Assembly (NCBI RefSeq): GCF_054482525.1 | Contig: NZ_JBTHVG010000003.1 | Direction: 5' to 3' (one strand) | DNA: 64,000 nt | From: a plasmid | Shown: positions 1 through 64,000 of the stretch, one piece after another | Layout: each line of letters starts with the position of its first letter | How positions within the stretch are numbered: the stretch's first letter is position 1 | The notes under the pieces: generated by a model | The model's input: the letters and a program-made list of their open reading frames with translations, nothing else | What the model was told of the DNA's origin: nothing | The model's database searches: none | Position numbers and translations under genes: made by a program

Positions 1-876
1 ATGATTAAAAACAACGAGTTAATCCATCCTTTTGACGTAACCAGTAATGAATCAGGTAAGACTTATCAACTGACGCCTAACTCGTCCAAGTCGGTTCAGC
101 CCGTGGCCCTGTTGAGATTGAGTGTATTTACCCCTGTCGGCACAAAAGAAAACCGCGACCGAAACTTTGAAGTTGATGCCTCTGATGAGCTTTCGTGTAT
201 GGAAATTGCAAGATCGGAGGGTTATGACGACATCAAGATAACTGGTGTCAAACTATCTATGTCTACCGACTTTAAGTGCTGGCTCGGGATCATCATGGCT
301 TTCAGTAAATATGGTTTTACTTCCGAGAAGATTACCCTGACTTTTAACGAGTTTGCGAAGATGTGTGGTATCAGTTCAACAAACATCAACAAACGAACTC
401 GTGCGCGCTTTAAAGAGTCATTAATGAACCTTGCATCGGTAGTGCTTGCCTTCTCAGACTCTCGGAGTGGTCGGTTCACAGTAACGCATCTGGTGCAGAA
501 GGCTATGATTGATCCAAAAAGCGATACTGTTGAGTTGGTTGGGGATCCTTCTATGTGGGAACTGTATCGTTACGACCATAAGACATTGTTAAGCCTTCAG
601 GTTCTATACATTTTGGCTAAAAAAGAAGCTGCGCAATCTCTCTATATTTATTTTGAAGCAATGCCAGCTGGTACGTTGTTCGTTAATATGAAACGGTTGA
701 GGGAAAGGTTGCTTCTTACAACCCCTATTCGTACGCAAAACCAGATAATTCGTAAAGCAATGCGGGAACTTGAATCTATCGGATATCTCGATTATCAAGA
801 AGTTAAGAAAGGTCGCGACATACAATTTCAGATCTTCAAAAGAAGCCCTAAGCTGGCCCTCGCCAAACAAGGTTGA
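1..876 (+). CDS. repA: Plasmid replication initiator RepA, Rep_3 family (RepFIB-like)
   Basis: 291-aa ORF. By-eye similarity to E. coli RepFIB RepA (LTPNSSKSVQPVALLRLSVFTP near N-terminus, IGYLDYQEVKKGR near C-terminus). Followed by iteron-like repeats. ORF begins at window base 1, so completeness of the 5' end cannot be checked. Confidence 0.8.
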   Translation: MIKNNELIHPFDVTSNESGKTYQLTPNSSKSVQPVALLRLSVFTPVGTKENRDRNFEVDASDELSCMEIARSEGYDDIKITGVKLSMSTDFKCWLGIIMAFSKYGFTSEKITLTFNEFAKMCGISSTNINKRTRARFKESLMNLASVVLAFSDSRSGRFTVTHLVQKAMIDPKSDTVELVGDPSMWELYRYDHKTLLSLQVLYILAKKEAAQSLYIYFEAMPAGTLFVNMKRLRERLLLTTPIRTQNQIIRKAMRELESIGYLDYQEVKKGRDIQFQIFKRSPKLALAKQG

Positions 877-1109
877 AAGCTACCAGGTATGCACTGGTTA
901 TAACATGCTGAAAAATAAGTTATTTATCAGTGCTATGCTTAGTGCTTCTTTTACTACTGGTCTTACATCTCGGCTTAATGTGCAAAAAAGTAACTTTTCA
1001 AACGAACTCCTGACTATTCATCTGTATGCCTTTCTGGCTCAAGCGTACATGCTAGCCCATTCATTAAATGCCGTGGAGCAAGATGGTTTCGTGCGCACTC
1101 TATTCACGT

Positions 1110-1600
1110 GAATGCCTTTTGTGGATTACGCCTCTTACATTCATACAAATGCTTTTGATGTCGGTATCCCAAAAAATCATTCATTGAAATGCTTTTGTTT
1201 GCCACTGTATCCCGAGCATAGCTATGCAGTGGTATAAAAAGGCATTTTGGTGAATGGCATTAGGTCGAATGACACACAGTACAGCTTTGTTAAGAGCGAG
1301 AATGGTCCAAGACATCTATGACATTGGGCATCAGAAGGACTATGTGTTTGATATGAGATCAAAAAAATATCAGAAGCATCACAACTCCAATGGCATTCAA
1401 AGAAATGCCTTTGTTTTGTTAGTACACCAAACAACCCAAAATTCATGCAGTTATATCAAAGACTCATTCGCAAAAGGACTCAGCCAGAAAGCATTTGCTT
1501 AAATAGCATTGGCCAAAAGCATTCGAATGAATGATGTTCATATGGACAAGACAAAGTCCCACTCACGCCCAGAGGTGTAAAAGGCATTTAGATGAATGAC
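1110..1600. repeat. Iteron-like repeat cluster downstream of repA (core AATGCCTTTTG / CAAAAGGCATT in both orientations, about 8-9 copies)
   Basis: Repeated motifs seen directly: gtgaatgccttttgtgg, caaatgcttttgatg, gaaatgcttttgttt, aaaaggcattttggtgaatggcatt, gaaatgcctttgttttg, ccaaaagcattcgaatgaatg, taaaaggcatttagatgaatgac. No long ORF with coding character in this stretch. Confidence 0.55.
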
Positions 1601-2024
1601 GCACCGGCCGAGGATTGTATGTAGTTTCTCCAACTGATAGTTGCCGAACCAGGGAGCACAGTGATATGCGGCCTTCTCAGAATCAAGAGATAGATATTAA
1701 GGGAACAAAAAAGATTAGATATGAAGCTTAGTTACCTGCCCGATATCTAGTTAGAGCTTTTCAAACCATCAAAAGTGACTTTTATGCTTGAGGAGTCTCA
1801 TCAGCTTCAGGATTGAGCTTAACGTAATCTTACCCCCTCCCCTCTTTCAAACTTTTACTAAGCGTTCACTGGTACTTTTCAAAGATTATGCTTTAGGCCC
1901 CTTTGCTTAAAAATTCACCAATCGCTAAACGTTAAAAAAAGGGGGTTTATGCGAACGGAAGGATCGGAATAAAAAAGTATTATTCATTCGCGTTTACGTG
2001 AACTCAAATCTACACGGAGTAATT

Positions 2025-2378
2025 ATGGAACTTTCTTTAAATATTGGCCTTAGTGAAAAGAAATCTAACACGGCTGCACTTTTTAAAACAAAAAGCGCAA
2101 AAGTGATTTTGTTTGTTCTGCTGACCGTGCTTTTTTGCGGTCTGGCATATGCGGGTTCAGATGATGGGGCACTGGGAGATATTTGGTCATACATGAGTGA
2201 AAGTATGACTGGAGCTCCGGGCAAAATTCTGGCAGCCGCGATGTTGATCTCAAGCGTATATTTCTCTGTCCTTAAGCCTAACCCGGGCCTGGCACTGGTT
2301 TCATTATTCATGATGCTGGTAATGGCCAACGGCGAGAAAATTATCAGCACCTTTATGGATGCTGGCGTACCGCTGTAA
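2025..2378 (+). CDS. traA: Conjugative pilin precursor (TraA/TrhA-like)
   Basis: Small protein with a long leader, probable cleavage after LAYA, and a mature part with two hydrophobic segments. GGAG ribosome-binding site 7 bp upstream of the ATG at 2025 (the track ORF starts at 1998). Sits at the head of the traL-traE-traK-traB cluster. Confidence 0.5.
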   Translation: MELSLNIGLSEKKSNTAALFKTKSAKVILFVLLTVLFCGLAYAGSDDGALGDIWSYMSESMTGAPGKILAAAMLISSVYFSVLKPNPGLALVSLFMMLVMANGEKIISTFMDAGVPL

Positions 2379-2400
2379 TTTATTGTTAATCATGCATGAG

Positions 2401-2412
2401 GGGGTTCATCCC
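2401..2412. repeat. Target-site duplication (GGGGTTCATCCC), left copy, flanking IS186
   Basis: The identical 12-mer occurs immediately outside both terminal inverted repeats (2401-2412 and 3750-3761). Confidence 0.7.
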
Positions 2413-3749
2413 ATAAGCGCTAACTTAAGGGTTGAACCATCTGAAGAATGCGACGCCTCGGTGCCTCGTTAAGACGATGCCTCGCGTTCTTCAATTGCGT
2501 TTTGTAGGCTGTCAGGGATACTGTCCCACGAATGGCCACCTGTAAGCTCCAGATGACCATTTTTGTTATTCTCCACAACGAGTTAGTTCTTCTTTTCGGA
2601 TCCGGCACTTCTGGGGGGGAAATCCAGCGATGGCTGGATTATGTCGTCAATTAAAAATGCGGCGAGTAGATTAGCAAATATCCACGCTTTCGCGAGTTCA
2701 GGTTCCTTTGCACGCAAAGCATCCAGGTGCAGCAAACTTTTGAGCCGCTTAAAAGCCAGTTCAATTTGCCATCGCAGACGGTAACAATCAGCCACTTGCT
2801 CTGCTGAATATTCATCTTCCGGTAATGATGTTAGCAATAGCACATGGCCCGCTGCTTCCAGCGTTTCCGCCTGAACTACTCGTCCTTTTCGACGATTCTC
2901 GCTGAGCAGTCGGGTTTTACTGATTAATGCTTTTTCGGGAGGAAGTGATACGGCAATGAGACGTGCCGGAAAGGGAGCTCCGGCTTTTTTATTACCTGAA
3001 TTGCCTATCATTACAGTGGTTTCACCGTTCTTACCGCAATCCAGCCCGCGCAGAAAACCCATCATGTCAAAGCGCATTCCTTCTGCAGTTAACCAGCGCA
3101 ATCCTCGCCAGTGAACCCGGACGATATAATCAGCTTCTCCAAAAGCAAGTGAGCGGATACATTCGGGACGCGAACCGAATCCCCGGTCAGCAATGCGTAT
3201 CTCGTCTGCCGTTTGCGCAAATCGGTCCAGCCGTTCAGCGTCTCTGCTGTCGGTTAGCTCAAAATCAGTGAACTGACAGGTATGAGGATCATATCCCATA
3301 TGTAGTCGCCATTCAGCGCTGCCGCCCCCGGGCGCACTGATTGCTGTTCCATCGACAAGACGCAATCTCTTTCCGCTTGTACAACCCGTAACTGCGGCGC
3401 GTACAGCAAGTGTTTGTGCGGCAAGTATGCCAAACCAGTCGGCGGCATTCCGCAGCCGCTTCAGGAGAGCCACGTCAGATAATGTTGCAACGTCATGGAG
3501 CTGAGCCCATGCAGTGACTTCACGTAATGACATCCCCCCGGGGCCGTAAGCCAGCCCCAGACGTAGCAGAGTTGCAGCATCACGAATTTCGCGGCGGCGG
3601 GTTAGAGCCCCGGCATTACGTGCCGAAGTATCCAGTTCTTCGGGCTTACCAATATGGGCCAGAATTGCTGACCAGTTATCGTGAGAGTAATTCATCGGCA
3701 CGTTAAATCATATCAGGCGTAATACCACAACCCTTAAGTTAGCGCTTAT
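2413..3749 (-). mobile_element. IS186-like insertion sequence (IS4 family), about 1337 bp, with terminal inverted repeats ATAAGCGCTAACTTAAGGGTTG
   Basis: Perfect inverted repeats at 2413-2434 and 3728-3749 enclose one transposase ORF. The protein sequence matches my recollection of the E. coli IS186 transposase (MNYSHDNWSAILAHIGKPEE...). Flanked by a 12-bp direct repeat. Confidence 0.85.
2583..3701 (-). CDS. insL: IS186 transposase (DDE, IS4 family)
   Basis: 372-aa ORF filling the IS. Recognised from memory as IS186 InsL-like; the true start may be the third codon (MNYSH...). Confidence 0.85.
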   Translation of the reverse strand: MPMNYSHDNWSAILAHIGKPEELDTSARNAGALTRRREIRDAATLLRLGLAYGPGGMSLREVTAWAQLHDVATLSDVALLKRLRNAADWFGILAAQTLAVRAAVTGCTSGKRLRLVDGTAISAPGGGSAEWRLHMGYDPHTCQFTDFELTDSRDAERLDRFAQTADEIRIADRGFGSRPECIRSLAFGEADYIVRVHWRGLRWLTAEGMRFDMMGFLRGLDCGKNGETTVMIGNSGNKKAGAPFPARLIAVSLPPEKALISKTRLLSENRRKGRVVQAETLEAAGHVLLLTSLPEDEYSAEQVADCYRLRWQIELAFKRLKSLLHLDALRAKEPELAKAWIFANLLAAFLIDDIIQPSLDFPPRSAGSEKKN

Positions 3750-3761
3750 GGGGTTCATCCC
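3750..3761. repeat. Target-site duplication (GGGGTTCATCCC), right copy, flanking IS186
   Basis: Same 12-mer as at 2401-2412, immediately outside the right inverted repeat. Confidence 0.7.
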
Positions 3762-3777
3762 CCTCTCTGGATTTTTA

Positions 3778-4095
3778 ATGAGTAAGCAGAACGACGTTCC
3801 TCAGCATACCTATAGATTCCCTTTCAGGATCAACATGCCTCTACTGATTTTGTTTTGGGATGCAAAAAAAATAGGGCTTGCATTCATTCTGGTTGCATTT
3901 GGGAATATCTTCGAATGCTTCGGGTTTTCTGTTGTAGTAGCGGTTGTATATTGGATTGCGTATAACAAAGCAGCTGAGTCAGGAATAAGAGGATTGCTAA
4001 AACACAGACTCTGGTGGCTCGGTTTTTTGCCAGGTAAAGCAGTTTTTAGTAGCCGTTATTTCAACGATCCATTTATCAGAGATTTGTATTCTTGA
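3778..4095 (+). CDS. traL: T4SS protein TraL-like (VirB3-like)
   Basis: 105 aa. YRFP motif near the N-terminus and a hydrophobic core, resembling F TraL. First gene after the IS186 insertion. The track ORF start at 3748 lies within the target duplication, so the ATG at 3778 is preferred. Confidence 0.55.
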   Translation: MSKQNDVPQHTYRFPFRINMPLLILFWDAKKIGLAFILVAFGNIFECFGFSVVVAVVYWIAYNKAAESGIRGLLKHRLWWLGFLPGKAVFSSRYFNDPFIRDLYS

Positions 4096-4106
4096 TGGAG
4101 CTATGA

Positions 4107-4895
4107 ATGAAAATGCTAAGTGGCATTAACATCCCTTTTTTCAAAAAATCTAAAAAGGATGAAAACGGTGATCTTGAACAGTCATACGTAAAGAAAGATG
4201 AAAGTGCTAAGGGACGTTTTTTGGACATTAAAAAACGATTTAGCCCACAAGCTGAAGCGTCAGGTGCTGGAATTACATACAGCGCCCTGATTAATCGTGA
4301 TACAAAACTTATCCGCATTAATACTGTTTCAATAGCCGTCATTGGGTTATTGGTTGCAAAGATTCTTTTTTTCACTGACCCAGTGACGATTGTTACCCCT
4401 CCAAACATGAATGAAGAGATCACGGTTGTTGGTAACAAAGCATCGGAATCTTATAAAACACAATGGGCTCTCTTTTTTAGTACCCTTTTAGGGAATATTA
4501 ATCCAACTAATATTTCCTTTGTGACGGCCTATGTCCTCGATGCCCTTTCACCTGAACTACAGGCTAAAACGAGTGAGTCTTTACAGGAGCAGATAAATAT
4601 CATGCAGGCTCGTGGTGTTGAGCAGACCTTTAAGCCTAATGATATTTACTTTGATCCAAAAAATGACATGGTCTATGTCTGGGGTACCAAAACGACTCGA
4701 CTTGTAAATGTTCCGGACAAAACTGAATCATCGAAATGGACTTATGAATGGGTTCTCGGGATGAAAAATGGTCGCCCAAGAATTGCATATGTAAATCAAT
4801 ATTCCGGAACACCGAATATTAAAAAAATTACGATAAACGGCAAAGAGCAACTGGCAACGCTGGATAATCCGCCACCGTCTACAGGTAACAAGTGA
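4107..4895 (+). CDS. traE: T4SS protein TraE-like (VirB5/TraE family), N-terminal membrane anchor
   Basis: 262 aa, one N-terminal transmembrane segment then a periplasmic domain. Position between traL and traK. GGAG ribosome-binding site upstream. Confidence 0.55.
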   Translation: MKMLSGINIPFFKKSKKDENGDLEQSYVKKDESAKGRFLDIKKRFSPQAEASGAGITYSALINRDTKLIRINTVSIAVIGLLVAKILFFTDPVTIVTPPNMNEEITVVGNKASESYKTQWALFFSTLLGNINPTNISFVTAYVLDALSPELQAKTSESLQEQINIMQARGVEQTFKPNDIYFDPKNDMVYVWGTKTTRLVNVPDKTESSKWTYEWVLGMKNGRPRIAYVNQYSGTPNIKKITINGKEQLATLDNPPPSTGNK

Positions 4896-6166
4896 TGATT
4901 AAAAAAAAGGGCTTAGGGTTCAACGCAATTACCGCATTGATCATGCTCACGACTTCGAACTGCGTAATCGCTGAAGAATACCAATTGCCAGCAACAATTA
5001 ATAACCCGGTTGTAATGCCAGTTGGTGCTGACGGATTTCAGAATGGAGCTGCAAAAGCCATTATTCCGGGTCAAGCTGGTTCTGAACAGTCAGGTGCACA
5101 AACAAACCTTAGTGAAGCCGGTAATGCGCAGGGACAAAAACCTACAACTGATCTCCCTACCGTGCAACTTTCCCCAGCCAGCAATGCTTCGCCTGCGGTA
5201 AGCGCTATTACTGGAGCATTATCAAATAATCCTAGTCTCCCCGGATTTGACGCACAGACCCGCTCTGGTGCAATTGATAGCTATGGGAGACCAACAGGTA
5301 CCTCTTCCCAGCAGAATGCAACCAATGCGACCGCCACGTCAAAAGCCGATGAACTTTATGTCGAAGCTCGTAACCGATATAAAGAAGTTCAGCGTGTAAA
5401 TGTGCCGCCTGGTGGGAATGTGGTACTGCCAGTTTCACGAGGACTTCAAAACAGAATATCGACCAGCTTCAAGAATGCTTCTGTCAGCACTTCTACCCCT
5501 GCTGAAGAGGCAAGCATATTTGTTAATGGTGGCGATGTCTTTATTTCAACTAATACCGATAAACCAATCGGGATTATGTTGTCGGAAGATCAGGTACCTG
5601 AATCGACCTATAACCTGACCCTGGTACCGCTTGATGTTCCCGGTGCGATGATTTCAGTTACTACATCTTTAAGCCCATCTATGCAAGCCAAACGTGAAAC
5701 CTCATTGGATAAGCAAAACTATGAGGAAATGTTGGCCCGCTCCCAGTCAGAAGAACTGGCTCCATCGGATCCAAAACAAGACGATCATAAACAAAGAATC
5801 ATTGATTTATTGACTCCTGTGGCTCTTGGTGAGGTCCCTTCAGGATTCAGTTTACAACAGGACCGACTTTCTCGTATTCCTGCGTCAGAGCAGTCCCCAT
5901 GTAACTTTAATATGTATGCAAAGCTCGGTCAGAGACTGGTTGGCTCACGTGAACTTATTGATGTAATTCTTGTGAAAAACGATAAACCATACGGTCAAAT
6001 CGTTGCTGATCAGCAGTGTATGGCAGAAGGCGTTATTGCAAGTGCTTTATTTGATAAAGCATACCTGCAACCGGGAGAAGAAACAGAGCTTTACATAGTC
6101 CGGGATAAATTGTTCAAGGAACGCGAGGCCCGGGTTACAACCAGACCAAGTCTAATCAGAAAATAA
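4895..6166 (+). CDS. traK: T4SS protein TraK-like (VirB9/secretin-like) with a long low-complexity N-terminal extension
   Basis: Signal peptide. C-terminus (ELYIVRDK...) resembles F TraK (DVYVIRDG). ATG at 4895 overlaps the traE stop (ATGA). About 424 aa versus about 240 in F; the N-terminal half is rich in A/S/T/Q/N/P. Confidence 0.55.
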   Translation: MIKKKGLGFNAITALIMLTTSNCVIAEEYQLPATINNPVVMPVGADGFQNGAAKAIIPGQAGSEQSGAQTNLSEAGNAQGQKPTTDLPTVQLSPASNASPAVSAITGALSNNPSLPGFDAQTRSGAIDSYGRPTGTSSQQNATNATATSKADELYVEARNRYKEVQRVNVPPGGNVVLPVSRGLQNRISTSFKNASVSTSTPAEEASIFVNGGDVFISTNTDKPIGIMLSEDQVPESTYNLTLVPLDVPGAMISVTTSLSPSMQAKRETSLDKQNYEEMLARSQSEELAPSDPKQDDHKQRIIDLLTPVALGEVPSGFSLQQDRLSRIPASEQSPCNFNMYAKLGQRLVGSRELIDVILVKNDKPYGQIVADQQCMAEGVIASALFDKAYLQPGEETELYIVRDKLFKEREARVTTRPSLIRK

Positions 6167-6167
6167 T

Positions 6168-6629
6168 ATGGGAAAAGTTACTTTGCCTGCTCTGCTTGGG
6201 GCCACCGTGATTGGTTTTGTCGTATTTGCTTTAACCAGCTTTTACTACAGGTCAGAATATATACCAAAAAGGAGTGTATTAATCGTTCCGGACGCACCCA
6301 TTAGTATCGAAGATGGCAGTAACGCTTTTCCCGTTCAGACAGTAATAATGAACGATCCAACTCTTATTGATAAATTTGTAGGAGAGGACAATATTAATGA
6401 GGAGAATGCTTTTGACTATCACAAAAGTAACGTTTTGGAACCTAATTACAAACATGAAATATCTAGAACGAGCCAGATAGATAAAGCTGAAATGAATCAT
6501 CCATCTGTTCGTGAAAACTGGGCCAGAGCAGGTGATCCCTATATCGTTCCTCAGATGTCTGACAGCGAACGAAATCTAAAAATTAAACGATTCCAGAAAC
6601 CTACAAGTGGAGCTAATCATGGACATTAA
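6168..6629 (+). CDS. Hypothetical small membrane protein
   Basis: 153-aa ORF with an N-terminal hydrophobic segment, tightly packed between traK and traB. Confidence 0.3.
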   Translation: MGKVTLPALLGATVIGFVVFALTSFYYRSEYIPKRSVLIVPDAPISIEDGSNAFPVQTVIMNDPTLIDKFVGEDNINEENAFDYHKSNVLEPNYKHEISRTSQIDKAEMNHPSVRENWARAGDPYIVPQMSDSERNLKIKRFQKPTSGANHGH

Positions 6630-7974
6630 AAAGGCCTGGGAAAATAAGACCGTCAGACTTTCTGTTATTGGCGCTCTGCTGGTAGTGATTGTTTATATTA
6701 TTAGCCAGTCTATTTTTTCCACACCAGTTAAGAAAGAAAAGAAAACACAGAAAAAAGACATGCAGACCAATTTGTTGTTAGATGATTCGCAAATGAACAA
6801 ATTGAGTAATGAAGAAAGCCAGAAAGTATATAAGGAAATGGTTAAGCAAAACCGACTTGATCAAAATGCGGCGAAAGAGGACCGCGAAAAAGCAGAAAAA
6901 GCCCAACAGGAAACTAAAGCCCAAGTTGCAAGTTTAACTTCTCAACTTCAGCAACTGTCTCAGCAAATTAATGATATGCAGACTAATCGAAACGGCAATC
7001 GTAACTTGGATGCTGGTAGTTCGCGTAAAACGATTAATGAGCAGGCACCGGCAGCTCCTTATCAGCTTAATGCTAATGCGCCGATTAATGGCGTAAACCC
7101 TAATTACGCGTCTATCACACCTACGCGTAATAGCCCGATGAGAACAATCACACAAAGTTCCATTAAGACTAATGGTACCGATGGTGTCATTCAGGTTATG
7201 CCCGTGTCTGAAAACAGAATCAAGGAAGGCAGAGAGGTCATTGCAGGAGATAAAGCGCCTACTCGGACTGTACGAGGTGATGGTACTGCGCCAGTTGATA
7301 GCAAAGCGCGGCATGCTGCCCGAAAAGATGAAATGTTTCTTCCGGCAACATCTATTATCACTGGTGTTCTGATTACCGGGCTTGAAGCGCCTACAAGCCT
7401 TTCTTCCAAATCAGAACCAATGCCAGTAACAATGCGTATTAAAAAAGATGTCATCATGCCCAATAATTTCACCATGGATTTGCGTGACTGTAACCTTCTG
7501 GGTTCAGCTGTTGGTGATTTGGCGTCACAGCGTGCTTACATACGTGCCACTTCTATCTCTTGTGTTAATTCAAAAGGGAAAGCTTTTGACGTAAAACTGG
7601 AAGCATATGCTGTAAGTGAAAATGACGGAAAAAATGGGATCCGAGGCACGCTTATCAGCCGAAATGGTAACGCAATTGCAGGAGCTGCATTTGCCGGTGG
7701 ACTTTCTTCACTTGCCGGTAGCTTAAGCCCCAGTAAGGTATCTTCACTTAACATCGACCCTAATTCACAGGCTCAGTATCAGTCCCCTAATTTTGGTGCA
7801 CTTGGGGCATTAGCCGGGGCTGGTGCAGCTCAAGGTGGCCTTAATCGACTCGTCGATTACTACACCGCAATTGCAGAACAACAGTGGCCAATCGTAGAAA
7901 TTAGCCCTGGCCGAGCTATTACATTTGTCGTTCAGACCGGAACTACAATTCCAACGAATCTGACCAGTCGCTGA
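6619..7974 (+). CDS. traB: T4SS protein TraB-like (VirB10 family)
   Basis: N-terminal transmembrane segment, Q/K-rich coiled-coil region, glycine-rich C-terminal domain. GGAG ribosome-binding site 6 bp before the ATG at 6619. Gene order traK-traB. Confidence 0.6.
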   Translation: MDIKKAWENKTVRLSVIGALLVVIVYIISQSIFSTPVKKEKKTQKKDMQTNLLLDDSQMNKLSNEESQKVYKEMVKQNRLDQNAAKEDREKAEKAQQETKAQVASLTSQLQQLSQQINDMQTNRNGNRNLDAGSSRKTINEQAPAAPYQLNANAPINGVNPNYASITPTRNSPMRTITQSSIKTNGTDGVIQVMPVSENRIKEGREVIAGDKAPTRTVRGDGTAPVDSKARHAARKDEMFLPATSIITGVLITGLEAPTSLSSKSEPMPVTMRIKKDVIMPNNFTMDLRDCNLLGSAVGDLASQRAYIRATSISCVNSKGKAFDVKLEAYAVSENDGKNGIRGTLISRNGNAIAGAAFAGGLSSLAGSLSPSKVSSLNIDPNSQAQYQSPNFGALGALAGAGAAQGGLNRLVDYYTAIAEQQWPIVEISPGRAITFVVQTGTTIPTNLTSR

Positions 7975-7981
7975 GGTTTAA

Positions 7982-8464
7982 ATGGATAGTTTAGAAAAAA
8001 AAGAATCGACTGAATCAGCTGGACCTGAAATCACTAAAAAAATGGTGCGAGAAAGGACAACAAAAAAAATTACCTTCGAAATTGATATTGAAAAAATATT
8101 GAAGTATTTATTTTTCTTCGCCTTTGCCGTTTTGGTCATTATTTATGGTTATAAAGGCTTTATGAATGTTTACGATTACTTCAATAAACAATCACAGCCT
8201 TCGTACAAGATTGCAGTGCTTGACATGCCTGAATTACGTAAGGAATTTTTCAAGCATCACGGAGGCCGTACTGCTGACAATGATAGAACTCAATTCGAAG
8301 AATATTTCAGAACATTAATGAAGATCTACCGTGACCGTGGCTATTTAATTATTGATGCAACGCTTGCCGTTACTGTACCGGATAGTGTTGAAATCGTCAC
8401 TTATATGGAACTTGAAGATAGCTCTGAAGCGGTACAATCAAGTTCTTATAATGCAAAGAAGTAG
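7982..8464 (+). CDS. Hypothetical membrane-anchored protein
   Basis: 160-aa ORF with one hydrophobic segment (YLFFFAFAVLVIIYGY). Confidence 0.3.
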   Translation: MDSLEKKESTESAGPEITKKMVRERTTKKITFEIDIEKILKYLFFFAFAVLVIIYGYKGFMNVYDYFNKQSQPSYKIAVLDMPELRKEFFKHHGGRTADNDRTQFEEYFRTLMKIYRDRGYLIIDATLAVTVPDSVEIVTYMELEDSSEAVQSSSYNAKK

Positions 8465-9335
8465 AGGGCACCCAATAGTGAAAAAGTTACTTTTCCCTTT
8501 AATGGCGGCTTTCGCCATTATGGCGAATACGGTCACTTATGCTTCAGAGCAGGTCCTAACTAATAGTGATGCTGCTGCGTTAATGGCAAAGGCAAAGGAA
8601 GGCGGCGTTTCACCCAGTCAGATCTCGGGTGCGTTATCAAAAATGAAAGGATATAAACCTAAGGATGCCATATACATTCCTTCTGGTGGGCTATACCTCT
8701 TTCAGGACGAGCGTTCGCAGCTAATGGCAGTAACGACCGATGGCCGATACTCCCTTACTGGGGGAAGCCTTGTTGATGTAATTAAACGTAAACCTGTTCT
8801 GACTGTAGAAGAAATCAGAAATTCCTATTTTATTAGTCTTGATGAGGCCCCCTTCCCTCTGGAAACTGTAGCGTCCATTCATCTGGGAAATTCAAAGCTT
8901 AAGAGACAAGCAGCCATTTTCTTAACACTTGATTGTGACGGTTGCATGGAACTTGTTAAGAAATTTTATGCAGATCGGGACAAGTATCGGATAGATATTG
9001 TTTTAGTTCCCTCACCCGGTGAGCCAAAAGAAGAGCTTAGAAGGCTCTGGTGTAGTAAAGAAAAAGGAAAAATAAACAACCTCGATATTCTTCGTTGGCT
9101 AATGGGAAGCAAATCCGACATTGAAAAAAGATTGCTCTCTCAAAAAGAAGCAGAAGAATGTCCGGCGGAACCTTTGGTAGCGTCATTGATGCTCGCAGGA
9201 ATTTATAAATTGCAGGGTGTACCTTCAGTTGTCAGACAGGATGGTTTGGCTGGTAATGGCATTCCAAAAGATTTCGACTACTGGTTGAACCAAAGCGTTG
9301 AACCTCTCTTAAAAAATCCATTTGAGACAAATTAA
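8451..9335 (+). CDS. Thiol:disulfide interchange protein, DsbC/TrbB-like (CxxC)
   Basis: Signal-peptide-like N-terminus (KKLLFPLMAAFAIMANTVTYA) and a CxxC motif (LDCDGCMELVKK). Location inside a tra cluster, as for DsbC/TrbB homologues. Start is ambiguous: ATG at 8451 or GTG at 8478. Confidence 0.5.
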   Translation: MQRSRGHPIVKKLLFPLMAAFAIMANTVTYASEQVLTNSDAAALMAKAKEGGVSPSQISGALSKMKGYKPKDAIYIPSGGLYLFQDERSQLMAVTTDGRYSLTGGSLVDVIKRKPVLTVEEIRNSYFISLDEAPFPLETVASIHLGNSKLKRQAAIFLTLDCDGCMELVKKFYADRDKYRIDIVLVPSPGEPKEELRRLWCSKEKGKINNLDILRWLMGSKSDIEKRLLSQKEAEECPAEPLVASLMLAGIYKLQGVPSVVRQDGLAGNGIPKDFDYWLNQSVEPLLKNPFETN

Positions 9336-9344
9336 GGCTAGTTT

Positions 9345-10295
9345 ATGAACATCAAAAGATTGGTACTCAGTGCTCTGGTTGTAGGTACATCCTCATATCT
9401 TACGGGGTGCTCCATCGGGAGTTCCGAATCCGAATGTCCAGGCATTGAAAAGGGCGTTATCTGTAAAGGTCCTCGCGAAGTTATGGAGTTAACTAATAAT
9501 CGAGATGATCTGTCTGCACTTGCGGGGGAAGAGTCGGAATCGGGAAAGGAGAAATCGGCTGTCAATGACAGCCGTTATCCAACTGAAATTAGCCCTCCAG
9601 GGGAAGTCAAATATCCACAGTCTACAACCCTTAAAAATCAGCCTGTGGCTTATTCAAAAACCGAAATTAAGCCAGTTGGTCAGTTACCTGTCATGTACGA
9701 TAAAACTTTAAAAATGGGTGCCCCTACTTCATCCATTGGACCACGGCCTATTTCTGGTGTACCGGTTAATTCAAACGTAAGGATGACTAGCAGTTATAGC
9801 ACTGCCTCTTCAGCTGGTAACCCTTTCGTTCATCCGGCTGCGGAAGTCGTTAAACAAACAAGCTATCCGGTTTCTGCTGGAAATGCACCACGCTACGTTG
9901 CACCTAATTCTGATATCAGCCCTGGCAAGGATATGTACTCTCTTTACAATGGCCAGCCCGTTAACCCTACTCTCAACACTGGGCAGATCCAGCAATACCG
10001 TTCGCAAGGTTATAAACAAGCTGTAGTGGCTCCTGAACCACTTGCTGTTCTGCAACAGGGGAAAGTAATGAGAATTACTTTTGCACCTTATACCGATGAT
10101 AACGATGCGCTTAATCTTCCCGGCTACGTTTATGTCAACGTAAAACCGCAAACATGGATTGCTGGCAAGAATTCGACCTCAAACCCAGCTCGCATAGTTC
10201 CTTTAGAAGTACAGGATGCGGCCCGGGAAAATATGCAGCAGCAACAAAAAGCAACTAAAGCTGTCTCTTCGAACGGCATTGTTAGACAACTGTAA
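9345..10295 (+). CDS. traV: Outer-membrane lipoprotein TraV-like
   Basis: Lipobox (LTGC) after a signal peptide, Cys-containing N-terminal region, position immediately upstream of traC. Confidence 0.45.
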   Translation: MNIKRLVLSALVVGTSSYLTGCSIGSSESECPGIEKGVICKGPREVMELTNNRDDLSALAGEESESGKEKSAVNDSRYPTEISPPGEVKYPQSTTLKNQPVAYSKTEIKPVGQLPVMYDKTLKMGAPTSSIGPRPISGVPVNSNVRMTSSYSTASSAGNPFVHPAAEVVKQTSYPVSAGNAPRYVAPNSDISPGKDMYSLYNGQPVNPTLNTGQIQQYRSQGYKQAVVAPEPLAVLQQGKVMRITFAPYTDDNDALNLPGYVYVNVKPQTWIAGKNSTSNPARIVPLEVQDAARENMQQQQKATKAVSSNGIVRQL

Positions 10296-10303
10296 GGTCA
10301 AAT

Positions 10304-12985
10304 ATGGAAGCTATCAATAATTACAATAGCGGTTTAAATCGCCATCAATTAGGTGGGTTTATCCCTGTTTACGATCAATTAGCAGGGACTCACTATTTTT
10401 TGATTGATGGCAACAGATTAGGGTTTATGTTTATCTGTAATCCATCACCTGGAGTTTTTGATAATCAGCAAGATGTTCTTGCTGAAATGTTCAAAATGGA
10501 TTTTCCTACAGATACTGTCTGTCAAATATCTCTGACTGCATTGCCAGACTTGACTTTACAGCTTAGTGCTTGGTCAGCTGTGCGAGGTGGGCGTATGACT
10601 GGGAACGATAAGCTTAAAGCAGATCTGCTTAATGGTTATCAGTTGGACTACTACGACAGAAGTATGCATAAGCCTTTAAAACCTGATCATGATAACCTTA
10701 TGTTGAGGGATTTTCAGGTATGGATCTCGCTATCGATTCCTTTACAGTCTGCCCTTCCTACCGAGCTGGAACATTCGCGTATCGATTCACTTTACTCTGA
10801 ACTTGTAAGTAAGTTAATTACGATTGGACTGCATCCGTTTAAGGTCGATGCAGAAAACTGGCTCTATTGTATAGATAAGGTCGTAAACCCCGGAAAGAAC
10901 TCTCGGTGGGCTGAAGGTTTTATAGACGTTAACACTATGAAAAGGCTTAATGAACAAGTTAACGTTCCCGGCCGTAAGTATACAGTCACAGAAAATCATT
11001 TCTCATCAGTCACACAAAGTGACGACGAATCTGAGCATCGTTACTTCAAACAACTTTCCGTTGTAAAGTTTCCTGAATACGTCAATTTCGGTTGTATGTA
11101 TGAGTTAGTAGTTAACTGGATGCATGGACGTAAGACAATTTTCAGCCCATTTATGATCACTCAGACTGTTCAGTTTGCCGATCCGCTCAAGTTGTCAAAA
11201 GAAAACGTCCGCTACAAAGCAATCACTAATAAACAGGCAAGTATACCTTCAGTTGTCACATTCTGCCCTCGCCTGCGGGATATGGATAATGACTACATGG
11301 CCGTAACTCGCGAGCTTGAGGATGGCGCAAAGCTTTTAAGAGGGTATCTTACTTTCACTGTTATGGGTAGTAATGCCAATTCTGTGCAGACAGCAGCTAA
11401 CGATCTCAAATCCTTTTACCTCGAAAGCCGGGTCAAAGTAGCAGATGATTCCTTTATCGTTTTCCCGTCATTTATGTCATGTCTGCCAATGTGCAATGAC
11501 CCAAAGACAATTTTCGACCTTGACCGATCCGAAGTAGTGAGCAACACCGGAGCGGCTCATATGACGCCGATCTTTGGGCCCTGGAAAGGTAATACAGATA
11601 GACCAGTACTGAGTTTAGTTTCTCGTGAAGGTCAACTCATGGGACTTGATATTTTCAAGACTTCTGCAAGCTATAACATGGTTATTGGTGCAACGTCAGG
11701 TGCAGGCAAGTCATTCTGGACAGCATATCTAATCAATAACTATCTTGGAGCTGGACCGCGATCTAATAACCTCGTTCATTATCGCTCAACATTTAAGCAT
11801 TTTTTAGAAAACGAATACCCAGATGATGATCCTGATGGTGCTCAAGTTTTTGTAGTGGACGTGGGGCGTTCTTACCAGGGGATTGCGGAACAATATACAA
11901 ACAGTCAATTTATTGATTTCGGTAAAACCCCTGACTTCACCCTAAATCCCTTTGCCTTCCTAACTGACATCACTGTTAACGACGATGTATTTAACGAAGC
12001 ACCTGAATTTACCGGTGAATCAACTTCAAACGATGCAGAAAAAGACAAAGTTGCTCAGACCATAATGGTTCTGAATCAGCTAAAAATTATGGCTTCAGAG
12101 AAAGGCCTTATCGATGATTATCAACAATCAGTGATGCTTCAGCTTATTGCAGAAGAGTACCAGGAATCCAGAAAATCAGGTCGGACCGGTTCAATAACCG
12201 GCTTTGCTCTGCGTTGCAAGAAGCATGAAGACAAACGTATAAAGGATATTGGGGAGCAACTCGGAGCATGGTGCGAAGGTGGAATTTATGGGCACCGGTT
12301 TACCGATACGTTGCCTCCAATCAACTTCGACAGCAGATTTATTGTTTTGGAACTGGAGGAGCTAAAAGGCACCCCCCACCTTCAGACAGTTGTTTTAATG
12401 TCTATCATTCAGGCTGCTCAGCATGCAATGTTCATCAAAAAAGATGGGCGTCGTCGCTTGTTCATCCTAGATGAAGCTTGGGAGTACATTCGTCCTGATA
12501 ATTCATCAGGTGCCGGAAATCAATCAAACCAATTCTTCTCTTCCTTCCTCGAAGCGGCATGGCGTAGGTTCAGGAAAACAAACTGCGCTGGCATCTGTAT
12601 CACACAGTCGTTTGAAGATTATTTTACTTCTTCTGTTGGCCGGGCCCTGACTGCTAACTCGCCTTGGAAGATAATCATGAAACAAGAAAAAGAAAGCATT
12701 GAAGCAATGAAGGCTAATAAATATTTTTCTACTTCAGATGCAGAATATGAACGAATGAAAAATATTCGTACAGTCAAAAAGGTGTTTTCAGAGATGTTAG
12801 TCAGGTTCGAAAACTTCCAAGAGATCTGTCGGTTATACGTAGACCGGAAAATGGAGCTTTGTTTTACTACGGATAGTGCTGACAGGAGTAAATTATGGGA
12901 AATTCAAAGCCGCGAGAATTGTAGCTATGGCGAGGCAATAGAAATTCTCTATGCTCAAGAAGTAGCAGCGGGTTTGGCCGCGTAG
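10304..12985 (+). CDS. traC: T4SS ATPase TraC (VirB4 family)
   Basis: 893 aa. Walker A (GATSGAGKSF). Size and position typical of F-type TraC/VirB4. Confidence 0.85.
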   Translation: MEAINNYNSGLNRHQLGGFIPVYDQLAGTHYFLIDGNRLGFMFICNPSPGVFDNQQDVLAEMFKMDFPTDTVCQISLTALPDLTLQLSAWSAVRGGRMTGNDKLKADLLNGYQLDYYDRSMHKPLKPDHDNLMLRDFQVWISLSIPLQSALPTELEHSRIDSLYSELVSKLITIGLHPFKVDAENWLYCIDKVVNPGKNSRWAEGFIDVNTMKRLNEQVNVPGRKYTVTENHFSSVTQSDDESEHRYFKQLSVVKFPEYVNFGCMYELVVNWMHGRKTIFSPFMITQTVQFADPLKLSKENVRYKAITNKQASIPSVVTFCPRLRDMDNDYMAVTRELEDGAKLLRGYLTFTVMGSNANSVQTAANDLKSFYLESRVKVADDSFIVFPSFMSCLPMCNDPKTIFDLDRSEVVSNTGAAHMTPIFGPWKGNTDRPVLSLVSREGQLMGLDIFKTSASYNMVIGATSGAGKSFWTAYLINNYLGAGPRSNNLVHYRSTFKHFLENEYPDDDPDGAQVFVVDVGRSYQGIAEQYTNSQFIDFGKTPDFTLNPFAFLTDITVNDDVFNEAPEFTGESTSNDAEKDKVAQTIMVLNQLKIMASEKGLIDDYQQSVMLQLIAEEYQESRKSGRTGSITGFALRCKKHEDKRIKDIGEQLGAWCEGGIYGHRFTDTLPPINFDSRFIVLELEELKGTPHLQTVVLMSIIQAAQHAMFIKKDGRRRLFILDEAWEYIRPDNSSGAGNQSNQFFSSFLEAAWRRFRKTNCAGICITQSFEDYFTSSVGRALTANSPWKIIMKQEKESIEAMKANKYFSTSDAEYERMKNIRTVKKVFSEMLVRFENFQEICRLYVDRKMELCFTTDSADRSKLWEIQSRENCSYGEAIEILYAQEVAAGLAA

Positions 12986-13012
12986 AGTAAATATCTTCAA
13001 GCAAAAACAATT

Positions 13013-13046
13013 AAACCAGATGTCTCATAAGAATCTGGTTTTTTAT
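13013..13046 (+). terminator. Putative intrinsic terminator after traC
   Basis: aaaccagatgtctcataagaatctggtttttt: hairpin followed by a T-run. Confidence 0.5.
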
Positions 13047-13379
13047 TGTATGCCTTAAGTAAACAAATGAGGTTATGACTTAATGAGTTCATCACTGTGC
13101 TGCAAATTTTGGTTTTATAATTAATATGGCTTAAAAACAGTGACATAATTACAAATCGCATTTAGGTTGTGTACGCATTAAGTAAACAAAATTTATAACA
13201 TCAATACTGACTTTATAAGATGAAATTCACGTAAATTACATTTTTGTTTACCAAAGGTAATCAAAGGAGCGCGGCATTATTAGTGAAAACAGATCACTGG
13301 TGTCATATTGCATACAAAACTTAATATCCTTTAATCATTCTTCTAAAAGTTTAATATTAACGCTTTGGTTTATGAAAAT

Positions 13380-16300
13380 TTATCCAATTTGCTCACCGAA
13401 GACTTTTAACTTATTTAACCCCCTTTATCGCCAATCTGTGATTTTCTAATGTTAGCCTACAGTTCTAGGGCCCTTGCTCCCATGATGCGAATCCTTCCAC
13501 CTAATAAAGATTAACGCCTCATTCCTGTATGCCGGTCTTACGACGCCAGTGCACGGACAATTTTTGGTCATCACAAGGCCAGGCGGGAGATTTAATCAGG
13601 GCGTGGTGTTCCTTAGCAGCAGCTGCGGCACTGTAAGCCGAAGGCGGAATTAACTCCTTTATCGCCATCTGGGGACGTCATTAGGGGTACCCCTTTTAAC
13701 TTGCTCAGGACCATTAAGCTAAAATTCCGGATAGTGATTGACGTAAGATTTAGGCTAAGCAGGTAAAGTGATCCCCGCTCCCGGGGTGACCACTTTATAC
13801 AAAAGGCCGATCGGAAGATTGTCCTTAGGGAAATATTCCTTTAACACAGCACGGGCACTTACTGCCGCTGCCGGATTTAACCCCCTTAATCGCCAAACTG
13901 GGGTACTGTCCTGATGCTGGCCTTCAGTTCTGGGCTGGGTGGCTATCACTTCCTCCCATAATGCGAAATGTAACTGCTGATACAGATTAACGTCATATTC
14001 CTGCGTGCCGGTCTGCCAACACCAGTGCACGGGCTTTTTTCGGTCATCACATTACCGGGCAGGAGATTTTATCAGGGCGTGGTGTGACTGAGCAGAAGCT
14101 GGGGCACTGTCAGCAGCTTGCAGATTTAACCCCCTTAATCGCCAAACTGGGATTCTGGTCTGATATTGACCTTCCGTGCTGGGCGGGGTTCGGTTTGCTA
14201 ACACTTACTCCCATGATACGAAATGTGCCTGCTGATACAGATTAAAATCACATTACTGCATACCGGTCTGCCGACACCGGTGCATGGGCGATTTCCGACG
14301 ATCTCAAGAACATATGGGAGATTATATCAGGGAGAGTAGTATGCCTGAGCAGCATCTGAAGGCACTGTCAGCCGCTGTCAGATTTAACCCCCTTAATCGC
14401 CAAACTGGTGTTCTGTCCTCATGCAGGCCTTCAGTTCTGAGCTGGGTTGCTATCACTTGCTCCCATAATGCGAAATGTACCTGCTGATACAAATTAACGT
14501 CGTATTCCTGTATGCCGGTCTGCCGACACCAGTGCTCGGGCTATTTTCGGTCCTAACAAGACCTGGCGAGAGATTTAATCAGGGCGTGGTGTGACTGAGC
14601 AGCAGCTGGGGCACTGTTATCCGCTTGCAGATTTAACCCCCTTAATCGCCACACTGGGGTTCAGTCCTGATAGTGTCCTTCCGTCCTGGGCTCGGTTGCT
14701 AACACTTGCTCCCATTGCGCCTGCTGATACAGATTAAAGTCACATTACTGCATACCGATCTGCCGACTCCGGTGCATGGCTTTTTCCGATAATCACAAGG
14801 ACGGACGGGTGATTTTATCGTTGCATAGTATGTCTGAGCAGCATCAGAAGGCTCTGTCAGCCACTGGCAGATTTAACCCCCTTAATCTCCAAACTGGGAT
14901 CAGTCCTGATAGTGTCCTTCCGTCCTGGGCAGGGTTGCTAACACTTGCTCCCATGATACGAAATGCGCCAGCTGATACAGATTAACGTCTCATTACTCCA
15001 TGCCGGTCTGCCGAAACTGGTGCATAGCTTTTTTCGATATTCGCATGAACAGACGCTTGATTTTTTCAGGTTGTAATATACCTGAGCAGCATCTGAAGGC
15101 ACTTTCAGTCGCTGTCAGATTTAACCCCCTTAATCGCCAATCTGGGATTTTCTGATGTTAACCTACAGTTCAAGGCCCTTGCTCCCATGATGCGAACCTT
15201 GCAACCTGATAAAGATTTAAGCTTCATTCCTGTATGCCGGTCTTACGACTCTAGTGCACGGGGACTATTTTCGGTCATAATAAGACCTGGCGGGAGATTT
15301 AATCAGGCGTGGTGTGACTGAGCAGAAGCTGGGGCACTGTCAGCCGCTGGCAGATTAAAACCCTTTATTCGCCATCTCAAGACGTCATTATGGGTAGTCC
15401 TTTTAACTTTCTAAGGACCATTAAGCTTAAACTCCGTTTAGAGAATGACGTAAGATTTAGGCTAAGCAGGTTAAGTGATCCCCGCTCCCGGGTTGAACAC
15501 TTTATTCATCGTACGAGCGAAAGATTGTCCTTCGGGAAATATTTCTTATACACCGCTCGGGCACTTACAGCCACTGGCGGATTTAACCCCCTTAATCGCC
15601 AAACTGGGGTACTGTCCTGATGCTGGCCTTCAGTTCTGGGCTGGGTGGCTATCACTTGCTCCCCTAATGCGAAATGTGTCTGTTAATACAGATTAACGTC
15701 ATTTTCCTGCGTGCCGGTCTGCCGACACCAGTGCACGGCCTTTTTTCGGTCATTACATTACCGGGCAGGAGATTTTATCAGGGCGTGGTGTTACTGAGCA
15801 GGAGCTGGGGCACTATCAGCAGCTTGCATATTTAACTCCCTTAATCGCCAAACTGGTGTTCTGTCCTCATGCTGGCCTTCAGTTCTGGGCTGGGTTGCCA
15901 TCTCTTGCTCCCATAATGCGAAATGTATCTGCTGATACAGATTAACGTCATATTCCTGTATGCCGGTCTGCCGACACCAGTGCTTTGGCTATTTTCGGTC
16001 ATAACAAGACCTGGCGAGAGATTTACTCAGGGCGTGGTGTGACTGAGCAGCAGCTGGGGCACTGTCATCCGCTTGCAAATTTAACCCCCTTAATCGCCAA
16101 ACTTGGGTTTTGTCCTGATGCTGGCCTTCCGTTCTGGGCGGGGTTGCTATCACTTGCTCCCATCATGCGAAAAGTGCCTGCTGATACAGATTAACGTCAT
16201 ATTCCTTCATGCCGGTCTGCCGACACCAGTGCTTTGGCTATTTTCGGTCATAACAAGACCTGGCGAGAGATTTACTCAGGGCGTGGTGTGACTGAGCAGC

Positions 16301-16700
16301 AGCTGGGGCACTGTCATCCGCTTGCAAATTTAACCCCCTTAATCGCCAAACTTGGGTTTTGTCCTGATGCTGGCCTTCCGTTCTGGGCGGGGTTGCTATC
16401 ACTTGCTCCCATCATGCGAAAAGTGCCTGCTGATACAGATTAACGTCATATTCCTTCATGCCGGTCTGCCGACACAAATGCACGGGCTTTTTTCGGTCCT
16501 TACAATACCGGGCAGGAGATTTAATCAGGGCGTGGTGTGACTGAGCAGCAGCTAGGACACTGTCAGCCGCTGGCAGATTTAACCCCCTTAATCGCCACAC
16601 TGGGGTTGCCTCCTGAAGTTGGGTTTCAGTTCTGGGCTAGGTTGCTAACTCTGCTCCCATAATTCGTAGTGGGCCTACTCAAGAGATTAACACCTCATAT
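13380..16700. repeat. Tandem direct-repeat array, about 14 units of about 221-259 bp (mostly 249 bp), with higher-order periodicity of about 1.7 kb
   Basis: Recurring block ...CAGATTTAACCCCCTTAATCGCCAAACTGG...GCTCCCATAATGCGAAATG...CTGCTGATACAGATTAACGTCATATTCCTG...GCCGGTCTGCCGACACCAGTGCACGG...GATTTAATCAGGGCGTGGTGTGACTGAGCAGCAGCTGGGGCACTGTCAG. Two adjacent units are identical (identical 69-aa track ORFs at 15985 and 16234, 249 bp apart). Segment 13400-13870 recurs at 15120-15580. Confidence 0.9.
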
Positions 16701-17070
16701 CTTTAGACTGGACTGACGACAACGATTCACAGTTAGGAAACGTAAATCAGCACACCGGTGAGATAGATTTTAGGGTCTAAGCAAGAAATAGGGTAGGCGT
16801 GAAGATTCATTAATGGAGCTCATAACGTCAAAGCGTAGAGAAGTCGACAAGAATCGTGGTTTAAAAAGAATGAGCATTAGGTATGGACTAGAGAGTCTGA
16901 GCTCTCATCTGCAAGTTAAGCTCACAAAAAATCATAAAAAAGTAAACAAACATTAGCTTAGGATTGAAACAAAGGATAGAATTGTACGTATAACAATGAA
17001 ATGGACGCATTATGCGTAAAGTTTACATATATGCGTAAAAGTCGGTTTTCAGTGCAAAAAGGTCATAACC

Positions 17071-18324
17071 ATGAATTTACTTGAAAAGATCGCCCTCGTT
17101 GGTCAGCGCATGAAAAGCGAGCAGATTTCTCTTAAGGAATCTCTGATGGCTTCATCAAGAGTATCTGTTTCTGATGATAGTGTTGATGGTGTTGATAGAC
17201 TGATCTACAACCACTGTTTAAATAAAAAAAATCTCTCTGATTTTTTTGGGAAGTCACGAGTAACGTTCAATAAAATACTTTCGGACTTAGAAGAAAAAGA
17301 AGTTGTTGGTGCACCTATTTATCAAAACAAAAATCATCTTTACACCCGCTGGGATGTTCAAAAAATAATGGATGCCCTGGGTTATCCCAAGTACCGCGAT
17401 CATTACTTTAGCAGAGCTATTGTTACTCAGAATCATAAAGGCGGTACAGGGAAAAGCACTACATCTGTAGCTTTAGCAGTAGCAGCTGCTTTAGATCTAC
17501 AACTGAATGCACGTGTATTAATGATCGAATGGGACCCACAAGGTTCGATTGGAAGCAGCATGATTCAAAGTGTCTCAGAAGATGATGTCTTCCTTACAGC
17601 AATTGATGCAATCCTTGGAATTTATGAAGAAAATTCTGAGTATAAAAAATATTTAGATTCAGGATTCTCTGAAGAAGAAATCATCACTAATATGCCTTTT
17701 TCAACGCATCTGCCAAACTTGGACGTGATAACGGCATTTCCGACAGATGCTCGTTTTAAAGATAAATACTGGCAATGTTCTAGAGAAGAACGAACGTCTT
17801 TGTTACTACGTTTCAAGGAAGTTATCTTACCGGTACTGAAGCAGAACTATGATTTGATTATTATAGACACTCCACCTGAAGATTCACCTTTGATCTGGGC
17901 TGCTGACGAAGCGGCCGATGGGATTCTTGTCGCAGTGTCACCACGTGAATATGATTACGCCTCTACTACAGACTTCATGCTTACAATAAGTGAAAGGTTT
18001 AAACAATCACCAAGTAAGGGCGATAATTTAAAATGGTTCAAAGTTCTTGCTGTCAATGTTGATGACAAAAGTCCATATGAAAGAATAGTTTTGGATAAAT
18101 TAATCAGAACTGTTCAGGACCTTTTGATGTCCGCTAACATAAAAAATTCTGAAGCATTTAAGGCAGCTGCTTCCAAAGGGCGTACAGTGCTTGATATCAA
18201 AAAATCAGAGGAACTTTGTTCCGCAAAGCAACTTGATGTCGCAGAAGAATCTGTATTACAGGTATATCAACAATTTATAAATGAAATAAAAAGTTTTTCA
18301 GCTAAGCAAGGAGTTAACGCATGA
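17071..18324 (+). CDS. parA: Partition ATPase ParA (type Ia, with N-terminal HTH extension)
   Basis: 417 aa. Deviant Walker A (KGGTGKSTT). Size and N-terminal extension as in P1 ParA / F SopA. Stop overlaps the parB start. Confidence 0.85.
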   Translation: MNLLEKIALVGQRMKSEQISLKESLMASSRVSVSDDSVDGVDRLIYNHCLNKKNLSDFFGKSRVTFNKILSDLEEKEVVGAPIYQNKNHLYTRWDVQKIMDALGYPKYRDHYFSRAIVTQNHKGGTGKSTTSVALAVAAALDLQLNARVLMIEWDPQGSIGSSMIQSVSEDDVFLTAIDAILGIYEENSEYKKYLDSGFSEEEIITNMPFSTHLPNLDVITAFPTDARFKDKYWQCSREERTSLLLRFKEVILPVLKQNYDLIIIDTPPEDSPLIWAADEAADGILVAVSPREYDYASTTDFMLTISERFKQSPSKGDNLKWFKVLAVNVDDKSPYERIVLDKLIRTVQDLLMSANIKNSEAFKAAASKGRTVLDIKKSEELCSAKQLDVAEESVLQVYQQFINEIKSFSAKQGVNA

Positions 18325-19325
18325 GCGATGAGCAACATATCGGGAATGATAAATCTCGATATTTAAACGCACCAAAGCGGACAGAAGTCGGTCACCGTTC
18401 AGGTCTTGCGGGTTTGAAAACAGCACCTCGCATAAAAAAGTTATTCACTCTTCATAAGGGCCGAAGACTTGAAGCGGAACATGTGATTGTTCCAGCCCAG
18501 AGAGTGGAGAAGGAGACCTTAGTCCATCCAGCAAACCCACGAAATCAAGAAGCCCTTACAGATTATTCTGTTAGAGATATTCTTAAGCAGATTGAAGAAA
18601 GAGGGGTCGATACCGAAGGGATCGCTGTAAAAAGAGATGGGGTTTATTTATTAATAGAAGGAAGTCGCAGACGTTTCTGCTGTATAAAGGCAGAAAAGGA
18701 TCTCCCCCTGTGGGTACTACCGGATGAACTAACCGAAGATGATATAAATTCAATTATATCCGCAGCACAAACATCTCGAAAATTTTCATATAGAGAAGTT
18801 GGGTTTCAATTTATCAAGAAAATGGAAGAAAAGGGATTTTCTACTAATGAAGAACTCGCAGCATATCTTGGGATTAGTCATGTATCGGTAGCCAAAAGAA
18901 TCCAGGCGGCACGTATTGACGAAACATTGATCTCTTTATTCCCGGATTATGAAGGAATACCGAACTCCTATTATAGTCGCTTGTCTCGTTTACAGAAATA
19001 TGTGCAAAAAAATCTATTTCCTTTAGATGAAGTAATAGATAATGTTAAAGAGGAAACAAAAGATTTAGACATTGGAGATCTCCAAGTTGCCCAAAAAGTT
19101 GTAATGGAGAAAATCACACAATCTGTGGAAAGTGTTTGTGAAAAATCTTATTCCACAAAATGGGAAACAAGTGATCTTATTACTTTTGATAACAAAGATA
19201 AGTATGCAAGAATCAGTAAAAACAATACTGGAAGAAAAATTCGCATTGAATTCAATAGGATAAGTGCGGGTTTTATTAAGGAGCTAGAGGAGTTCATAAA
19301 AGAAAAATTAAAAGTATCAGAATAA
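18321..19325 (+). CDS. parB: Partition protein ParB-like
   Basis: 334 aa. ParB-box-like GSRRRF motif (LLIEGSRRRFCCI). ATGA overlap with parA. Confidence 0.65.
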   Translation: MSDEQHIGNDKSRYLNAPKRTEVGHRSGLAGLKTAPRIKKLFTLHKGRRLEAEHVIVPAQRVEKETLVHPANPRNQEALTDYSVRDILKQIEERGVDTEGIAVKRDGVYLLIEGSRRRFCCIKAEKDLPLWVLPDELTEDDINSIISAAQTSRKFSYREVGFQFIKKMEEKGFSTNEELAAYLGISHVSVAKRIQAARIDETLISLFPDYEGIPNSYYSRLSRLQKYVQKNLFPLDEVIDNVKEETKDLDIGDLQVAQKVVMEKITQSVESVCEKSYSTKWETSDLITFDNKDKYARISKNNTGRKIRIEFNRISAGFIKELEEFIKEKLKVSE

Positions 19326-19386
19326 ATATTGAACTGCATCTTTATGATGCAGTTCATATGATTTATATTTTTAATTTCTTGTTATA

Positions 19387-19776
19387 TTAATATGGGGTGT
19401 GCGCAGGTTCAGACATATAAGGTCTTAGTTCTATATGAACAGAAGCGCCATTCCCATCATTTACTACGTTTAAAGGTGCTTTGCCCGGCAATGACATAGT
19501 TGCAACGTCAGGTCCAGAAACAGCAAAATTATTTTCTGCTGAAGGCATTACTGTAAAAATCTTTATAGCAACATTTTCATGTCTAAATAAAGAAATCCCA
19601 AAAGTAGAACCAGCTTCGGTATTGCTCACGTCCACAACCACAGGGGTTTTTCCTAGATATTCATTAGTTAGTATGTTTTTTACTAATGCCCCTTCCGGGA
19701 CAGTATAGATACGGTATGGATATGCTAAAACTGAGTGACAAAAACATAATAAAATAACAATTAATGTTTTTTTCAT
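19387..19776 (-). CDS. Hypothetical secreted protein
   Basis: 129 aa with a signal peptide (MKKTLIVILLCFCHSVLA). Last gene of a four-gene minus-strand operon. Confidence 0.4.
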   Translation of the reverse strand: MKKTLIVILLCFCHSVLAYPYRIYTVPEGALVKNILTNEYLGKTPVVVDVSNTEAGSTFGISLFRHENVAIKIFTVMPSAENNFAVSGPDVATMSLPGKAPLNVVNDGNGASVHIELRPYMSEPAHTPY

Positions 19777-20294
19777 AGATTATCCTCATTCAAAAATAAA
19801 AGATATAACTCTTGAAAATCGTGGTTATTAATTAGGTCCGCTTTTCCGGGAAAATCGTAACTAACAGAAAATAAAAGAGAAAGAGAATCTTTTCCTTTTG
19901 CTTTGGGAGAGATTCTGCTAAAAGCACGGTTAATAAACATAAGTTGATCTTCATTGTTGAAGCAAAGTCCAAGCATTCCAACCGTAGGAACTACGAATGT
20001 GCTTACGCTGCCTGGGGGCAAAAGTTGCTTACTACGGGCATTGTAAGCACAACGACTACCACCTAGCGTTAGGCCTGAAAGCTCAATAAAACTTCTGGTT
20101 CCATTCTTGGCGACAAGCCAAACATCAGTTCCTGAACTTTCGACACGTAAAGTAACTTTTCCGTCAGTAAAGGCCTCACTTTTATTGTATAGAATAGGGT
20201 CAAAACCAACTGTCGGGAGTTCTTCGATTTTACTTTCTACTGACTGACAACCAGTCAGTAATGCAAACAATAAAAGTGTGATAACTTTAATCAT
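19773..20294 (-). CDS. Hypothetical lipoprotein
   Basis: 173 aa, lipobox LLTGC. Overlapping start/stop with both neighbours. Confidence 0.4.
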   Translation of the reverse strand: MIKVITLLLFALLTGCQSVESKIEELPTVGFDPILYNKSEAFTDGKVTLRVESSGTDVWLVAKNGTRSFIELSGLTLGGSRCAYNARSKQLLPPGSVSTFVVPTVGMLGLCFNNEDQLMFINRAFSRISPKAKGKDSLSLLFSVSYDFPGKADLINNHDFQELYLLFLNEDNL

Positions 20295-21123
20295 CCCGCT
20301 TCCTTAGATTGTTTTTGGCGCTGGTTATAAAAGATAATGATTCACCGGGGTAGAGAATTGTTTCTTTCGTCCAATAACGATAACCACCGAGGATATCTTT
20401 TCTTTTCTCAATATAAACCGGTTCAGAAAATTCTAAATGTTGATATTTCGGAAGAGATAAGATTTTATATTTTACTTGTCCAACTAAGAGGTAATTCTTC
20501 TCTTTAGGATTGATGGTTACTGAATTACCAACACTTTGAGGTATGTTAAGTTTTTTTATATTTAGATCAGAATCGTCAGGAACGGACACTTGATCATTAG
20601 ATGTCTTTCCGGGAAGAGTAAACCCTTTACCCTGATCCGGTCCAAAGATGGCAATTACATCTTTGTTGTTTCTTGTGATCGAAACGATAGCCTGAAGGGG
20701 CGTATTAGCAAGGTCATTTATAAACGATATAGTTATACTTGATTTAGGCTCGACCCAAATAATGCTTTTTCCGGATGTGCCTTCGCTTAATGCAATTTTT
20801 TCATTTAGTAAGATTTTATTTTTGGCAATGATATTATACTCAAGTTTCGGTATCACCATAAAAAGTGATTCTTTATTTGAAACATTCATGATTTCTAAGA
20901 AATTGGTTTTGGTCATGCTGGTCTTTAGAACAGGCCTATATTTACCATTTATAAACCACCTTCCGTTTATAAGCTCCGCTTTAGCAGATATAAGTGAATC
21001 ACTTTTCTGAGCGGCAGAAGAAAAAGCATCTTTTCTTTGCTCTTTCTCTTGATGTGGTGCAGCTGCTGCGTGAAGATGCAAAAGTAATGTTGAAATTGAG
21101 ATAATCTTCCATTTTATCTTCAT
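20287..21123 (-). CDS. Hypothetical secreted protein
   Basis: 278 aa, N-terminal signal peptide. Overlaps both neighbours. Confidence 0.4.
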   Translation of the reverse strand: MKIKWKIISISTLLLHLHAAAAPHQEKEQRKDAFSSAAQKSDSLISAKAELINGRWFINGKYRPVLKTSMTKTNFLEIMNVSNKESLFMVIPKLEYNIIAKNKILLNEKIALSEGTSGKSIIWVEPKSSITISFINDLANTPLQAIVSITRNNKDVIAIFGPDQGKGFTLPGKTSNDQVSVPDDSDLNIKKLNIPQSVGNSVTINPKEKNYLLVGQVKYKILSLPKYQHLEFSEPVYIEKRKDILGGYRYWTKETILYPGESLSFITSAKNNLRKRDD

Positions 21124-22067
21124 CTTGTTACCTCAATGTTGTTTTCAATCGAATCGAGTTCTAACGGATAGGTTTTAAGTGAATAAAACTTGTTTGTTGT
21201 TTGTATTAGCTGATGACACAATAAAACTGGATTGTTCTTCATGATTATTTCTACTAATGTAAGTGCTGGTGAGTCAGTTGGCGGTATACCCGGAGCAACT
21301 ATTACCTGGTCTTCTAATTTTGACATATAGAGTGATCCAGTATTTATATGTAAACAATTACCGATCAGTACTGGAAGATTGTTTTGAGTACGACCATGGG
21401 CTTTTCGAATGCTGTTTACAGGATTCCTACCTAGGACCATAAGGTTGACGTCATTTATCATCATTGGTATTACGGCATGGTCCATACCGAATAGAAACTG
21501 GCTCTGAAAAATATTCACATTGGCATAGTTGAATGCTTGAAGCGCATTATAAGTATCAGTGAATGATGTGCGGATAGGGGCGTAATCAGAAGGGCAAACC
21601 CCAATTTTTATATCGCCTTTGAGTAAAATCTGCATCATCGTACCAAGCTGGGTATTAAGAAGTTTTTTTATCTCTTCCTCTAAATAGTAACGATTTACAG
21701 CTTTATGCCACTTTCCGCCCATTACACACCATCTCTCATTGAGGTATGTGCTGGGGTAAAATGTTCTCCGGTCTTTGTTTAATGGTAACAATTTTTTTAA
21801 CATTTCTTCTCCGGCTCCGGCAGCTGAGAAATGCCTCACAAAACGTCCATCGAAAAAGCCACTGTTTATCGCCTTCATCAACTCTATGGGTTCCGGCCCA
21901 TAGTCAAACAAATTTCCAGTAGAGAAAATTACTATCTCTTCTTCTGGCTTTGTAACTGATTGAATCAAGTTGCACAGCGCAGAGTAATGTCCATGAGGAT
22001 CTGCCAGAAAGAAAATCCTTCCCGAGAAGTTTGTAAGGTCTATAGTTTGGACGTGCTCAGCTGCCAT
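21120..22067 (-). CDS. Calcineurin-like (PPP-family) phosphoesterase homologue, possibly catalytically degenerate
   Basis: 315 aa. N-terminal FFLADPHGHY aligns by eye to the GDxHG motif of lambda-type PPP phosphatases. The GDxVDRG and GNHE equivalents look substituted (GNLFDYG; AGAGEE). Confidence 0.45.
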   Translation of the reverse strand: MAAEHVQTIDLTNFSGRIFFLADPHGHYSALCNLIQSVTKPEEEIVIFSTGNLFDYGPEPIELMKAINSGFFDGRFVRHFSAAGAGEEMLKKLLPLNKDRRTFYPSTYLNERWCVMGGKWHKAVNRYYLEEEIKKLLNTQLGTMMQILLKGDIKIGVCPSDYAPIRTSFTDTYNALQAFNYANVNIFQSQFLFGMDHAVIPMMINDVNLMVLGRNPVNSIRKAHGRTQNNLPVLIGNCLHINTGSLYMSKLEDQVIVAPGIPPTDSPALTLVEIIMKNNPVLLCHQLIQTTNKFYSLKTYPLELDSIENNIEVTR

Positions 22068-22430
22068 AAATTCCTCTACGTATGTTTACATCGATGATAC
22101 GGTATTTCGAGCTATGATTTTTTTACATAAAGGCGTCATTTTGGATTCTAAGCCTAAGGACCTTTGTTACTTACTGGTAAAGGCTCCAGTCCTGGCTCTC
22201 AAACAGTTCATACTTAGGATGCAAAGTAACTTTCTGATTATAATTGGCTCCTTTATAAACATGTTTACTTCATGAATACAGGATATTTAACGGTAATGTA
22301 TTTAAAATGGAAGGATGCTGAAATAACATAGAGTTACGTATTTTTTTAATAGTGTTGATGTTGATAATAGGTCACCATTAATGTATAAAGTTAATATCTA
22401 ATATGGTCCTATTAATAAAAGAGAGTTTTT

Positions 22431-23468
22431 ATGGCTGAACTATTAAAATCTGAAAGTCCTGTTTCACAATCATTGCAGGATATCACTGAAGCTTTAAAAA
22501 TCGTTGTCGATGATGGAAGTAAAGCTGCAAAACTGGTTTGTCTTAATGAAAGAAACGAATTAGTTCCCTTGCTCACACAAAATAGTTTTGTTCCAGATTT
22601 CCGTGTTCGCCATGAGGGTCTCAATCCTTTTAACTATCTTATTGATGGGCTGGAAAGGTTTTCGCATCACAGCGAATCTAGTAACTCACTGGAATCGACT
22701 GATGTATCTCACCAATACGATGAAATTAGCCGGTTAAATGTTCACCATGCACTTCATGCTTCTGGTTTAGTTCCTCAGGATGTTCACCTCTTTGTTACTT
22801 TACCTCTTAGCCAGTTCTATACTGCTTTAGGGGAAACGAATATTGAAAATATTCAGAGAAAAAAAGATAACCTGATGAAACCAGTTGAGCGTTATCTTGA
22901 CGGTAAACGCTATTCTTTCAACGTTTTGTCTGTGACTGTTTTCCCTGAATCTTTACCAGCTGTGACCCGGGCAGATGAAATTGAGGATATTGCTTCATTT
23001 GAATCAAGTTTGGTAATTGATCTTGGTGGTACTACTCTTGATGTTGCAAGTATTACTGGGCAATTAGAACAGATTTCGAAAGTAAAAGGTTTTGACCGTA
23101 TTGGTTGTTCTATTGTTTACGATGAGATCAGCAGGTATCTTGAATCTGAGAAACTGAATACGAGTAATGCTTACATTCATCATCTTGTTGATAATCGTCA
23201 TGATAAATCAGCTTTGAAGGTTGCAGAGGACAAGCGTGACGGTGTTTTTGATGCGGTAAACTCTGCGGTACAGAAGTTGCAAAGTAAAGTAATCAGAGCG
23301 GTTACACAAGTCGAAGAGAGGCCTCATAATGTTTTCCTTGTTGGGGGAGGTTCATATCTCATCGAAACAGCTATTCGTAAACATTTTGAAACGGCTAAAG
23401 TTATCATGGTAGACAATCCGCAGTTCGCATTATCTTTGGCAATTGCTGATACTATTTATTCAGAATAA
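22431..23468 (+). CDS. parM: Actin-like segregation ATPase ParM/StbA (type II partition)
   Basis: 345 aa. Actin-fold phosphate motifs (IDLGGTTLD; VFLVGGGSY). Followed by a small putative adaptor gene. Confidence 0.75.
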   Translation: MAELLKSESPVSQSLQDITEALKIVVDDGSKAAKLVCLNERNELVPLLTQNSFVPDFRVRHEGLNPFNYLIDGLERFSHHSESSNSLESTDVSHQYDEISRLNVHHALHASGLVPQDVHLFVTLPLSQFYTALGETNIENIQRKKDNLMKPVERYLDGKRYSFNVLSVTVFPESLPAVTRADEIEDIASFESSLVIDLGGTTLDVASITGQLEQISKVKGFDRIGCSIVYDEISRYLESEKLNTSNAYIHHLVDNRHDKSALKVAEDKRDGVFDAVNSAVQKLQSKVIRAVTQVEERPHNVFLVGGGSYLIETAIRKHFETAKVIMVDNPQFALSLAIADTIYSE

Positions 23469-23479
23469 TGAGCTAGAAC

Positions 23480-24118
23480 ATGGCTAAAAACCCTATCTCA
23501 AATAAGGCAGATAACGACCGGATTCAGATCCGGTCTTTCTGGATATCCGAAAGAAAAGCACCCTATGTTTATAGTTTCTTGAAAAAAACAGAACTTTCTC
23601 ATAGGGGTGACCAACTGGATTTAATTAGGTCGGCTATTAGTACCGGGTTGGTATTGAATAATTTATTTCCTGACTTGGCAAATTTTATAAATGGTTTAAA
23701 CGAAAGATTAACACTTGCAGATCTTAATAGGTTTCTGAATGATGGAAATACTATAGATACTGAACCTAAGCCTCCTATTAATGTATTGCTAGAGAATGTC
23801 TTAGATCAAAAGTTTAAGGAGTATTTAACACCTCTACAATTAGATAATTCAAAGCAGGATTCTGTTTCTGTAAAAGAAACCTTCCTTGTACAAAAGGAAC
23901 ATGCCTGCTTTGGTGTGAAGATTGAAAATGAGGGAAGCGATACCTCTATACCATCTGAAAGCCCACTTTCTTCAGATGCATCCAAAATTTCAAAAGAAAA
24001 GTCCATTTCCGCTGTGGTGCCAGTGCTAGAAAAAGTATCGGATGAAAATCAAACCGCCTCCATAAGCATAAAATCTAAAGCTAAGGCAAACAAGCGACTG
24101 GCAACTTTGGCAAGATAG
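23480..24118 (+). CDS. parR: Putative ParR-like centromere-binding adaptor
   Basis: 212-aa ORF immediately downstream of parM with a K/S-rich tail. Assignment by position only. Confidence 0.4.
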   Translation: MAKNPISNKADNDRIQIRSFWISERKAPYVYSFLKKTELSHRGDQLDLIRSAISTGLVLNNLFPDLANFINGLNERLTLADLNRFLNDGNTIDTEPKPPINVLLENVLDQKFKEYLTPLQLDNSKQDSVSVKETFLVQKEHACFGVKIENEGSDTSIPSESPLSSDASKISKEKSISAVVPVLEKVSDENQTASISIKSKAKANKRLATLAR

Positions 24119-24166
24119 GTGAGAGACAGTACAATCGACTTCTGAGTTCCAACTTGTCTTACCAGG

Positions 24167-24196
24167 AAAGCCAGCATACTTGCTGGCCTTTTTTTT
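24167..24196 (+). terminator. Putative intrinsic terminator after parR
   Basis: gccagcatacttgctggc hairpin followed by a T8 run. Confidence 0.5.
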
Positions 24197-24521
24197 GTTA
24201 TAATAATTTCAGGCTTCACCTGGGTATGTAAAATTACTGTTAATGAAACGGTATTTTAGGTTAATTTGGGTGCTGTTACAGGAAGTGCGGATTTTTCCTA
24301 AATTTGTAAAAAACCTAAGAATTATCTTAATAAATCTGGTACTTAATTATTATTTTACTTATAAAGTCTCTGTGCTTTAATGGTTATGTAAGGATTTTTT
24401 GATACCCTTATACCCGATGGACCTAAGGTCACTGACAACGATGTTCATGTAGAATCTTCGTTTCTGTAATCCCTTTTGTTCTTGTCCCAAATGTTTGATT
24501 ATTATAATAAAGGCTGATCGA

Positions 24522-24974
24522 ATGCTATCTCGCAACTCACTAATACATGGTTTACGCCGAGACCAGTTAATCGGAGTTCTGACTATTTCAGAGTTTCCGG
24601 TAGTTATGGTAGAAAGCCACTTCATTCAGTCTGAGGTTATGGGAATAAAACCCGTAATTTTTAATATTGATGAGCTTCTTGTTTCTATATCCCCAATTTC
24701 CTCTCTTAAGTTCGATTGGGAGTGGGCCCCAGTTGATACAATACTCATTGAAGTTATCATTCCACCTGTAGAGTCAGACCTTGTAAGTGCAGAAAATGAC
24801 TTCCTCCGTGATTCTGGTATCGGCCATATCCAGTGCGAGCCTGGCGGAGCATCAATACGACGTACAGTTACCTTCGTTGGTGGAATAACCGCTGATAACT
24901 TACTGTATCAGTTGAGGCTTATGTGCGTAAGTGCGTTAAAACTTTTAGGAGAGGAACTGGGGGATGAAGTCTAA
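24522..24974 (+). CDS. Hypothetical protein
   Basis: About 150-aa ORF; start chosen at the internal ATG with an upstream AAGG. Confidence 0.3.
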   Translation: MLSRNSLIHGLRRDQLIGVLTISEFPVVMVESHFIQSEVMGIKPVIFNIDELLVSISPISSLKFDWEWAPVDTILIEVIIPPVESDLVSAENDFLRDSGIGHIQCEPGGASIRRTVTFVGGITADNLLYQLRLMCVSALKLLGEELGDEV

Positions 24975-25389
24975 GATTAGATATGTTTTATCTGGTTTTG
25001 TTGTGATATGTGCATTTGCTGGAGTTTATAAAATCCTAAACAATGTTCCGGTTAAACCTGACCTTTTGGACTTCACTGGAAACACATTTAAAAAGACATC
25101 ACTCTTCCTGCCATGTGATAAAAGCTCGCCTTCTTTAAACATTAAAATTGCTGATAACGAGAAAATCGTGATCAACGGCATCGCTTCAAAAGTAACTTTT
25201 GTTGAAAAGGCTGACCCCGTCAAAAGCCCTGGTTTTTGTGATGATCTTGATCTAAACAATTCTCGCCTTGTACATACGGCATCTTACAGCATGGTGATTT
25301 CTGAAACCAAAACAGGATATACACTCTCAAATTTCAAGCATCTTGCCGATGATGAATCATTAGGTGGTATGTGGTTTTATCAAAAGTGA
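24964..25389 (+). CDS. Hypothetical secreted protein
   Basis: 141 aa with an N-terminal hydrophobic signal-like segment. Confidence 0.3.
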   Translation: MKSKIRYVLSGFVVICAFAGVYKILNNVPVKPDLLDFTGNTFKKTSLFLPCDKSSPSLNIKIADNEKIVINGIASKVTFVEKADPVKSPGFCDDLDLNNSRLVHTASYSMVISETKTGYTLSNFKHLADDESLGGMWFYQK

Positions 25390-25397
25390 CTTTTTAT

Positions 25398-25952
25398 ATG
25401 GCAACTTCAGACTTCTCTCTTAAAAACCATAATGTAAAAGCTTTTGGTCAGGATGCAGCACTTGTCATTGAGATGAACAATGAAGATGTTAGCTCATCAA
25501 AACCTTCACCTTTTTCAAATGAGATTGATAATTATTATCTTACATTGCACGTCGCTCCGAGGAACGCCAAAAAAGATTATGACTGGGGCTCAAACCGTTC
25601 TGTACTTCTAAAATTGTCGACGAATGAAGTTATGCAGATGGCATCTGTATTTCTTAGAATCATGCATACTTTAAAAATTGATAAGAGGAAAACCTCACAT
25701 CATGGCCACGTCGTATACAAAAATATAAGCGTTACCCCAAACGAGAGGGGCGGTTTGTTGTTATCAGCAGGGATAGTTCCAGTCGATAAAGACGGCTTAA
25801 AACCCTTCATGCACATGGTCCCCGTCTCACAAATGGACTGCGTTAAAATTGGCCTCTACATACTTGGATATCTTGCTCAAAAAACGCCTTGGGTAAGCTC
25901 CGAGTCTATAATTACCGCGCTTCGCTTATCTGAAGCCAAGAATTCAAAATAG
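25398..25952 (+). CDS. Hypothetical protein
   Basis: About 184-aa ORF. Confidence 0.3.
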   Translation: MATSDFSLKNHNVKAFGQDAALVIEMNNEDVSSSKPSPFSNEIDNYYLTLHVAPRNAKKDYDWGSNRSVLLKLSTNEVMQMASVFLRIMHTLKIDKRKTSHHGHVVYKNISVTPNERGGLLLSAGIVPVDKDGLKPFMHMVPVSQMDCVKIGLYILGYLAQKTPWVSSESIITALRLSEAKNSK

Positions 25953-26071
25953 CGTATTAACATACGGAATACATGGAAAAATACAGGTTTTTTTAAATAT
26001 TATACGAACGGATATTTCTGTTTTTCATCGTAAAGTGAGTTTAATTTTGCTCAGAAAAACAGGTATTCGTC

Positions 26072-29000
26072 ATGAGAAAATCAGGTTTAGGTTTAGCCCT
26101 GTTGTTTTCTTTAATTGCTCCGATTAAAGCGGTCTATGCCGAAGCGATTATGATTTCAGGAAAGCTACAGGCTGATTTGCCAGCCGTATCCTTTGACCCG
26201 GGGCCGGGCGACTTTGTTGCATACGTTAATTCTAACACTATCACTGCCTCAGGTGCAGGCACAGCCTGTAATGTAACGGTTGATGATCGAGCGACTTCCT
26301 CTGTTGATAACCTCGTTTGTTTTTTTGAGTGGTTACCCAATACCTTGGGATTTACTTCTAACGGTTTCACTCTTTCAGGCGTTCCCAACACCACCGGTGA
26401 TTTAAAACTACCTTACAAGATTTCTTACTTCTCTGGTTCTGAACGGAAAAAAGTTGAAATAGTAAAAGGTGAATATTCAATCAAAAGTGTGGCACCGGTA
26501 AAACCTACTATCACCGGTCTTAAATCATCCCTGAACGGATTAGTCTATGACGGCTTTTCTTTCAAATCGTATTTAAAGGATGAAGCGATCAAAGATATCG
26601 CTGTTTCTGTTGAGCCCCGCAATTATATTCAATACATCTCAATAGGTTCAGGCTCCGCCTGTGAAGTTCCTATTGGCGGAACTTCCTGTACCATTGAAGT
26701 TGGAAGCATTAAGGCCAGTGATACAGATGAACTTTTGGGTTCACGTGATATCACAATTACAGCAAACTCTAAGAATAATTATTTCGCACCTCCTGAATCC
26801 AAAAAGCTTGTTGTTAACTGGGATTATCGGCCTCCTGTAGTAGACCATACACTTTGGAATTTTACCGATGAGGCTAAAACAATCAAAGTAGGTGGCCAGG
26901 ACATCTATACCGGAGCCAAAACCGTTGCTGTGGCCGTTAAGGTACCCCAGCAAGAAACAGAAGGTGAATGGTGGCTCCCAACAGCTATGTCGCTCACTAT
27001 GACTCCGGATGGCGTGTTTAAACCGACGACTAAAGTGACTTTAGATGATGGCACTGAGATTGATTTCAAACAGTCCTGGGCAACCCCTTTACGTAGAACT
27101 TTACAGCCGGTAAGTGGACCTCAAAAAGTCGGTGATGAGTACCTCTATATCTTCGACTTAACGGATCTTATAAACGGGTCCTACGCAGCGACTTTTACAG
27201 TAGAAAATACGAGCAAAAACTCTTCTACGTACACTGAGCCTGAAAGCAAACTGATGCTGTCTGATAACCCAACGCTTATGGTTCTCAAAGATGGGCAGGT
27301 ATTAACTAAACGAGCACCCGTATACTTCCTGAACGAGATTATCGTTGCAGCTTTCCAGGGGCAGGCTGGGGTTGCTGACATAAAATCAGTAACAATAGAC
27401 AACAAAGTAGTTTCGTTAACACCTACAAATTATAGAGGTATTTACTACCTGCCGGTTGGAGACGATTTAGCAGTTAATTCGGATCACGAGATTACTGTGG
27501 TGGCTGAAAACCTTTATGGAAAAAACGTTAATTTCAGTACCGTTTTCACTTATCAACCTACTGGATTCACTCTCAAGAATCTGGAAAAAAACGTAACTCT
27601 TTACTCGCGTGTACGTCAGTATACGGACCTGCTTAGTCAAACAGCTGGTGATAAATGCACTCTGTTTACCACAGAGGAAAATGCGAATGCTTACCTCGCC
27701 TGGTATGGGGAAAAATCAGATGTTACAGCATGCTACCCTCAGTGGAACAATGTCCCTGATGGGTTGGAGTTCTATTTTAAAGGACGTACCCCGGGTCTAA
27801 CTGGATTCTTTAATAAAACAGGTGAGAATCTGCTCGACTATCAAGTCTATATGATTAACGGGAAGGGCTCTAAAGCGGTATCCGCAAGGAATCGCCGTAC
27901 TCTGACCACACAATTACCATACAACCCGATCATCTCTTACAAAAAGAATAAAGTCATAGCTGGCATCAATCCGAACACTGCTCTGGCTTATACGACCGGG
28001 GGGGAGGCCGCTCGAATATTAGCGAAGGTGGTACCAGCTGACGTTACGATGATCGTCTCTCAAAACGGCTCTGAGGCTGTCAAAACGTCATTTAAAAATC
28101 GTTCCTCAAACAACGATGCAACGACCTTTGTACAAAGGGTTAAGGTTGCTGCTGCACCATTGTGGACAAAGAACGTCTTTGACATAGCTGTAGAATACTC
28201 AAAGGATCCAGAATTAAGAACTACAGACACACTCAACGTATATACGGTGCCTGATTTCAATATTCGAGCATCGATGGAAGTGGATGACAGAAAAACAGCC
28301 ACATCTCTTGAAGTGCCCTTAAAGGTAACAGTGGGGCGTTATAACAACTCCACACGTAAAAGTGCATTTGACCGTAAAACAATGGGAGAATGGGACGTCA
28401 CGATATACTCGCAAAAAAGTGTATACGGCAAAGATCCAGAAACAGGCCGTTATAAAACTACATACGAAAGAACTGCGCTGACTGAAGCATTGCCGGTCAA
28501 TGATGCGGGCATTGTCGAAACCAAGATTAAAATTGAAAATATGGATCTGGGTAATATGCGTCTGGTTGGTGTGGCTAAGGTCAGATCGCCATTCTCTGAT
28601 TTTGAAATGAAACGTGAGACCAGTGCTGTAGGCATTCGAATCTATAAAGGTGAGGAACTGGAGGGTAACCTGTCGAAAAGCCTTATTATCGGAAGGATCC
28701 CACTTAGTACTCTGGTAAGCTTCAAATCTGCCAGTACTGCTAACTCTGACGCACTTGCCCCCACCGAATGGCAGCAGTCCTCTGATAATGGTCAAACCTG
28801 GAATATGCTTTCCGACATGACCGGAAAGAGAAGTGTAAGTATCAAAAAGACAGAAGTAGGAAAGTGGCTTTATAGGGCAAAAATGACCAATAAATTCACA
28901 TCTAAGGTTTCCTACACAGATGCCTTAACGGTAGTTACCTACAAGCAGCCTAAGCTCAGTATAGATGTGACAGACATTCTTCAGGGCTCAGATGTACCTG

Positions 29001-30376
29001 TAACCCTGCTTGATAACGATGAGCCTATACCAGCAGGCACCGCTGAGGTTCTCTGGTCAGAGGATAAAGTCAACTGGGTGCAGGGAGATACAACTTACAC
29101 TGTGGCTTCAGCTGATACCCTACCGTCTACGATTTATGCCCGGATGCGTTACCTTGATTCCGATGAACTGGCAGAGGAGTCTTCATGGAAGGAAACGTCT
29201 GCTCGGTTGGCAGCCGCAAAACCCAAGCGCCTTTCTGTCTCGGTAACGGGGGTTTCTAAGGTAGAGGTTGGTCAAAAAGTTACTTTGGAAGGTAAGTTCA
29301 CGAACCCTAACAGTAAGTACCAGAATGGTAATAACGTAGTTGAAGAATGGAAAACACCGGATGGCCAGACATTTAAAGGCTCTACACTGTCTGTTACCCT
29401 TACTGAGCAAATGTTGGATAAACAGGGATATGCTGCTTTTGAATACAGTGCATGGTTAGCGGACAATAAGGAGAATACGGTTTCTACCCGTAGAGTTTCT
29501 GTCAAATCGTGGGTTTATAAATTCCCCGAAATGAAAATAAGCTCCAAACTTAAATACGACATGGCACCGACCACCCTACGCGTTGCGTTGAGCGGTATTA
29601 AGGATGGAGACTATCCTGGTGTTACTTATTCCCGAGAATGGATTTACGACAAAGAGAATCTGGTAATCACTAAAGATGAAGGTGACACCAAAGAATTTAC
29701 AATTGAAAATCCTGGCAAATATACATTGATGGTTGTTTTCAAAGATAACCGCAACAATGAACAGCGTATCGAAAATACCTTTGTTGTCGATGAACAAACG
29801 CCAATGAACGTTGAGATGACACCCAAGTTCTCTAACAAATATATGAGAGCTCCACTCGATGTAACCTTAAGGTCAAACATCAAGCTATCTCATTCGGCGG
29901 ACTCGATAGATACGGTCACATACAAGGTGAACGGTGAGGTAATACCCAGCGGCAAAAATTATTGGGCTCAACTGATTTCGGGTTTAAAAGAAAAGAAATA
30001 CGAGATCACAATTGATGTTGTTAGTAAACTTGGACAGAGAGGTTCAGCATCTGTTGAGTTTGATGTCGTTAAAAACGCAGTGCCTAATTGTACATTGAGC
30101 TACACGGAAACCAACCTAAGCTGGAGCTTTACCAATAAATGTGATGATACTGATGGAAAAATGGTTAGATATGAATGGTTCATCAACGGCGAATTAAGGA
30201 ACGTTTTCGGTAGTACGGCTACACTTTCTAAAAACCTTAACCGTGGTAAGCAGGACATAAAAGTAATTGCTTATGATGATAGTGGAGACTTTGCAACGCA
30301 GCACGTGACAGTTTTCGGACCGGCTGAAGAGGCAAGTAAGTCTGAAAACACTGTATCAATACCAAGCAGTGAGTAA
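26072..30376 (+). CDS. Large secreted beta-rich repeat protein (bacterial Ig-like; resembles the large RSP-type proteins of IncHI plasmids)
   Basis: 1434 aa. Signal peptide (MRKSGLGLALLFSLIAPIKAVYA). T/S/V/N-rich composition typical of Ig-like/adhesin repeats. Strong hairpin terminator downstream. Confidence 0.5.
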   Translation: MRKSGLGLALLFSLIAPIKAVYAEAIMISGKLQADLPAVSFDPGPGDFVAYVNSNTITASGAGTACNVTVDDRATSSVDNLVCFFEWLPNTLGFTSNGFTLSGVPNTTGDLKLPYKISYFSGSERKKVEIVKGEYSIKSVAPVKPTITGLKSSLNGLVYDGFSFKSYLKDEAIKDIAVSVEPRNYIQYISIGSGSACEVPIGGTSCTIEVGSIKASDTDELLGSRDITITANSKNNYFAPPESKKLVVNWDYRPPVVDHTLWNFTDEAKTIKVGGQDIYTGAKTVAVAVKVPQQETEGEWWLPTAMSLTMTPDGVFKPTTKVTLDDGTEIDFKQSWATPLRRTLQPVSGPQKVGDEYLYIFDLTDLINGSYAATFTVENTSKNSSTYTEPESKLMLSDNPTLMVLKDGQVLTKRAPVYFLNEIIVAAFQGQAGVADIKSVTIDNKVVSLTPTNYRGIYYLPVGDDLAVNSDHEITVVAENLYGKNVNFSTVFTYQPTGFTLKNLEKNVTLYSRVRQYTDLLSQTAGDKCTLFTTEENANAYLAWYGEKSDVTACYPQWNNVPDGLEFYFKGRTPGLTGFFNKTGENLLDYQVYMINGKGSKAVSARNRRTLTTQLPYNPIISYKKNKVIAGINPNTALAYTTGGEAARILAKVVPADVTMIVSQNGSEAVKTSFKNRSSNNDATTFVQRVKVAAAPLWTKNVFDIAVEYSKDPELRTTDTLNVYTVPDFNIRASMEVDDRKTATSLEVPLKVTVGRYNNSTRKSAFDRKTMGEWDVTIYSQKSVYGKDPETGRYKTTYERTALTEALPVNDAGIVETKIKIENMDLGNMRLVGVAKVRSPFSDFEMKRETSAVGIRIYKGEELEGNLSKSLIIGRIPLSTLVSFKSASTANSDALAPTEWQQSSDNGQTWNMLSDMTGKRSVSIKKTEVGKWLYRAKMTNKFTSKVSYTDALTVVTYKQPKLSIDVTDILQGSDVPVTLLDNDEPIPAGTAEVLWSEDKVNWVQGDTTYTVASADTLPSTIYARMRYLDSDELAEESSWKETSARLAAAKPKRLSVSVTGVSKVEVGQKVTLEGKFTNPNSKYQNGNNVVEEWKTPDGQTFKGSTLSVTLTEQMLDKQGYAAFEYSAWLADNKENTVSTRRVSVKSWVYKFPEMKISSKLKYDMAPTTLRVALSGIKDGDYPGVTYSREWIYDKENLVITKDEGDTKEFTIENPGKYTLMVVFKDNRNNEQRIENTFVVDEQTPMNVEMTPKFSNKYMRAPLDVTLRSNIKLSHSADSIDTVTYKVNGEVIPSGKNYWAQLISGLKEKKYEITIDVVSKLGQRGSASVEFDVVKNAVPNCTLSYTETNLSWSFTNKCDDTDGKMVRYEWFINGELRNVFGSTATLSKNLNRGKQDIKVIAYDDSGDFATQHVTVFGPAEEASKSENTVSIPSSE

Positions 30377-30392
30377 TAAATTTTTAAATATA

Positions 30393-30422
30393 AAGCCGGG
30401 ACATTTTGTCCCGGCTTTTTTA
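30393..30422 (+). terminator. Intrinsic terminator after the large secreted-protein gene
   Basis: aaagccgggacattttgtcccggctttttt: 9-bp GC-rich stem plus T-run. Confidence 0.7.
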
Positions 30423-30653
30423 TGCCCAACAATTGGACCTTTGAAAAATTAATACCGGAAAGTAACTTTGCTACAAAGGTATCTTTCATGGCCGCTAACA
30501 AGGCTGCGTCTACATGCTGAGAAATTAACATCCTTATAGGTTAATATTAGGTTAGTTTGCAGACTTCCGAGCGTTGAAAAACATGGATAATAGTTACTTG
30601 GATAGAGGTGTATCTACTTAGTAAAAATATTCTTCAGTGCTAGTGAGAAAAAT

Positions 30654-31166
30654 ATGAGCGACTACATACCTAAAAAGAGAGGGCTGCTTATACTGGATTG
30701 GTATGTCCCCATTAATATTTTATTGCTGATTCTCGTTATGTGTGTCTTTTTCACCCGTTATACATTTGGATACGGTTTATTGAATGGGTGCCTGCCTGCT
30801 GATTTTTATATGATTGATCATTCGGATAAAACTATTAAAACTGGTGAACTCATAGCTTTCAACATGCCGAAATCGGTTCGTTTTATCCCAGAAAATGAAC
30901 GAGTCATAAAAATTGTTGCCGGTGTGGGCGGTGACAAACTCAAAGTAACAATGGATGGGGTTTATAACGGGGACAAATTTTTTGAAGCTAATGCACGTCG
31001 TATTTCAAAGAAATACAGTATTCCGTCCATTTTGATTGAAAAAGAATTGATAATTCCTGAAGGCGAAGTTTTCCTAATTGGGCAAACCGATCACTCATGG
31101 GATTCCCGTTTTTGGGGAACAGTAAAGCTGAATTCAGTAATTGGGAAAACATATGCGATCTTTTAA
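30654..31166 (+). CDS. Signal peptidase I-like (S26 family) protein, TraF/TrhF-like pilin-maturation peptidase
   Basis: 170 aa, N-terminal transmembrane segment, S26 box-E-like motif (DSRFWG) and a KIVAGVGGD segment. Location in the tra cluster. Confidence 0.55.
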   Translation: MSDYIPKKRGLLILDWYVPINILLLILVMCVFFTRYTFGYGLLNGCLPADFYMIDHSDKTIKTGELIAFNMPKSVRFIPENERVIKIVAGVGGDKLKVTMDGVYNGDKFFEANARRISKKYSIPSILIEKELIIPEGEVFLIGQTDHSWDSRFWGTVKLNSVIGKTYAIF

Positions 31167-32664
31167 TGTAAATAAAAAATATTTACCAATACTTCCTGGA
31201 CTTGCGTTATGTGCAGTTTTAAGTAATACAAATGCAAGCACTGAGTATCAACATGATGCTGACCTAATCGCTCAGCAAGCAAAAGGGCTTGGCGCTCAGG
31301 CTAAAGGTGCACAGCAGCCAGATGGGGCTCTTAGCCTTGATGCTACGCTAAATTCACCAGATGTGCAGAAGTACATTGCGCAAGCTGAAGCACTCAAAAA
31401 AAACCAGGACCTGAGCAGGCAAACAAACCGTGGTTACGTGCCCGGTATGAATGCGGATAGTGTTCAAGCAGTTATAGACCATACCCAGGCTATAAGGGCC
31501 CAAAGTAATAACTCTGATGCTGTCAACGATATAATTAGAAGACGTGATGAAATTCAGGAAAACGCCAGCCTTAATGAAGCGGCTCTGAAAGCTGTGGAAA
31601 ATAAGCCGGAAGTCATGCGAGGACAATCTAAAAATATCGAAAAATTGTTTGGTTCCTCGGGCATCACAGCTGCTGACTTCGAAAGAAAAATGGATAGCAC
31701 ACGTGAAGAAGCACTATCAACTGAAAATGGTATAACGATCTTTGCTTCATTTAGCTTACCGGATTATGTACTGGAAGACCTTTTACGTACGGCCTCAGAG
31801 CATAAAGCTCGTGTAGTTTTCAATGGTCTAAAGAAAGGAACTACTCGGCTACCAGAGACACAGGCAGCAATAAACCAAATGATTGTCAAAGGAAAATTTG
31901 AATCTCCTTTGATTACAATTGATCCTGATAGCTTCAGTCAGTATCAAGTAACTCAAGTACCGACAATTATTTCTCGGGAGCAAGCTCGTTTTGCAAAAAT
32001 GGTAGGGTCCTTCAACGTTGAGTTTTTTCAGCGAGAACTTGCTAAAAAACCCGATCAGGACATTTTTCCTGTTGCTGGTACGATTTATCCCGTTGAAGAA
32101 AAGAGCATCATTAAAGAACTGGAAGAACGCGCACAAAAATATGACTGGGAAGGTGCAAAAAAAAGGGCCGTTGCGGACACCTGGAAAAATCAATGGATGG
32201 TCGATCTCCCTCCTGCCCAGGAACACAAAGAATTTTTAATTGACCCTACAGTGAGGGTCACTCAGGACGTAAAAGATAAGCAGGGCCGTGTAATAGCTTC
32301 CGCCGGTGAGTTGATTAATCCACTTTCGAGATTTCCTCAAAACCTGACGATGATAATTTTCGATCCACTCAATCCGGGCCAGCTGGTATGGGCTGAGCAG
32401 CAGTATCGACAACGTCTGGGTAGTGGAAAAGTAATGCCAATGTTTACCCGTATCCAAAAAGATAATGGATGGGATCACCTAAATGATTTACGTGAAAAAT
32501 TTAACGGTAAGGTGTTTAAAGTAAACGAACAGATTATCTCACGCTTTCAGATTAAAAATACACCTGCGCTTATAACTACTGACCAAGATAAATTCCGGAT
32601 CACCCTGTTTAGCGAGGCAGAAGTCCGTGGAATCGGAGCCCCAAATCTTTCAGAGGAAAAATAA
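31153..32664 (+). CDS. traW: T4SS periplasmic protein TraW/TrbC-like
   Basis: About 500 aa, signal peptide, positioned before traU. Larger than F TraW, consistent with a TraW-TrbC fusion. The track start at 31141 is TTG; the ATG at 31153 is preferred. Confidence 0.45.
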   Translation: MRSFNVNKKYLPILPGLALCAVLSNTNASTEYQHDADLIAQQAKGLGAQAKGAQQPDGALSLDATLNSPDVQKYIAQAEALKKNQDLSRQTNRGYVPGMNADSVQAVIDHTQAIRAQSNNSDAVNDIIRRRDEIQENASLNEAALKAVENKPEVMRGQSKNIEKLFGSSGITAADFERKMDSTREEALSTENGITIFASFSLPDYVLEDLLRTASEHKARVVFNGLKKGTTRLPETQAAINQMIVKGKFESPLITIDPDSFSQYQVTQVPTIISREQARFAKMVGSFNVEFFQRELAKKPDQDIFPVAGTIYPVEEKSIIKELEERAQKYDWEGAKKRAVADTWKNQWMVDLPPAQEHKEFLIDPTVRVTQDVKDKQGRVIASAGELINPLSRFPQNLTMIIFDPLNPGQLVWAEQQYRQRLGSGKVMPMFTRIQKDNGWDHLNDLREKFNGKVFKVNEQIISRFQIKNTPALITTDQDKFRITLFSEAEVRGIGAPNLSEEK

Positions 32665-32665
32665 T

Positions 32666-32800
32666 ATGAAACTCGGATTTATTATAGGCGCTCTCTTTGC
32701 AACATGGCTGACGCTAAATTATCCGGACCAGATGAGAAGTTATTTTACCAAAGCCGTCGACTATATCGAAAGTGTTGCAACATTTATTACATCCAAGTGA
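32666..32800 (+). CDS. Putative 44-aa small membrane protein (not in the supplied ORF track)
   Basis: ATG at 32666 preceded by GAGGA. Encodes MKLGFIIGALFATWLTLNYPDQMRSYFTKAVDYIESVATFITSK. Fills the gap between the traW stop and the traU start. Confidence 0.3.
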   Translation: MKLGFIIGALFATWLTLNYPDQMRSYFTKAVDYIESVATFITSK

Positions 32801-32802
32801 GC

Positions 32803-33864
32803 ATGATGGTGAAAAAATTCAAAAAGTTACTTTTAGAGTTCATTGTAGCAGTTATGCTTTCGCTTTCTATACCTGGTATGGCTATGGCAGCAGATGCTGG
32901 AGTCCCTGGGGCTATGTGTCAGTCAGCTGGAGTGTGGCAGGGCTTGATTAAGAATATCTGTTGGAGCTGCATTTTTCCCATGAGGATAATGGGCATAGGG
33001 GCTGCTCCAGAAGGCGCTGCACCTTCACGTCCGGGTTGCTACTGCACAGATCAGAACGGCGTACCGGAAATAGGTTGGCAATTGAGCTTCTTTCAGCCGG
33101 TGAAGATTGTAGAAGTTGTAAAGAGCCCCTGGTGCAGCCCCTTTCTTGAAGGCACGATGCTTCAAAAATCGCAGTTTGATATTGGTAAAAGCAACACTAA
33201 TCAGCCAATGACAGCAACTGAAGCCGGATTTTACGATGTTCATCTTTGGGAGTTCCCAATCATGACAATGCTCAAATTACTGATTATTGGCGAGTGCACT
33301 GCTGAACCCTATATAGATGCCAGCCTGACCTATATAAGCGAAGTGGACCCTATGTGGGAAAGTGATCTGCTTACACTCGTCCTGAATCCCGAGGCAGTAG
33401 TTTTTGCAAACCCAATTGCCTCAATGGTGTGCGCTGCTGACTGTGTAGCAGTAACAGCAGGAAAGGATAATCTCGCTGCATACTTTTGTGCCGGATGCGA
33501 TGGCAACCTTTACCCATTAACCGGCCACATTTACGCAAATGATGACGCTGTAAGGACGAGTTCACTGATTACCCAGCGTCTTCTGACAAAACTACATCGC
33601 CAAGGCATGCTGATGCGAACGATGGGAGCAGACGCAATGTGTGAGAAAACGTGGGAATACTTTACACCACGTTCCCAGTATCGGCTTTCAATGCTTTTCC
33701 CTACTCCTGAGGCGAAGGGACCGGATTGCTGTCATCGTCTTGGTGATTCGGTACACGACTGGTCAACCCTTAAAGGTGGGCGCAAAAAAATAGGCAACGA
33801 TAATTATGTCTATATGTTGTGGCGTTACAATGACTGTTGTGTTCGCTACGTTCCAGGCGTTTGA
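32803..33864 (+). CDS. traU: T4SS protein TraU-like
   Basis: Signal peptide (MMVKKFKKLLLEFIVAVMLSLSIPGMAMA) and a Cys-rich periplasmic domain. Position between traW and traN. Confidence 0.6.
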   Translation: MMVKKFKKLLLEFIVAVMLSLSIPGMAMAADAGVPGAMCQSAGVWQGLIKNICWSCIFPMRIMGIGAAPEGAAPSRPGCYCTDQNGVPEIGWQLSFFQPVKIVEVVKSPWCSPFLEGTMLQKSQFDIGKSNTNQPMTATEAGFYDVHLWEFPIMTMLKLLIIGECTAEPYIDASLTYISEVDPMWESDLLTLVLNPEAVVFANPIASMVCAADCVAVTAGKDNLAAYFCAGCDGNLYPLTGHIYANDDAVRTSSLITQRLLTKLHRQGMLMRTMGADAMCEKTWEYFTPRSQYRLSMLFPTPEAKGPDCCHRLGDSVHDWSTLKGGRKKIGNDNYVYMLWRYNDCCVRYVPGV

Positions 33865-33882
33865 TTTCTAAGGAGAAAATAA

Positions 33883-36800
33883 GTGAAACTTAGAAAAACA
33901 ATCACCTCAGCGATTATTGCATCAATGGTTGCCAATACTATGAGTTGGGCTTTTTATGTCACACTCATAAACATGGTAATGACACCACGTGTTTACGCTG
34001 CTGACGCTATATTTGACCAGCTCGAAAATAATTTTAACCTTGCAAATCCTAACGCAAATCGCAATGCAACCACCAGTGCTCAGGACATTGTGGAGAAATA
34101 CAAGAACGCGGATTCAGGCGAGAATGTCAGTGGGAAGATCACCGAGAAATACGTGGGTAAAGCCGAATCCGCTAATCTTAATCTCGGGAAGTATGGGGCA
34201 GGGAACTCTAATGAAAGTGTCATGAAAAATGCCGCATCCGATGGAAAGTCTATTGGTAGCGCCGTACAACTGCCGAGTATGTCTGGAGGGACAATCAATT
34301 CAAACTACACCAAGGAAGGGGCAAAGCTGCTCTCTCGTGATGCTAATGGCAACATTGGTATAAGCAGTAATCCCAATACTACTCCTGGAACCAAAACAAA
34401 TACGGGAGAGATTTTCAGCTCAGAGCAAAAGCACAGCGATATAAAGTTCAACGCCGCAGATCGTTATGGGGATGAGGATGGCTTTGTTAACGATATAAAG
34501 AATCGGAAAAGCCAGTTATTTGATGCTCAAAGTTATGATGGCGTTGCCTACCGCACCCTCGTAAATGCTAACAAGGACAACCCGGCATCGTCTGTAAAGC
34601 CTAACGATCCCATGTTTACTGCGGGGAGAAATGAGATAACCAATGCTGTTGCTGGTACTGGAAACTGGCTTCAGAACTGTAATGTTGAGACCTCCAAAAA
34701 AACAGTAACCACACACTATCCTGATTACAAAGAGTTCTACTGTAACTCGCCTAAGCAAGATAACTTCAGCAGCTGCACGATAACTCGTGACTTCTCTGTT
34801 CCTGTATACATTTCAGGCGGAAACGGAGACATGTCGATGTGCGGCGATAATTGTGTGCGTATATGGTTTGGTCGCCGTGATGACAACTACTGGAGTGACG
34901 GGGTATTTGATAACGAACTGACATTAAAATTCCATCCGGATGCAAAATTGGCCTCAGCAAAGATTGTTAACGCGGAGTGGGATGACCACATGCGGGTAAC
35001 ACTTGATGGCACGCAGATTTTTGCTCACATAGATGGTGCATATCGAGAAAGTGACTATCCGGCTCCAAAGGGATCTTGGGAGTTAAAAAAATCGTGGAAA
35101 CTCGACAAAGTATACGATGTAACTGAAAAGGTCAGAAAATCAGTTTATGAAGAACCTGATCGTGAAGTGACAATGGCATCCAGAGTCTGGGTTGGTGGGG
35201 GAGGTGAAGGGTACTTTGAGGTTGAGCTGACGTTTGAAAATATGAAGCTCGAAGATAAGCACGTCCAGGAACCAGCTGGTTGTTACGATGCTGTACAAAC
35301 ACCAAATACATTCTGCCGTTTCGATCGGTTTAAAGATATGGATGTTGGCACGAAGCGGCTTCCGGAAAGCGTGCTTTCTATGGCAAAGCCGCTGTATGAA
35401 GGCGATAAAGGCTTTCTTACCTGGAAGACTAACCTTGAAGGCTATTTTTGTGATCCATTGGCTAAAGACAAGATTTGCTCTTATGACGCCAGTGGGAAAA
35501 TTATGAAAGACGCTAATGGAAAGGACCTCTGTTACAACTACGAAGAAATTAAGAGTATGCCTGATGCATGTAGTTCTTATAAAAATGATGCAGCATGTGT
35601 ACTCGATAAACAAACATGTGCAGAGGGTTGGTTCGATGAGGGCACTAACAGCTGCTACATGTATGAACAGAAATACACCTGTGACAGAGGTAAGGATGTA
35701 GTTCGTGAGGTTGAATCTTCTACAAATGCCTGTGTTGGCATGATCCCATGTTCTGGAGGAACATGCGAAACTGGGCCAAAGGAAGAGAACAACGATTTTG
35801 GAAAAGTTGCGGCTTATTCAAACATGGTTCAGTACATGCAGGGCGAAGCCAAATGCGAAGACCCTAACGATGCCAATTCCTGTTCTGTCTTTGAAGGAAA
35901 ACCTGAATGGTGTGGTCGTTCAGTAGGCTTTGTAAATGGCCTGGCAAAGACGGACTGCTGCGAAGCACCGCAGGGAACCGCAGGAGCACTTGAAGGTATC
36001 ATGCTTGCCGGATCTATGATCAGAAACACTAACTGGACCAGAGTTAATGCTCAGCTAATAAAATGGACCGGCGGTGATACAGGTACATGGGCTTCTATGT
36101 CCAATGCGGTCGGTGAGTGGACTGCATCAGCTGGTAAAACAGTAGGGCAAATGTGGAACAATGTCACGAGCTCCTTAACGAGCGTATATGAAAACGTCGC
36201 TGGTAATCTAAGCAGGGCAGTTGGGTCTTCCGCAACTTCTGGAGGGGCAGGAGGTGCTGGCCAGTTGGCACAGGAAACAATGTCCAGCTTCGGTATAGGT
36301 CAGCTTAAGCAGATGGCAATGAAGAAAGCCTACGAATTGCTACCAGATACAGTTCGAGACTTTGTCTTTAAGAACGTTGCTACTACCGGAGGAGAGGTTG
36401 TCTTCTCGGCTGCGGTTCAAAACTTTATGCTTGCATTAAACGTGATCGGTTGGATTTATACAGCCTATCAGGTCACTAAAATGCTTTTAGAAATGTTGGT
36501 AGCATGCGACCAGAAAGAGATGGAAGCTTCTATTCATAAGAATCAAAAATCCTGTTTTACATTAGATACGGAACGATGCGTCAAATATCTGAATGTTGGT
36601 TTCACAAAGAAATGCGTTAAAAAAGCAACAGACATGTGCTGTTATAATTCCATGTTGTCACGCGTTATTATGCAACAAGCTTATCCGCAATTAGGAATAG
36701 ACCCTGTCGCCTCTAATTGCGTGGGGCTATCAATAAAGCAAATACAGCAACTGGATTTCGATAAAATTGATCTGACGGAGTGGATTAATGATGCAGTTCA

Positions 36801-37071
36801 GGTAGGAGAAGTTCCTGATCAATATTCAAAATTCTCCGAAGAATCAATTGTGGAAAACTTACCATTCCAGAATGAGAACTATCAACTTCCATCAGAACGT
36901 ACCAAGGAAGCAATGGGCGGTGAAGAAAATATGATAAAGGCCAGACAAGAAAATGCTCAGGCTATAAAAGAGGAAAATGTAGATTGTAGCTATTTACCTC
37001 GACCGGCCATATGTGAGGTAGGTTCAACTACGCTGGATCCGGTTACGGGCAAGCAGTTGCCGAAATATTGA
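33883..37071 (+). CDS. traN: Mating-pair stabilisation outer-membrane protein TraN-like
   Basis: 1062 aa with a Cys-rich central/C-terminal region. GTG start with an AAGGAG ribosome-binding site. Follows traU. Confidence 0.6.
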   Translation: MKLRKTITSAIIASMVANTMSWAFYVTLINMVMTPRVYAADAIFDQLENNFNLANPNANRNATTSAQDIVEKYKNADSGENVSGKITEKYVGKAESANLNLGKYGAGNSNESVMKNAASDGKSIGSAVQLPSMSGGTINSNYTKEGAKLLSRDANGNIGISSNPNTTPGTKTNTGEIFSSEQKHSDIKFNAADRYGDEDGFVNDIKNRKSQLFDAQSYDGVAYRTLVNANKDNPASSVKPNDPMFTAGRNEITNAVAGTGNWLQNCNVETSKKTVTTHYPDYKEFYCNSPKQDNFSSCTITRDFSVPVYISGGNGDMSMCGDNCVRIWFGRRDDNYWSDGVFDNELTLKFHPDAKLASAKIVNAEWDDHMRVTLDGTQIFAHIDGAYRESDYPAPKGSWELKKSWKLDKVYDVTEKVRKSVYEEPDREVTMASRVWVGGGGEGYFEVELTFENMKLEDKHVQEPAGCYDAVQTPNTFCRFDRFKDMDVGTKRLPESVLSMAKPLYEGDKGFLTWKTNLEGYFCDPLAKDKICSYDASGKIMKDANGKDLCYNYEEIKSMPDACSSYKNDAACVLDKQTCAEGWFDEGTNSCYMYEQKYTCDRGKDVVREVESSTNACVGMIPCSGGTCETGPKEENNDFGKVAAYSNMVQYMQGEAKCEDPNDANSCSVFEGKPEWCGRSVGFVNGLAKTDCCEAPQGTAGALEGIMLAGSMIRNTNWTRVNAQLIKWTGGDTGTWASMSNAVGEWTASAGKTVGQMWNNVTSSLTSVYENVAGNLSRAVGSSATSGGAGGAGQLAQETMSSFGIGQLKQMAMKKAYELLPDTVRDFVFKNVATTGGEVVFSAAVQNFMLALNVIGWIYTAYQVTKMLLEMLVACDQKEMEASIHKNQKSCFTLDTERCVKYLNVGFTKKCVKKATDMCCYNSMLSRVIMQQAYPQLGIDPVASNCVGLSIKQIQQLDFDKIDLTEWINDAVQVGEVPDQYSKFSEESIVENLPFQNENYQLPSERTKEAMGGEENMIKARQENAQAIKEENVDCSYLPRPAICEVGSTTLDPVTGKQLPKY

Positions 37072-37072
37072 A

Positions 37073-37097
37073 GAAGGGGCCGTTAGGCCCCTTTTTT
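37073..37097. terminator. Bidirectional intrinsic terminator between convergent traN and the lipoprotein gene
   Basis: ggggccgttaggcccc hairpin flanked by a T-run on the plus strand and an A-run upstream. Confidence 0.6.
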
Positions 37098-37099
37098 AA

Positions 37100-37972
37100 T
37101 TACTTGGCTTTCAATGTTTTTTCTGGGAAGCCTTTTTTACCGTATTCACCGGTAAAGAGGTAATAATCTTTTCCGTTGATGGAGGCTGCAACACCCCCTG
37201 GAGTTGTTGTATTTGGGCTATCAGAACGGAAAATGATACCCGAAAAATCAGCGCTTGTTTCGTTTCCTTTAAATGGGATGAACACATAACGAATTACAGC
37301 GTAATCACCAGCGGGAAGGTTTAGCTGAGGAATTTCGGTTCCTGTTGCGGGGCGAATCGCCTGAAAGCTGTACATTGAATCTGTAGGGAAAACATCAGCA
37401 TCAGGCTTAGAGGGCAGATCACAGGTACTCCATTTATTGACGACTGCCATATCAATTTTACATGTGGCCAGAGCTGCTTTCTGTTTTTCAGGGTTGTATC
37501 CAAATGAGGCCTGAGTTGCTTTTGTATGCTCAAAAACATACTTAGCTCCTTCACGTACCAAACTTTCATCATTGTAAGGCAATTTTTTTGGATTGGGGAC
37601 GAACACTAGGTATTGATTGACCTGGATGTATTCGGCGTCAGAAGAACTGTACAAAGAGCCGAGGCTCATGATCCCAAAACCTTTTAGACCGCCTGTTACG
37701 TAGCCCATCGAACTATTGATGAGATACTTAGAAAGAAAGTTGTCGGCATCCCCTCCAGGAGTAACCTCTTGCTCCTTAAAATTAACGTCGAAACCAGCAA
37801 ACGAATAGGCATTCTTGGCGACAGAATCATTTGCTTTAGCATGCCAGTACTGGCCGTGACTGTACGCATTCAGAGCGGTGCCTGGCGTAGTGCCGGTGTC
37901 ACCGGCACAACCCGATAGGGAAAAACCAATGACGACAGAAGAGACCAGAGATACTAAACGTAAAAGTTTCAT
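37100..37972 (-). CDS. Hypothetical lipoprotein
   Basis: 290 aa, lipobox LSGC after a signal peptide. Confidence 0.4.
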   Translation of the reverse strand: MKLLRLVSLVSSVVIGFSLSGCAGDTGTTPGTALNAYSHGQYWHAKANDSVAKNAYSFAGFDVNFKEQEVTPGGDADNFLSKYLINSSMGYVTGGLKGFGIMSLGSLYSSSDAEYIQVNQYLVFVPNPKKLPYNDESLVREGAKYVFEHTKATQASFGYNPEKQKAALATCKIDMAVVNKWSTCDLPSKPDADVFPTDSMYSFQAIRPATGTEIPQLNLPAGDYAVIRYVFIPFKGNETSADFSGIIFRSDSPNTTTPGGVAASINGKDYYLFTGEYGKKGFPEKTLKAK

Positions 37973-38151
37973 TTAAAGCCCTTTTTGTAATGTCTTTTGG
38001 AGATGGAACCATTATTCCATAGTCACGCGTTTCACAAACAACCTGATTGCATAAAAAAGGAAAAAAAGTGATTTCCAGTAGAACCAGCAGTACACAAGAA
38101 AAGCGCTTTTATAAAAATGTATAATTATTAAAACGAAGTAATGAGGTTGAA

Positions 38152-39936
38152 ATGGGTAAGCCAACAGAAGAGCAAAGACCTGTTATCGAGAATGCTAGCG
38201 CAAACAATATGGTGATAGCAGCGCCTGGATCAGGCAAATCATTCACCATGATAGAAGCGGTTATATCGATTCTCAAAAAGTATCCATATGCAAGAATCGG
38301 GATGGTGACCTTTACTCGCGCTGCAACAAACGCACTTGCAGCAAAGTTACAAAAGCGATTGAGCAAGAAGGATCTTGACCGGGTGCTGGTGGATACTTTT
38401 CACGGACTCGTTAAGAAGCAACTGGACATGATTCGCTGGCCGGGAAAGATGTTGATAGGGCCAGCACAGAGATCTGTCATTCACCGGGCTTTGAAAGAAT
38501 CCGGTGTAACGATGAAGTTTGCTGAAGCTGAATTCGTTATTGATGCTATCGGCAGAGAAATGGATACGGATGTGATTTCAGTTCGGCATAACAGACAACA
38601 GATCCATTTATTTAATACCTATCAGGCGTTATGCCAGAAAGACCATGTGGCGGACCTCAATGCTCTTTCAAAATTTGTTGTCGGTCAAATGCATTCGGGA
38701 AAAATGCGCACGTTAGATTTGACACATTTGATAGTAGACGAAGTTCAGGATACTGACTCTATACAATTCTCATGGATAGCATTGCATACAAGAGCTGGAG
38801 TCTATACGAGTATAGTTGGAGACGATGATCAGGCCATCTACTCCTTCAGATCCTCAGGAGGAGTCAAAATATTTCAACAGTTTGAAAAACACTTCAGACC
38901 TAACATATTTTACTTAAACACATGCTTTAGGTGTGAACCTGAAATTTTAGAGGTGGCCGGAGCACTGATAGGAAAGAATGTTTACCGTTATGCCAAAGAG
39001 TTACGCTCGGCAAAAAAGGGAGGAGGAAAGGTCACTTTTCGTTCATATGTAGATATGGAGGAACAGATACAGGGTATTTTAAGCCTTATAAATCAGGATC
39101 CACATGGATGGGCAATTCTAAGCCGCAATAATGCTCACTTGGATGAGCTAGAAAGTTTGATCGAACAGCCAGTAATTCGTTACGGAGGTAAATCATTCTG
39201 GGATGAAAAAGAAACAAGCGATGTGTTAAGCCTTATGGCCTTTTTCCGACAATCAAATGATCCTCGCTTAATGAAGAGAGTATTGGCATTGTTTGGAGAA
39301 CAGGAATCAGTTTTGGATGATGTGGCATTGAGTATGAGAGGAAGAAAAGTTACTTTTGGCGACCTTGCCATCCCGGAGGACAGTTCTCTCGAAACAAAAA
39401 CATTACATTCAAACTTCGTGCGCTTTACCCAGGAAAGTACTGATAAAGTTGAGATAGCAAAACGTTTCGCCAACCTTACGAAATGGATGGAATCGTCGTC
39501 AATCAAGATGAGGAGTAATAAAGGTACAGCAACCTTAACAAAAATTGCTTTAGACACTTGTAAACAGTGGGCAGAAAAGACTGGTTGGATGAATATGATC
39601 AATCGTGCTGCTGCAATGTCATTAGGCCCTAGGAAGAAGGACGAGGAATACAGCCCAGAGAAAGTAGTCCTATCAACCTTGCATGGTTCAAAGGGTCTTG
39701 AGTGGAATAAAGTAATAATAATGAGTTGTAATGCGGATCAGATACCAAGTAAAAGATCAGTTGGGGAGGAGGCAATAGAAGAAGAAAGACGTTTGCTTTA
39801 TGTTGGATTTACGCGTGCAGAAAAGCAACTTTTTGTAATGTGGTATGGTGACCCTTCTTTCTTTTTAAGAGAATGCAGTGAAGAAAAGATAAAAGAAGCA
39901 GCTAATATTCGAATTTCTCCAGTTTATACAGAATAA
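38152..39936 (+). CDS. UvrD/PcrA-like superfamily I DNA helicase (short form)
   Basis: 594 aa. Motif I AAPGSGKSF, motif II VDEVQD, motif III GDDDQAIYSFR, C-terminal LSTLHGSKGLEW. GAGG ribosome-binding site. Confidence 0.85.
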   Translation: MGKPTEEQRPVIENASANNMVIAAPGSGKSFTMIEAVISILKKYPYARIGMVTFTRAATNALAAKLQKRLSKKDLDRVLVDTFHGLVKKQLDMIRWPGKMLIGPAQRSVIHRALKESGVTMKFAEAEFVIDAIGREMDTDVISVRHNRQQIHLFNTYQALCQKDHVADLNALSKFVVGQMHSGKMRTLDLTHLIVDEVQDTDSIQFSWIALHTRAGVYTSIVGDDDQAIYSFRSSGGVKIFQQFEKHFRPNIFYLNTCFRCEPEILEVAGALIGKNVYRYAKELRSAKKGGGKVTFRSYVDMEEQIQGILSLINQDPHGWAILSRNNAHLDELESLIEQPVIRYGGKSFWDEKETSDVLSLMAFFRQSNDPRLMKRVLALFGEQESVLDDVALSMRGRKVTFGDLAIPEDSSLETKTLHSNFVRFTQESTDKVEIAKRFANLTKWMESSSIKMRSNKGTATLTKIALDTCKQWAEKTGWMNMINRAAAMSLGPRKKDEEYSPEKVVLSTLHGSKGLEWNKVIIMSCNADQIPSKRSVGEEAIEEERRLLYVGFTRAEKQLFVMWYGDPSFFLRECSEEKIKEAANIRISPVYTE

Positions 39937-40330
39937 TTCGATATGGGCATTTACTTATGCTTAAAGCTATAGTATAAAAACAATGAGCTTAAATATCAGC
40001 TCCCAAATTTGAGTAACTTTGCTTAAAGTTACTTTCGCGTTAAGCGTTGATTTAGCCGTGAAAAGCGGCCAGCTTAAACAAGCTGTAAGACACCACCGGC
40101 AAAATGTCACCTTTGTCGCTGGTGCACTTCCCATGCCTGAAAAAGGCAATCTGAATTTACCAAACCGTAACTAATTTAGCTCCTCCTGGAGCTATTTTTG
40201 TTGCGTACTTCTAATGCCAGATAGTATAAATCAGGCGGTTCATAGCTTACGGGAGATGAATGACAGGCTTTGCCTTCGTGTTGAAACAAAAAATTGTTTC
40301 TTCCTTCTTACTATATATAGGTGACCCCAA

Positions 40331-41203
40331 ATGTCTAAAAATAAAGCTCGCAGTAAAGCCCTTCATCAAACCTTTAGTGAAATTATTCCAGAGATGGATA
40401 AGGCGCTAAACAAACAGCTCTTAGAAGTTCTGATGAAATATACAGAACGTGATAATGAACTGATTGTTATTTTGAATGAGGACGGCCCAAATATCATTGA
40501 ACTTAAGTCTCTTAAGCCTGTGTCGTTGTTGGCCGAAAAGCTTTCTGCTTATTCAAGCTATTATCATGTGGATGTTGTGGAGCTCGTGGTCAAGAAAATT
40601 GATTTCGAAGGAGCTTATAAGCTTCTTAAAGCTTCCCCAGATGTACCACTTTTTAAAAGCTTAACTGAACTGGATAAATATCTTGTTGAGGAGTTTGAAA
40701 AATACGGATTAAATTCATTTCTTGACGTGGATAATCTGGATTACTCACTTGAAAAAGCCAGTGAACTCAAAAATGAGCAGTTAATAAATTGGGTTTCGGA
40801 CATCATTTGCAAACGTGAAAAATTAACTTTACGTAAGCGTTTTGATGTCGCAGTAAAGGCCCACTACGAAAATGTAGAAAAAATGTATGATACCATTCGT
40901 CCGTTAATGAAAAAACTGGGTTTCCCAGAAGATCTCATGACGCACACCTTTAGTGAGTTAAGCGTTTTTGAAACTAAAGGATGGGACCATGCAATAAAAT
41001 CGAAAATTGAGACTCTCGCTAAGCGTGAAACTCAATATTTAGATGATGCGGCTAAAGCAGAGAATCGACGTCTTGTAACAGAGAAGTTGGAGAACTCTTT
41101 AGCGATTGCACCAACTAAACCAACAAGAAATTGGTTACATATTGCCGGAATTGCCTGTTTGGTAGTCTGCACGTTCATGTATGTAACTAATAAATTTATT
41201 TAA
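40331..41203 (+). CDS. Hypothetical protein with C-terminal transmembrane anchor
   Basis: 290 aa, hydrophobic tail (WLHIAGIACLVVCTFMYV). Confidence 0.35.
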   Translation: MSKNKARSKALHQTFSEIIPEMDKALNKQLLEVLMKYTERDNELIVILNEDGPNIIELKSLKPVSLLAEKLSAYSSYYHVDVVELVVKKIDFEGAYKLLKASPDVPLFKSLTELDKYLVEEFEKYGLNSFLDVDNLDYSLEKASELKNEQLINWVSDIICKREKLTLRKRFDVAVKAHYENVEKMYDTIRPLMKKLGFPEDLMTHTFSELSVFETKGWDHAIKSKIETLAKRETQYLDDAAKAENRRLVTEKLENSLAIAPTKPTRNWLHIAGIACLVVCTFMYVTNKFI

Positions 41204-41260
41204 TCCTGTTAAGGGGGAACCCTAACGGGGCTTCTCTTTGAACAAATCGAGGAGCGGAAA

Positions 41261-41638
41261 ATGTCATATCTTGAATATATCAATGAAGTAAAAGTGTCCG
41301 GGATAGTTATCAGTGCTGTGGAGAAAAAAATGACTGACCAGAGTATAGGTTTGTTAATAAAGCTCAAAAATAGGATGAAGACAGAAGTTGATGGTGAAAT
41401 CACTGAGAGAGAATTTTCAGTTCAAATCAAGGTGTCGCCTGAAATGTATTCAACCTGTTTCACTGGTATAAATCAGGGTGATGAGTTGATGGTCTCCGGT
41501 TATATTGTTGTCGATACTATTATGATTGAAGGGAGAGAACATCCTCTTGACTACATGAGAGTGGTAGCAACAAGTAAGTTGGCTCACATACCTAAACCTC
41601 TAAAAGGTTTTGGACAAAGTAGCTTTAATCAGATCTGA
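41261..41638 (+). CDS. Putative OB-fold ssDNA-binding protein (SSB/PriB-like)
   Basis: 125 aa. Beta-strand pattern (NEVKVSGIVISAV ... ELMVSGYIVVDT) resembles PriB/SSB OB-folds by eye. Weak call. Confidence 0.3.
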   Translation: MSYLEYINEVKVSGIVISAVEKKMTDQSIGLLIKLKNRMKTEVDGEITEREFSVQIKVSPEMYSTCFTGINQGDELMVSGYIVVDTIMIEGREHPLDYMRVVATSKLAHIPKPLKGFGQSSFNQI

Positions 41639-41644
41639 CATTAA

Positions 41645-41690
41645 ACCCACCCTAAAGGGGAGAAATCCCTTCATGGGATTTCTCCTTTTG
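41645..41690. repeat. Conserved palindromic intergenic element (GGGAGAAATCCC / GGGATTTCTCC arms)
   Basis: cccaccctaaaggggagaaatcccttcatgggatttctccttttgg. Same arms as the element at 51784-51823. Confidence 0.6.
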
Positions 41691-41698
41691 GAGTCCCC

Positions 41699-42676
41699 AT
41701 GAAACAAAAATTTAGGGCTACTGCAATAAGTAGTAATCAACTTAGTTTTTTTTCTATACTCGATATAGATGAAGATGAAATAACGCAAATAGTTGATTCA
41801 CCCAAAGAGCATTTAAATGATGCTTACACGTCCGGATTAAACTTTAAATCAGAAGAAAGTAACATTTCTGAGATAAATTATGATTCTGAAAGGCGTGAAA
41901 ATCACCTTTATGAAAAATCCAAATTACTTAAAAATCAGATTTTGCATACAATTAATTTTGCAGCAGAAACAGATTATCTATATACGGTTGAAGAATATAA
42001 CCCAGATTTGGGTGGTCTGGTAATAGAATGGACCCCTGAGGATGTGTATGTTGTTTTTCTATCCGCTATGGAAGAGTCTTTGGAAATCATTAAAGAACTA
42101 GTGTTGAGGAGAAAGTTATTCTTCAAAGATGACAATGGTAATATCACAGTGAATCCACTTTTAGAAGCTGAAACACGGTGGTATATGTCAAAATCATTTG
42201 AATACACTTGTTTATGTCATGGACTTGATGCATGTGAATTTAGAGCGGAATTAAAATCATGGCTCTATTATCATTCGCATCGTTCGATTAGTGAAAACAC
42301 GAAATTAGCTGAATGCAGGAATGATGATGAAATCATTTTGCATGATTGCAATGACGATATGGGCTGGGACATCTTCTTTGATCAGGATTATTTAATGTCA
42401 GAAAAAAAACTGGCTGTTAAATGGACTGACAGGGAAATTATGGATGTTTACATAAAAGCTTTTAAATCCACATTAGAGTTGTTTGACGAGCTTGTTTCAT
42501 GTGATCTGTTAACTAAACGAAACGCTTTTGGCAAGTTAGAAATCAATCCAATATTCGAAAATCATTTTGAATGGATCATGTCTGAAGCTTTTGAAATAGT
42601 GGGAAATCATCTTGGTTATAATGTGCCTCAAATCAGGAAACTGATGGCAACTATTTGCCAAATGAATCTCAAATAA
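41699..42676 (+). CDS. Hypothetical protein
   Basis: 325-aa ORF, acidic. Confidence 0.35.
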   Translation: MKQKFRATAISSNQLSFFSILDIDEDEITQIVDSPKEHLNDAYTSGLNFKSEESNISEINYDSERRENHLYEKSKLLKNQILHTINFAAETDYLYTVEEYNPDLGGLVIEWTPEDVYVVFLSAMEESLEIIKELVLRRKLFFKDDNGNITVNPLLEAETRWYMSKSFEYTCLCHGLDACEFRAELKSWLYYHSHRSISENTKLAECRNDDEIILHDCNDDMGWDIFFDQDYLMSEKKLAVKWTDREIMDVYIKAFKSTLELFDELVSCDLLTKRNAFGKLEINPIFENHFEWIMSEAFEIVGNHLGYNVPQIRKLMATICQMNLK

Positions 42677-42733
42677 AATGCCACTGGCAAACATCTGCCA
42701 GAGGGCGGTGTTTGCATTTTACCGGAGTTAAAA

Positions 42734-43792
42734 ATGTCTAATGCCGCTATGAAGTTAAATGAAACATCTTCTGATGCTTATGAAAAATTAGAAGCTCTTC
42801 TTTCCCCGGATGTTATAAAGTTAAAACATTATGTGGATAAAGGTGAGTATCTTTTAGTTCTAGCAAAGGACCTTTTTGGTATTCCAGAAATGGATCCAAA
42901 GATGGCTGTGCCTGTTTTCAAAACTAAAACCTCGTATCGAGCTCCGCTGAACAAAGACTACATACCAAATCCCCGAATACTTGAACAAGTGGTTAAACTG
43001 CTTATCAGTCCGGATATAGATTTAAGTGTGTGTCTTAAAGGTGAGTCCGGTTCTGGCAAGACTGAAATGGTAATGTACATTAGCCACATGATGAATTGGC
43101 CGCTGACAATTAAGCAGATCAACAGCAATATTCGAGTTGATGAGCTTGAAGGTGAGCGCAGTCTTAATGGTGGTAATACAGGTTTTGTACACAGCGATTT
43201 GGTAACGGGATTTCGTAATGGTCACCTCATTCTTCTGGATGAAGTGGACAAAATCGATCCTGATACGGCAGCAAAACTTCACATGCCCATTGAACGTAAG
43301 CCCTGGTCACTCAGTGCTAATGGTGGTGAGGTTATAACTGCTAATGGCTACACGCGATTTATTGGTACTGCAAACACAAACATGAGTGGAGGCGCTCGCC
43401 GGTTCGTTTCTTCTCAACGTCAAGATGCAGCTTTTATAAAGCGGTTCTTGATAGTTGAAATGGAGAAGCCCGACAAAGTTGCTTTAACCAATGTGCTTAC
43501 TAAACGATATAGCTCTTTGCCTTTTCAGGTCATTGAGAAGTTCGTAAGAGTAGCGATTGCAGTAAATGACTCTGGTACAGAAGACAGTGTGATGGATATT
43601 CGTCAATTAGTAGCTTGGGTTGGCACGTCGATGACGTTAAAAACCTTTAGTCTTCTTGACACTTTCAAAATAGCTTTTGCTTCTGCTTTACCTTTACATG
43701 TGGTCGATCTTGTTCTTCAAGCTATAGATCTTTCTCTTGGCGAAGACAAGGATAAATCGCTGGAGTATTTCACAGCAAAAAAGTCGAGTTAG
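42734..43792 (+). CDS. MoxR/CbbQ/CobS-like AAA+ ATPase
   Basis: 352 aa. Walker A GESGSGKT, Walker B LILLDEVDK. Partner vWA gene two genes downstream. Confidence 0.8.
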   Translation: MSNAAMKLNETSSDAYEKLEALLSPDVIKLKHYVDKGEYLLVLAKDLFGIPEMDPKMAVPVFKTKTSYRAPLNKDYIPNPRILEQVVKLLISPDIDLSVCLKGESGSGKTEMVMYISHMMNWPLTIKQINSNIRVDELEGERSLNGGNTGFVHSDLVTGFRNGHLILLDEVDKIDPDTAAKLHMPIERKPWSLSANGGEVITANGYTRFIGTANTNMSGGARRFVSSQRQDAAFIKRFLIVEMEKPDKVALTNVLTKRYSSLPFQVIEKFVRVAIAVNDSGTEDSVMDIRQLVAWVGTSMTLKTFSLLDTFKIAFASALPLHVVDLVLQAIDLSLGEDKDKSLEYFTAKKSS

Positions 43793-44101
43793 ATGGGATT
43801 TGTTATGAAACCTCTGATATTTGTATCTCAGAGTTATCCCATCTTGAATTTAGTGCGTTTTTAAGTACGGATGGTGCTGCTACCATTGCTATAGCAAAAA
43901 ACGGAACTAATTTTACTGGACTTATGCAACTGAATAACGACTATTCTTTATTGTTTTATCATGATGGTAAAATAAATATGGAAGGTCTGATTAAACAAAT
44001 GGAATTAAAAGGTTATATGTATCAGGGAGCAATGGGCAATGATGATGTTGTTGCTGAGTTTCCCGGTATTCTTTTAATTTCACCAGAGAAGCTTTAATAT
44101 C

Positions 44102-44150
44102 AACCCTATCGGGAAATCTTTCCCGTTGGGGAGGGTTTCCCCTTTTTTTT
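44102..44150. repeat. Conserved palindromic intergenic element / putative terminator
   Basis: aaccctatcgggaaatctttcccgttggggagggtttcccctttttttt. Confidence 0.5.
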
Positions 44151-44160
44151 GGAGAAACCC

Positions 44161-45288
44161 ATGACTTTAAATACTTCAATGCTTAACAAAGTATCTGCAA
44201 AACAAATCTCTGAGAATTTTGCAAAATCATATCCAGATTTACTGGAAGGTGCAGTTATAACAAAAATTGAAATAAGTGGCTGTCAAGGATCGCGTCGAAC
44301 CGATAAAATCGATTTGTCTTATGATGGAGATGATATTACGGATCAAAAAAGCGTATCTAAAAGCGAAGTACGCTGGATTGACATAAAAGCCCTTAGCTTC
44401 AAAAGTACGATTACCAGCAGAATATCAACTCTTTGCTCACGCTTGTGCATCCGCTATAGCAATATGTGGATTTTACCAGTATCCAGTATGGAAGAGTTTC
44501 TGGAAGGGGCCCAAGAGATTGAACGAGAGTTTCAGGCAGGTATTCAAAACGTTGTAGACAATTATGAGATGCATATTGAGGCTGAAAAAAATAGAAGCCC
44601 AAGAATGTCTTCTTTGATTGATCAGTTGAAATTAACTAAAGATGATTTCATAAAATCCTTTAGATTTAATATTGCTCACTTTATTCCTTTTACGCCTATT
44701 AGCGTTGAAGGTGATGAAACCCAGGACTACTATCAGGAACAATTGATAACAGATCTGGCAGAAGAAGCAATGAAGGTTTATGAAAAAATTAGCAAAAATA
44801 ACAATTTGCGCTCAAGTACTATTGACCGACTGAAGCAAATGCAAAATAAGATCATTAGCTTCATGTTTATACATAAAGAGGCGGCAGTACTTGCAGAAGC
44901 TATAAAACACATAATGAATAATTTACCTAAAGGTGCCATTTCTGAACCTCGCGACGTTGCGGTGTTACAGCAGTGGTTTTATTTCATGAGTGATGCTTCA
45001 ATGTTAAAGCGTATTATTTCAGGAGAGCAAAAGGTTACTGACTGGTTGGAATCTATTACCAGATCATTTAATCAAAGCTCACAAACAGAACCGAACGCGC
45101 TACAGAACACAGGTATTGAAGCTATTTTAGATTCAACAAATGTGTTCCAGGTTGAACCTGTCGTAGAGAACGATATAAATAACAGCACGTTTTCAAACAC
45201 TGATCCTGTAGCTGAACCTGAGAAATCAGTTTCGCAACAGGAAGACAATGTTGAAAATGGTTTTGATATCGAGCTCAAAGGCTGGTAA
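44161..45288 (+). CDS. Hypothetical protein
   Basis: About 375 aa; ATG at 44161 with a GGAG ribosome-binding site. Lies between the AAA+ and vWA genes. Confidence 0.35.
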   Translation: MTLNTSMLNKVSAKQISENFAKSYPDLLEGAVITKIEISGCQGSRRTDKIDLSYDGDDITDQKSVSKSEVRWIDIKALSFKSTITSRISTLCSRLCIRYSNMWILPVSSMEEFLEGAQEIEREFQAGIQNVVDNYEMHIEAEKNRSPRMSSLIDQLKLTKDDFIKSFRFNIAHFIPFTPISVEGDETQDYYQEQLITDLAEEAMKVYEKISKNNNLRSSTIDRLKQMQNKIISFMFIHKEAAVLAEAIKHIMNNLPKGAISEPRDVAVLQQWFYFMSDASMLKRIISGEQKVTDWLESITRSFNQSSQTEPNALQNTGIEAILDSTNVFQVEPVVENDINNSTFSNTDPVAEPEKSVSQQEDNVENGFDIELKGW

Positions 45289-45306
45289 CTGTTTGCTTTA
45301 TTAAAA

Positions 45307-45350
45307 ACCCCAGATGGGTACTTCACCATCTGGGTGAGTACCCCTTTTTT
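45307..45350. repeat. Conserved palindromic intergenic element / putative terminator
   Basis: cccagatgggtacttcaccatctgggtgagtacccctttttt. Confidence 0.5.
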
Positions 45351-45365
45351 ATAAAGAGGTATTCT

Positions 45366-47378
45366 ATGAAATTAGATCTTAAATCATCACCGCGCCATAT
45401 TAAGCGTTTACAGAATATAGCAAAAGTCATTAGCGGCTTAGGCGATGTAAGAGTTGTAATAGACGACAATACCAAAGGACCGTATTTTGATCCTGTAAAT
45501 AAAGTTTGTGTTTTACCAAACGGCGATTATAGCGATGATGACTTTGTCAGTCTGATTGAAGGTTTTACCTGTCATGAAGCTGGTCATGGTCGCTATACCG
45601 ACAGCGAGGTTTACAGTGACGCCTTTAATAGTGTTCTCAAGTCATCTGAAGGGTTTACACGCTTCGATGACGGAATGAATGCAGAGTTTGAGAGCCTCGC
45701 TGAGAAACGTAAAGCTTATAGCAGGGCAAAACGTCTTACCGGGCTTATAAATCTGTTCGATGATGTACAGATGGAAGAGAAGGTTGGTAACGATTATCCG
45801 GATGCAAAGCGGCGGCTTGCAGCCACTTACGCACTGATGGTTAAAGCCGGAAGGATGACTCCTGATATATCTTCTCGTCCGGAAAATCCTGTCCTATTTA
45901 TTGAGTGGTATCTGCTTAACTCATTGCGAGTAAAAGTCCTTCAGCAGGCAGGTCACAAAGAAACACTCGATCCGTTTTTTGACTATGCCCAAAAGATACT
46001 TTCTCCAGTAATTTCTGATGTTGAGGAAATTTTTCATGATGCTCTTGGTTGTGAAAATACTCAGGGCTGTGAATCCCTTGCTCGTAAGACCCTGGCTCTT
46101 TTAGAGAGACTGCGGGATGAGGCAAGGGAACAACAGCAGCAGACAGAGCAGGAGGAGCAGGAGGCATATGATGAATCCGAGACCGATACCGATACCGATA
46201 CCGAATCAGAAGATAAATCGCTTGAGTCGACTGATAGTCGTGAGGATGATTCTGAGGACGATAGTGAAGGTCAGGCAGATACTTCCGATAACTCTGATCT
46301 TGCTCAAGAGGGATGTTCTGAGCCTTCAGAACTTGCTGAAGATAACGAGGGAAATAATGAACCCACCGGTGGCAATCCCACAGGTGATAACATTATTGAA
46401 GACGATACTGATGCGATTAACCCTTCCGAGAGTGAATCAGATGAAGCCAGTTCGACTAACGTTGAAGATGAAAGTAACTTTTCATCGGCTCAATGGGAGA
46501 TACTGGCAGATTTGTTGGATGCCTTTCTTGGCAGTGATGAGGATAGCGAAGATTATCACGATGCTTTGGCTAAAGAGATTGAAGGTATTGCATCAAAAGT
46601 ATCCGATGACGTGAAAGCCGAATTCGGTGCTTCTGAATGGGATATCCCTGATCTCCTTATCGATTTGAATGTTTACAATGAGGCTTTGTCTCTGAGTCAT
46701 TCAATCGGTAGCGACTTGTCTGTTTTACAGCAGGTTAAAATGCGTGGCCGAAACAAAACTCATGAGCGTGGAATTACCTTCGATGGAAATCGATTAATTC
46801 TGTCACCAATGGGAGTTCGTGATGTCTTCAGAGCTCAAAGCGAATCTAAAAATAGAGGGCATGTTGGCCTCGTATTAGTTCGTGATATTTCAGCGTCAAT
46901 GGCTAATGATGAAAGATATATTCATGCCATTAAGTCAGATCTTGCTTTATCGATGGCCGCTGAAAGTTTGTCAAAAATGCATGTCTCCAATATAGTCTTT
47001 CCCTTCAAGGAAAGTGAATTTGAGATTATCAAAACGTTTGATCAAAGCGTTGAGGAATCTCTATCGAAATTCACTCTTGGATGTAAGGGTTATTATACCC
47101 CTACGGGATCGGCTTTAATGGCAGCTGTTGATCTGTTACTTGACAGCCAATTCGATAGGAAAATAATTTTTCTTATAACTGATGGTTATCCGAATAAATC
47201 GGAATTTACTATCGGCGAAGTTATGGAAAAGGCTAAGTGTAATGGAATAGAAATCGTTGGTGTTGGTATTAAGACTGATGAAATAATTGGTTTTGAAACG
47301 GACACTTTCGTAACAGTTGATGATACTTCTTTATTGTCTATTGAAGTCAGTAAGCTAGTTCATCAAATACTTTCTTAA
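45366..47378 (+). CDS. von Willebrand factor A (vWA/MIDAS) protein, CobT-like, with a highly acidic low-complexity linker
   Basis: 670 aa. MIDAS DxSxS (VRDISASM). Central acidic tract (EQEEQEAYDESETDTDTDTESEDKSLESTDSREDDSEDDSE). Paired with an upstream MoxR-type ATPase. Confidence 0.7.
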   Translation: MKLDLKSSPRHIKRLQNIAKVISGLGDVRVVIDDNTKGPYFDPVNKVCVLPNGDYSDDDFVSLIEGFTCHEAGHGRYTDSEVYSDAFNSVLKSSEGFTRFDDGMNAEFESLAEKRKAYSRAKRLTGLINLFDDVQMEEKVGNDYPDAKRRLAATYALMVKAGRMTPDISSRPENPVLFIEWYLLNSLRVKVLQQAGHKETLDPFFDYAQKILSPVISDVEEIFHDALGCENTQGCESLARKTLALLERLRDEAREQQQQTEQEEQEAYDESETDTDTDTESEDKSLESTDSREDDSEDDSEGQADTSDNSDLAQEGCSEPSELAEDNEGNNEPTGGNPTGDNIIEDDTDAINPSESESDEASSTNVEDESNFSSAQWEILADLLDAFLGSDEDSEDYHDALAKEIEGIASKVSDDVKAEFGASEWDIPDLLIDLNVYNEALSLSHSIGSDLSVLQQVKMRGRNKTHERGITFDGNRLILSPMGVRDVFRAQSESKNRGHVGLVLVRDISASMANDERYIHAIKSDLALSMAAESLSKMHVSNIVFPFKESEFEIIKTFDQSVEESLSKFTLGCKGYYTPTGSALMAAVDLLLDSQFDRKIIFLITDGYPNKSEFTIGEVMEKAKCNGIEIVGVGIKTDEIIGFETDTFVTVDDTSLLSIEVSKLVHQILS

Positions 47379-47386
47379 TAAACTCT

Positions 47387-47423
47387 ACCCAATCGGGGCA
47401 AAAGGCCCCGGTGGGTCTTTTTG
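47387..47423. repeat. Palindromic intergenic element / putative terminator
   Basis: cccaatcggggcaaaaggccccggtgggtctttttgc. Confidence 0.5.
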
Positions 47424-47449
47424 CTCCATGAAGGAATAAGGAGCAAAAT

Positions 47450-47671
47450 ATGACTCAGATAAAAACTTACCGTGTAGAACATGAAAAAGTCGGTGCGATG
47501 CATAAAGTCCGTATTTTCGGACGTGTTGGTGAAGTTATAAGCAATGATAGCCCTCAGGAAAGAATCTTCCGCGAAGTCACTATAGCGGAGGGTAATAGCC
47601 AGCAGGCTGCGTTACTTGTAGATAACTACATACAGTGTCTTGAGAATAATGGCTTCACGACTGAAGCATAA
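47450..47671 (+). CDS. Hypothetical small protein
   Basis: 73-aa ORF flanked by two palindromic elements. AGGAG-like ribosome-binding site (aaggagcaaaatatg). Confidence 0.35.
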   Translation: MTQIKTYRVEHEKVGAMHKVRIFGRVGEVISNDSPQERIFREVTIAEGNSQQAALLVDNYIQCLENNGFTTEA

Positions 47672-47676
47672 ATGTT

Positions 47677-47700
47677 GAGGGCCCCCGGGCCCTCTTTCTT
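47677..47700. terminator. Putative intrinsic terminator (GAGGGCCCCCGGGCCCTC palindrome)
   Basis: Perfect GC palindrome followed by a T-rich run. Confidence 0.55.
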
Positions 47701-47784
47701 AAATTCTGCGTTGTGGGTTTCTCCCTGTCTTCTGCACCGCAGAAGGCATTGAGAAACTCACAATGCCAGATAAGAGAGATCATC

Positions 47785-49017
47785 ATGACTTATGCATCCC
47801 CGGCTCTTCGTCGTAATCCACAGGAAGTATCTGAACACTTTATTAAACTCGTTCATGCTCGAATTGCTGAAGTGTCTGGCTGGAAGTATATATTCGAAAG
47901 AATACCTGCTTTCAAAGACGCTTGTGCAAAAGCCCCGAGCCAGGTTCCTTGCCCGTTTACTGGCGCAGGGAAATCGAAGTTTCGTTTCCGACAAAAAGAC
48001 CTTTATACCGGATGTGCGATCCATAATGACTTTCCGGTAAATGAGTTTTGCGACGGAATTGATGTTCTGGCGAAATATTATGAATTAAGTAAAACGCAGA
48101 CTTGCAAAAAGATTCTCTCAGATTTTTTCGGGATGGATCTGCATGCTCCGTTAACTGACGCCGACATTGAAAATGAACGACGCTATAAATCAGCAGTTCG
48201 TGCCACAGAAACTCTTGACCGAGAGGAAGTGGCAAAGCGAATGCGAAAACTTGATGTGATGTATCACTATACCGGTGAAATCAAGCCTAATACTCCTGTT
48301 GCTTTGTACCTCCGTAATCGTGGGATCTCCCGCTTACTGAGTCACTTACCAAAGGATTTAGGCTTTAATAACCGGATCTACTATTGGGATAAAGATAAGC
48401 AGAAATCGATTATCTATCCGGGAATGATTGCGATCTATCGTGACACCCGAGGTCGGCCTCTGACTATTCATAGAACATACGTAGACAAAAATGGTGATAA
48501 GGCACCTGTAGAAAATCCAAAGCTGATGATGAAGCCTCCTGCCGATATGACAGGTGGCTCAATTCAGTTGTTTGACCCTCACTATGATTCAGGTAGTTCG
48601 ACCTGGACACTGGGAGTGGCTGAAGGGATCGAGAACGCGCTTTCTGTTGTAGAAGCGACTTCAACACCATGCTGGGCAGCCAGCTCCGCATGGTGCCTTG
48701 AAAACGTTACTGTTCCTGATTTTTTACTGCCTCCGCCGGATGTAAAATCTATAAACTTTTATATCTGGGCGGATAAGGATATTGCTAACTCACAAGGCAC
48801 TCGTGCCGGTATTGAAGCTGCTCAGCGACTTCAAAGCCGCATGGTTGAGTTTTTGGCTAAACGATATCCCGCATCAAAGCTGACAATTGAAGTCTTCGAA
48901 CCAGCACAAGATATTCCTGATGGGAAAAAGGGTATCGACTGGAACGATGTTCTCCAGTTAACAGGGCAGGATGGATTCCCGATTCACTGGGCTCCTGAAT
49001 GTCTTAATCAGCTGTAA
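47785..49017 (+). CDS. Primase-like protein (degenerate primase zinc-ribbon-like segment plus Toprim-like domain)
   Basis: PCPFTGAGKSKFRF resembles the CPxCGGxDRF primase zinc-ribbon motif. Toprim-like acidic motifs (LGVAEGIENA; IWADKDIANSQG). ATG at 47785 with an AGAGAG ribosome-binding site. Confidence 0.55.
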   Translation: MTYASPALRRNPQEVSEHFIKLVHARIAEVSGWKYIFERIPAFKDACAKAPSQVPCPFTGAGKSKFRFRQKDLYTGCAIHNDFPVNEFCDGIDVLAKYYELSKTQTCKKILSDFFGMDLHAPLTDADIENERRYKSAVRATETLDREEVAKRMRKLDVMYHYTGEIKPNTPVALYLRNRGISRLLSHLPKDLGFNNRIYYWDKDKQKSIIYPGMIAIYRDTRGRPLTIHRTYVDKNGDKAPVENPKLMMKPPADMTGGSIQLFDPHYDSGSSTWTLGVAEGIENALSVVEATSTPCWAASSAWCLENVTVPDFLLPPPDVKSINFYIWADKDIANSQGTRAGIEAAQRLQSRMVEFLAKRYPASKLTIEVFEPAQDIPDGKKGIDWNDVLQLTGQDGFPIHWAPECLNQL

Positions 49018-49028
49018 CAACGATAACT

Positions 49029-49052
49029 CCCCCGCTTTTTGCGGGGGGGGTT
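49029..49052. terminator. Putative intrinsic terminator after the primase-like gene
   Basis: cccccgctttttgcggggggg hairpin. Confidence 0.55.
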
Positions 49053-49287
49053 ATCTTATCAATATTATATTTTAAAATTGTATTGATAAGATAACCGCTT
49101 TCCTTCGTGATAATTACCTGCCTTTAAGGTCTTTTCACGGCTGAGATGCTTGCTCAGTTAAATAAATGTGCGGTACTACTGGCTATGGTCGGTTGTATGA
49201 CATGGTTATTCCATAAACTATTAAAACCCATAACGGGAGTATTACCGTTATGGTGATGCTCGTCGTTTTACATCGGAGAGCATTTTA

Positions 49288-49809
49288 ATGAATTTTCAAA
49301 TTAACGAAGTTTTTAATAAATTTGCTGCTGTTATAAAATCGCGCATCGTCAATGAACCATCGTCATGCTATTTGCTGCATGATAATGAGATAGATATAAC
49401 GATTTTGAAACATAGCATATTAGAAAATGACAGAAACCTGTTGTACGTAGTTCGTCCTTCAGGAACGTGTTTGTTGCGTTGTGACAAATATTTCTATCCG
49501 AAATATTATCTTCGTTGCCGTGGAGATTATAAGTCATTCATATATGTCCATCTTGATCTACATAGTGGTGAAGCTAAAGAAATCACATGGGAGCAAGCAG
49601 ACGATATGCTGTCTAGTCCAGGAAAACCCCCATTAAAAGGGAATCTTGGACGATTTGAGTATATAAAAGTTGTGGTTGAGGACCTTCGTATTCGAGGTTA
49701 CGCTGATTATCTTCCTGCGTATAATCTTGATGACCTTCGCCGTTTTGCCTTACAGGACGACCGCCCATCCCTTGTCAGATACATTGACAATGTCATGGCA
49801 ACGGTCTGA
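49288..49809 (+). CDS. Hypothetical protein
   Basis: 173-aa ORF. Confidence 0.3.
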   Translation: MNFQINEVFNKFAAVIKSRIVNEPSSCYLLHDNEIDITILKHSILENDRNLLYVVRPSGTCLLRCDKYFYPKYYLRCRGDYKSFIYVHLDLHSGEAKEITWEQADDMLSSPGKPPLKGNLGRFEYIKVVVEDLRIRGYADYLPAYNLDDLRRFALQDDRPSLVRYIDNVMATV

Positions 49810-49887
49810 TTGATTGCTAATTGATTTACATATTTTCCCTGATGGCCAACCTGCATCAGGGAGGCCTCAATAACGAATGGAGGCTGT

Positions 49888-50766
49888 ATGAAGTTAGCTA
49901 CGGACCTGGTAAAAGCTATTTTGATTAGAAATGGCGTTGAACCAGTAAATATAAGCGAATCATCTAAGTTATCTTTGAAACAACCACTGACAGAACTTAA
50001 ATTCAGTTTATATTTGCGAACTGAGCATTTATCTCACTTCCTACCCGGTTATGTTTATTCTATAAAAGAATGTCCACTGTCATATGACATCGGGATCGAA
50101 ATTCAGAAAATCTTCGAAAGTTTACATTTGTTAAACGAAGAATTTGAATCCCTCGGTTTTGTTTCTGTATGGATAGAAATGCATCAAAGCATTTTTGAAC
50201 AAAGTCGGTTTAAGAAAAGTAACTTTACTTTTCGGGAGGAAGAGGTCGAGCTTGCTAAAGGGCTTGTTTGTTCTCACAATTCACAAATAAGTAATGCGGC
50301 TTATTTCTGGCTTCAGCACTTTGAGGAGTTTATGATTTATGTTCGTAATAAGCTTATCGACCTCTTTCGAGAGGCCTATGACCTGATCCTTGGAATGCAG
50401 CAAGTATTTTTCATTCGGGAAAAGGAAGAGCTGTTGAAAACTATAAGTTATGGCGATGAGCTGTATGAGGTGAAATTCATGGCGGCTGAGCTTTACTCTA
50501 TCGAACAGAACTTAAAGTGTTCTGAATCGATAAGTACAAAATCTCAAGCTTCGGCATATATTAACCGCATCCGTGAGTTTGTGCGTTCGGGGTGGAGGCA
50601 GGGCTATATAGTCTGCCATCATAAGCGAAGTAATCAAATTTCATCATTGTCATTACCGATGTACTTGAAAGATACGTCAGGCCGAAGTGCTCGAAAGCGA
50701 GTAAAACGTCTTATATCTTCTACAGTTTGTGGTAGAAATAAAGATTTAGGTCTTACAGATTTTTAA
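49888..50766 (+). CDS. Hypothetical protein, paralogue 1 of a five-gene tandem family
   Basis: 292 aa. N-terminal pattern (MKLATDLVKAILIRNGVEP...) shared with the next four ORFs. Confidence 0.4.
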   Translation: MKLATDLVKAILIRNGVEPVNISESSKLSLKQPLTELKFSLYLRTEHLSHFLPGYVYSIKECPLSYDIGIEIQKIFESLHLLNEEFESLGFVSVWIEMHQSIFEQSRFKKSNFTFREEEVELAKGLVCSHNSQISNAAYFWLQHFEEFMIYVRNKLIDLFREAYDLILGMQQVFFIREKEELLKTISYGDELYEVKFMAAELYSIEQNLKCSESISTKSQASAYINRIREFVRSGWRQGYIVCHHKRSNQISSLSLPMYLKDTSGRSARKRVKRLISSTVCGRNKDLGLTDF

Positions 50767-50776
50767 TTAAATTATA

Positions 50777-50820
50777 CCCATGTGGGGATCACACCCCATA
50801 TGGGAGTGATCCCTTTTTTT
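50777..50820. repeat. Conserved palindromic intergenic element / putative terminator
   Basis: cccatgtggggatcacaccccatatgggagtgatcccttttttt. Confidence 0.6.
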
Positions 50821-50836
50821 ATTGAGAGAGGATCAC

Positions 50837-51772
50837 ATGAAAATTATCGAAAAAATCATTAATGCCTTTTTGGTTGTTCAACATAAAAAAATACAGGTTA
50901 AAAACATTACATTTTTAGACAATGGGCAGGGCATGTTCTCTGGTATGTCTTTTGATGCTGATGTTTCACTGGAGTTTATGTATGAATCAGCAAAAGCATA
51001 TAGTTCTTGTTTCTGTGATATTCCCTTTCCAGGTTTTGAAGATGCAAATCTGGAGGAAATTACGAAATTTCAATTAGATGCTTTGAAGCAAAGAAAGAAT
51101 CATTCTTTCTTTGTTAACCATTTGAGGTTTCCTATAGTTTTAAGGGAAGGGTGCAAAATCGAAAGAGGAGAAGTCTATTCAATTTCGAATTGCACTTATA
51201 ATAAAGAAAGATTGCAGTATCTTTTTTCTCAGGATATTTACGGTAAGTTGTATAATTCCTTAGAGAAAGAATTAAGCTCGTTTTTCTCATTTATCAATGT
51301 TGAGGTGCACGAGTTGTTAAAAGATGCTGTATGCTTTGCATTAAAAATCCTGAATAAGATATCTTTGGATACACCTGAAAGACTTATTAAAGCTTTTAAT
51401 TATCGTGACTGGTATTGTAGTTACGATGTTGAGCTTTTTAGGAAAGGCTTACCTGGTCATATTCTGGAAGAGCTCATTGCTCCAGATATCTTACTTTCAG
51501 ACCTTAACGGTTGTAGAAAAATACTTAGAAATGCAAAACGATTTCTAAATGGACATACACAAACCAATTGTGTTTATATTAAATATGAATGGTGGTTGGG
51601 GCCTGTTGATACCTCACACTCAGCTAAGTTGATGTCTGACAAAGAAATTAATAACCGAAGTGACTTGAAGAATTTTTCAAAGGTCTTTTTCAAAGAGTGT
51701 TTAAGTTCTGGTAAGTCGGAATATGAAAACCATCTTAGTGAAAAAGAACATGCGCTTCGCTATAATTATTAA
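50837..51772 (+). CDS. Hypothetical protein, paralogue 2 of the tandem family
   Basis: 311 aa; ATG at 50837 after GAGAGAGGA; N-terminus MKIIEKIINAFLVVQ... Confidence 0.4.
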   Translation: MKIIEKIINAFLVVQHKKIQVKNITFLDNGQGMFSGMSFDADVSLEFMYESAKAYSSCFCDIPFPGFEDANLEEITKFQLDALKQRKNHSFFVNHLRFPIVLREGCKIERGEVYSISNCTYNKERLQYLFSQDIYGKLYNSLEKELSSFFSFINVEVHELLKDAVCFALKILNKISLDTPERLIKAFNYRDWYCSYDVELFRKGLPGHILEELIAPDILLSDLNGCRKILRNAKRFLNGHTQTNCVYIKYEWWLGPVDTSHSAKLMSDKEINNRSDLKNFSKVFFKECLSSGKSEYENHLSEKEHALRYNY

Positions 51773-51783
51773 TTAAAATTATT

Positions 51784-51823
51784 TTCTCCCATAGGGATTT
51801 CTCCCTATGGGAGAAATCCCTCT
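51784..51823. repeat. Conserved palindromic intergenic element (GGGATTTCTCCC / GGGAGAAATCCC arms)
   Basis: ttctcccatagggatttctccctatgggagaaatccctc. Perfect 12-bp arms with a 3-nt loop; same arms as the element at 41645-41690. Confidence 0.65.
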
Positions 51824-51840
51824 ATTAAGAGGGTATTGAA

Positions 51841-52761
51841 ATGAATGCTATACAAAAGTTAGTTGAATCTATTCTTGTTAAAATGGGTTTTGTTGGCGCT
51901 GTAGTGGAAAATATATATTTGGATTCAAAACCATTTCGGCATATTCGATTTGTGGCTGATATTCCAGTAATATCTTTTCTACCTCATTTGGTGAAATATC
52001 TTAAGGGTGCAGACCATCTTTACAGTGGTAACGATGATTTGCATCCTCTTTTCATTTATTTTTCCGAAGCGGCTACATTAAAAGCAGGTCCTGTAAATCT
52101 CGCGAACTTTCGTTTTGAAGTTTCTATAGCTTCAACTCATTTACGACTGGTCTCAGAGCAGCCTGATTTGCTTTTCAAAGGATTTAACCGGGATAATCTA
52201 GAATACGTTTATTACCGCTCAGATTTGGCCTCTAAGGATCTTATACTAGGCCTTGTTGAACACGGTTCTCCTTTCATAAAACATCTACATGGACTTATAC
52301 AAAAGCGAATTTTAAACGAGTTCTCTCTGATTTTTTCTGTTCTTGAAAAGATTTTAGAAAGCGCGAAGCCACAAATTCTTGCTTGCTTCCATAGTGTTGA
52401 TTATGAAATGAACGTAAAAATAATAGCCGAAGCTATACCTGAAACTGTATCTAATCAGATAGTCACATCTGATTATATAGTTAATTCTATATCAGATGCG
52501 GACAAGTTTATAAATCATGTTCGTCGCTATTTAGCAGGCAGGGTAATGAAGAGGCGGATATACGCTGAATTAGATGTTTGTGAAGAAACATCAAGTATTT
52601 CACTAGTGAACTTAGGATGCTTTACGTCTCCTCTGCTCGTTACGGAATATCAAATGTTTAAGCCACACTCTTCAGGGTTATATCGAAAAGCTATAAACAA
52701 CTCCTTAAAACAGTTCAAACCAGAAATGCATGTACCTTCTGAAGAACTCTTTTATAATTAA
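51841..52761 (+). CDS. Hypothetical protein, paralogue 3 of the tandem family
   Basis: 306 aa; N-terminus MNAIQKLVESILVKMGF... Confidence 0.4.
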   Translation: MNAIQKLVESILVKMGFVGAVVENIYLDSKPFRHIRFVADIPVISFLPHLVKYLKGADHLYSGNDDLHPLFIYFSEAATLKAGPVNLANFRFEVSIASTHLRLVSEQPDLLFKGFNRDNLEYVYYRSDLASKDLILGLVEHGSPFIKHLHGLIQKRILNEFSLIFSVLEKILESAKPQILACFHSVDYEMNVKIIAEAIPETVSNQIVTSDYIVNSISDADKFINHVRRYLAGRVMKRRIYAELDVCEETSSISLVNLGCFTSPLLVTEYQMFKPHSSGLYRKAINNSLKQFKPEMHVPSEELFYN

Positions 52762-52766
52762 TCTAA

Positions 52767-52810
52767 CCCATCCGGGAACCTGCTTCCCGGTGGGAAGCAC
52801 TTCCTTTTTA
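52767..52810. repeat. Conserved palindromic intergenic element
   Basis: cccatccgggaacctgcttcccggtgggaagcacttccttttta. Preceded by ATCTAACCCA, as is the element at 53879. Confidence 0.55.
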
Positions 52811-52827
52811 GTCATGAGGTAGTGTAA

Positions 52828-53766
52828 ATGTTTAAAGAATCTGACCACGTGGAATTTGTTAGTGCCTTTCTTTATCAAAATTTAGGCCTTAATGTTTCCG
52901 CTGACGATATAACCGTTCAATTATCTGATACTTCGTTCGACAAAGTAACCTTTGATTACGATGTAGATATCGATAATTTAAATTGTATGTTGGATCTCTA
53001 CATATCTGAGCTAATAAAGCACAACGCATCTTACTCCGATTCTATTCTTTTGAAACAAAAAATAATTTATTTTCTTGGAGTATTTAAGAATTTCGGATTT
53101 TTTACGTTTGATATTCGCGGATATAGTAATACTTTAAGCCCAGTTAAAGTTATTGATATTGTTTCAATGATTATTAATGACTGTGAAGAGTTATCTAAAG
53201 CTAATTCTTCTACTGATGCTATAAGAAATCTTTATCTCGATAAAATGAAGGTGGATGGGAAAGTGTTAGTTGCGAAATTTGCACTTAAACAGTTTTTTCA
53301 TTCCGACTTTGGTGACTTTATCTCATTTGTCGAGAAAAGAATTACAGATTGTCTTAATGAAACTTTAAGGATTATCAAAGCTGTTGAACATGGCTTTGTA
53401 CGTGTAGGGCAGCATAAGATTAATCGCCGTATTAATGATGACTTAAAGTTATGCATTGATTTCAATACTGATGATTATCCGGCAAATATGCCAGATATAT
53501 ATATTAAGTTTAACGATACATTTGATGGGAACGGGGCGTTATATTGTGACAATGATGCCCTCATATCCCTCTATACCGATGTTGCTTCAATTATCAATGT
53601 GCCGGTGATGATGGAAGTAAGATTGATCAATAAAAGAGGGCGTGTTGTCTGTGATTCTTCGCATTCAACTTACGTATCTCTCGAAAGTAATGACCGATAC
53701 AGAGTAACTGATCGCACATTACTAATAACTGAAGCTTTTGACGATTTTCGTAACGCGTCTCAATGA
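52828..53766 (+). CDS. Hypothetical protein, paralogue 4 of the tandem family
   Basis: 312 aa. Clearly paralogous to the next ORF (VDGKVLVAKFALKQFFHSDF versus VDGQVMIARFALQQFWDTHF; C-terminal DRTLLITEAFDDFRN versus DRNDLVSEVFDNLRN). Confidence 0.45.
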   Translation: MFKESDHVEFVSAFLYQNLGLNVSADDITVQLSDTSFDKVTFDYDVDIDNLNCMLDLYISELIKHNASYSDSILLKQKIIYFLGVFKNFGFFTFDIRGYSNTLSPVKVIDIVSMIINDCEELSKANSSTDAIRNLYLDKMKVDGKVLVAKFALKQFFHSDFGDFISFVEKRITDCLNETLRIIKAVEHGFVRVGQHKINRRINDDLKLCIDFNTDDYPANMPDIYIKFNDTFDGNGALYCDNDALISLYTDVASIINVPVMMEVRLINKRGRVVCDSSHSTYVSLESNDRYRVTDRTLLITEAFDDFRNASQ

Positions 53767-53878
53767 TCCTTTTGCTTCAGTCCAAAAAAGTAACTTTGGT
53801 TGGCTGAAGACACTTGTCTATGACAATGTAAAATCTGTCGCTGGCATCTTCTTTTAGCTTAACCAAATTTTTATCTAA

Positions 53879-53919
53879 CCCAGTGGGGAAGTCGCTTCCC
53901 TTCTGGGGCACTTCCTCTC
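53879..53919. repeat. Conserved palindromic intergenic element
   Basis: cccagtggggaagtcgcttcccttctggggcacttcctctc. Downstream ribosome-binding context GAGGTAGTGTA is shared with the 52828 gene. Confidence 0.55.
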
Positions 53920-53931
53920 AAATTCGAGGTA

Positions 53932-54894
53932 GTGTATATGACACATTCATCTGATGATAAAAACTATGTCCGAGCAGTTCTGAGTTATCTTGGCATAGAT
54001 TTTGATGAGGCGGATATAGTATTAAGTGTTTGCCATTGTCAAAGTGACGAGCTTTCTTTTACCTGTAATATCAAAGCTATTGAACTCAAGAATGTTGTTG
54101 ATTTATATGTCGATAGTATCTCTGAGAATGAAATAGAAGCTTTAAACAGAGAATCTTTAAAATCGCGACTCTGTTACTTTCTTGAGGTGTTTGACGCAGT
54201 CTCTGGTCAGTACCTTGAAATTTCAGGAAAACACTTTGCAACTAGTCGTTTTGAATATGATGATGTTTGTAGTGAAGTTCTTAGCATGTCTAATGATGTT
54301 TCTCAGTCGAAAGGTTATGACCGGGATGAATATAACAGACTGATGCAGGTTGATGGTCAGGTTATGATTGCCCGTTTTGCTTTGCAACAGTTCTGGGATA
54401 CTCATTTTATTGGACTAATAACATTTGTATCTGAGTCTATAACATCGAGCCTCTATAAAGCTTATGAAACTTTTAGTGATATTAGTTTGGCTTGCTATAA
54501 ACTGAGTGAATATTCTTATTCACGCTCTATCAACAGTGAATTGACCCTTAATATTTCACTTAAAGAAAATGACTTCTGTGAGGACCTATCTGATTGCTAT
54601 ATGGAAGATGAGGCTTTACCTTCTGGTAGGGTAATTTCTCGACGCAACAATGACTCCATAATAAGTATTTATGAGAGCTATGCTGCGGCTTCTTATATTC
54701 CGATGATTGCATCTTTGGAAGTCGTTGATGAATACGGCGAAGTGGTTACTGACCTCTGCCATACCGTTTATGTTTCAGAGTTAACCGGTGGGCGGATTAA
54801 AATCCACGACCGTAATGACTTAGTATCTGAAGTTTTCGATAACCTAAGAAATTTAAATCTTGCAGTTGGAGATTCAGTTTCACAAGCTGCTTGA
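53932..54894 (+). CDS. Hypothetical protein, paralogue 5 of the tandem family
   Basis: 320 aa; paralogous to the 52828 ORF. Confidence 0.45.
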   Translation: MYMTHSSDDKNYVRAVLSYLGIDFDEADIVLSVCHCQSDELSFTCNIKAIELKNVVDLYVDSISENEIEALNRESLKSRLCYFLEVFDAVSGQYLEISGKHFATSRFEYDDVCSEVLSMSNDVSQSKGYDRDEYNRLMQVDGQVMIARFALQQFWDTHFIGLITFVSESITSSLYKAYETFSDISLACYKLSEYSYSRSINSELTLNISLKENDFCEDLSDCYMEDEALPSGRVISRRNNDSIISIYESYAAASYIPMIASLEVVDEYGEVVTDLCHTVYVSELTGGRIKIHDRNDLVSEVFDNLRNLNLAVGDSVSQAA

Positions 54895-55157
54895 TTCTTT
54901 CCCTGATTTTGATTTTTTCTCACATACTCTTATGGCACGGTTTCCGTGCCTTTTTTTTGCCTCGCTTACAAGCGTCTACTCCTCTTCTACCTATCCCACC
55001 TTACATCACCACTTAAAATCTATCTTTCTAATTCCATTATCCTTTTCGTAGCCTCTAATGCTCTGGTATGAACATACTCTTTAAACTCAAAAAAGTGCTA
55101 TTAACGAAAAAAAATCCCTAAAGAGATTTGTATACTGTTCTCAACCAAGGAGAGCTC

Positions 55158-55433
55158 ATGAATGAACTAAAATCCAAAAACGAGAACAGTACCAAAAGCA
55201 ACTTTCCCCCGGTTGATAATCAGTTTTGCTTTTACCATGTTGATTTCAGCATAGAACGACTACTTTCTACGGCCGAGGATCTCCAGCTTGAGTACATCTT
55301 CCAGAAACCTGGAAGTGAAGTAAGAAAGGATTTGGTTGAGCGATTCGAACGTGGAGAGCGCTTTGTTACAGCTTCACACTGTGACAATTTCTGTGAAATC
55401 CTTGGTTGTCAAGGCCATCAGGAAAATGCATAA
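55158..55433 (+). CDS. Hypothetical small protein
   Basis: About 91 aa from the ATG at 55158, with an AAGGAG ribosome-binding site. Confidence 0.3.
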   Translation: MNELKSKNENSTKSNFPPVDNQFCFYHVDFSIERLLSTAEDLQLEYIFQKPGSEVRKDLVERFERGERFVTASHCDNFCEILGCQGHQENA

Positions 55434-55477
55434 ACCCATAAACCTACATTTCCACTTTTAAGGATGTTCACTAAAGA

Positions 55478-56068
55478 ATGATTGGAGAAAGTATTTTTGA
55501 CTGGGTAATTTACGGAATATCCATTTTGATATTTGCCTCAGCACTAATTGAAGGAAAGACAACTCGCTACCCAGCACTTTTTTTCTATGGGAGTTTAATT
55601 TTAATGTTAATCCTGATAGTTGCTGGAGGCCTTAACTGGTGGTTCTACAGGTCAAAATATGGCGCAGTAATCGTTATCTTCACAGTGGTTTCTTTACTGA
55701 TGACTCGATTCCGCCTGGTCATATATAAATTAAGATTAAGAAAGTTAGTTTCAGAGATCAGATTTCGTATAAAAACGGGTTTTCGTATAATTCTTGTTTT
55801 GTCGGATAATGAGGATGAGCGTAATGTTCTGCTGTCTATGCTTAGCAACGTATTGCCAGAGCAAACGCTTATTCACACGCGTGATGCTCTCGGACCTCAT
55901 TCAGGGCCTATCCTAAAAGCTCTTGAGCTACATCATCAACAGGGAACAGGTTACATACTCGTCTGTGAACAACAAATCTCAGCGCGTACGTGGTTGAGTA
56001 TCGTAGAAAATGGGAAACCTGATACATCTATAGCTGTTAATTTTCATTCGATCCCAGAAATGGAGTGA
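55478..56068 (+). CDS. Hypothetical membrane protein
   Basis: 196 aa, hydrophobic N-terminal segments then a soluble C-terminal domain. Confidence 0.35.
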   Translation: MIGESIFDWVIYGISILIFASALIEGKTTRYPALFFYGSLILMLILIVAGGLNWWFYRSKYGAVIVIFTVVSLLMTRFRLVIYKLRLRKLVSEIRFRIKTGFRIILVLSDNEDERNVLLSMLSNVLPEQTLIHTRDALGPHSGPILKALELHHQQGTGYILVCEQQISARTWLSIVENGKPDTSIAVNFHSIPEME

Positions 56069-56075
56069 TTTTTCA

Positions 56076-56333
56076 ATGAGTAGAACCGTTTCACAAAGTG
56101 TCACAGAAGATTGTCTTTTTGATACCCGCACACAAGTCAGATTACAACTAAGTCGAAGCGTTCATAAAACGCTGGCATCTGCTAAAGAAATTTTACAGGG
56201 AAGGGGGGTTGATTCGGTCTCTATTGAAGATCTTGTGCGAGCCTGTCTTGAAGAGAACCAGCCAATTGATCTCGCCTCACTTTACCTTGAAAATCTCTTA
56301 AAACAGAAAGGTACCAGCATTTGCGATTTTTAG
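56076..56333 (+). CDS. Hypothetical small protein
   Basis: 85-aa ORF tightly following the previous gene. Confidence 0.3.
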   Translation: MSRTVSQSVTEDCLFDTRTQVRLQLSRSVHKTLASAKEILQGRGVDSVSIEDLVRACLEENQPIDLASLYLENLLKQKGTSICDF

Positions 56334-56406
56334 TGTTTTCAAACCTATTAGATAAAATGCCGGTTGTGTTTATATAACATCAATAATTTCATGCAACAGG
56401 TAAAAC

Positions 56407-56943
56407 ATGAGTACTCAAAAGCAACTTTCCAGAACAACCGGCACTGAACGTATGTTTAAGGAAGAGCTGGCGTTATCCTTAATTTGTTGGGTTTTCACCA
56501 GTCCATTTACCAACTGGACCGATAAAGTCTTCAGTGGTATTGAAGTTCCGTCTGAAGGACCGTCAACATTACTGGGTGAGGCTGAAAAATTCTTTCGTTT
56601 TGTCGTTAATGAAGAAGGCTACGACGCAGGAAGGGCTGCTCTTGGTCTTGACCTATGTTGTTTTTCACTTCCGTCGTGTTTGTTCCCGGACGCTGCCCTG
56701 TCTGAGGAAGAGGTTATGAGTAAGTTAACCGGAGAAGTTATCCATGGGATTCTTCTTTCCTTACCTGAATTTATTGATATGCCAGAAGTGCTCGCTTACC
56801 AGGTCAGGGATGAAATTCTTGCTTTTAACACTCGCTGTGGAGACGGGATCTTTCATGGTTGGAACACGGCTTCAGAATTGTGGAAGTTTGAAATCTTTCC
56901 CCGCACCACCATCATGATGCAGCATACTTCGGCAATACATTAA
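56407..56943 (+). CDS. Hypothetical protein
   Basis: 178-aa ORF. Confidence 0.35.
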   Translation: MSTQKQLSRTTGTERMFKEELALSLICWVFTSPFTNWTDKVFSGIEVPSEGPSTLLGEAEKFFRFVVNEEGYDAGRAALGLDLCCFSLPSCLFPDAALSEEEVMSKLTGEVIHGILLSLPEFIDMPEVLAYQVRDEILAFNTRCGDGIFHGWNTASELWKFEIFPRTTIMMQHTSAIH

Positions 56944-56959
56944 AATTAGGCGGGGCAGA

Positions 56960-57406
56960 ATGCATAAAAAACTTTTTCTTCTCGAATGGAAACCCTGTCA
57001 GAGCCGCGTATGGGCCGGTTGGATGGCCCTGTGGTTGACTATCAGTTTTCTGATGTTATCTGCCTTGCTTATGACAGATCATCTCCTGAACAAAGTCATC
57101 CTGCCGCCAACATGGTTGTTGATCTGGTTTTCGCCAATGCTGGGGTTTTTGATAAAAGTTCGCGTCGTCGAAACTCAACATTTCCTGGAGCATGACCTCT
57201 GTGTTGCAGGTTTCTCTTTTTACCGCTGGAAGAGGTTAGTTTCTCCCGGGCTTTGGTCAGTTGACTGTATAAATGGTCGTTTTCGCCTCAATCGGATCAC
57301 CCAGGTGGGTAAGACTATCCACTATCCATGGCGTCTCCATTATCATCCTTTGTTCATGAGCCCTATCGAACATAAATCGCATGCTGTGAAAGCTGTTTCA
57401 AAATGA
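56960..57406 (+). CDS. Hypothetical membrane protein
   Basis: 148 aa with two hydrophobic segments. Confidence 0.3.
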   Translation: MHKKLFLLEWKPCQSRVWAGWMALWLTISFLMLSALLMTDHLLNKVILPPTWLLIWFSPMLGFLIKVRVVETQHFLEHDLCVAGFSFYRWKRLVSPGLWSVDCINGRFRLNRITQVGKTIHYPWRLHYHPLFMSPIEHKSHAVKAVSK

Positions 57407-57478
57407 CTTCTTTAGAGGTTTACATGACATTTATGTTCTGCAAGGTCAGCCAGGGCAGCAAAATTGATTTGAAATAAC

Positions 57479-58459
57479 ATGAGCCTGGAGAAACGTATGA
57501 GTTATGACGATTTGCCCTATTTTCGTGACCAGATTCTGGAACGTATCGACTCGCTTAAGTGTTTTCTTTCGAACACCCCCCCGCTGATGGCAAACCTGAT
57601 GACTGTCTCCACCGTATCTCGAACAGAAGAGCGACTGAAGCAGGTTAAACCCATCAGGGTTAGTGTTAAAGACGATGCTTCGGTTGAGGAAATTATTCAG
57701 GCACTTACTGACATCTGTGTGGATGACATAGAGTCATTAAGTCATGATTCCACCAAAGTGACCACTAAATACCCGGGTCTTATCATTGTCCCAGAAAGAG
57801 CAGATCTTCTCGAAAGCTTGATCACATCTATAAATGAAGCAAAAAATGATTTTGCTGCGGCAATGAGGCGTATCGATAATAAAAAGAATGTCCGTTTTGA
57901 TAAAGTGCACAAGAAGCTCCCGGGCCTTGTCGCTATGCACTCAACAAGAAATGTCCTTTTCATCAAGTCCCAGCTTAAAAAAGTTACTTTTTCATGGCGG
58001 CTAAACCGAAACCAGGAAGTTAAAACAGCAGAGCAACTTGTGAGTTTGTTGGAGCGCAGGAGAGCCTCAGAAGTAAAAAATGTAGCAACTACCAATTTGA
58101 ATGTCGTGTCTAATATCGATAAGGCTTTACACCGTCTTGAATTTCACCCACTGAAGCAGGGCGAATCTTATCGCCTTTGTCGAACTAACTCTTTCCCTGT
58201 TCCGATTGCTCACATTTTTGCATTTAGGCCTGAAGGCCAGGAACGAAACGGGAATAAATATGCTGAGACTGATTATTCAGTAGTAAAAGCATCCTTGCCC
58301 ATTTTCGCAGCAGGCAACATACCTCAATTAAAAACGCTCTCTGACTGGGCTCCTGAAAACAGCCAGGGCCCGTCCAACCAACGGAAGCTGAGCCTGAAAT
58401 ATACAGAACTCGTGCCGGGGGCTGAGCTGGGCATTTTCATTGTCAGCCCCGAAAATTAA
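57479..58459 (+). CDS. Tus-like protein (replication terminus site-binding protein homologue)
   Basis: 326 aa. By-eye alignment to E. coli Tus in its signature region (FDKVHKKLPGLVAMHSTRNV versus [20 protein letters not shown]; FSW versus FGW). Similar length to Tus (309 aa). Confidence 0.45.
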   Translation: MSLEKRMSYDDLPYFRDQILERIDSLKCFLSNTPPLMANLMTVSTVSRTEERLKQVKPIRVSVKDDASVEEIIQALTDICVDDIESLSHDSTKVTTKYPGLIIVPERADLLESLITSINEAKNDFAAAMRRIDNKKNVRFDKVHKKLPGLVAMHSTRNVLFIKSQLKKVTFSWRLNRNQEVKTAEQLVSLLERRRASEVKNVATTNLNVVSNIDKALHRLEFHPLKQGESYRLCRTNSFPVPIAHIFAFRPEGQERNGNKYAETDYSVVKASLPIFAAGNIPQLKTLSDWAPENSQGPSNQRKLSLKYTELVPGAELGIFIVSPEN

Positions 58460-58468
58460 GGAACAACA

Positions 58469-59374
58469 ATGCAATGGATTTCCACAGCCAGCCAGAAAAT
58501 CGATGAGCGTCTCTATCGTGTCTGCGTCTGGGTAAAAAAATATCACGCTGATGCGATTAACCGCGTTGTGCTTACCGTTGATCTAAGTAAAGCCCGACAT
58601 GACCCTGACGAGGACCAGGTAAGAGCAGAGCTGCTGTGCGGCCATTATTTTTTGCTTCGTAAGGAAAACGCTTCGAACTCTGCGCCTGACGATCAAAAGT
58701 TTGCTTTCCTGCCTGACGGGCGCAATCTGTGTTGGCAGACCGCAACCCCGGTGCTTCAGCATCTCCTGCTCAATAAAAACGTTCCTGAGTCGCTGAGGTT
58801 GCTTACGGACTACATACATATGCGTCTGGCCAGGCTGACAATGGTACCAATGTCCGGAACCATCATGAACGAGGCTCTGCTGGACAGCATCAGCTGGGTT
58901 AAGGTGGATTTGACCTACTTCTGGCAGTACGAACAGCTCAGCTCTCATCTGGGACCCATCCAGATAACCCACAAGGCACTAGTACGCTTCGGGCATCTGG
59001 CAAAGAATGATGAAAACTCCAGTGCCATAAGAATCCTGCGTCAGCGTCTGTCTTCAGAATTCTTACAAGAATTTCAGATGGCTGAGGATGAGCTAAAGCG
59101 CAAACAGTCGTTGATGGGCACCATGGACGTGAAAATGCTGTTTCATGCTCATTACCCCAGCCAGAAGATGCTGGTGGCTCGATATAAAAATGGTTGGGTA
59201 ATGGTGGATTGTTTTCTGTTTCATCATACCAAACCTAAGAAAAAAGCAAAAAACAAAACTACTGTGGCTAAGCCTCAACTTAAAGAGACTAAAAGAGAAG
59301 GGAGTGAAAATGGAACTGGGCATTATGGTGTGCATCGTGTTGTTACTCTCCGTGGCGGCGGCGTGGATCAGTAA
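58469..59374 (+). CDS. Hypothetical protein
   Basis: 301-aa ORF with a lysine-rich C-terminal tail. Confidence 0.35.
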   Translation: MQWISTASQKIDERLYRVCVWVKKYHADAINRVVLTVDLSKARHDPDEDQVRAELLCGHYFLLRKENASNSAPDDQKFAFLPDGRNLCWQTATPVLQHLLLNKNVPESLRLLTDYIHMRLARLTMVPMSGTIMNEALLDSISWVKVDLTYFWQYEQLSSHLGPIQITHKALVRFGHLAKNDENSSAIRILRQRLSSEFLQEFQMAEDELKRKQSLMGTMDVKMLFHAHYPSQKMLVARYKNGWVMVDCFLFHHTKPKKKAKNKTTVAKPQLKETKREGSENGTGHYGVHRVVTLRGGGVDQ

Positions 59375-59654
59375 TAAGACAGTTGATTTGCTCGAAAGAT
59401 TCTATTTCAAGCGTCCGCTGAGCATGGAGTACGCGGCATGGCTACGTGTAATGTGTGCAGGCTTGTTATTGGTTTTTATTCAGGTTGCTCCACAATTTAC
59501 ACTTCTGTATACCCTTAAACTTGTCACGCTTATTAATCTTGGAATCCAGACAATGAAATTAAATGGCGTGTACAAATATAAAAGAACGGGAATTTTGCCT
59601 CCGGGAGGGGCACTCTCTAATCTCACCAGACTTAACCCGTTCAAGAAAAAATAA
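59310..59654 (+). CDS. Hypothetical small membrane protein
   Basis: About 114 aa from the ATG at 59310 (GGGAG ribosome-binding site); two hydrophobic segments; overlaps the end of the previous ORF. Confidence 0.3.
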   Translation: MELGIMVCIVLLLSVAAAWISNKTVDLLERFYFKRPLSMEYAAWLRVMCAGLLLVFIQVAPQFTLLYTLKLVTLINLGIQTMKLNGVYKYKRTGILPPGGALSNLTRLNPFKKK

Positions 59655-59675
59655 AGTTATGCGCCCGTGAGGGCG

Positions 59676-60860
59676 CTATTCATCAAAGGCATTTCGCATA
59701 AGCTTGATCATTGCTTTTTTACCAGCTTCAATATTACGAATGTAGCGCATAACCATTTCTTCATTCGACCAGTTCCCCATTTCCATAATCTGTGGTAGCG
59801 AGTAACCTTCAATATTTAGCTGTATCGCTCCGCCTACACGAACGCTGTGCCCTGTCCAGTAACGAGTTTTAGTCTCATTTGGATAAAGCTCATTCCACAT
59901 CTCTTTAAATGCTCGTAAAAGGGAATTTTTGCTGAGCATACCGGCATCGTCCACAGTGTCTTCTTCATCTTCATCGTTCAGAAGACTTTGCTTAGCACGA
60001 TAGGGTAGGTTATGCCTTTTAAGAAGTTCAGATAGCTCATTCCCCTTACTCCGAAGCTTCCAGCCGGGTGGCATATAGCCTGTATCATGGAAATTTACGG
60101 CCTGGAAAAGGAATTCATCCGGATGACTGTGCTGATCCATTTTCACGAGGTTCATCAATCTCAAGAGGCAGTTAGTTAACTGACGTGTCAGCCGGTAGGT
60201 AAGAAGTGTACTAATGTTCGTTTTTGTACGGTATACCGTCAGGTTAAATTCACCGGTCATACTATCCAGAGACAGATCTTTCAGACGTATACGTCGAATT
60301 TCGGATGAACGGAGCAGTGTTTCAAAGCCTGTCCAGATCAGGCACAGGTCACGAAGTTTACGAACTGAGTTTGTAGTACTGCGTAACTTTATCAGAGCCT
60401 TGAGATCGCCAATAAGAAAGGGAGTTGCCTGTTTAGTCGTCTTTCGCTTCCGGGCTTCCGATTGTTTTAAGGCTTCCAGCATGTACCATGCTTCAGACGT
60501 AATAATCCCGGGCAGGTTAAGCCCTTTTTTATGGATACTATTTAAGGCCTGAAGACAGCTGTTTATGCTGCTTCGTGACAATTTGCCTTCAAGATGCCCC
60601 ATAAACGCAAGCAGAGCGTCCTCAGACACGGGGAGCGAACTTACTGGCCAGTCTGTATGCAACCGGGCATTCGCCAGATACCATTCGTTCCATACTCGTA
60701 GCCAGTGCAGATAGGTTTTAGCAGTGTTGTATCTCAGATGGGAAAAGTAACGGATCAAGCGTGAAAGCTGTTTATCATGGTTGCCGAACGTTTCCAGCTG
60801 CTGATGCAATTCGCTTTCCGAAAACTGTCTGATCACTGATTGATTCTTCATCCTGCTCAC
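59676..60860 (-). CDS. Tyrosine site-specific recombinase (phage-integrase / XerC-D-like family)
   Basis: 394 aa. C-terminal catalytic region with a conserved His-x-x-Arg (HSVRVGGA) and a terminal Tyr (MRYIRN). N-terminal SAM-like core-binding region. Confidence 0.75.
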   Translation of the reverse strand: MSRMKNQSVIRQFSESELHQQLETFGNHDKQLSRLIRYFSHLRYNTAKTYLHWLRVWNEWYLANARLHTDWPVSSLPVSEDALLAFMGHLEGKLSRSSINSCLQALNSIHKKGLNLPGIITSEAWYMLEALKQSEARKRKTTKQATPFLIGDLKALIKLRSTTNSVRKLRDLCLIWTGFETLLRSSEIRRIRLKDLSLDSMTGEFNLTVYRTKTNISTLLTYRLTRQLTNCLLRLMNLVKMDQHSHPDEFLFQAVNFHDTGYMPPGWKLRSKGNELSELLKRHNLPYRAKQSLLNDEDEEDTVDDAGMLSKNSLLRAFKEMWNELYPNETKTRYWTGHSVRVGGAIQLNIEGYSLPQIMEMGNWSNEEMVMRYIRNIEAGKKAMIKLMRNAFDE

Positions 60861-61021
60861 CGGGATACACTGGTTTTAATTACAGGTCATTTTAGCACTC
60901 ATGTACCTGGTTATGAACAGGGTGGAAACAACGAAAAAGGTTGTGAAATCGTTAGGCTTAAGTGAAAAATGATATTAAGATTATCCTTGGCCAGTTGAGG
61001 CCTGTCTAAAGAAGGTTGATT

Positions 61022-61234
61022 ATGTCTGACACAAAGCAGTCTTATTTAATGAAATTCCGTAAGTGTAGTTCGTTCGAAACGCTCGAAAAAGTATTTGAAA
61101 GGTTATGTGAAAAAAACTCGGGTGTCGCCTCTCTTGAAATTTCTGGTGCTTATGATCATCGTAAAGCCGAACTGACAATGAAAAAGTTATATGACAAAGT
61201 TCCTGCGAGTGTGTGGACCTTTGTTCGCGAGTAA
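61022..61234 (+). CDS. hha: Hha/YmoA-family nucleoid-associated modulator
   Basis: By-eye match to E. coli Hha ([22 protein letters not shown] versus [44 protein letters not shown] versus [21 protein letters not shown]). Confidence 0.8.
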   Translation: [70 protein letters not shown]

Positions 61235-61594
61235 TTATTAATATTGGCACAACAAAAAGACTGTGCCTAGATTTGAAAATAGTTTATGCCCCTTTCGGGG
61301 CTAAAGGCATTGTAATAGCCTGTCTTTTAAAGTTGTTTATTAAGTTCGGAGAAAAACTTTAATCATAAGCCAAGCCCACTGCTAAATACATCCGATATTC
61401 TCCTTCATTTTATTAGAAGTGATAAAAGTTACTTTACCTAAACTTCTCTCTCAATATTTGTAAGGCTCTCATTTGATTTTTGTCAAACATTAATCTGGAA
61501 GACGGAAAAATCATTTCTTTTAATACGTTTTACAGAAATCCTCCTCCGTTATTTCGGATATAGTTTGAATCATTATCAAAAACGGGGTGCAGCC

Positions 61595-62677
61595 ATGCGT
61601 AAGAGTTATACATTTGGTATTCCATTTGGACTCCAGCGAGAATCAGGACTCTTTTTAGATATTACAGAGGTCAGCCGGGGTATTGACTGTAACTGCATCT
61701 GCCCCGCTTGCAAAACTGATCTGTTAGCAAAGCAGGGGGAGGTCAAGCTTTGGCATTTCTCACACAGTACAGCTGTAGCCGGTGACTGTGATGGTCTGAT
61801 GGAAGCCATCCGGGGAAAGATTATTGAAGTCATCAACGAGCACCAGGTTCTTGGTTTCCCAAATCTTCTCGCTGGCGACGATGGTGGGCCGGTTTCACTG
61901 AATGAGGTTAGTGGAAGCGGCAGTATGTTCGGAGGCACAGCTGATCTGTTCGTAAAGGTTAATGATTTATGTGTGGCCGTCTTTCTGGACAGGGATCGCA
62001 GCATTTCAGAGAAGTTAACCTTTGACCATCTTCATCCTTCCGAAAGAGTTGCCGCATTGCGTATCGATCTTCCTGATATTGAATATGAAATCAGTCAGGT
62101 GCAGCTCGGGCGACGTAAAACAACATACAGTGAGTGCATTGAAAGCCTGATCATTGATGAGACCAGTTCCCGGGAATGGCTATATCATCCATTAATGCAT
62201 GAACTTGAATCTGAACCTCTTCAGGAGTATCGGGGACGGGAGCCTTCAGAGGAAGGGCCTCTTCTTCAGCGCCTTGCTGACTGTAAGATGAAATTGCCTG
62301 ATATCCTTCCGGGCAGTCATAACGCGCTAGTCAGGTTACAGCAGGATACGATTGTATGTCTGTGTCGGTTAACGGTTCGGGCTTATGACATCGCTCAGAC
62401 CGATGAATTTCCTTTGTTCCTTCGCTATTTCAGGTTGCACTGCCTGGAAAACAGCGAACATGTCAGTTACGAAAGACTGATCTGCTGGCAGGAAATGATT
62501 TCAAAAACCCAGGAAGGCCAGTCCTTGACACAAAACGAACTTGAATATCTTCATGAGATTGTCCGCATCGCCTTTTACAATCACCGGCTTAACAATGTCA
62601 GTATTTCAGATGTTAAAAACCATGACACTGGAAAGAAGAGCGGCAGGGTAGAGTCACAAAATTATTCACTTTTATAA
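61595..62677 (+). CDS. CoiA-like protein (competence protein CoiA family, putative nuclease)
   Basis: N-terminal CxxC...G...HFSH motif (CICPACKTDLLAKQGEVKLWHFSHS), characteristic of the CoiA family. About 360 aa from the ATG at 61595. Confidence 0.45.
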   Translation: MRKSYTFGIPFGLQRESGLFLDITEVSRGIDCNCICPACKTDLLAKQGEVKLWHFSHSTAVAGDCDGLMEAIRGKIIEVINEHQVLGFPNLLAGDDGGPVSLNEVSGSGSMFGGTADLFVKVNDLCVAVFLDRDRSISEKLTFDHLHPSERVAALRIDLPDIEYEISQVQLGRRKTTYSECIESLIIDETSSREWLYHPLMHELESEPLQEYRGREPSEEGPLLQRLADCKMKLPDILPGSHNALVRLQQDTIVCLCRLTVRAYDIAQTDEFPLFLRYFRLHCLENSEHVSYERLICWQEMISKTQEGQSLTQNELEYLHEIVRIAFYNHRLNNVSISDVKNHDTGKKSGRVESQNYSLL

Positions 62678-62843
62678 ATAACTTGGGCTTTGCGCATTAA
62701 ACCCTTGCCGCAGGCGGTGTACCGCATATCCGGCACAGACAGTCAGTTTTTTCTGGCAGCTTAAATTTGACACTGCTTAATATAGTGATTCATTAAACAG
62801 GTTCAGTATGCTGCCAGAACGTTTTAGTCGTAATGGGCGTCCG

Positions 62844-64000
62844 TTAGTTTTCAACTAACTGAACGACGACCAGCCTGCCGCCTTCCTCCTTTGACAGAAC
62901 AAACTGAGCGTTATTCGTCAGTTCAATTTTTTCCCCAATGGCAATCTGTCGTTTATCCGGTAATGACATAAGCCCATTTATGCCTTCATTTACTAACCAC
63001 CACTGATCGTTATGGAAAACAAAATACCCAACTCGTTTCCTTTGTGCATCGGTTGTGCGCTCATTTGGCGCAATGAGGCGATTCACATGCCACGCATAGA
63101 TTGACTGCCCGCTCCACACCATCAACCGGTGGTCGTCAGGACGATAACTGCCTTCCTTTCGGGATGAATATAAATTTAGAACCGGTAATTTACCCTTGTA
63201 TGGCGTACCGCAGTAGGGACAAACCGGCTTTGTCTTACCTGAGAAAACGTACCATTTCTGTTCACACGCCTTGTTCTGGCAGGGCTGTATCAGATCGACT
63301 GTTTTAACCAGGGCACTTTCCCACTCATCGGCGGTCGGGCGTTTATTGGCATCGTGTAAGCCATCAATAAAGGCGCGTTCAAACAAAGGCGTCAAATAAG
63401 GGCCCATGATGGTGTAAGGAATTTTCTCCGGGTCAGCCCAGGGCAGTGAAAAGGAGGATAGCTGACTGACTTTGACTGCATTGCTTTTGTCTGTCGGATG
63501 TTCAATGAAGAGTGCCTTCTCACCCATAGATAAGGTCTCATCACGTACTTCATCCGACATGTCATGTATTTTTCCGCCACGTAGCGGATGACGGAAGAAC
63601 AGATACATGTAGATAAGCACCGACAGCGCATGACGGTCAGTAGAAATGCTTGGCAATACGCGGTTCGGATCCTCTTTGGAAAGATGGCTGGTTTTCACCA
63701 CTTCCGGAGCGATAAAATCCGGGGTGCCCACGACGTCGGGAGGATACTTTCCAGGGACAACCAGGCCGTCTACGTCAATGATGCAGGCATGTCCCATTTC
63801 TGGATCGATAAGCACGTTTTTATAGCTTAGATCGCTGTGACAGAGACCTGCCGCATGCATCCTTCTGACGGCTCTTGTTAGCAGCAGACAGACCTTGAGA
63901 TAGGTAAGCGTATTGCCTCGTTCACGTAGGTCGAGAAATTTATTCTGGTTGCTGGCGCTGGCAAACCATTTGCCTTCCTTTTCACGGCCTTTTATGCCAA
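62844..64000 (-). CDS. Eukaryotic-like Ser/Thr protein kinase with C-terminal zinc-ribbon and FHA-like region; N-terminus lies beyond the window end
   Basis: Catalytic loop HSDLSYKNVL (HRDLKxxN-like), DVDG (DFG-like), FIAPEVV (APE). The reading frame stays open upstream of the first Met to position 64000. C-terminal CQNKAC...CPYCG zinc ribbon. Confidence 0.7.
   Translation of the reverse strand, partial: GIKGREKEGKWFASASNQNKFLDLRERGNTLTYLKVCLLLTRAVRRMHAAGLCHSDLSYKNVLIDPEMGHACIIDVDGLVVPGKYPPDVVGTPDFIAPEVVKTSHLSKEDPNRVLPSISTDRHALSVLIYMYLFFRHPLRGGKIHDMSDEVRDETLSMGEKALFIEHPTDKSNAVKVSQLSSFSLPWADPEKIPYTIMGPYLTPLFERAFIDGLHDANKRPTADEWESALVKTVDLIQPCQNKACEQKWYVFSGKTKPVCPYCGTPYKGKLPVLNLYSSRKEGSYRPDDHRLMVWSGQSIYAWHVNRLIAPNERTTDAQRKRVGYFVFHNDQWWLVNEGINGLMSLPDKRQIAIGEKIELTNNAQFVLSKEEGGRLVVVQLVEN

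Follow-up and report, generated by a model that had tools for sequence, protein, structure and literature searches.

The start of the 64,000-nucleotide plasmid stretch analyzed here (the window) very probably comprises the initiator gene and the downstream iterons of RepHIA. This replicon, one of two that IncHI2 plasmids carry natively, is of the P1/RepFIB type, lies beside the Tra2 transfer block and would be controlled by a P1-like mechanism. The replicon is already known: it is the RepHIA module found natively in R478 and other IncHI2 resistance plasmids, and because this module is well known and native to IncHI2, its occurrence at the window start is ordinary. Judged by sequence comparison, RepHIA is only a distant cousin of RepFIB of the F plasmid.

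The initiator belongs to the RepHIA lineage of IncHI2 plasmids

The product of the gene at 1-876 (called Rep for simplicity) matched the Pfam families Rep3_N (WH1; 30.3 bits, gathering cut-off 22.4) and Rep3_C (WH2; 21.9 bits, gathering cut-off 21.1). Foldseek searches with its AlphaFold model (pLDDT 77, pTM 0.72) returned domains 2-3 of RctB (E 5e-8), the complex of F RepE with operator DNA (E 3e-5) and a Rep WH1 domain (E 3e-3). The protein is a dual winged-helix Rep_3 iteron-type initiator of the RepE/pi/RepA class; a Rep_3 initiator had been predicted from the DNA, and the two domain scores above their cut-offs together with the fold matches bear this out. A PDB sequence search with Rep gave no match at E values up to 1, and an NCBIfam scan assigned no family to Rep, F RepFIB, RepHI2 or the IncHI1A Rep.

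Megablast with positions 1-2400 matched only records that were at least 95% identical, all of the IncHI2 RepHIA lineage, and 1116 plasmid records were at least 99% identical, including R478 at its position 1. The R478 gene at that position encodes a Rep of 99.7% identity. Identity to the IncHI1A orthologue is 86%, and the same iteron core lies upstream and downstream of that gene; an IncHI1B-typed relative uses this core as well. All Rep identities quoted are BLAST pairwise values. The carriers were typed IncHI2A plus rep_cluster_1088, with MOBH, and we infer that IncHI2A is the one of the two MOB-suite labels that belongs to the gene at 1-876. The cloning of an autonomously replicating region of R478 was reported in 2001 by Page and colleagues, going by the title of their work, and they are said to have attributed iterons of up to 76 bp to R478. 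Since the other R478 replicon has repeats of ~81 bp, which fit such long iterons, the replicon at 1-876 was identified as RepHI1A(R478). That other replicon, RepHI2, lies at 260265-261353 in R478, 13.4 kb upstream of rep and outside the window, and tblastn found no second Rep paralogue in the 64-kb window. Published descriptions give repHIA as an 875/876-bp gene at position 1 and repHI2 as a 1089-bp gene (PMC10893270), and both are listed as core IncHI2 determinants (PMC10893270, PMC5034289).

An irregular iteron array follows the rep gene

The repeats downstream of rep share a unit of ~20 bp with the core ATTCAnnnnnATGCYTTT (ATTCANNNNNATGCYTTT). All eight exact matches to this core in the 64 kb fall within 1016-1597; chance alone would give 0.55, and none of 100 shuffled sequences reached eight. 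When the window was scored with a position weight matrix (PWM), the iterons of the array reached 22-28 bits and no site elsewhere exceeded 13 bits. The iterons (Table 1) occur in both orientations and are irregularly spaced, with start-to-start distances of 86, 37, 40, 59 bp and so on; because they are not tandem, a tandem-repeat finder returned only one trivial 15-bp row for the array. The block has neither a GATC cluster nor a strongly AT-rich tract. A terminator scan around rep gave the palindrome of the iteron as its sole match (six stem pairs, three of them G-C), and an Rfam scan of the whole window found no RNA family. Small open reading frames within the iteron field (e.g. 1254-1502) were considered as genes and rejected, as they are annotated in none of the related records examined.

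The original prediction also pointed to a near DnaA box in this block. The string TGTGGATTA does occur there, at 1120-1128, adjoining iteron 2, but its reading as a DnaA box did not hold up: it does not fit the relaxed consensus TTWTNCACA, it is not conserved in the orthologous region of IncHI1A, and its occurrence is at chance level, since the window contains 30 one-mismatch versions of TTATCCACA, or roughly one every 2 kb. The relaxed consensus itself has 11 matches in the window against 9.0 expected, none of them at 1120-1128 and one at 979-987.

Table 1. Features of the replicon region and its junction with the transfer block (window coordinates).
Feature	Position	Strand	Remarks
repHIA (RepHI1A(R478)) initiator gene	1-876	+	291 aa, Rep_3 dual winged-helix protein
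Downstream iteron array, mixed orientation	1015-1598		8 exact core matches, PWM scores, layout comparison
Iteron 1	1015-1034	+	TATTCATCTGTATGCCTTTC
Iteron 2	1101-1120	+	TATTCACGTGAATGCCTTTT
Predicted near DnaA box	1120-1128	-	TAATCCACA on - strand; judged a chance match
Iteron 3	1138-1157	+	CATTCATACAAATGCTTTTG
Iteron 4	1178-1197	+	CATTCATTGAAATGCTTTTG
Iteron 5	1237-1256	-	CATTCACCAAAATGCCTTTT on - strand
Degenerate iteron, overlaps iteron 5	1252-1271	-	2 core mismatches
Degenerate iteron-like site, overlaps iteron 6	1388-1407	-	PWM 15.1 bits
Iteron 6	1394-1413	+	CATTCAAAGAAATGCCTTTG
Degenerate iteron	1486-1505	-	2 core mismatches
Iteron 7	1514-1533	-	CATTCATTCGAATGCTTTTG on - strand
Iteron 8	1579-1598	-	CATTCATCTAAATGCCTTTT on - strand
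Spacer, iteron array to trhA	1599-2024		Repeatedly hit by IS insertions in relatives
trhA-like gene, first of the IncHI Tra2 block	2025-2378	+	117 aa; same gene after rep in relatives

Layout of the complete replicon and proposed control mechanism

Iterons had been described as flanking the initiator gene. The window is cut at the ATG of rep, and only the downstream set is therefore visible in it; the upstream set, which is seen only in complete records, completes the flanking arrangement outside the window but not within it. The order in complete plasmids is an AT-rich tract, a DnaA-box position, four to five GATC sites, four iterons, rep and 8-11 irregular iterons. In one complete record (L002, in its own numbering) the four upstream iterons lie at 5866-5948 with a phasing of 21-22 bp, and GATC sites are found at 5754, 5767, 5777, 5798 and 5843. 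The GC minimum (26-27%) is upstream of the GATC cluster. A simple scan for sigma-70 promoters upstream of rep found none. The GATC cluster and the ~21-bp-phased iterons reproduce the upstream origin layout of the P1 RepA/RepFIB type. The DnaA-box element of such origins is only weakly represented in IncHI2, because the sequences at this position in IncHI2/R478 (TTATCATTG TTTTCAACA) are degenerate, with two mismatches from the consensus; the tandem boxes of IncHI1A (TTATCCACG TTTTCCACA) are near-perfect. Between IncHI2 and IncHI1A, the DnaA-box position, the GATC repeats and the four phased upstream iterons are strongly conserved, whereas the downstream arrays differ in number and arrangement.

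Because this layout matches oriR/incC-repA-incA of P1 as well as RepFIB of F, the block at 1015-1598 is most likely a control array and not the origin, i.e. a copy-control and incompatibility locus comparable to the incA locus of P1 and to RepFIB iterons E-K. Homology and layout thus point to an origin upstream and a control array downstream of the RepHIA initiator gene. If RepHIA works like its homologues P1 and RepFIB, monomers of Rep would bind the phased upstream iterons and, together with DnaA and the Dam-methylated GATC sites, would open the adjacent AT-rich DNA. As opening is expected at the AT-rich DNA beside the upstream iterons, going by P1 and RepFIB, the origin would lie just outside the window. 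Rep bound to the upstream iterons may also repress its own promoter, and the array at 1015-1598 may titrate Rep and pair with the origin iterons (handcuffing), which would keep the copy number down and account for incompatibility. Under such a P1/RepFIB-type model the fragment 1-2000 contains neither promoter nor origin and is therefore expected not to replicate on its own.

Alternative roles of the replicon and its array

In IncHI2, RepHIA might serve only as a back-up replicon, decaying or subordinate, instead of being a full partner of RepHI2. This reading draws on the eroded DnaA boxes, on the reduction from ~17 iterons in IncHI1 to 8-11, and on the tolerance of IS1 in rep, which is found inserted there in some natural plasmids that still persist. 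We consider it rather unlikely; if it were true, RepHIA might mainly be an incompatibility or exclusion determinant against other H plasmids or, alternatively, a host- or temperature-specific origin.

Less likely still, and improbable in our view, is that replication starts in the block at 1015-1598 itself, where TGTGGATTA at 1120-1128 would be the DnaA box of the origin. Most of the iterons are located there, the DnaA-like 9-mer abuts iteron 2 with a relaxed consensus match nearby at 979-987, and some iteron plasmids have more than one origin. The irregular spacing and the two orientations are nevertheless unlike the 21-22 bp phasing of origin sets, the block lacks the GATC cluster and the strongly AT-rich tract, and the proposed box is at chance level. 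Moreover, the arrangement of the array differs between IncHI1A and IncHI2 while the upstream region is conserved, and the homologous blocks in P1 and RepFIB are control loci.

The junction of rep with the transfer block

The gene at 2025-2378, for which the name trhA follows IncHI Tra2 and not the annotation, is followed by trhL/E/K, htdO, trhB, htdT, trhV and trhC. An IS421-like insertion lies between trhA and trhL in the window. The rest of the window is IncHI backbone, and the predicted resemblance of its T4SS, double partition and Hha content to IncHI plasmids was confirmed by the trh/htd genes, by parAB plus parM and by Hha. One match to E. coli-type Ter sites was found, against 2.1 expected, and the plasmid has a Tus-like gene. 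A trhA-like gene also follows rep in R478, in the relative typed IncHI1A (48 aa compared, 54% identity) and in the IncHI1B-typed relative, and 1099 of 1119 records have an unbroken linkage of rep, iterons and trhA. Since the H-type plasmids examined all retain the linkage of rep to trhA, nothing has been 'joined' at the junction between rep and trhA. In two relatives, IS3-family elements are inserted in the spacer, at 1658-1663 and 1672-1675.

In all H-type relatives examined, the array is located between rep and trhA, next to a spacer that tolerates IS insertions. This might suggest that the array mainly serves the transfer operon: acting, for instance, as a roadblock or silencer that depends on Rep, it could couple the expression of trhA/Tra2 to replication or to copy number. 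Such a role is very improbable: a rep gene with a downstream array is also present without an adjacent transfer operon in P1, F RepFIB, RepHI2 and a Cronobacter plasmid, the IS insertions place 1.2-1.3 kb between array and trhA in circulating plasmids, and no sign of such coupling was found. The preferred reading of the array remains that of a copy-control and incompatibility locus.

The original prediction assigned the replicon to the IncFIB type and, from its position on an H-type backbone, suggested a multi-replicon or hybrid plasmid. Rep is indeed 43.6% identical to F RepFIB (E 4e-84) and the replicon layout is the same, some annotators call relatives of ~45% identity 'RepFIB replication protein A', and real IncHI2-IncFIB cointegrates exist (NZ_CP104501.1). 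A Cronobacter Rep with 62% identity to the present one is also typed IncFIB, a label that is broad. However, the FIB-typed Reps of F, pMT1 and Klebsiella are 56-67% identical among themselves and only 43-46% identical to Rep, which falls outside their cluster; the values for F RepFIB, FIB(K), pMT1, RepHI2 and P1 RepA all lie in this range of 43-46%, so that the identity to the FIB Reps is no higher than that to P1 RepA. The iterons, on which the specificity of incompatibility is based, are unrelated too: the RepFIB core ATAAGCTGTnGTnAG has no match in positions 1-2100 of the window and the HI core none in the FIB replicons of F, Klebsiella and pMT1, in both cases at up to two mismatches. Seven of eight carrier records bear no IncFIB label and are typed IncHI2A plus rep_cluster_1088, some of them also IncN or IncY; the eighth lists IncFIB in addition to IncHI2A, and because the label comes with a MOBF relaxase we regard this record as a cointegrate. 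An IncFIB replicon joined to an H-type transfer backbone, with a hybrid or cointegrate at the junction, is therefore already largely refuted and hardly credible, given also that every Megablast match of 1-2400 is of one lineage, that the junction of rep and trhA is kept in IncHI2, IncHI1A-typed and IncHI1B-typed plasmids and that repHIA is a core IncHI determinant in the literature (PMC5034289).

As replicon and backbone are cognate, the argument from an F replicon on an H backbone to a hybrid fails. The plasmid type is multi-replicon nonetheless, but for another reason than the one originally given, namely the presence of RepHI2 upstream of rep in R478, and it is not a hybrid at this junction.

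Implications for replicon typing

The main value of this analysis is the correction of the replicon reading. Genes for metal resistance as well as mcr, blaCTX-M and blaNDM have major carriers in the IncHI2 plasmids, whose epidemiology is driven by replicon calls; to call the module 'IncFIB joined to an H backbone' would falsely imply a hybrid plasmid. The terms 'RepFIB-like' and 'IncFIB' are applied loosely to the whole P1/RepFIB-type initiator radiation, and the label alone is therefore no proof of F ancestry. That the visible part of the replicon is probably the control array and not the origin also affects the design of mini-replicons and of curing cassettes; in RepFIB, the effective element for curing is the set of downstream iterons (PMC11983097).

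Comparison with known replicons

RepHIA of R478 (Page et al., 2001; Gilmour et al., 2004) is the same replicon as the one described here: it too starts at record position 1 and is followed by this iteron array and by trhA; the two sequences differ by 14 substitutions in 1-1540 and by small indels in the spacer at 1610-1898. RepHI1A of IncHI1 (R27 type; Newnham and Taylor, 1994), seen here through the IncHI1A-typed plasmid p30155-1, which carries the 86% identical Rep, shares with IncHI2 the iteron core, the upstream GATC cluster, the four phased iterons and the linkage of rep to trhA. Its downstream array is larger, with three forward and ~14 reverse copies at a period of 43-44 bp compared with the 8-11 irregular copies of IncHI2, and the tandem DnaA boxes that are near-perfect in IncHI1A are eroded in IncHI2.

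P1 RepA and Rep are 44.6% identical over 92% of the length (E 1e-66). The annotated order of the P1 replicon, with DnaA boxes, five Dam sites, five incC iterons containing PrepA, repA and nine incA iterons, is shared by RepHIA. P1 differs in its iteron sequence, in the number of iterons (5+9 compared with 4+8-11 in RepHIA) and in its DnaA boxes, which are perfect or nearly so; its replicon is followed by parAB, that of RepHIA by Tra2.

RepHI2 (RepHI2A), the paralogue on the same plasmid, has a Rep of 362 aa that is 43% identical to that of RepHIA and, with 51-57% identity to the FIB clade, is nearer to FIB than RepHIA is. Its general layout is the same, with 21-bp iterons ahead of the gene and, behind it, a repeat array made of ten units of ~81 bp.

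RepFIB of F, P307 and pO157 shares with RepHIA a layout consisting in F of a DnaA box (perfect in F), five GATC sites, tandem upstream iterons and downstream iterons of mixed orientation. The FIB Reps are 30-60 aa longer than the RepHIA Rep, the RepFIB iteron is unrelated to that of RepHIA, and the incompatibility and replicon types differ. The origin of RepFIB is associated with the upstream iterons, and the downstream block is sufficient by itself to displace the replicon (PMC11983097); by analogy, handcuffing by the downstream iterons is likely to be common to RepFIB and RepHIA (PMC11983097).

Identity of the replicon

The rep gene and adjoining iterons are RepHIA, the well-characterised, already known replicon that IncHI2 plasmids carry, here in its usual setting. 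At 99% identity or more, window 1-2400 is shared by 1116 PLSDB plasmids (from Escherichia, Salmonella, Enterobacter and Klebsiella, among others), and 966 of the 1119 records matching this segment are predicted to be conjugative. All eight carrier records examined show IncHI2A, rep_cluster_1088 and MPF_F, and six a MOBH relaxase. The core IncHI2 replication genes are repHIA (875/876 bp, position 1) and repHI2 (1089 bp), with parAB and parMR within tra2 (PMC10893270; PMC5034289). The first gene of R478 is the same gene (protein 99.7% identical), and RepHI2 of R478 (362 aa, R478 260265-261353) lies 13.4 kb upstream of rep, beyond the window; the original prediction of a multi-replicon plasmid was right, if incidentally. 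In 2001, Page et al. reportedly gave the names RepHI2A and RepHI1A(R478) to the two regions of R478 able to replicate autonomously, and R478 is credited with "up to 76-bp iterons". The RepHI2 replicon (R478 record L008, 34150-34978, 35466-36554 and 36794-37296) has 21-bp tandem iterons upstream and ten ~81-bp units downstream, each including an inverted pair of iteron-like sequences. These ~81-bp units fit the "up to 76-bp iterons", and the window replicon is therefore RepHI1A(R478), alias RepHIA.

The initiator protein

Both Rep_3 domains were detected above cut-off in Rep (Rep3_N 30.3 bits, cut-off 22.4; Rep3_C 21.9 bits, cut-off 21.1), in line with the family assigned originally. An AlphaFold model from an input alignment of seven sequences (pLDDT 77, pTM 0.72) matched RctB domains 2-3 (E 5e-8), operator-bound RepE of F (E 3e-5) and one Rep WH1 domain. 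Together, the Pfam domains and fold matches indicate that Rep is a dual winged-helix initiator of the iteron type. The initiator is dispensable in nature, since plasmids in which IS1 interrupts repHIA also carry RepHI2 and IncN replicons: in pSI115-1 (NZ_CP050763.1) the gene is broken at the position of window 674-682 with a 9-bp overlap at the breakpoints, NZ_CP050778.1 shows the same pattern, and these 190-kb plasmids come from Salmonella Indiana isolated from patients.

Iterons and upstream elements

The rep stop codon is followed by a repeat of ~20 bp. Across the whole 64 kb its core, ATTCANNNNNATGCYTTT, has eight exact copies, which without exception fall at 1016-1597 (five plus-strand, three minus-strand), compared with 0.55 expected by chance, and eight copies were reached in 0 of 100 shuffles. 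A weight matrix added three degenerate iterons; in the rest of the window no site exceeded 13 bits, compared with 22-28 bits for the exact copies. Start-to-start spacing is irregular (86, 37, 40, 59, 15, 136, 6, 92, 28 and 65 bp). The iteron block is real and statistically solid.

The upstream layout, covering 440 bp before the ATG, was read from the complete record of pEGY1-MCR-1 (L002), which is 100% identical to window 1-2400. The claim of flanking iterons held for the downstream set in the window and for an upstream set in the complete record; the flanking arrangement itself is invisible in a window that starts at the ATG. A near DnaA box had also been proposed within the iteron block, but it is not supported: TGTGGATTA at 1120-1128 (TAATCCACA on the opposite strand) fails TTWTNCACA and has no conserved counterpart in IncHI1A; one-mismatch TTATCCACA occurs 30 times in the window, a count that gives a ~25% chance of one per 600-bp block. 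The credible DnaA-box position lies upstream of the GATC cluster, beyond the window, where the tandem boxes are near-perfect in the IncHI1A-typed relative p30155-1 (L007 1231-1248, TTATCCACG TTTTCCACA) but eroded in IncHI2/R478. A Dam-family methyltransferase gene is also found on pEGY1-MCR-1, near the presumed RepHIA origin with its GATC repeat cluster, and might provide origin methylation in Dam-less hosts.

Positions of features in the window and in pEGY1-MCR-1 (L002)
Feature	Record	Position	Strand	Remarks
Dam-family methyltransferase gene	L002	1667-2440		~4.3 kb upstream of rep, beyond the window
AT-rich tract	L002	5550-5699		26-27% GC; farthest from rep of the upstream elements
Tandem DnaA-box position	L002	5731-5748		TTATCATTG TTTTCAACA; after AT-rich tract
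GATC sites	L002	5754, 5767, 5777, 5798, 5843		first four inside wAGATCAm repeats
Four iterons	L002	5866-5948		single orientation, spaced 21-22 bp; rep ATG 51 bp further on
repHIA ORF	window	1-876	+	291 codons
Inverted repeat, 16 nt	window	838-853 / 937-952		94% complementary; 3' end of rep / 61 bp beyond stop codon
Degenerate iterons	window	1252-1271, 1388-1407, 1486-1505
Hairpin, 13 nt	window	1898-1910 / 1932-1944		~80 bp upstream of trhA
IS421-like element (IS4 family)	window	2413-3749		1337 bp; 12-bp target duplication 2401-2412 / 3750-3761
Tus-like 'DNA replication terminus site-binding protein' gene	window	57497-58459
Tyrosine recombinase gene	window	~59676-60851	-
Hha/YmoA-family gene	window	61022-61234		noted originally; adjoins tyrosine recombinase gene

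Relation to IncFIB

By BLAST, Rep is 86% identical to its IncHI1A-typed orthologue, 87% to the Rep of an IncHI1B-typed, MOBH Citrobacter plasmid, 62% to that of a 61-kb non-mobilizable Cronobacter plasmid and 43-46% to each of F RepFIB, Klebsiella FIB(K), pMT1 RepA, P1 RepA and RepHI2. The FIB Reps of F, pMT1 and Klebsiella share 56-67% among themselves. On these identities "RepFIB-like" is fair at the family level, "P1 RepA-like" is equally true, and RepHI2 (51-57% to the same FIB Reps) is in fact the more FIB-like of the plasmid's two initiators.

At the level of replicon type, the original IncFIB assignment fails on iterons, megablast and carrier typing. The F RepFIB iteron ATAAGCTGTnGTnAG was not found in the RepHIA region, nor the HI iteron in three FIB replicons; megablast of window 1-2400 returned no F-type record among its matches; and seven of the eight carriers lack an IncFIB label. 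The eighth, NZ_CP104501.1, is a genuine cointegrate, given its MOBF relaxase and IncFIB on top of IncHI2A. The label itself is clearly a broad, heterogeneous bin, because Cronobacter dublinensis pA137-2 (L015 1-1320; 61 kb, non-mobilizable, typed IncFIB) encodes a Rep that shares 60-62% with RepHIA and less, 49%, with F RepFIB, and it has its own third iteron, GGCGGTTAYTTTCATAA. Its replicon keeps the order GATC-iterons-rep-iterons, with a perfect DnaA box adjoining the rep start.

The junction with the transfer backbone

As originally predicted, the rest of the window is an IncHI backbone (trhA/L/E/K, htdO, trhB, htdT, trhV, trhC, parA/parB, parM, trhN, trhI, rsp, a Tus-like gene and hha). 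The suggested hybrid origin by joining of replicon and backbone was not borne out: the rep-iterons-trhA block is unbroken in 1099 of 1119 records, its order is repeated in an IncHI1A-typed plasmid (TrhA 54% identical over the part available), and an IncHI1B-typed plasmid has rep, iteron array and trhA-, trhL- and trhE-like genes in this order. This shared order across IncHI2, IncHI1A- and IncHI1B-typed plasmids means that replicon and backbone diverged together, which a recent fusion does not fit.

Several insertions were observed nearby. The IS421-like element sits in the short trhA-trhL gap, parting trhA from the remaining Tra2 operon; pEGY1-MCR-1 and several further records share the insertion, and R478 lacks it. 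The array-to-trhA spacer (1599-2024) is a repeated IS target in relatives, with IS3-family insertions at 1658-1663 and 1672-1675, and in pSLK172-1 trhA is broken by ISApl1 at window position 2087 (insertions from loci L011, L012 and L013). As candidate targets of the Tus-like protein, E. coli-type Ter sites (GNRNGTTGTAAYKA, at most one mismatch) were not above chance within the window.

Comparison with P1 and RepFIB

The same iteron core as in RepHIA is found in the orthologous IncHI1A- and IncHI1B-typed replicons, which carry a regular tandem array of ~14 copies at 43-44 bp intervals in a single orientation (L007 2850-3431; L016 1401-2109). Downstream, the IncHI1A relative has three forward and ~14 reverse iterons with 43-44 bp periodicity, whereas IncHI2 has 8-11 irregular copies of mixed orientation. 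Between the two, the upstream elements are nearly invariant and the downstream array is remodelled, a pattern in keeping with constraint on the origin and greater plasticity of the control array. In RepFIB, experiments showed the upstream iterons to be part of the origin, and the downstream block by itself displaces the replicon, which was read as handcuffing (PMC11983097). Based on these experiments, the conservation pattern and the order of elements in P1 and RepFIB, we infer that the RepHIA origin would lie just upstream of the window, that Rep would autoregulate at the upstream iterons and that window 1015-1598 would be an incA-like locus for copy control and incompatibility. With the origin so placed, fragment 1-2000 should be unable to replicate autonomously. 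In the annotated P1 record, oriR is made up of DnaA boxes, then five Dam sites, then five 21-bp-spaced incC iterons with PrepA, and is followed by repA and nine incA iterons. F RepFIB opens with a perfect DnaA box and five GATC sites spaced 11 bp apart; next come tandem iterons, rep and, last, iterons of mixed orientation. RepHIA follows the same order, element for element.

Follow-up and report, generated by a model that had tools for sequence, protein, structure and literature searches.

An intact copy of the insertion sequence IS186B lies between the pilin gene trhA and trhL in the transfer operon of an IncHI2 plasmid. It is flanked by a 12-bp target-site duplication and occupies a sequence that matches the target consensus of the element and that carries IS186 in dozens of other plasmids. 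Differences among these occupied loci indicate that the trhA-trhL site is an IS186 hot spot, independently hit repeatedly and in both orientations. The body of observations is very probably best explained by the entry of IS186B into a hot-spot stem-loop, with a mild effect on the downstream genes. According to this scenario, the intercistronic stem-loop GGGGG-TTCAT-CCCCC located between trhA and trhL would have received its copy by transposition, either from an E. coli host or from an IS186 elsewhere on the plasmid; the insertion generated the 12-bp duplication and split the stem-loop while leaving both genes intact. This stem-loop is a near-ideal IS186 target that acts as a hot spot, not only in the IncHI2 group but also, in one case or more, in IncHI1. 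Positions given below refer to the window, i.e., the whole stretch of 64,000 nucleotides that was analysed.

Identity and boundaries of the element

The element (1337 bp, positions 2413-3749, minus strand) is 100% identical to chromosomal IS186B and exhibits no mismatch with IS186A of E. coli K-12 over all 1337 bases. It shares its length, its terminal repeats and a 370-amino acid InsL protein with the IS186A, IS186B and IS186C copies of E. coli K-12, which belong to the IS4 family, and the sole difference from these is its location, here the transfer operon of an IncHI2 plasmid. A single DDE transposase gene, insL (2583-3695, minus strand; 370 amino acids from its ATG; Pfam DDE_Tnp_1, E=1.6e-26), occupies most of the ~1.34-kb element and reads away from trhL, towards trhA. 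GC content shifts from ~0.40-0.43 in the flanks to 0.49-0.57 inside the IS. Dozens of public records already annotate the insertion as "IS4-like element IS421 family transposase", "IS421 family" being the PGAP label.

Both ends carry a perfect 22-bp terminal inverted repeat: ATAAGCGCTAACTTAAGGGTTG at the transposase-distal end (2413-2434) and its counterpart at the transposase-proximal end (3728-3749), which holds the probable -35 box of the insL promoter, reading inward. Written as (C)ATAAGCGCTAACTTAAGGGTTG, these repeats of 22-23 bp are the same as the ends of K-12 IS186A. The 12-bp target-site duplication GGGGTTCATCCC abuts the element on the left (2401-2412) and on the right (3750-3761), and the probability of finding this exact 12-mer at both ends by chance is ~6e-8. 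K-12 IS186A likewise has its own 12-bp duplication, in GGGGATCACTCCCC. Counting the flanking C (2412) and G (3750) as part of the IS would be equally valid and would give repeats of 23 bp, an element of 1339 bp and a duplication of 10 bp; this ambiguity is inherent to the element, since IS186 lands between a G-run and a C-run. All three features on which the earlier note had based its description of an intact insertion, namely the full element, the perfect 22-bp repeats and the 12-bp duplication, are confirmed in the sequence. Its suggestion that the event was recent is plausible, yet age is not demonstrable from sequence identity since almost every IS186 copy shows 99% identity or more.

Plasmid context and insertion site

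The window corresponds to the replication-proximal end of an IncHI2 plasmid. In the annotations of identical records, whose replicon is typed IncHI2A, the gene order trhA-trhL-trhE-trhK-htdO-trhB adjoins the RepHI2 replication gene. Positions 1400-5400 are found identical and at the same coordinates in CP090263.1 and CP090298.1 (pE-R791-1-NDM-5-type, 187,710 bp), NZ_CP026936.2 and others, while from 39.5 to 64 kb the window consists of conserved backbone that 861 records share at 99% identity or more. CP090263.1, the best match among the records, is typed non-mobilizable, its relaxase being absent.

Upstream of the element, the H-pilin gene trhA of the IncHI2 Tra2 region (2025-2378, plus strand) is intact, its stop codon falling 34 nt before the IS. 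This gene is an annotated CDS in identical records, bears the name trhA in AP026508.1 and LC735984.1, and shares ~70% DNA identity with trhA of R27; a Pfam search with its protein gave no match. The first gene downstream, trhL (3778-4095, plus strand; Pfam TraL), begins with an ATG located 28 nt after the IS end and is followed by trhE (4107-4895, plus strand; Pfam TraE), the next gene of the AC operon. The IS does lie in the first intergenic gap of this T4SS operon, as previously proposed, and the flanking genes can now be named as IncHI trhA and trhL. The length of 45 bp given for this gap did not hold: from the trhA stop to the trhL ATG, the restored gap measures 50 nt (2379-2412 plus 3762-3777). 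Removal of the IS and one repeat yields taatcatgcatgaGGGGGTTCATCCCCCtctctggatttttaATG, the exact empty-site state of relatives, and the comparison with uninterrupted plasmids proposed in the earlier note bears out the restored junction, as ~1,050 related plasmids have exactly taatcatgcatgaGGGGGTTCATCCCCCtctctgg.

The TGGA motif upstream of the trhL ATG is kept despite the insertion. At positions 3748-3777, the IS end together with the first G of the duplication creates a new ATG in frame with trhL, which would add 10 codons (MGFIPLSGFL). Such an extra in-frame ATG is formed whichever the orientation of the IS. No Shine-Dalgarno motif was found upstream of it, and this start codon is probably unused.

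A conserved stem-loop as IS186 target

IS186 is described as preferring GGGG(N6/N7)CCCC targets (PMC6925257, citing Chong 1985, SaiSree 2001 and Lee 2016). The restored site, GGGGGTTCATCCCCC, reads GGGG-GTTCATC-CCCC and fits this consensus, and the 12-bp duplication at this G-run/N/C-run target is within the expected ~10-13 bp. The consensus is rare in the 64-kb window, whose backbone is AT-rich: four matches are present where 0.45 would be expected; one of them, GGGGTTCATCCCCC (3750-3763, plus strand), is the copy regenerated by the insertion and adjoining the IS. The three other matches (44128-44142, 47395-47409 and 50784-50797) are located in the backbone and are unoccupied in the window.

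The restored gap folds with -25.6 kcal/mol (z = -3.3), the 7-bp core alone accounting for -14.8 kcal/mol, and the IS splits this structure into weaker halves of -7.5 and -6.7 kcal/mol. IncHI2, IncHI1 and IncHI1B plasmids have in common the arrangement GAGGGGG-loop-CCCCCTC, then TCTGGA, a T-run and the ATG, which in the restored sequence of the window corresponds to 2392-2412 plus 3762-3780. This arrangement is kept while trhA and trhL of the IncHI1 and IncHI1B groups are only ~70% identical in DNA to those of IncHI2. The intact stem-loop was considered as a transcription terminator and rejected: it fails the terminator scan, its T-run starting 7 nt past the stem, and array signals for trhA and trhL of R27 are alike (PMC7366339). 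It could be an mRNA stabiliser or a processing site following the pilin gene.

Repeated insertion in both orientations

Among ~1,111 PLSDB plasmids containing the region, IS186 is present at the site in 28 in the orientation of the window and in 29 in the inverted orientation, the rest being essentially all empty (~1,050). RefSeq complete E. coli genomes that contain the IncHI2 left flank give a similar picture, with 21/273 occupied in one orientation and 21/273 in the other, i.e., 15% occupied. The site is polymorphic, empty or occupied, among otherwise identical molecules, a sign of IS186 mobility that can be read from the sequences alone. Given these counts, the insertion is not a feature private to this plasmid.

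Examination of the junctions at individually fetched loci revealed four different states. The window, p100R and pCFSAN004025.1 have the window orientation with a 12-bp duplication, and p280_9355 the same orientation with a 13-bp duplication. The inverted orientation is accompanied by a 12-bp duplication in pCTXM199_025970, p280_12888 and pE-T84-1-mcr-1 and by a 13-bp duplication in pCE1537-A and pSLK172-1. The common backbone carries the IS in both orientations, as does a variant with 8 SNPs downstream. In pRHB41-C11_2 (CP056986.1; locus 1000-3714), two tandem IS186 copies in the same orientation, with 13 bp between them, occupy the trhA-trhL gap, the second sitting in the target regenerated by the first. 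Finally, the IncHI1A plasmid p2017.17.03CC_1 (NZ_AP027830.1) of E. coli from Viet Nam carries an identical IS186 in the homologous stem-loop (locus 2605-3941) with a 13-bp duplication, GGGGATATTCCCC; the site is broken in ~3/281 IncHI1 records. The 12- and 13-bp duplications, the two backbone variants, the tandem double insertion and the IncHI1 case together point to repeated independent hits, about six being a minimum and not a full count; some of the differences between 12 and 13 bp could be homopolymer errors. Common inheritance probably accounts for some of the identical site states.

It is quite improbable that all occupied plasmids inherited one ancestral insertion, with the opposite orientation produced by inversion in place between the terminal repeats. 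This history draws on pairs of similar-sized plasmids. p280_9355 and p280_12888, which share a Salmonella serovar and a source, have opposite orientations, as do pE-R791-1-NDM-5 (CP090263.1) and pE-T84-1-mcr-1 (CP090269.1), which have similar strain names and adjacent accessions. The 12-bp states also have the same flanks in both orientations, and the inverted repeat together with the quasi-palindromic flank forms 35-nt arms that are 89% complementary. However, the first of these pairs differs in duplication length too (13 bp versus 12 bp), both orientations are present on two backbones, the tandem and IncHI1 insertions need new transposition, and the site is empty in ~95% of relatives. Moreover, work cited by PMC3045373 documents that IS186 can hit one site repeatedly and in either direction. 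In-place inversion alone was consequently rejected as the main explanation of the two orientations, the duplication lengths, backbones, tandem copy and IncHI1 case needing separate insertions. In individual pairs of opposite orientation, the IS may have excised and re-inserted, inverted, or arrived in separate hits.

IS186 is multicopy in E. coli, being detected in 2,220/5,426 complete genomes with a median of 3 places per genome, and a chromosomal copy could in principle have been misplaced into the plasmid during assembly. Two relatives do show suspicious structures at the site: pEGY49_MCR-1.1 (NZ_MW719568.1, locus 1297-1606) has a 282-bp IS186 with its interior missing, in an Illumina-only assembly, and pEC5207 (NZ_KT347600.1, locus 1000-1140) has a solo 22-bp IS186 end next to a duplicated 85-nt segment from the 5' part of trhL. 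Both may be collapsed short-read repeats and were not counted as biological states. For the insertion itself, such an artefact is extremely improbable, considering the exact target duplications at a consensus target and the presence of the same junctions in more than 50 independent assemblies, hybrid and long-read ones included, also from hosts other than E. coli.

Other insertions were observed in the vicinity. pRHB41-C11_2 contains an IS3-family element between trhL and trhK. pSLK172-1 (NZ_CP017632.1, locus 700-1800) has ISApl1 in or beside trhA in addition to its inverted IS186 at trhA-trhL, so the pilin gene region of this plasmid received two independent IS hits. Many IS-bearing plasmids hold a second IS186 elsewhere.

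Host distribution

Occupancy of the site is strongly biased towards Escherichia. IS186 occupies it in 46/378 (12%) of the IncHI2 plasmids from this genus versus 11/744 (1.5%) of those from other genera (odds ratio 9.2, Fisher p=9e-14), in agreement with the earlier proposal that IS186 suggests residence in E. coli. Occupied plasmids were also found in Salmonella, Klebsiella, Citrobacter, Kluyvera and E. albertii. The window orientation was seen in Salmonella and Klebsiella, and both orientations occur outside E. coli. In the Salmonella plasmid CP082693.1, the copy at the trhA-trhL site is the sole IS186. The presence of occupied plasmids in other genera, including CP082693.1, suggests that plasmids crossed between genera after gaining the IS.

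Consequences for downstream transcription and transfer

In the IncHI1 plasmid R27, the genes from trhA to trhC form one operon, AC (PMC7366339). A single trhA-trhC unit transcribed from a promoter upstream of trhA is reported for R27 and assumed here for IncHI2. If so, 1.35 kb would now separate the AC-operon promoter from trhL through trhC, and in the window orientation the expression of these genes would depend on read-through. The most likely outcome would be a lowering, not an abolition, of mating-pair gene expression.

A stronger version of this effect, in which the insertion severs trhL-trhC from the AC promoter and renders the plasmid transfer-deficient, seems rather unlikely. The single-operon organization in R27 fits such polarity, and so does a terminator-like hairpin inside the IS, GCCGGA-N8-TCCGGC followed by TTTTTTATTA (2965-2994, plus strand; -11.0 kcal/mol), which could act as a terminator. 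This hairpin with its T-run is co-directional with trh transcription in the window orientation only; in the inverted orientation, no T-run follows it. Judged from these features, stronger polarity is expected from the window orientation than from the inverted one.

A strongly polar effect is opposed by reports of transfer. pCE1537-A, with the inverted IS, was reported to be conjugative (PMC7999438), and strain EC13049, donor of pEGY49_MCR-1.1 with its window-orientation junctions, transferred mcr-1 at 2.8e-4 per donor (PMC8069611), the latter evidence resting on a short-read assembly that shows the IS as a 282-bp remnant; neither report examined the site. The finding of the window orientation in Salmonella and Klebsiella, including CP082693.1, and the orientation ratios of 28:29 and 21:21 also oppose one orientation being a dead end. 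Records identical over positions 1400-5400 do include plasmids typed non-mobilizable, which would at first sight favour severe polarity, but this label stems from the missing relaxase, and the IS would then be irrelevant to their transfer. By the same token, transfer of the plasmid studied here may be lost for unrelated reasons, the best-matching CP090263.1 being without a relaxase. p1106-IncHI2MCR, which carries IS186B somewhere on the plasmid, is not conjugative according to the literature, and its IS-free sister is not conjugative either. The expectation in the earlier note that transfer would differ from that of uninterrupted relatives is hence weakened by the IS-bearing pCE1537-A and the EC13049 donor, suggestive as these two cases are, while a smaller effect is possible. 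The IS may affect transfer, but a large effect is probably not to be expected.

The opposite outcome, in which an outward or hybrid promoter of the IS activates or decouples the downstream genes and raises or derepresses transfer, is very unlikely. The earlier note had proposed an outward promoter as a possible driver of traL-traC, and the absence of such a promoter would favour the polar alternative. In the window orientation, no sigma-70-like promoter facing trhL passes a standard scan of the plus strand; in a relaxed scan, the best plus-strand candidates reach 8 of 12 matches with a non-optimal 19-nt spacer, so this part of the proposal is not supported by the sequence scan. Activation is favoured by the probable insL promoter (TTAAGG-19-TG-TATGAT), which points at trhL when the IS is inverted. 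IS186 insertion, in the 2001 work of SaiSree, is said to lower lon expression, which disfavours strong outward IS186 promoters. Insertions of IS186 into the lon promoter were also selected in both orientations as lon promoter mutations, as cited in PMC3045373. Lowered but not abolished downstream expression, with a probably mild effect on transfer, remains our preferred account.

Relation to known IS186 insertions

IS186 insertions in the lon promoter have a clear loss-of-expression phenotype. The lon promoter is a known IS186 hot spot: insertions there fall on a single position and face either way (SaiSree et al. 2001, as cited in PMC3045373 and PMC3861542). From what these citing papers relate, the trhA-trhL site resembles it in being a single G-run/C-run site that fits GGGG(N6/N7)CCCC and receives repeated spontaneous hits in both orientations. 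It differs in that the lon site is a promoter, whereas the site described here is a conserved stem-loop between two genes of a conjugation operon. Another likeness is found in an experimental evolution study in which IS186 moved from the E. coli chromosome to a consensus site in repF of an IncQ plasmid (PMC6925257). There, downstream genes were parted from their promoter, as with trhL onwards here; however, replication of the IncQ plasmid was inactivated, leading to its chromosomal integration, whereas IncHI2 plasmids persist and circulate with the IS. In the Tra2 AC operon of R27 (trhA-trhC), the gene order is the same and the same conserved stem-loop precedes trhL, but the site is empty, and DNA identity between the R27 genes and their IncHI2 counterparts is only ~70%. 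R478 has its own IS186B at a different location. Our literature search on IS186B in IncHI2 plasmids returned passing mentions only, and no description of the trhA-trhL hot spot was found among them.

The element and its target preference are thus already known, and with this insertion at a recurrent hot spot IS186 does nothing out of the ordinary. The census of occupied sites and the conservation of the stem-loop add modestly to this knowledge and do not amount to a system of a new kind. One could speculate that the stem-loop is an IS186 landing pad whose occupation, in 12-15% of E. coli IncHI2 plasmids, is adaptive, acting as a possibly reversible and orientation-dependent damper on a costly pilus and T4SS while the plasmid is kept; we give this idea little credence. 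If it were true, IS186 would be a host-specific modulator of the transfer of IncHI2 plasmids bearing mcr-1 or NDM genes.

IncHI2 plasmids are major carriers of mcr-1, blaNDM and blaIMP. If the IS alters mating-pair gene expression, the transfer rate or fitness cost of roughly one in seven IncHI2 plasmids from E. coli would depart from that of the textbook backbone, and predictions of IncHI2 spread would be affected. An occupied trhA-trhL site marks past residence in E. coli, but it must not serve to infer common descent in plasmid epidemiology, because the insertion recurs.

Follow-up and report, generated by a model that had tools for sequence, protein, structure and literature searches.

The window, that is, the whole 64,000-nucleotide stretch of plasmid DNA analyzed here, comes from an IncHI2 plasmid of the R478 type, a common kind of resistance plasmid. 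The part under study (4895-10295) is 100% identical to hundreds of database plasmids, and many IncHI2 plasmids among them carry TraK and TrhV annotations. It begins with trhK (4895..6166, plus strand), an intact ORF of 423 codons plus stop that PGAP names "type-F conjugative transfer system secretin TraK," and ends with trhV (9345..10295, plus strand), an intact ORF of 316 codons plus stop encoding a TraV/VirB7-like outer-membrane lipoprotein (PGAP, "IncHI-type conjugal transfer lipoprotein TrhV"). Four context genes outside the claim, all on the plus strand, together span 6168..9335 within this range and were taken from the PGAP annotation of an identical plasmid: htdO (6168-6629; NCBIfam HtdO, 2e-63), trhB (VirB10-like, 6619-7974; Pfam TrbI, 5.8e-23), an ORF of 160 aa (7982-8464), and htdT (DsbC-like, 8583-9335). 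Compared with R478, protein identity is 99.5%, with two substitutions each in TrhK and TrhV and zero indels, and no length polymorphism of their extensions was seen within IncHI2. The genes are already annotated, and the length feature is already known in kind and present in relatives on many other plasmids.

Translation of trhK may start at ATG 4895 (423 aa, the PGAP choice), which overlaps the trhE stop codon as TGATG, or at GTG 4892 (424 aa). Sequence and alignment both define a Sec signal peptide (aa 1-26, 4895..4972; MIKKKGLGFNAITALIMLTTSNCVIA then EE), whose n-region contains KKK, whose core is hydrophobic, and whose cleavage motif is V-I-A (..CVIA then EE). All homologues have signal peptides that line up with it. 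A conserved peptide at the mature N-terminus (aa 27-45, 4973..5029; EYQLPATINNPVVMPVGAD) precedes a compositionally biased spacer (aa 46-150, 5030..5344). The N-terminal core domain (aa 151-257, 5345..5665) consists of a lead-in helix and a beta-sandwich; its AF2 strands lie at 165-256 (pLDDT 84-92), it is 97% identical between IncHI1 and IncHI2, and it is covered by the profile alignment to 7OKO, where its counterpart is pED208 TraK_NT, Q25-E120 (PMC8770708). Next comes a charged, predicted helical inter-domain insertion (aa 258-298, 5666..5788; AF2 helix 261-288, pLDDT about 89-90), opposite which the F, IncC, and 7OKO alignments are gapped. The C-terminal domain (TraK_C, aa 299-404, 5789..6106) has pLDDT values of 86-94 and a profile match to 7SPB TraK 125-238, while its Pfam match (PF23536, aa 300-404, E = 2.6e-5) scores 24.7 bits, under the 28.5 cut-off. 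The C-terminal tail (aa 405-423, 6107..6163; ..RVTTRPSLIRK) is absent from F TraK, which ends earlier, and its R417, P418, and L420 hardly vary across the family, IncC included. In the AF2 model built with family alignments, most of the core (150-423) reaches a pLDDT of 85-94. All these features lie on the plus strand.

The TrhK spacer differs in composition from the rest of the protein. S/T/Q/N/P/A/G make up 76% of aa 46-150 versus 43% elsewhere (binomial p = 6.5e-12), F/W/Y/L/I/M/C account for 11%, and charged residues account for 10%. AF2 assigns pLDDT values below 50 to 22-88 and 134-147 and values of 54-73 to 89-133, with a helix at 100-111; the FoldIndex (charge-hydropathy) value is near zero and not clearly "unfolded." No Pfam match to the spacer was found even at E = 10. 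Between IncHI2 and IncHI1, aa 46-150 have a dN of 0.32 compared with 0.03-0.05 in the core, and the spacer is 59% identical with 13 query residues unaligned, whereas the preceding peptide (aa 27-45) is 89% identical. Indels occur throughout the spacer in the homologue alignment, and two conserved islands stand out, KPTTxLP..LSxxSxxSPAVxxITxAL (about aa 81-111) and DxYGRP (about aa 128-133); the SPAV..IT..AL island is kept in IncHI1B, where overall identity is about 52%. Of 142 TraK representatives clustered at 50% identity, 83 carry a related [IL]P[VA]x[VIP] motif after the signal peptide, compared with 18±4 when sequences are shuffled; this enrichment is somewhat circular because the regex was written after viewing the sequences. 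This motif lies 16-176 aa away from the TraK core across representatives, and AF2 gave the N-terminal TrhK peptide no confident contact (pLDDT < 50).

In trhV, an AAGG lies 7-8 nt upstream of the ATG. The lipoprotein signal (lipobox L-T-G-C, Cys22) and the N-terminal domain (aa 22-56) together occupy 9345..9512, and L19, G21, C22, C31, and C40 are nearly invariant. This region aligns to pED208 TraV 4-55, which takes in C18 and the NT domain C18-K55 (PMC8770708). Identity between IncHI1 and IncHI2 is 94% in the NT domain and 71% in the signal peptide (aa 1-21). The expanded inter-domain linker (aa 57-225, 9513..10019) consists of 58% STQNPAG (p = 8e-5), a weaker bias than in TrhK and close to the 57% of the F TraV linker; AF2 gives pLDDT values below 50 at 53-79 and 81-196. 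Across homologues of 203-316 aa, the linker changes length by large indels. For aa 57-195, IncHI1 and IncHI2 share 68% identity with a dN of 0.22 and a dN/dS of about 0.13, a ratio obtainable for few segments only, because dS between the two groups is saturated in most regions. Three islands are retained within the linker, YPxQIxPPGxVxYPKS (about aa 77-92), xPRPI (about aa 132-136), and DLYSxxNGQPVNPxL..QQYRxQGYKQ (about aa 196-225). The C-terminal domain (aa 226-275, 10020..10169; ..VMRITFAPYTDDNDALNLPGYVYVNVKPQTWIAG) contains AF2 strands at 240-246 and 260-266 (pLDDT 71-76) and aligns to pED208 TraV 165-199, and the Pfam TraV match spans aa 213-271. Finally, a conserved C-terminal tail of 41 aa (aa 276-316, 10170..10292; NPARIVPLEVQDAARENMQQQQK..) shows 98% identity when IncHI1 is compared with IncHI2 (dN/dS about 0.006), with A282, R283, I284, P286, and L287 nearly invariant; 42 aa follow the W..G motif in TrhV versus 5 aa in F TraV. 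These features are likewise encoded on the plus strand.

The homology to TraK and TraV claimed in the preliminary description is borne out by Pfam, by family profiles against solved structures, and by fold matches. The Pfam match is sub-threshold for TraK_C and above threshold for TraV (PF09676, 47 bits, cut-off 21; TIGR02747, 45.8, cut-off 44.75); the profiles matched TraK in 7OKO (E = 7e-18) and TraV in 7OKN (E = 1e-10), and the top Foldseek matches of TrhK were the TraK chains of 7OKO and 7SPB. Both proteins are indeed much larger than their F counterparts. TrhK (423 aa) exceeds F TraK (242 aa) by 181 aa, made up of an N-terminal extension of about 125 aa (aa 27-150), about 30 aa inserted into the inter-domain linker and confidently predicted as helix, and about 15 aa of C-terminal tail. 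TrhV (316 aa) exceeds F TraV (171 aa) by 145 aa, about 98 aa in the NT-CT linker and about 37 aa in the highly conserved C-terminal tail. Composition and AF2 agree with the earlier view that most of this extra length is biased, predicted-disordered sequence. The term "low complexity" holds only in part: the compositional bias is real, but the TrhK helix and the two tails are not low-complexity. Because a strict SEG-like entropy test flags only short stretches (TrhK 92-105, or 77-120 when the window is lengthened; TrhV 55-73), "compositionally biased" is the better term, and no DNA tandem repeats were found under the TrhK spacer or the TrhV linker. Overall, the earlier observation is confirmed as real and its interpretation as supported.

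The extensions are common to IncHI1, IncHI2, and IncHI1B plasmids, in keeping with their description as typical of H-type systems. The Tra2 region (AC operon) of IncHI1 R27/pHCM1 has the same order, trhL-trhE-trhK-htdO-trhB-orf-htdT-trhV-trhC, and the same domain layout and extensions; overall identity is about 80% (92-97% in core domains), and the differences are a biased TrhK spacer 13 aa shorter and 59% identical and a TrhV linker 68% identical. IncHI1B shares the layout. The TraK/TraV sizes are 410/316 aa in IncHI1 pHCM1, 389/245 in IncHI1B, 345/188 in a Klebsiella electrica plasmid, and 305/192 in IncC, and Rts1 (IncT) has a TraK of 388 aa and a TraV of only 196 aa (PMC10838148). These other MOBH-linked MPF_F elements (IncC and the K. 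electrica plasmid here, Rts1/IncT from the literature) also carry a TraK N-terminal extension after the signal peptide, an [IL]PV(V/E)P motif at that position, an RPSL-type TraK tail, and an (A/V)xIRP(L/M)-type TraV tail; however, the extensions of IncC and the K. electrica plasmid are shorter than those of IncHI2, and htdO and htdT are missing between the genes. N-terminal extensions are in fact common in non-F TraK, with a median N-part of 102 aa (n = 142 representatives; range, 14-307 aa). The extended-TraK trait is not H-specific but graded across non-F TraK, including IncC, Rts1, and many metagenomic relatives.

In F/pED208, TraK (7OKO, 7SPB) is Sec-exported and periplasmic like TrhK, is built from an NT beta-sandwich, a linker, and a CT domain (profile E = 7e-18, Foldseek E = 5e-15), and is encoded between traE and traB, as trhK is here. 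The F TraK NT domain directly follows the signal peptide, whereas TrhK has about 125 aa inserted before it; the flexible pED208 linker of 15 aa (E120-Q134; PMC8770708) is replaced by a helical segment of about 41 aa, and the tail containing RPSL is extra. Similarly, F/pED208 TraV (7OKN, 7SPB, and others) shares with TrhV the lipobox Cys, an NT domain with two conserved Cys, a P/T/S/A-rich flexible linker, and a CT beta-strand domain. The distance from the NT-domain marker to the start of the CT domain is about 192 aa in TrhV versus about 94 aa in F TraV (the pED208 loop K55-V150 measures about 95 aa; PMC8770708), and F TraV ends 5 aa past the CT domain, where TrhV has its conserved tail. More remotely, VirB9 (R388 TrwF, X. 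citri) and Legionella DotH have the two-domain TraK-core fold in common (Foldseek E = 1e-7 to 3e-5). In these minimal T4SSs (VirB9/VirB7; TrwF/TrwH in R388) and DotH, a lipoprotein and a VirB9-like subunit likewise build the outer-membrane core, with only remote sequence similarity and with other symmetry and stoichiometry.

According to these comparisons, TrhK and TrhV are the IncHI2 orthologues of TraK (VirB9-like) and TraV (VirB7-like), and very probably their extra length serves as connectors, in which the islands may act as docking peptides. Along with TrhB, they would make up the core complex in the outer membrane of a conjugation machine of the F type (MPF_F); their folded modules match those of pED208, and the added length sits in the connectors. 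In pED208, the NT domain of TraV attaches to the TraB barrel within the 17-fold central cone, and its CT domain makes up the belt of the outer ring, which is 13-fold (PMC8770708, PMC8617172); the loop K55-V150 is flexible, a short segment of it contacts TraK_CT, and removing TraV 54-155 does not impair transfer (PMC8770708). In TrhV, this NT-CT loop is roughly doubled, by about 98 aa over F, with the conserved 41-aa tail added. TrhK, which by analogy with F would be present in 26 copies per machine, has a mostly disordered chain of about 125 aa ahead of its beta-sandwich, the module of the lower periplasmic ring; its inter-domain linker has grown into a predicted helix, and it gains a short conserved tail.

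It could instead be that the extensions are neutral filler joining domains and that the islands reflect recent common ancestry only. We regard this as unlikely, though it deserves weight: indels make lengths vary widely (203-316 aa for TrhV-like proteins, 14-307 aa for the TraK N-part), the dN of the extensions is 4-10 times that of the domains, Pfam finds no domain in the extension, and the pED208 TraV linker is deletable without phenotype (PMC8770708), which suggests that this stretch, if no other, might lack a specific role. However, the TrhK post-signal peptide remains 89% identical despite saturated synonymous sites, 83 of the 142 representatives have a related motif at that position (18±4 in shuffles), and the SPAV..IT..AL island persists in IncHI1B; moreover, the dN/dS of the TrhV linker is about 0.13 and not about 1, and lengths do not vary within IncHI2. 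A folded domain unrecognized by sequence search in the TrhK extension (peptidoglycan-binding or secretin-type N, for example) would fit the moderate pLDDT and short helices of 89-133, but is very improbable given the absent Pfam match, the pLDDT below 50 on both sides, the 11% share of F/W/Y/L/I/M/C, and the indels all along the segment. Significant fold-search matches are all TraK, VirB9, or DotH cores; their alignments have 248-254 columns for targets about 216 aa long, as would fit a match to the core alone.

We could also imagine that the true starts lie downstream and that the real proteins are F-sized, and the ORF list does start TrhK one codon early (GTG 4892) and HtdT 77 codons earlier than PGAP; beyond the general over-extension risk of longest ORFs, no specific support for this artefact was found. 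The Sec signal peptide and the lipobox stand at the annotated N-termini of two proteins that both need export, and mis-called starts therefore do not account for the extra length. The trhE overlap of the trhK ATG, the AAGG before trhV, the PGAP starts, more than 30 homologous sequences aligning from Met1 through the extensions, and in-frame purifying selection on the extension all argue the same way, and we reject this reading as next to impossible. IncHI and IncT (Rts1) plasmids show thermosensitive transfer, and IncC is not known to do so. Long disordered segments might make H-type core assembly temperature-dependent and add a post-translational part to this phenotype in IncHI (and IncT), an idea that we consider very improbable. 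It draws on a correlation of few points, a long TraK in IncHI (389-423 aa) and Rts1 (388 aa; PMC10838148) against 305 aa in IncC. Thermoregulation in R27 is largely transcriptional, via H-NS, HtdA, and TrhR/TrhY; trhK and trhV, transcribed within the AC operon, themselves fall at 37 °C, with transcript levels 4.6-fold (trhK) and 2.5-fold (trhV) higher at 25 °C (PMC7366339). Long TraK N-parts are also found across many unrelated representatives, and the sequence carries no sign of a temperature switch.

Returning to extended connectors as the preferred reading, the extensions evolve fast and are rich in indels yet constrained, and they are not pure filler, since conserved islands are carried within them. 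We infer that the biased segments serve as length-tolerant flexible tethers and that partners in the machine dock onto the conserved islands. The candidates would be the TrhK post-signal peptide, the SPAVxxITxAL helix, and the TrhV YPxQIxPPG and PRPI motifs.

Compared with their F counterparts (TraK, 242 aa; TraV, 171 aa), the TraK homologue TrhK and the TraV homologue TrhV of this IncHI2 plasmid are larger by 181 and 145 aa, respectively, in agreement with the preliminary description. The trhK gene occupies 4895-6166 on the plus strand as an ORF of 423 aa counted from ATG (an earlier count of 424 aa began at a GTG one codon upstream), and trhV occupies 9345-10295 on the same strand with 316 aa. 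If the starts had been mis-called, the true proteins would be F-sized, but this explanation is excluded: at their annotated N-termini TrhK carries a Sec signal peptide of the usual kind (MIKKKGLGFNAITALIMLTTSNCVIA|EE) and TrhV a lipobox (LTGC, Cys22), trhK starts at an ATG that shares bases with the stop codon of trhE (TGATG), alignments of more than 30 homologues run from Met1 onward, and PGAP uses identical starts for both genes. An AAGG also lies 7-8 nt 5' of the trhV start. An over-extended start does occur in htdT, leaving trhK and trhV unaffected; its longest ORF (8352-9335) gives 327 aa from TTG and overlaps the preceding 160-aa ORF by ~110 nt, and the PGAP HtdT (8583-9335, 250 aa) begins 77 codons downstream. 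TrhE (4107-4895, 262 aa) is likewise enlarged relative to F TraE (188 aa). Its Pfam TraE match is confined to aa 73-227; outside it lie ~70 residues on the N-terminal side of the membrane segment and, at the C-terminus, a short Pro-rich end. Thus the enlargement of H-type components goes beyond TrhK and TrhV.

Many IncHI2 plasmids from E. coli, Salmonella and Klebsiella carry the region from 3700 to 10400 with 100% identity, and more than 1,500 records match it at 99% or better. Position 1 of the window is the start of the repHI2 initiator gene, and an identical plasmid is typed as IncHI2A, with the PGAP order pilin-like ORF, IS4-family (IS421/IS186) transposase, TraL, TraE, TraK, HtdO, TrhB, hypothetical ORF, HtdT, TrhV and TraC. 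The features of an IncHI-type Tra2 region are found here: htdO and htdT are interleaved with trhK, trhB and trhV, the cluster is linked to the repHI2 replicon, HtdO matches its NCBIfam equivalog model at 2e-63, and PGAP assigns the product names HtdO, TrhB, HtdT and TrhV. This cluster corresponds to the "AC operon" of Tra2 in H plasmids, which is transcribed in R27 at higher levels at 25 than at 37 °C (4.6-fold for trhK and 2.5-fold for trhV) (PMC7366339). Relative to the prototype R478, the Tra2 region is collinear except for one IS, and TrhK and TrhV carry two substitutions each and no indels. Elsewhere in the window, judged by the annotation of NZ_CP047379.1, an identical plasmid, lies the usual IncHI2 backbone with nothing unusual. 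It comprises parA/parB, parM, htdA, trhF/W/U/N/I, a tyrosine recombinase and a Tus-like terminus-binding protein, and by correspondence a 1,434-aa Ig-like RSP protein (rsp, about 25800-30100) and an Hha/YmoA-family regulator (hha-like, 60770-60990).

The IS that R478 lacks is an IS186/IS421 copy (about 2412-3750) in the first codons of trhL, with the pilin-like ORF (2025-2378) upstream and the transposase at 2583-3701 on the minus strand. A 10-bp target duplication, GGGTTCATCC, borders it on either side, with junctions at 2402-2411 and 3751-3760. The right end of the IS (...GCGCTTATG) supplies an in-frame ATG at 3748, so that TrhL reads MGFIPLSG.. instead of MRGFIPLSG..; PGAP places the TrhL start 30 nt downstream instead. 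The insertion parts the pilin gene and its promoter from the trhL-trhC block, trhK and trhV included, and it contains, at 2965-2984 on the plus strand (the strand of the tra operon), a terminator-like hairpin with a T-run behind it. A simple scan of the IS end (3700-3780) revealed no sigma-70-like outward promoter. The IncHI2 lineage with this arrangement is widespread.

Single-sequence phmmer searches of TrhK and TrhV against the PDB returned chance matches only (carbamate kinase, orange carotenoid protein), and family profiles were therefore needed. A profile of the TrhK core (A3) matched solved TraK in 7OKO at E = 7e-18 (profile 3-237, chain residues 3-214, covering both domains) and in 7SPB at 1.3e-17, scores that are somewhat inflated since the 15 sequences of A3 include F TraK. 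With the AF2 model of TrhK, Foldseek ranked the 7OKO and 7SPB TraK chains first (about 1e-14), followed by DotH and VirB9 homologues. TrhK aa 300-404 matched Pfam PF23536 TraK_C at E = 2.6e-5 and 24.7 bits, under the 28.5-bit gathering score, and no NCBIfam TraK model matched TrhK. The Sec signal peptide (aa 1-26) and the position of the gene between traE and traB in a traL-E-K-B-V-C-type cluster (TraL, TraE, TraK, (HtdO), TrhB/VirB10 and, further on, TrhV and TraC) are those of a TraK, the VirB9-like "secretin" of type-F conjugative transfer. For TrhV, as a member of the VirB7-like TraV lipoproteins, the matches were to Pfam PF09676 (47.0 bits, cut-off 21) and, in two stretches, to TIGR02747 (45.8 bits, just over the cut-off of 44.75). 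Its family profile matched solved TraV (7OKN and others) at 1e-10 over chain residues 4-165 and 165-199 of pED208, and these two stretches are the NT region and the CT domain, the two modules of TraV. The lipobox L19-T-G-C22, with Cys22 as the predicted acylated residue, and the following C31 and C40 are nearly invariant and align to F and pED208 TraV. By family membership, TrhK would be placed in the outer ring with TrhV and TrhB and would be required for pilus production. R27 trhK and trhV mutants were reportedly transfer-deficient in the 2003 Tra2 mutational analysis of Lawley et al.

By aligning TrhK with F, IncC, a Klebsiella electrica plasmid and about 30 relatives, and by consulting the AF2 model, we could divide the protein into modules. 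The signal peptide (aa 1-26, from the sequence) is followed by a conserved peptide, EYQLPATINNPVVMPVGAD (aa 27-45, 89% identical between IncHI1 and IncHI2), and then by a biased spacer (aa 46-150) with 76% S/T/Q/N/P/A/G, compared with 43% for the core (p = 6.5e-12), and 11% F/W/Y/L/I/M/C. A lead-in helix and β-sandwich (aa 150-256, pLDDT 84-92) correspond to pED208 TraK_NT (Q25-E120), and a long helix (aa 261-288, pLDDT about 90) replaces the flexible 15-aa linker E120-Q134 of pED208 (PMC8770708). The TraK_C domain (aa 299-404, by Pfam and AF2) precedes a tail that the alignment places at aa 405-423, with a nearly invariant RPSL and with no equivalent in F. The N-part supplies about 137 of TrhK's 181 additional residues, and the biased sequence within it, aa 46-150 (105 aa), is mostly predicted to be disordered; pLDDT is below 50 at aa 22-88 and 134-147, and aa 89-133 (pLDDT 54-73) contain short helices, one of them over the conserved island SPAVxxITxAL. 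The other ~44 extra residues lie in the core as a helical insertion of ~30 aa and the conserved tail of ~15 aa, neither of which is low-complexity.

In TrhV, the N-terminal part is only ~8 aa longer than in F, and its NT domain (aa 22-56) contains Cys22, Cys31 and Cys40. The stretch from NT to CT measures 192 aa against 94 aa in F (+98), and after the CT domain (aa 226-275) comes a C-terminal tail of 41 aa, where F ends 5 aa past the domain (+37). The linker has pLDDT below 50 at aa 53-79 and 81-196. Its S/T/Q/N/P/A/G share of 58% equals the bias of the F TraV linker (57%), and therefore an existing feature has been expanded rather than a new one acquired. Among close relatives the linker varies by large indels, giving proteins of 203 to 316 aa. 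The tail (NPARIVPLEVQDAARENMQQQQK...), in turn, is the most conserved part of the protein, with 98% identity between IncHI1 and IncHI2 and a dN/dS of about 0.006. One database homologue from a Logan assembly (P0038, 315 aa, 91% identical) carries the segment "GKSRNRERRNRLSMTAVIQLKLAL", which matches a +1-frame ORF at 9505-9711 and thus reflects a double frameshift within the linker, most likely an assembly error.

Low pLDDT (<50), few F/W/Y/L/I/M/C residues (11%) and indels mark the extensions as predicted disordered regions. FoldIndex, a charge-hydropathy measure, was near zero and uninformative for these uncharged polar tracts, and TOP-IDP means did not discriminate the extensions. SEG-like entropy detected low complexity in short stretches only, so "low complexity" in the strict sense was overstated. 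The preliminary description, which had ascribed the enlargement to S/T/Q/N/P/A-rich and probably disordered segments, holds for TrhK aa 46-150 and the TrhV linker, but not for the helix insertion and tail of TrhK or the conserved tail of TrhV. Tandem Repeats Finder reported no DNA tandem repeat under the biased segments, indicating that replication slippage is not their source. We also compared IncHI2 with IncHI1 and IncHI1B by region, a comparison in which saturation of synonymous sites in most regions leaves only dN and a few ratios usable. Between IncHI2 and IncHI1, the folded domains had a dN of 0.02-0.06, compared with 0.22 for the TrhV linker and 0.32 for the TrhK spacer, and the TrhV linker, one of the regions with estimable dS, had a dN/dS of about 0.13. 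By these values the connectors evolve 4-10 times faster and tolerate indels, yet are constrained to some degree; within IncHI2 there is essentially no length polymorphism.

The enlargement had been called typical of H-type T4SS, and it is indeed common to IncHI1 (pHCM1, TraK/TraV 410/316 aa), IncHI1B (389/245) and IncHI2 (423/316), yet it is broader, extending to IncC (305/192 aa), the K. electrica MOBH plasmid (345/188 aa), Rts1 (388 and 196 aa) (PMC10838148) and many other representatives. Sizes of TraV in the F-like family have been quoted as "171 to 316 aa" (PMC7555446). From a core-profile search of 1.84 billion representative proteins we took the best 150 matches, of which 142 were near-complete; in these TraK representatives the part before the core, signal peptide included, had a median of 102 aa and a maximum of 307 aa; 27% of them reached 125 aa or more and 13% reached 150 aa or more. 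Their N-parts are rich in A, P, Q, K, D and S and poor in W, C, Y and F. With 161 aa ahead of the profile start, TrhK is in the upper tail of the 142 but not exceptional. We rejected the idea that a long extension of TraK goes together with an htdO-like gene, as Rts1 has a TraK of 388 aa with traK adjoining traB (PMC10838148).

Several islands are conserved within the connectors: in TrhK the peptide after the signal peptide, KPTTxLP..SPAVxxITxAL and DxYGRP, and in TrhV YPxQIxPPGxVxYPKS and PRP(I/L/V), the latter common to F and pED208. The peptide directly after the TrhK signal peptide (4973-5029) is YQLPATINNPVVMPVGAD, and its form in many non-F TraK proteins is [DE][IL]PV(V/E)P(A/V)SV. Of the 142 non-F TraK representatives, 83 carry a motif like [DE][IL]P[VI][VE]P[VA]SV, where shuffled controls gave 18±4; this enrichment is indicative rather than a clean test since the pattern was defined after sequence inspection. 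The median position of the motif is 30, immediately past the signal peptide, with 16-176 aa of biased spacer before the core. Classic F TraK has neither this peptide nor the spacer, whereas TrhK has both. From the conservation of these islands, and with the motif enrichment as further support, we consider that the biased stretches probably serve as leashes that tolerate changes in length, and that the islands probably serve as docking peptides.

In the pED208 structures, the outer ring is 13-fold and consists of 26 TraK and 26 TraV_CT, and the central cone is 17-fold, with 17 TraB barrels and TraV_NT; the flexible TraV loop K55-V150 bridges both rings, with only one short segment traceable on TraK_CT, and neither transfer nor pilus production is impaired by TraV Δ54-155 (PMC8770708; PMC8617172). 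By homology, the TrhV linker would be the same inter-ring tether at about twice the length, and the N-terminal chain of TrhK would leave the lower, periplasm-facing ring, at a place where F TraK has nothing. The main rival to the leash and docking-peptide reading holds the connectors to be mere filler that the proteins tolerate; that pED208 can do without its TraV linker speaks for it, the conserved islands speak for docking, and we regard filler as rather unlikely. A hidden folded domain in the TrhK extension is also unlikely, considering the low pLDDT, the depletion of hydrophobic residues and the lack of any meaningful match when the extensions alone were searched against Pfam at E ≤ 10. 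A role of the long segments in thermosensitive assembly of the core complex has only a loose correlation behind it, TraK being long in IncHI and IncT and shorter in IncC; the documented transcriptional thermoregulation makes this explanation unnecessary (PMC7366339).

A more specific form of the docking reading, which we consider improbable but worth stating, is that the TrhK extension acts as a "tethered ligand", in which cleavage exposes the peptide YQLPATINNPVVMPVGAD on a disordered leash of variable length and the peptide docks onto another part of the machine. Candidate docking sites would be the TraK_NT sites left free by the 26:17 symmetry mismatch, the TrhB linker, the TrhE/VirB8-like arches and HtdO. 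The idea that this peptide mimics the TrhB segment binding TraK_NT (R176-S186 in pED208) was dropped, because the PDB alignment begins only at TraB residue 200 and the "VMPV" resemblance is lost in IncHI1B. At the other end, TrhK closes with ..TTRPSLIRK (6107-6163), with RPSL nearly invariant even in IncC, and the TrhV tail reads NPARIVPLEVQD.. (10170-10292), whose IncC counterpart is ..VLRPLQ... The two C-terminal tails co-occur, and F TraK and TraV lack them. The paired tails may meet near the outer membrane in a contact specific to this lineage, and the RPSL tail of TrhK with the PARIVPL tail of TrhV could be a second contact of the tethered-ligand kind.

The genes, their names and sizes and the flexible TraV linker are already on record, and to that extent the enlargement is a correct but ordinary finding; modestly new are the conserved motif after the signal peptide across non-F TraK and the paired C-terminal tails, which we offer as small leads. 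Among the resistance genes for which IncHI2 plasmids are major carriers are mcr-1 and blaNDM, and we know of no solved structure of their transfer machine. The map of modules and tethers in TrhK and TrhV aids modelling of the H-type core complex on the pED208 structures, the design of deletion constructs and the choice of conserved surface peptides as inhibitor or antibody targets. If the tethered ligand proved true, non-F MPF_F systems would gain a connection from the core to the inner membrane that classic F is without.

Follow-up and report, generated by a model that had tools for sequence, protein, structure and literature searches.

A tandem array of 249-bp units upstream of parA as the probable centromere of the IncHI2 Par1 partition system

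Among the main vehicles of mcr, carbapenemase and heavy-metal resistance genes are the IncHI2 plasmids. In one such plasmid, which is R478-like, a block of long tandem repeats lies between the conjugation gene trhC and the partition gene parA, and the question raised by this locus is what such an array does beside a type Ia partition operon. An earlier note on this DNA had proposed a centromere or incompatibility role together with parAB, and had also considered a protein-titrating sponge and a structured-DNA element. Full-text literature searches aimed at IncHI partition yielded nothing that describes the IncHI2 array or a ParB site of IncHI plasmids, and the IncHI5 and IncHI3 papers gave nothing beyond the name 'parABC'. 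The 2003 study of Lawley and Taylor, which lies outside the literature searched, reportedly dealt with the Par1 and Par2 modules of R27. The array was analysed within the window, which denotes the whole stretch of 64,000 nucleotides of plasmid DNA, and was compared with its counterparts in other plasmids.

Anatomy of the array and its flanks

The array extends from 13413 to 16700 and is built of 14 units in head-to-tail order, which are 227-258 bp long with a mode of 249. Tandem Repeats Finder reported a single array at 13853-16691 (period 249, 11.6 copies, 73% matches), which was the sole large tandem repeat in the window, and the left limit was pushed beyond this call by anchoring on a 21-bp core, ATTTAACCCCCTTAATCGCCA. 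When the 64-kb window was scanned for this core, 13 copies with at most 5 mismatches were detected, all on the + strand and all confined to the array, in addition to a degenerate 14th at 13648. Only half of the last unit, u14, is present, its similarity to the others being lost near 16700. Together, these analyses reproduced the earlier description of an array of about 14 units, about 249 bp each and about 3.3 kb in total.

The units fall into subfamilies (Table 1), and units u1-u3 match units u8-u10, with identities of 85% for u1/u8, 82% for u2/u9 and 94% for u3/u10. The region 13849-14148 is repeated at +1706 (94% identity) and the region 13652-13801 at +1707 (85%), which confirms the higher-order periodicity of about 1.7 kb that had been noticed before. 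The adjacent units that had been reported as identical correspond to an exact 267-nt run from 15960, found again at offset 249. It is at this end of the array that the copy number differs among IncHI2 plasmids.

Table 1. Features of the array and its neighbourhood, with positions in the window
Feature	Position	Strand	Remarks
trhC/traC, VirB4-type conjugation ATPase, 893 aa	10304..12985	+	NCBIfam TIGR02746 TraC-F-type, E=4e-132; last gene before the array
Terminator-like hairpin after trhC	13013..13044	+	AAACCAGAT, 11-nt loop, ATCTGGTTT, T-run; read from the sequence; inside an inverted repeat
AT-rich left flank of the array	13045..13412	.	G+C 0.32-0.34; AAGTAAACAAA at 13057 and 13180, inverted copy at 13243
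Unit/core starts in the array	13413, 13648 (degenerate), 13875, 14124, 14382, 14631, 14871, 15119, 15354 (degenerate), 15581, 15830, 16079, 16328, 16577	+	one putative ParB site opening each unit
Exact copies of the 21-mer core	13875, 14124, 14382, 14631, 15119, 15581, 16079, 16328, 16577	+	9 copies
Core example, ATTTAACCCCCTTAATCGCCA	13875..13895	+	dyad TTAA-C5-TTAA, then CGCCA; one per unit
Unit subfamilies			A = u3, 5, 10-13; B = u4, 6, 7; C = u1, 8; D = u2, 9; half unit u14
Higher-order block, copy 1	13413..14123	+	units u1-u3 (types C, D, A), repeated 1706-1707 bp downstream
Higher-order block, copy 2	15119..15829	+	units u8-u10
Most recent duplication	15960..16475	+	exact 267-nt run, again at offset 249
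parA promoter/operator region	16928..17070	+	palindrome ACGCATTATGCGT at 17005-17017
parA, long type Ia Walker ATPase, 417 aa	17071..18324	+	NCBIfam ParA families
parB, P1-type centromere-binding protein (by homology), 334 aa	18321..19325	+	PDB, Pfam and NCBIfam matches

The flanks previously assigned to the array, a traC terminator and parA, were also found. The gene on the left is annotated as TrhC or TraC in records of IncHI2 plasmids and of R27, and the hairpin that follows was missed by the consensus terminator scan, which demands at least 3 G-C pairs. The motif AAGTAAACAAA of the AT-rich left flank is not conserved in R27, pCFR-eb27 or pCFA1707-1 and was therefore kept out of the model. 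On the right, 370 bp separate the end of the array from parA, and the last core lies 494 bp before the ATG of this gene, which is immediately followed by parB. The palindrome ACGCATTATGCGT in the intervening operator region is exactly conserved in R27 and pCFR-eb27, and related 20-bp repeats are present in R27 where this region stands.

ParA matched V. cholerae ParA2 (PDB 7NPD, E=4e-37) and P1 ParA (3EZ2, E=3e-12). Residues 150-330 of ParB matched P1 ParB 142-333 (1ZX4/2NTZ, E=4e-16), and its domains were assigned to Pfam PF08775 (residues 207-330) and NCBIfam TIGR00180 (residues 62-223). The PDB matches of ParB were P1 ParB and VirB, with SopB absent from them.

The 21-bp core and its linkage to parAB

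The three sub-motifs that the earlier note had called fixed are present but unequally fixed, with 2, 4 and 1 exact copies, respectively, and the sole near-invariant element of the unit is the 21-mer core, with 9 exact copies. As a short, repeated and dyad-symmetric motif, the core is fit for a dimeric HTH protein such as ParB. The mean pairwise identity of units was 0.92 in the core versus 0.61 in the rest, the core ranking first among the 21-column windows of the unit alignment, and invariant columns across the unit subfamilies accounted for 76% of the core versus 28% elsewhere. Concerted evolution by recombination could have inflated this conservation within the array. Between IncHI2 lineages, the divergence was 3.9% in the core versus 7.1% in the spacer, compared with 3.5-4.3% in flanking non-coding DNA and 0.7-1.6% in parA, parB and trhC, as determined from two near-identical plasmids using best-match units of unproven orthology.

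All 14 sites are located upstream of parA, and no core copy was detected downstream of parB in the window scan; for the core motif, the earlier remark that no centromere is obvious downstream of parB therefore holds. The usual place of a type Ia centromere is downstream of parB, in contrast to the position of the array here. A scan for the core pattern over 298 Gb returned 110 matches, mostly single, which by our estimate is about the number of single matches expected by chance for 298 Gb, and only multi-hit loci were informative.

Linkage of the core to parAB was observed in 11 IncHI2 plasmids and in R27, pCFR-eb27, pCFA1707-1, pWLK-238550 and a Providencia plasmid. A 19-mer of the core, TTAACCCCCTTAATCGCCA, recurs exactly in R27, pCFR-eb27 and pCFA1707-1, which carry it in arrays upstream of a homologous parA. 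The IncHI1 plasmid R27 has 28 sites in two blocks of 52-54-bp units, pCFR-eb27 has 11 sites in 54-bp units, and pCFA1707-1, with a non-IncHI backbone and no tra operon upstream, has 7 sites in 56-bp units. R27 shares with the present plasmid the order trhC-array-parA, the core, the ParA operator palindrome and a multi-kb series of same-strand sites, but its units are shorter and more numerous than the 14 units of 249 bp found here, and its spacers are unrelated. Sensitive blastn of the IncHI2 intergenic region against those of R27 and pCFR-eb27 gave alignments at the cores and the parA operator only, the operator region being 74% identical to that of R27 over 110 nt.

The same ParAB family occurs in pWLK-238550 and related Klebsiella and Raoultella plasmids and in Providencia pZ32CR2270_NDM. 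In pWLK-238550, which has 67-bp units, the sites number 36 ahead of parA and 15 beyond parB (51 in total), and their 5-bp inverted arms are altered with the dyad kept (AACAA-C5-TTGTT-CGCAG). The Providencia plasmid contains two single cores, AACAACCCCCTTGTTCGCCA, in which 5-bp inverted arms, the C5 spacer and CGCCA are recognisable, one located 138 bp upstream of parA and the other downstream of parB. These plasmids thus resemble the present one in the layout of the site, but they differ in arm sequence, in having 67-bp units or no array, and in the presence of sites on both sides of the operon.

ParA and ParB of R27 are 89% and 71.5% identical, respectively, to those of this plasmid, while ParA is 64% identical in both the pWLK-238550 group and the Providencia plasmid, and ParB of pWLK is 47.6% identical. 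The core was identical where ParB identity was 71-74% and altered where it was 47% (pWLK). Similarly, the sequence of the HTH recognition-helix segment is SHVSV in the four ParBs that share the TTAA arms and SVESV in pWLK.

The core was further compared with the centromere of P1, whose sequence and ParB-binding features were checked in K02380. Alignment with P1 parS-small, ATTTCAAGGTGAAATCGCCA, gave 13 matches including AATCGCCA, and an equally good alignment was obtained in 26 of 20,000 composition-preserving shuffles; the likeness is short, and it is significant for the IncHI core only and not for the Providencia and pWLK forms. The two inverted arms followed by TCGCCA resemble the A2-A3-B2 layout of parS-small (box layout in PMC10999674), in which the same hexamer occupies the equivalent place, but the arms are only partly alike (ATTTAAC in the core versus ATTTCAA, 5/7; CTTAAT in the core where P1 has TGAAAT). 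The ParB proteins of both systems are homologous through the HTH and C-terminal domains, the latter being in P1 the dimer domain that binds box B. In P1, box A heptamers, box B hexamers and a bend at an IHF site make up one composite parS downstream of parB, whereas many tandem sites are found here upstream of parA, and the IHF consensus WATCAANNNNTTR had no match in 13000-17070 (8 matches in the whole window). Extra half-sites were not significantly enriched in the spacers, with 11 box A-like heptamers versus 7.1 +/- 2.6 in shuffles and 3 box B hexamers versus 1.4.

In the centromere of F, sopC, a 43-bp unit is repeated 12 times in tandem, and every unit holds a single 16-bp inverted repeat to which SopB binds. 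Like sopC, the present array is a tandem array with one dyad-symmetric, here putative, site per unit beside a type Ia operon; unlike it, the array is not downstream of the parB-type gene, its unit is 249 bp rather than 43 bp, the site is unrelated, and the protein matched P1 ParB and not SopB in the PDB search.

Taken together, the array quite probably functions as the centromere (parS array) of the Par1 (ParA/ParB) system of IncHI2, an unusually long-unit form of an ordinary type of element, because only the 19-21-bp core is shared and travels with homologous parAB across backbones, because it changes where ParB is most diverged, and because it resembles P1 parS-small and the protein is a P1 ParB homologue. 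The comparisons thus support the centromere or incompatibility role first proposed for the locus. The 'titrating sponge' is the same idea and not a separate one, since titration of ParB is the means by which a centromere exerts incompatibility.

Alternative explanations and the spacer DNA

Over 1,100 sequenced plasmids of the plasmid collection contained this array. The earlier note had named array length across related plasmids as a check, and in 11 IncHI2 plasmids the gap between trhC and parA ranged from 1383 to 5348 bp and contained 2-18 detectable cores, with whole-unit steps and identical edges. The distance from the trhC stop to the first core was 428 nt in all 11. The plasmid pSH111_227 retains about 3 units with 2 detectable cores in its 1383-bp gap, and most of the array is therefore dispensable for persistence in nature. 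Such persistence would be expected if one or a few cores worked as the centromere and the other units were a neutral satellite, non-adaptive, generated by unequal recombination and kept similar through homogenisation, with no gain in partition. The drift from 9 to 18 copies among otherwise near-identical IncHI2 plasmids, the exact 267-nt duplication, which indicates ongoing turnover, and the spacers, which diverge at least as fast as flanking non-coding DNA, are consistent with this explanation. It nevertheless appears unlikely, as cores are intact in 12 of the 14 units while the spacers have drifted to 65-80% identity between subfamilies, which argues for selection on many sites and not on one. 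Moreover, large arrays with unrelated spacers arose independently in several ParAB lineages, including those of R27 and pWLK with their 28 and 51 sites, and at least 8 units were found in nearly all of the approximately 1,100 IncHI2 records sampled.

Selection might also act on the 249-bp unit itself, which would make the array a 'satellite-type' bacterial centromere with ParB loading sites about 24 helical turns apart and with higher-order repeats. We regard this as doubtful. If true, the partition complex would have an architecture unlike that of the tightly packed 52-54-bp IncHI1 arrays, e.g. with more room for sliding or bridging at each site or with nucleoid proteins excluded by G+C-rich filler; array length could adjust plasmid stability, the sensing of copy number or the cross-incompatibility towards IncHI1; and the array would be the prokaryotic counterpart of alpha-satellite units with the CENP-B box. 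By arithmetic only, no common helical phase was found among unit lengths of 52-54, 56, 67, 144 and 249 bp. The whole unit, used as a query against the plasmid collection with the distant mode included, matched IncHI2 plasmids only. The 228 bp outside the core behave like filler. The units are indeed much longer than classic parS or sopC repeats, as had been pointed out, but the objection to a centromere that was drawn from this length falls away because what can be recognised as a site spans 21 bp, the remaining 228 bp being filler-like.

A regulatory or insulating element with the partition site elsewhere is improbable. In such a case, ParB on the array would tune the parA promoter, or the G+C-rich block would shield a constitutive parAB from H-NS silencing and from read-through out of the AT-rich, thermoregulated tra operon. 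The nearness of the array end and the last core to the ParA operator and the parA ATG would suit this function, as would the G+C content of the arrays, which exceeds that of the surroundings in three lineages (0.50 versus 0.42 here, 0.54-0.57 versus 0.43 in R27 and 0.59 versus 0.48 in pWLK). In R27, expression of parA and parB is high at either temperature, and that of the tra genes is thermoregulated (PMC7366339), a pattern that also agrees with insulation. However, the 64-kb window holds no further core copy that could serve as a partition site elsewhere, the pWLK and Providencia cores also occur downstream of parB, where insulation of the promoter is impossible, and the array of pCFA1707-1 accompanies parAB though no tra operon lies upstream.

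The least probable explanation, that small proteins or repeats of a small RNA are encoded by the units, or that these form structured single-stranded DNA or represent replication iterons, has already been largely refuted: although the period of 249 is divisible by 3 and short 'hypothetical proteins' are annotated within the array in some database records, no ORF longer than 91 aa was found in 13161-17071 and three in-phase units had stops in all six frames, so that the earlier designation of the array as non-coding stands. It gave no Rfam match at E<=1. A coding relic was considered because 249 = 3 x 83, and was rejected since stops occur in every frame and the 91-aa ORF at 13755-14030 is lost in the duplicate block. 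Promoter-like sites (3 versus 6.4 expected) and terminator-like sites (5 versus 4.2 expected) showed no excess in the array. The unit RNA folded worse than shuffles on both strands (z +1.4 and +1.8), which does not bear out the suggested structured-DNA element. Iterons of a replication origin were rejected as well, as the neighbours are trhC and parA/parB and not a rep gene, and the motif tracks parAB on other backbones.

Proposed partition complex and its implications

With the array as the centromere of Par1, each unit would provide one putative 21-bp ParB site, in which the inverted TTAA arms, separated by five C, may be read by the HTH domains of a ParB dimer and the TCGCCA box, which ends in the CGCCA directly after the arms, by its C-terminal dimer domain, by analogy with P1 ParB. 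ParB on about 14 sites over 3.3 kb, probably spreading outward, would form a partition complex, and nucleoid-bound ParA-ATP would position it such that both daughter cells inherit a plasmid. Feedback of this complex on the expression of parAB may also occur, since the distance from the last site to the start of parA is 494 bp and the ParA operator is adjacent. The 228-bp spacers are most likely passenger DNA that was fixed at the first duplication of the unit, and unequal recombination would then enlarge or shrink the array by whole units.

The IncHI group is defined by mutual incompatibility. Because IncHI1 and IncHI2 have an identical core, the array would be expected to exert partition incompatibility across both groups, and this predicted cross-incompatibility may be one contributor to the mutual incompatibility of IncHI plasmids. 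The putative cis site of Par1 is narrowed to a 21-bp core, which offers a target for ParB binding studies, plasmid curing and incompatibility strategies. In addition, the length polymorphism in unit steps provides a ready typing marker, and it follows from the same polymorphism that the copy number of the array may be wrong in short-read assemblies.

A 144-bp array was also observed in Xenorhabdus, where the DNA examined contained no parAB and the neighbouring ORFs had no family match. With this array, for which no parAB was seen, one protein family and site motif spans single sites and arrays of 52-, 54-, 56-, 67-, 144- and 249-bp units, a series suited to studying the birth of centromere arrays in bacteria and the importance, if any, of spacing.

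Organization of the tandem array

The window belongs to an IncHI2 (R478-like) conjugative plasmid, and a megablast search with positions 13000-17100 matched 1,129 plasmid records, which were typed as IncHI2/IncHI2A, MOBH and MPF_F and came mainly from Escherichia, Salmonella and Enterobacter. Tandem Repeats Finder detected a single large array (13853-16691; period 249, 11.6 copies, 73% matches), and no other tandem repeat of any size was present in the 64 kb. The motif that varies least, ATTTAACCCCCTTAATCGCCA, hereafter the core, occurred at 13 sites with five or fewer mismatches, all on the + strand between 13413 and 16597, and no such site was found elsewhere in the 64-kb window. With a 14th, more degenerate core at 13648, these sites define 14 units (u1-u14) spaced 227-258 bp apart, consistent with the estimate of about 14 in the earlier note. 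The higher-order period of 1.7 kb that it described was also recovered, as u1-u3 reappear as u8-u10 (offset 1706-1707 bp, 85-94% identity), and its two identical units correspond to an exact 267-nt run from 15960 that repeats at an offset of 249. The three sub-motifs that it called fixed proved unequally so, with 2, 4 and 1 exact copies compared with 9 for the 21-mer core.

The units, aligned with MAFFT, fell into five kinds (see table). The D-type units have degenerate cores and a GGGGTACCCC-centred palindrome (13669-13708), and the first of them is still present in the minimal array of plasmid pSH111_227. The G+C content of the array was 0.50, compared with 0.42 for the window and 0.32-0.43 for the immediate flanks; in all three lineages checked, the centromere-like arrays were richer in G+C than their own plasmid (R27, 0.54-0.57 vs 0.43; pWLK-238550, 0.59 vs 0.48).

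Features of the window and of related parAB loci (L numbers label the comparison sequences)
Feature	Source	Coordinates	Description
TraC/TrhC ATPase	window	10304-12985	upstream of array
Hairpin + T-run	window	13013-13044	after TraC/TrhC gene
A-type units	window		u3, u5, u10-u13; 86-94% alike
B-type units	window		u4, u6, u7; ~80% alike
C-type units	window		u1, u8; 85% alike
D-type units	window	13648-13874 (u2), 15354-15580 (u9)	82% mutual identity, only ~42% vs rest
Terminal half unit	window		u14; fifth kind
ParA	window		417 aa; downstream of array
ParB	window	18321-19325	334 aa; downstream of array
Par2 parM	window	near 22431	beyond parB
parAB locus	R27 (IncHI1)		ParA 89%, ParB 71.5% identical to window; trhC-parA gap 3.1 kb
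Arrays	R27 (IncHI1)		5.6 x 54 bp and 21.6 x 52 bp; 28 cores, 18/28 with exact 19-mer TTAACCCCCTTAATCGCCA
parAB locus	pCFR-eb27		ParA 88%, ParB 73.7% identical; 11 cores, 54-bp spacing
parAB locus	pCFA1707-1		ParA 89%, ParB 71.8% identical; 7 cores, 56-bp spacing, just 5' of parA
parAB locus	pWLK-238550		ParA 64%, ParB 47.6% identical; 67-bp units, core AACAACCCCCTTGTTCGCAG
Arrays	pWLK-238550 (L006)	1-2732, 5447-6409	36 sites 5' of parA, 15 sites 3' of parB
Single sites	Providencia rettgeri pZ32CR2270_NDM (L016)	4863, 7441	ParA 64% identical; two AACAACCCCCTTGTTCGCCA sites

Conservation of the core in related parAB operons

A tblastn search with ParA returned 2,181 plasmid records, from which representative plasmids were picked at decreasing ParA identity. 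When the intergenic DNA of IncHI2 was compared with that of R27 or pCFR-eb27 by sensitive blastn, alignment was limited to the 21-25-bp cores and a stretch of about 110 bp in the parA promoter/operator, and the other 228 bp of the IncHI2 unit (the spacer) had no counterpart there, indicating that the core is the element travelling with parAB. The parAB genes of pCFA1707-1 sit in a different, non-tra neighbourhood. Of the two sites of pZ32CR2270_NDM, one lies 138 bp 5' of parA and the other 3' of parB, at a parAB locus without a tandem array, apparently the system before expansion. In the core, a C5 spacer separates two short inverted arms (TTAA/TTAA or AACAA/TTGTT) and CGCC(A) follows; the arm changes between variants preserve the dyad. 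Across the aligned ParB proteins, the recognition-helix segment of the HTH was SHVSV in the four whose cores have TTAA arms and SVESV in that of pWLK-238550.

Within the array, the core ranked first among the 21-column windows of the aligned units, with a mean pairwise identity of 0.92 compared with 0.61 for the rest, and invariant columns across four unit subfamilies made up 76% of the core and 28% elsewhere. Each unit was then paired with its best match, which does not prove orthology, in a second IncHI2 lineage represented by two near-identical sequences (L014 and L015), and the cores differed at 17/441 positions (3.9%) against 336/4736 (7.1%) for the spacers (Fisher p=0.008). In the same comparison, parA, parB and trhC differed by 1.0%, 1.6% and 0.7%, respectively, and the non-coding flanks by 3.5-4.3%; thus, the spacers evolve no more slowly than nearby DNA that is free of constraint. 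Extra box A-like or box B motifs were not in excess in the spacers. Unit length looks like a historical accident: the same site occurs in units of 52-56, 67, 144 (Xenorhabdus) or 249 bp with unrelated spacers. This pattern would fit arrays that began with an unequal exchange involving a pair of sites whose chance separation set the unit length.

ParB and comparison with P1 parS

Residues 150-330 of ParB matched the P1 ParB(142-333) structures 1ZX4 and 2NTZ (E=4e-16) over the HTH and C-terminal dimer domains. The Pfam search gave only PF08775 (P1-ParB family; residues 207-330) and, even at E<=10, did not recognise a ParB/Srx domain in the N-terminal part; since TIGR00180 of NCBIfam covers residues 62-223 and a GSRRR motif is visible in the alignment, the N-terminal domain is divergent.

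P1 parS consists of heptamer box A and hexamer box B in BA and AABA clusters around an IHF site, and A2-A3-B2 is enough for binding (PMC10999674). The parS sequence used was 100% identical to K02380 4654-4725, in which ParB-binding boxes are marked at 4654-4660, 4697-4703, 4705-4711 and 4717-4725. Box B, which we take to be TCGCCA, agrees with the interval between A3 and A4. Alignment of the IncHI core (ATTTAAC-CCC-CTTAAT-CGCCA) with parS-small (ATTTCAA-GG-TGAAAT-CGCCA) gave 13 matches, including AATCGCCA, a result equalled by only 26 of 20,000 shuffles. The Providencia and pWLK-238550 variants showed no significant similarity to parS-small in the shuffle test, as expected if the arms carry specificity. 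Unlike P1 parS, the IncHI2 array has no IHF consensus, and its sites are numerous and upstream of parA, which places it outside the strict P1 parS class; in its action it would resemble a P1-type site present in many copies, as in sopC.

Neither tandem centromere arrays nor P1-type ParB sites are new. The searchable literature yielded no description of the 21-bp core as the element shared across the IncHI ParAB family, of its P1-like layout, or of the IncHI2 long-unit (249 bp), higher-order form with unit-step polymorphism, although Lawley & Taylor 2003 or the R478 genome paper may contain prior descriptions.

Copy number and proposed role of the array

The trhC-parA gap and the detectable cores of 11 IncHI2 plasmids (bp/cores) were 1383/2, 3089/9, 3338/10, 3587/11, 3836/12, 3838/12, 3901/12, 4085/13 (window), 4087/13, 4103/13 and 5348/18. 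The array edges were fixed, the first core invariably lying 428 nt past the trhC stop and the last one 494 nt ahead of the parA ATG; the array thus changes length internally, by whole units, as unequal recombination would predict. In a spread sample of 40 records, most had 11 matching places (range 2-18). An assembly artefact, considered in the earlier note, is dismissed, although the copy number in a single assembly could still be wrong. The largest array, with 18 detectable cores in a 5348-bp gap, was that of pF1022-1 (L013, NZ_OY754358.1; 1652-7001), where the additional units repeat a 249-258-249 triplet within the left half. The smallest, in the natural plasmid pSH111_227 (L002, NC_019114.1; 5573-6957), has 2 detectable cores in a 1383-bp gap and retains about three units; nearly the whole array can thus disappear.

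The Par1 (ParA/ParB) module of R27 is an experimentally established stability determinant (summarised in PMC4489591). From the sequence, we infer the binding and function of the IncHI2 array. Each core would be bound by ParB dimers; by analogy with P1, the HTH domains would recognise the arms and the C-terminal domain the CGCCA box. The bound protein, which probably spreads, would assemble into a single large partition complex covering about 3.3 kb, to be positioned by nucleoid ParA-ATP. That most units are a neutral surplus is supported by the short pSH111_227 array but improbable, because even divergent units have kept their cores and several lineages evolved large arrays independently of one another. 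A role chiefly in regulation or insulation would suit a G+C-rich block lying between the AT-rich tra operon, which is thermoregulated, and constitutively expressed parAB, but is very unlikely, as it leaves unexplained both the cores downstream of parB and the arrays on backbones without upstream tra genes.

The units do not read as genes: as the earlier note had held, the array is non-coding, with stops in 6/6 frames of in-phase units and no ORF longer than 91 aa. An RNA reading fails on the Rfam search (zero matches at E<=1), on the promoter-like (3 vs 6.4 expected, no excess) and terminator-like (5 vs 4.2) sites, and on RNA folds of a unit that are less stable than its shuffles on both strands (z +1.4 and +1.8), which also speak against a structured-DNA element. 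Iterons are rejected because the neighbours are trhC and parA/parB and the core accompanies parAB on other backbones.

If the cores are ParB sites, their identity in IncHI1 and IncHI2 predicts partition cross-incompatibility between these groups. A perfect palindrome, ACGCATTATGCGT (17005-17017), with related half-sites flanking it, lies 54 nt 5' of the parA ATG and is exactly kept in R27 (L003 5932) and pCFR-eb27 (L004 5931). It is probably the autoregulatory operator of the long, type Ia ParA, and its closeness to the array suggests a ParB contribution to autoregulation.

The 11-mer AAGTAAACAAA has exactly three copies in 64 kb (13057-13067, 13180-13190 and 16940-16950, +), all in the AT-rich array flanks, with an inverted near-copy at 13243-13252. 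The equivalent stretches of R27, pCFR-eb27 and pCFA1707-1 lack this 11-mer, which may be either a chance occurrence or a site bound by some factor specific to IncHI2. In pCFA1707-1, a lone exact 19-mer core (L005 11690, minus strand) lies about 4.4 kb 3' of parB, on the opposite strand, close to a second ParB/RepB/Spo0J-family gene. A Xenorhabdus mauleonii contig (L022, NZ_FORG01000011.1; 5626-6173) has 3.8 copies of a 144-bp unit with a core (AAAAACAACCCCCTTGTTCGCCA, minus strand), with no parAB within the 9.3 kb examined and no NCBIfam match for the neighbouring ORFs (470-778 aa). The upstream array of pWLK-238550 has a 334-bp (5-unit) higher-order period with 91% identity, and the same 248-249-bp spacing as in IncHI2 was found in contigs of Superficieibacter, Pseudocitrobacter and Atlantibacter.
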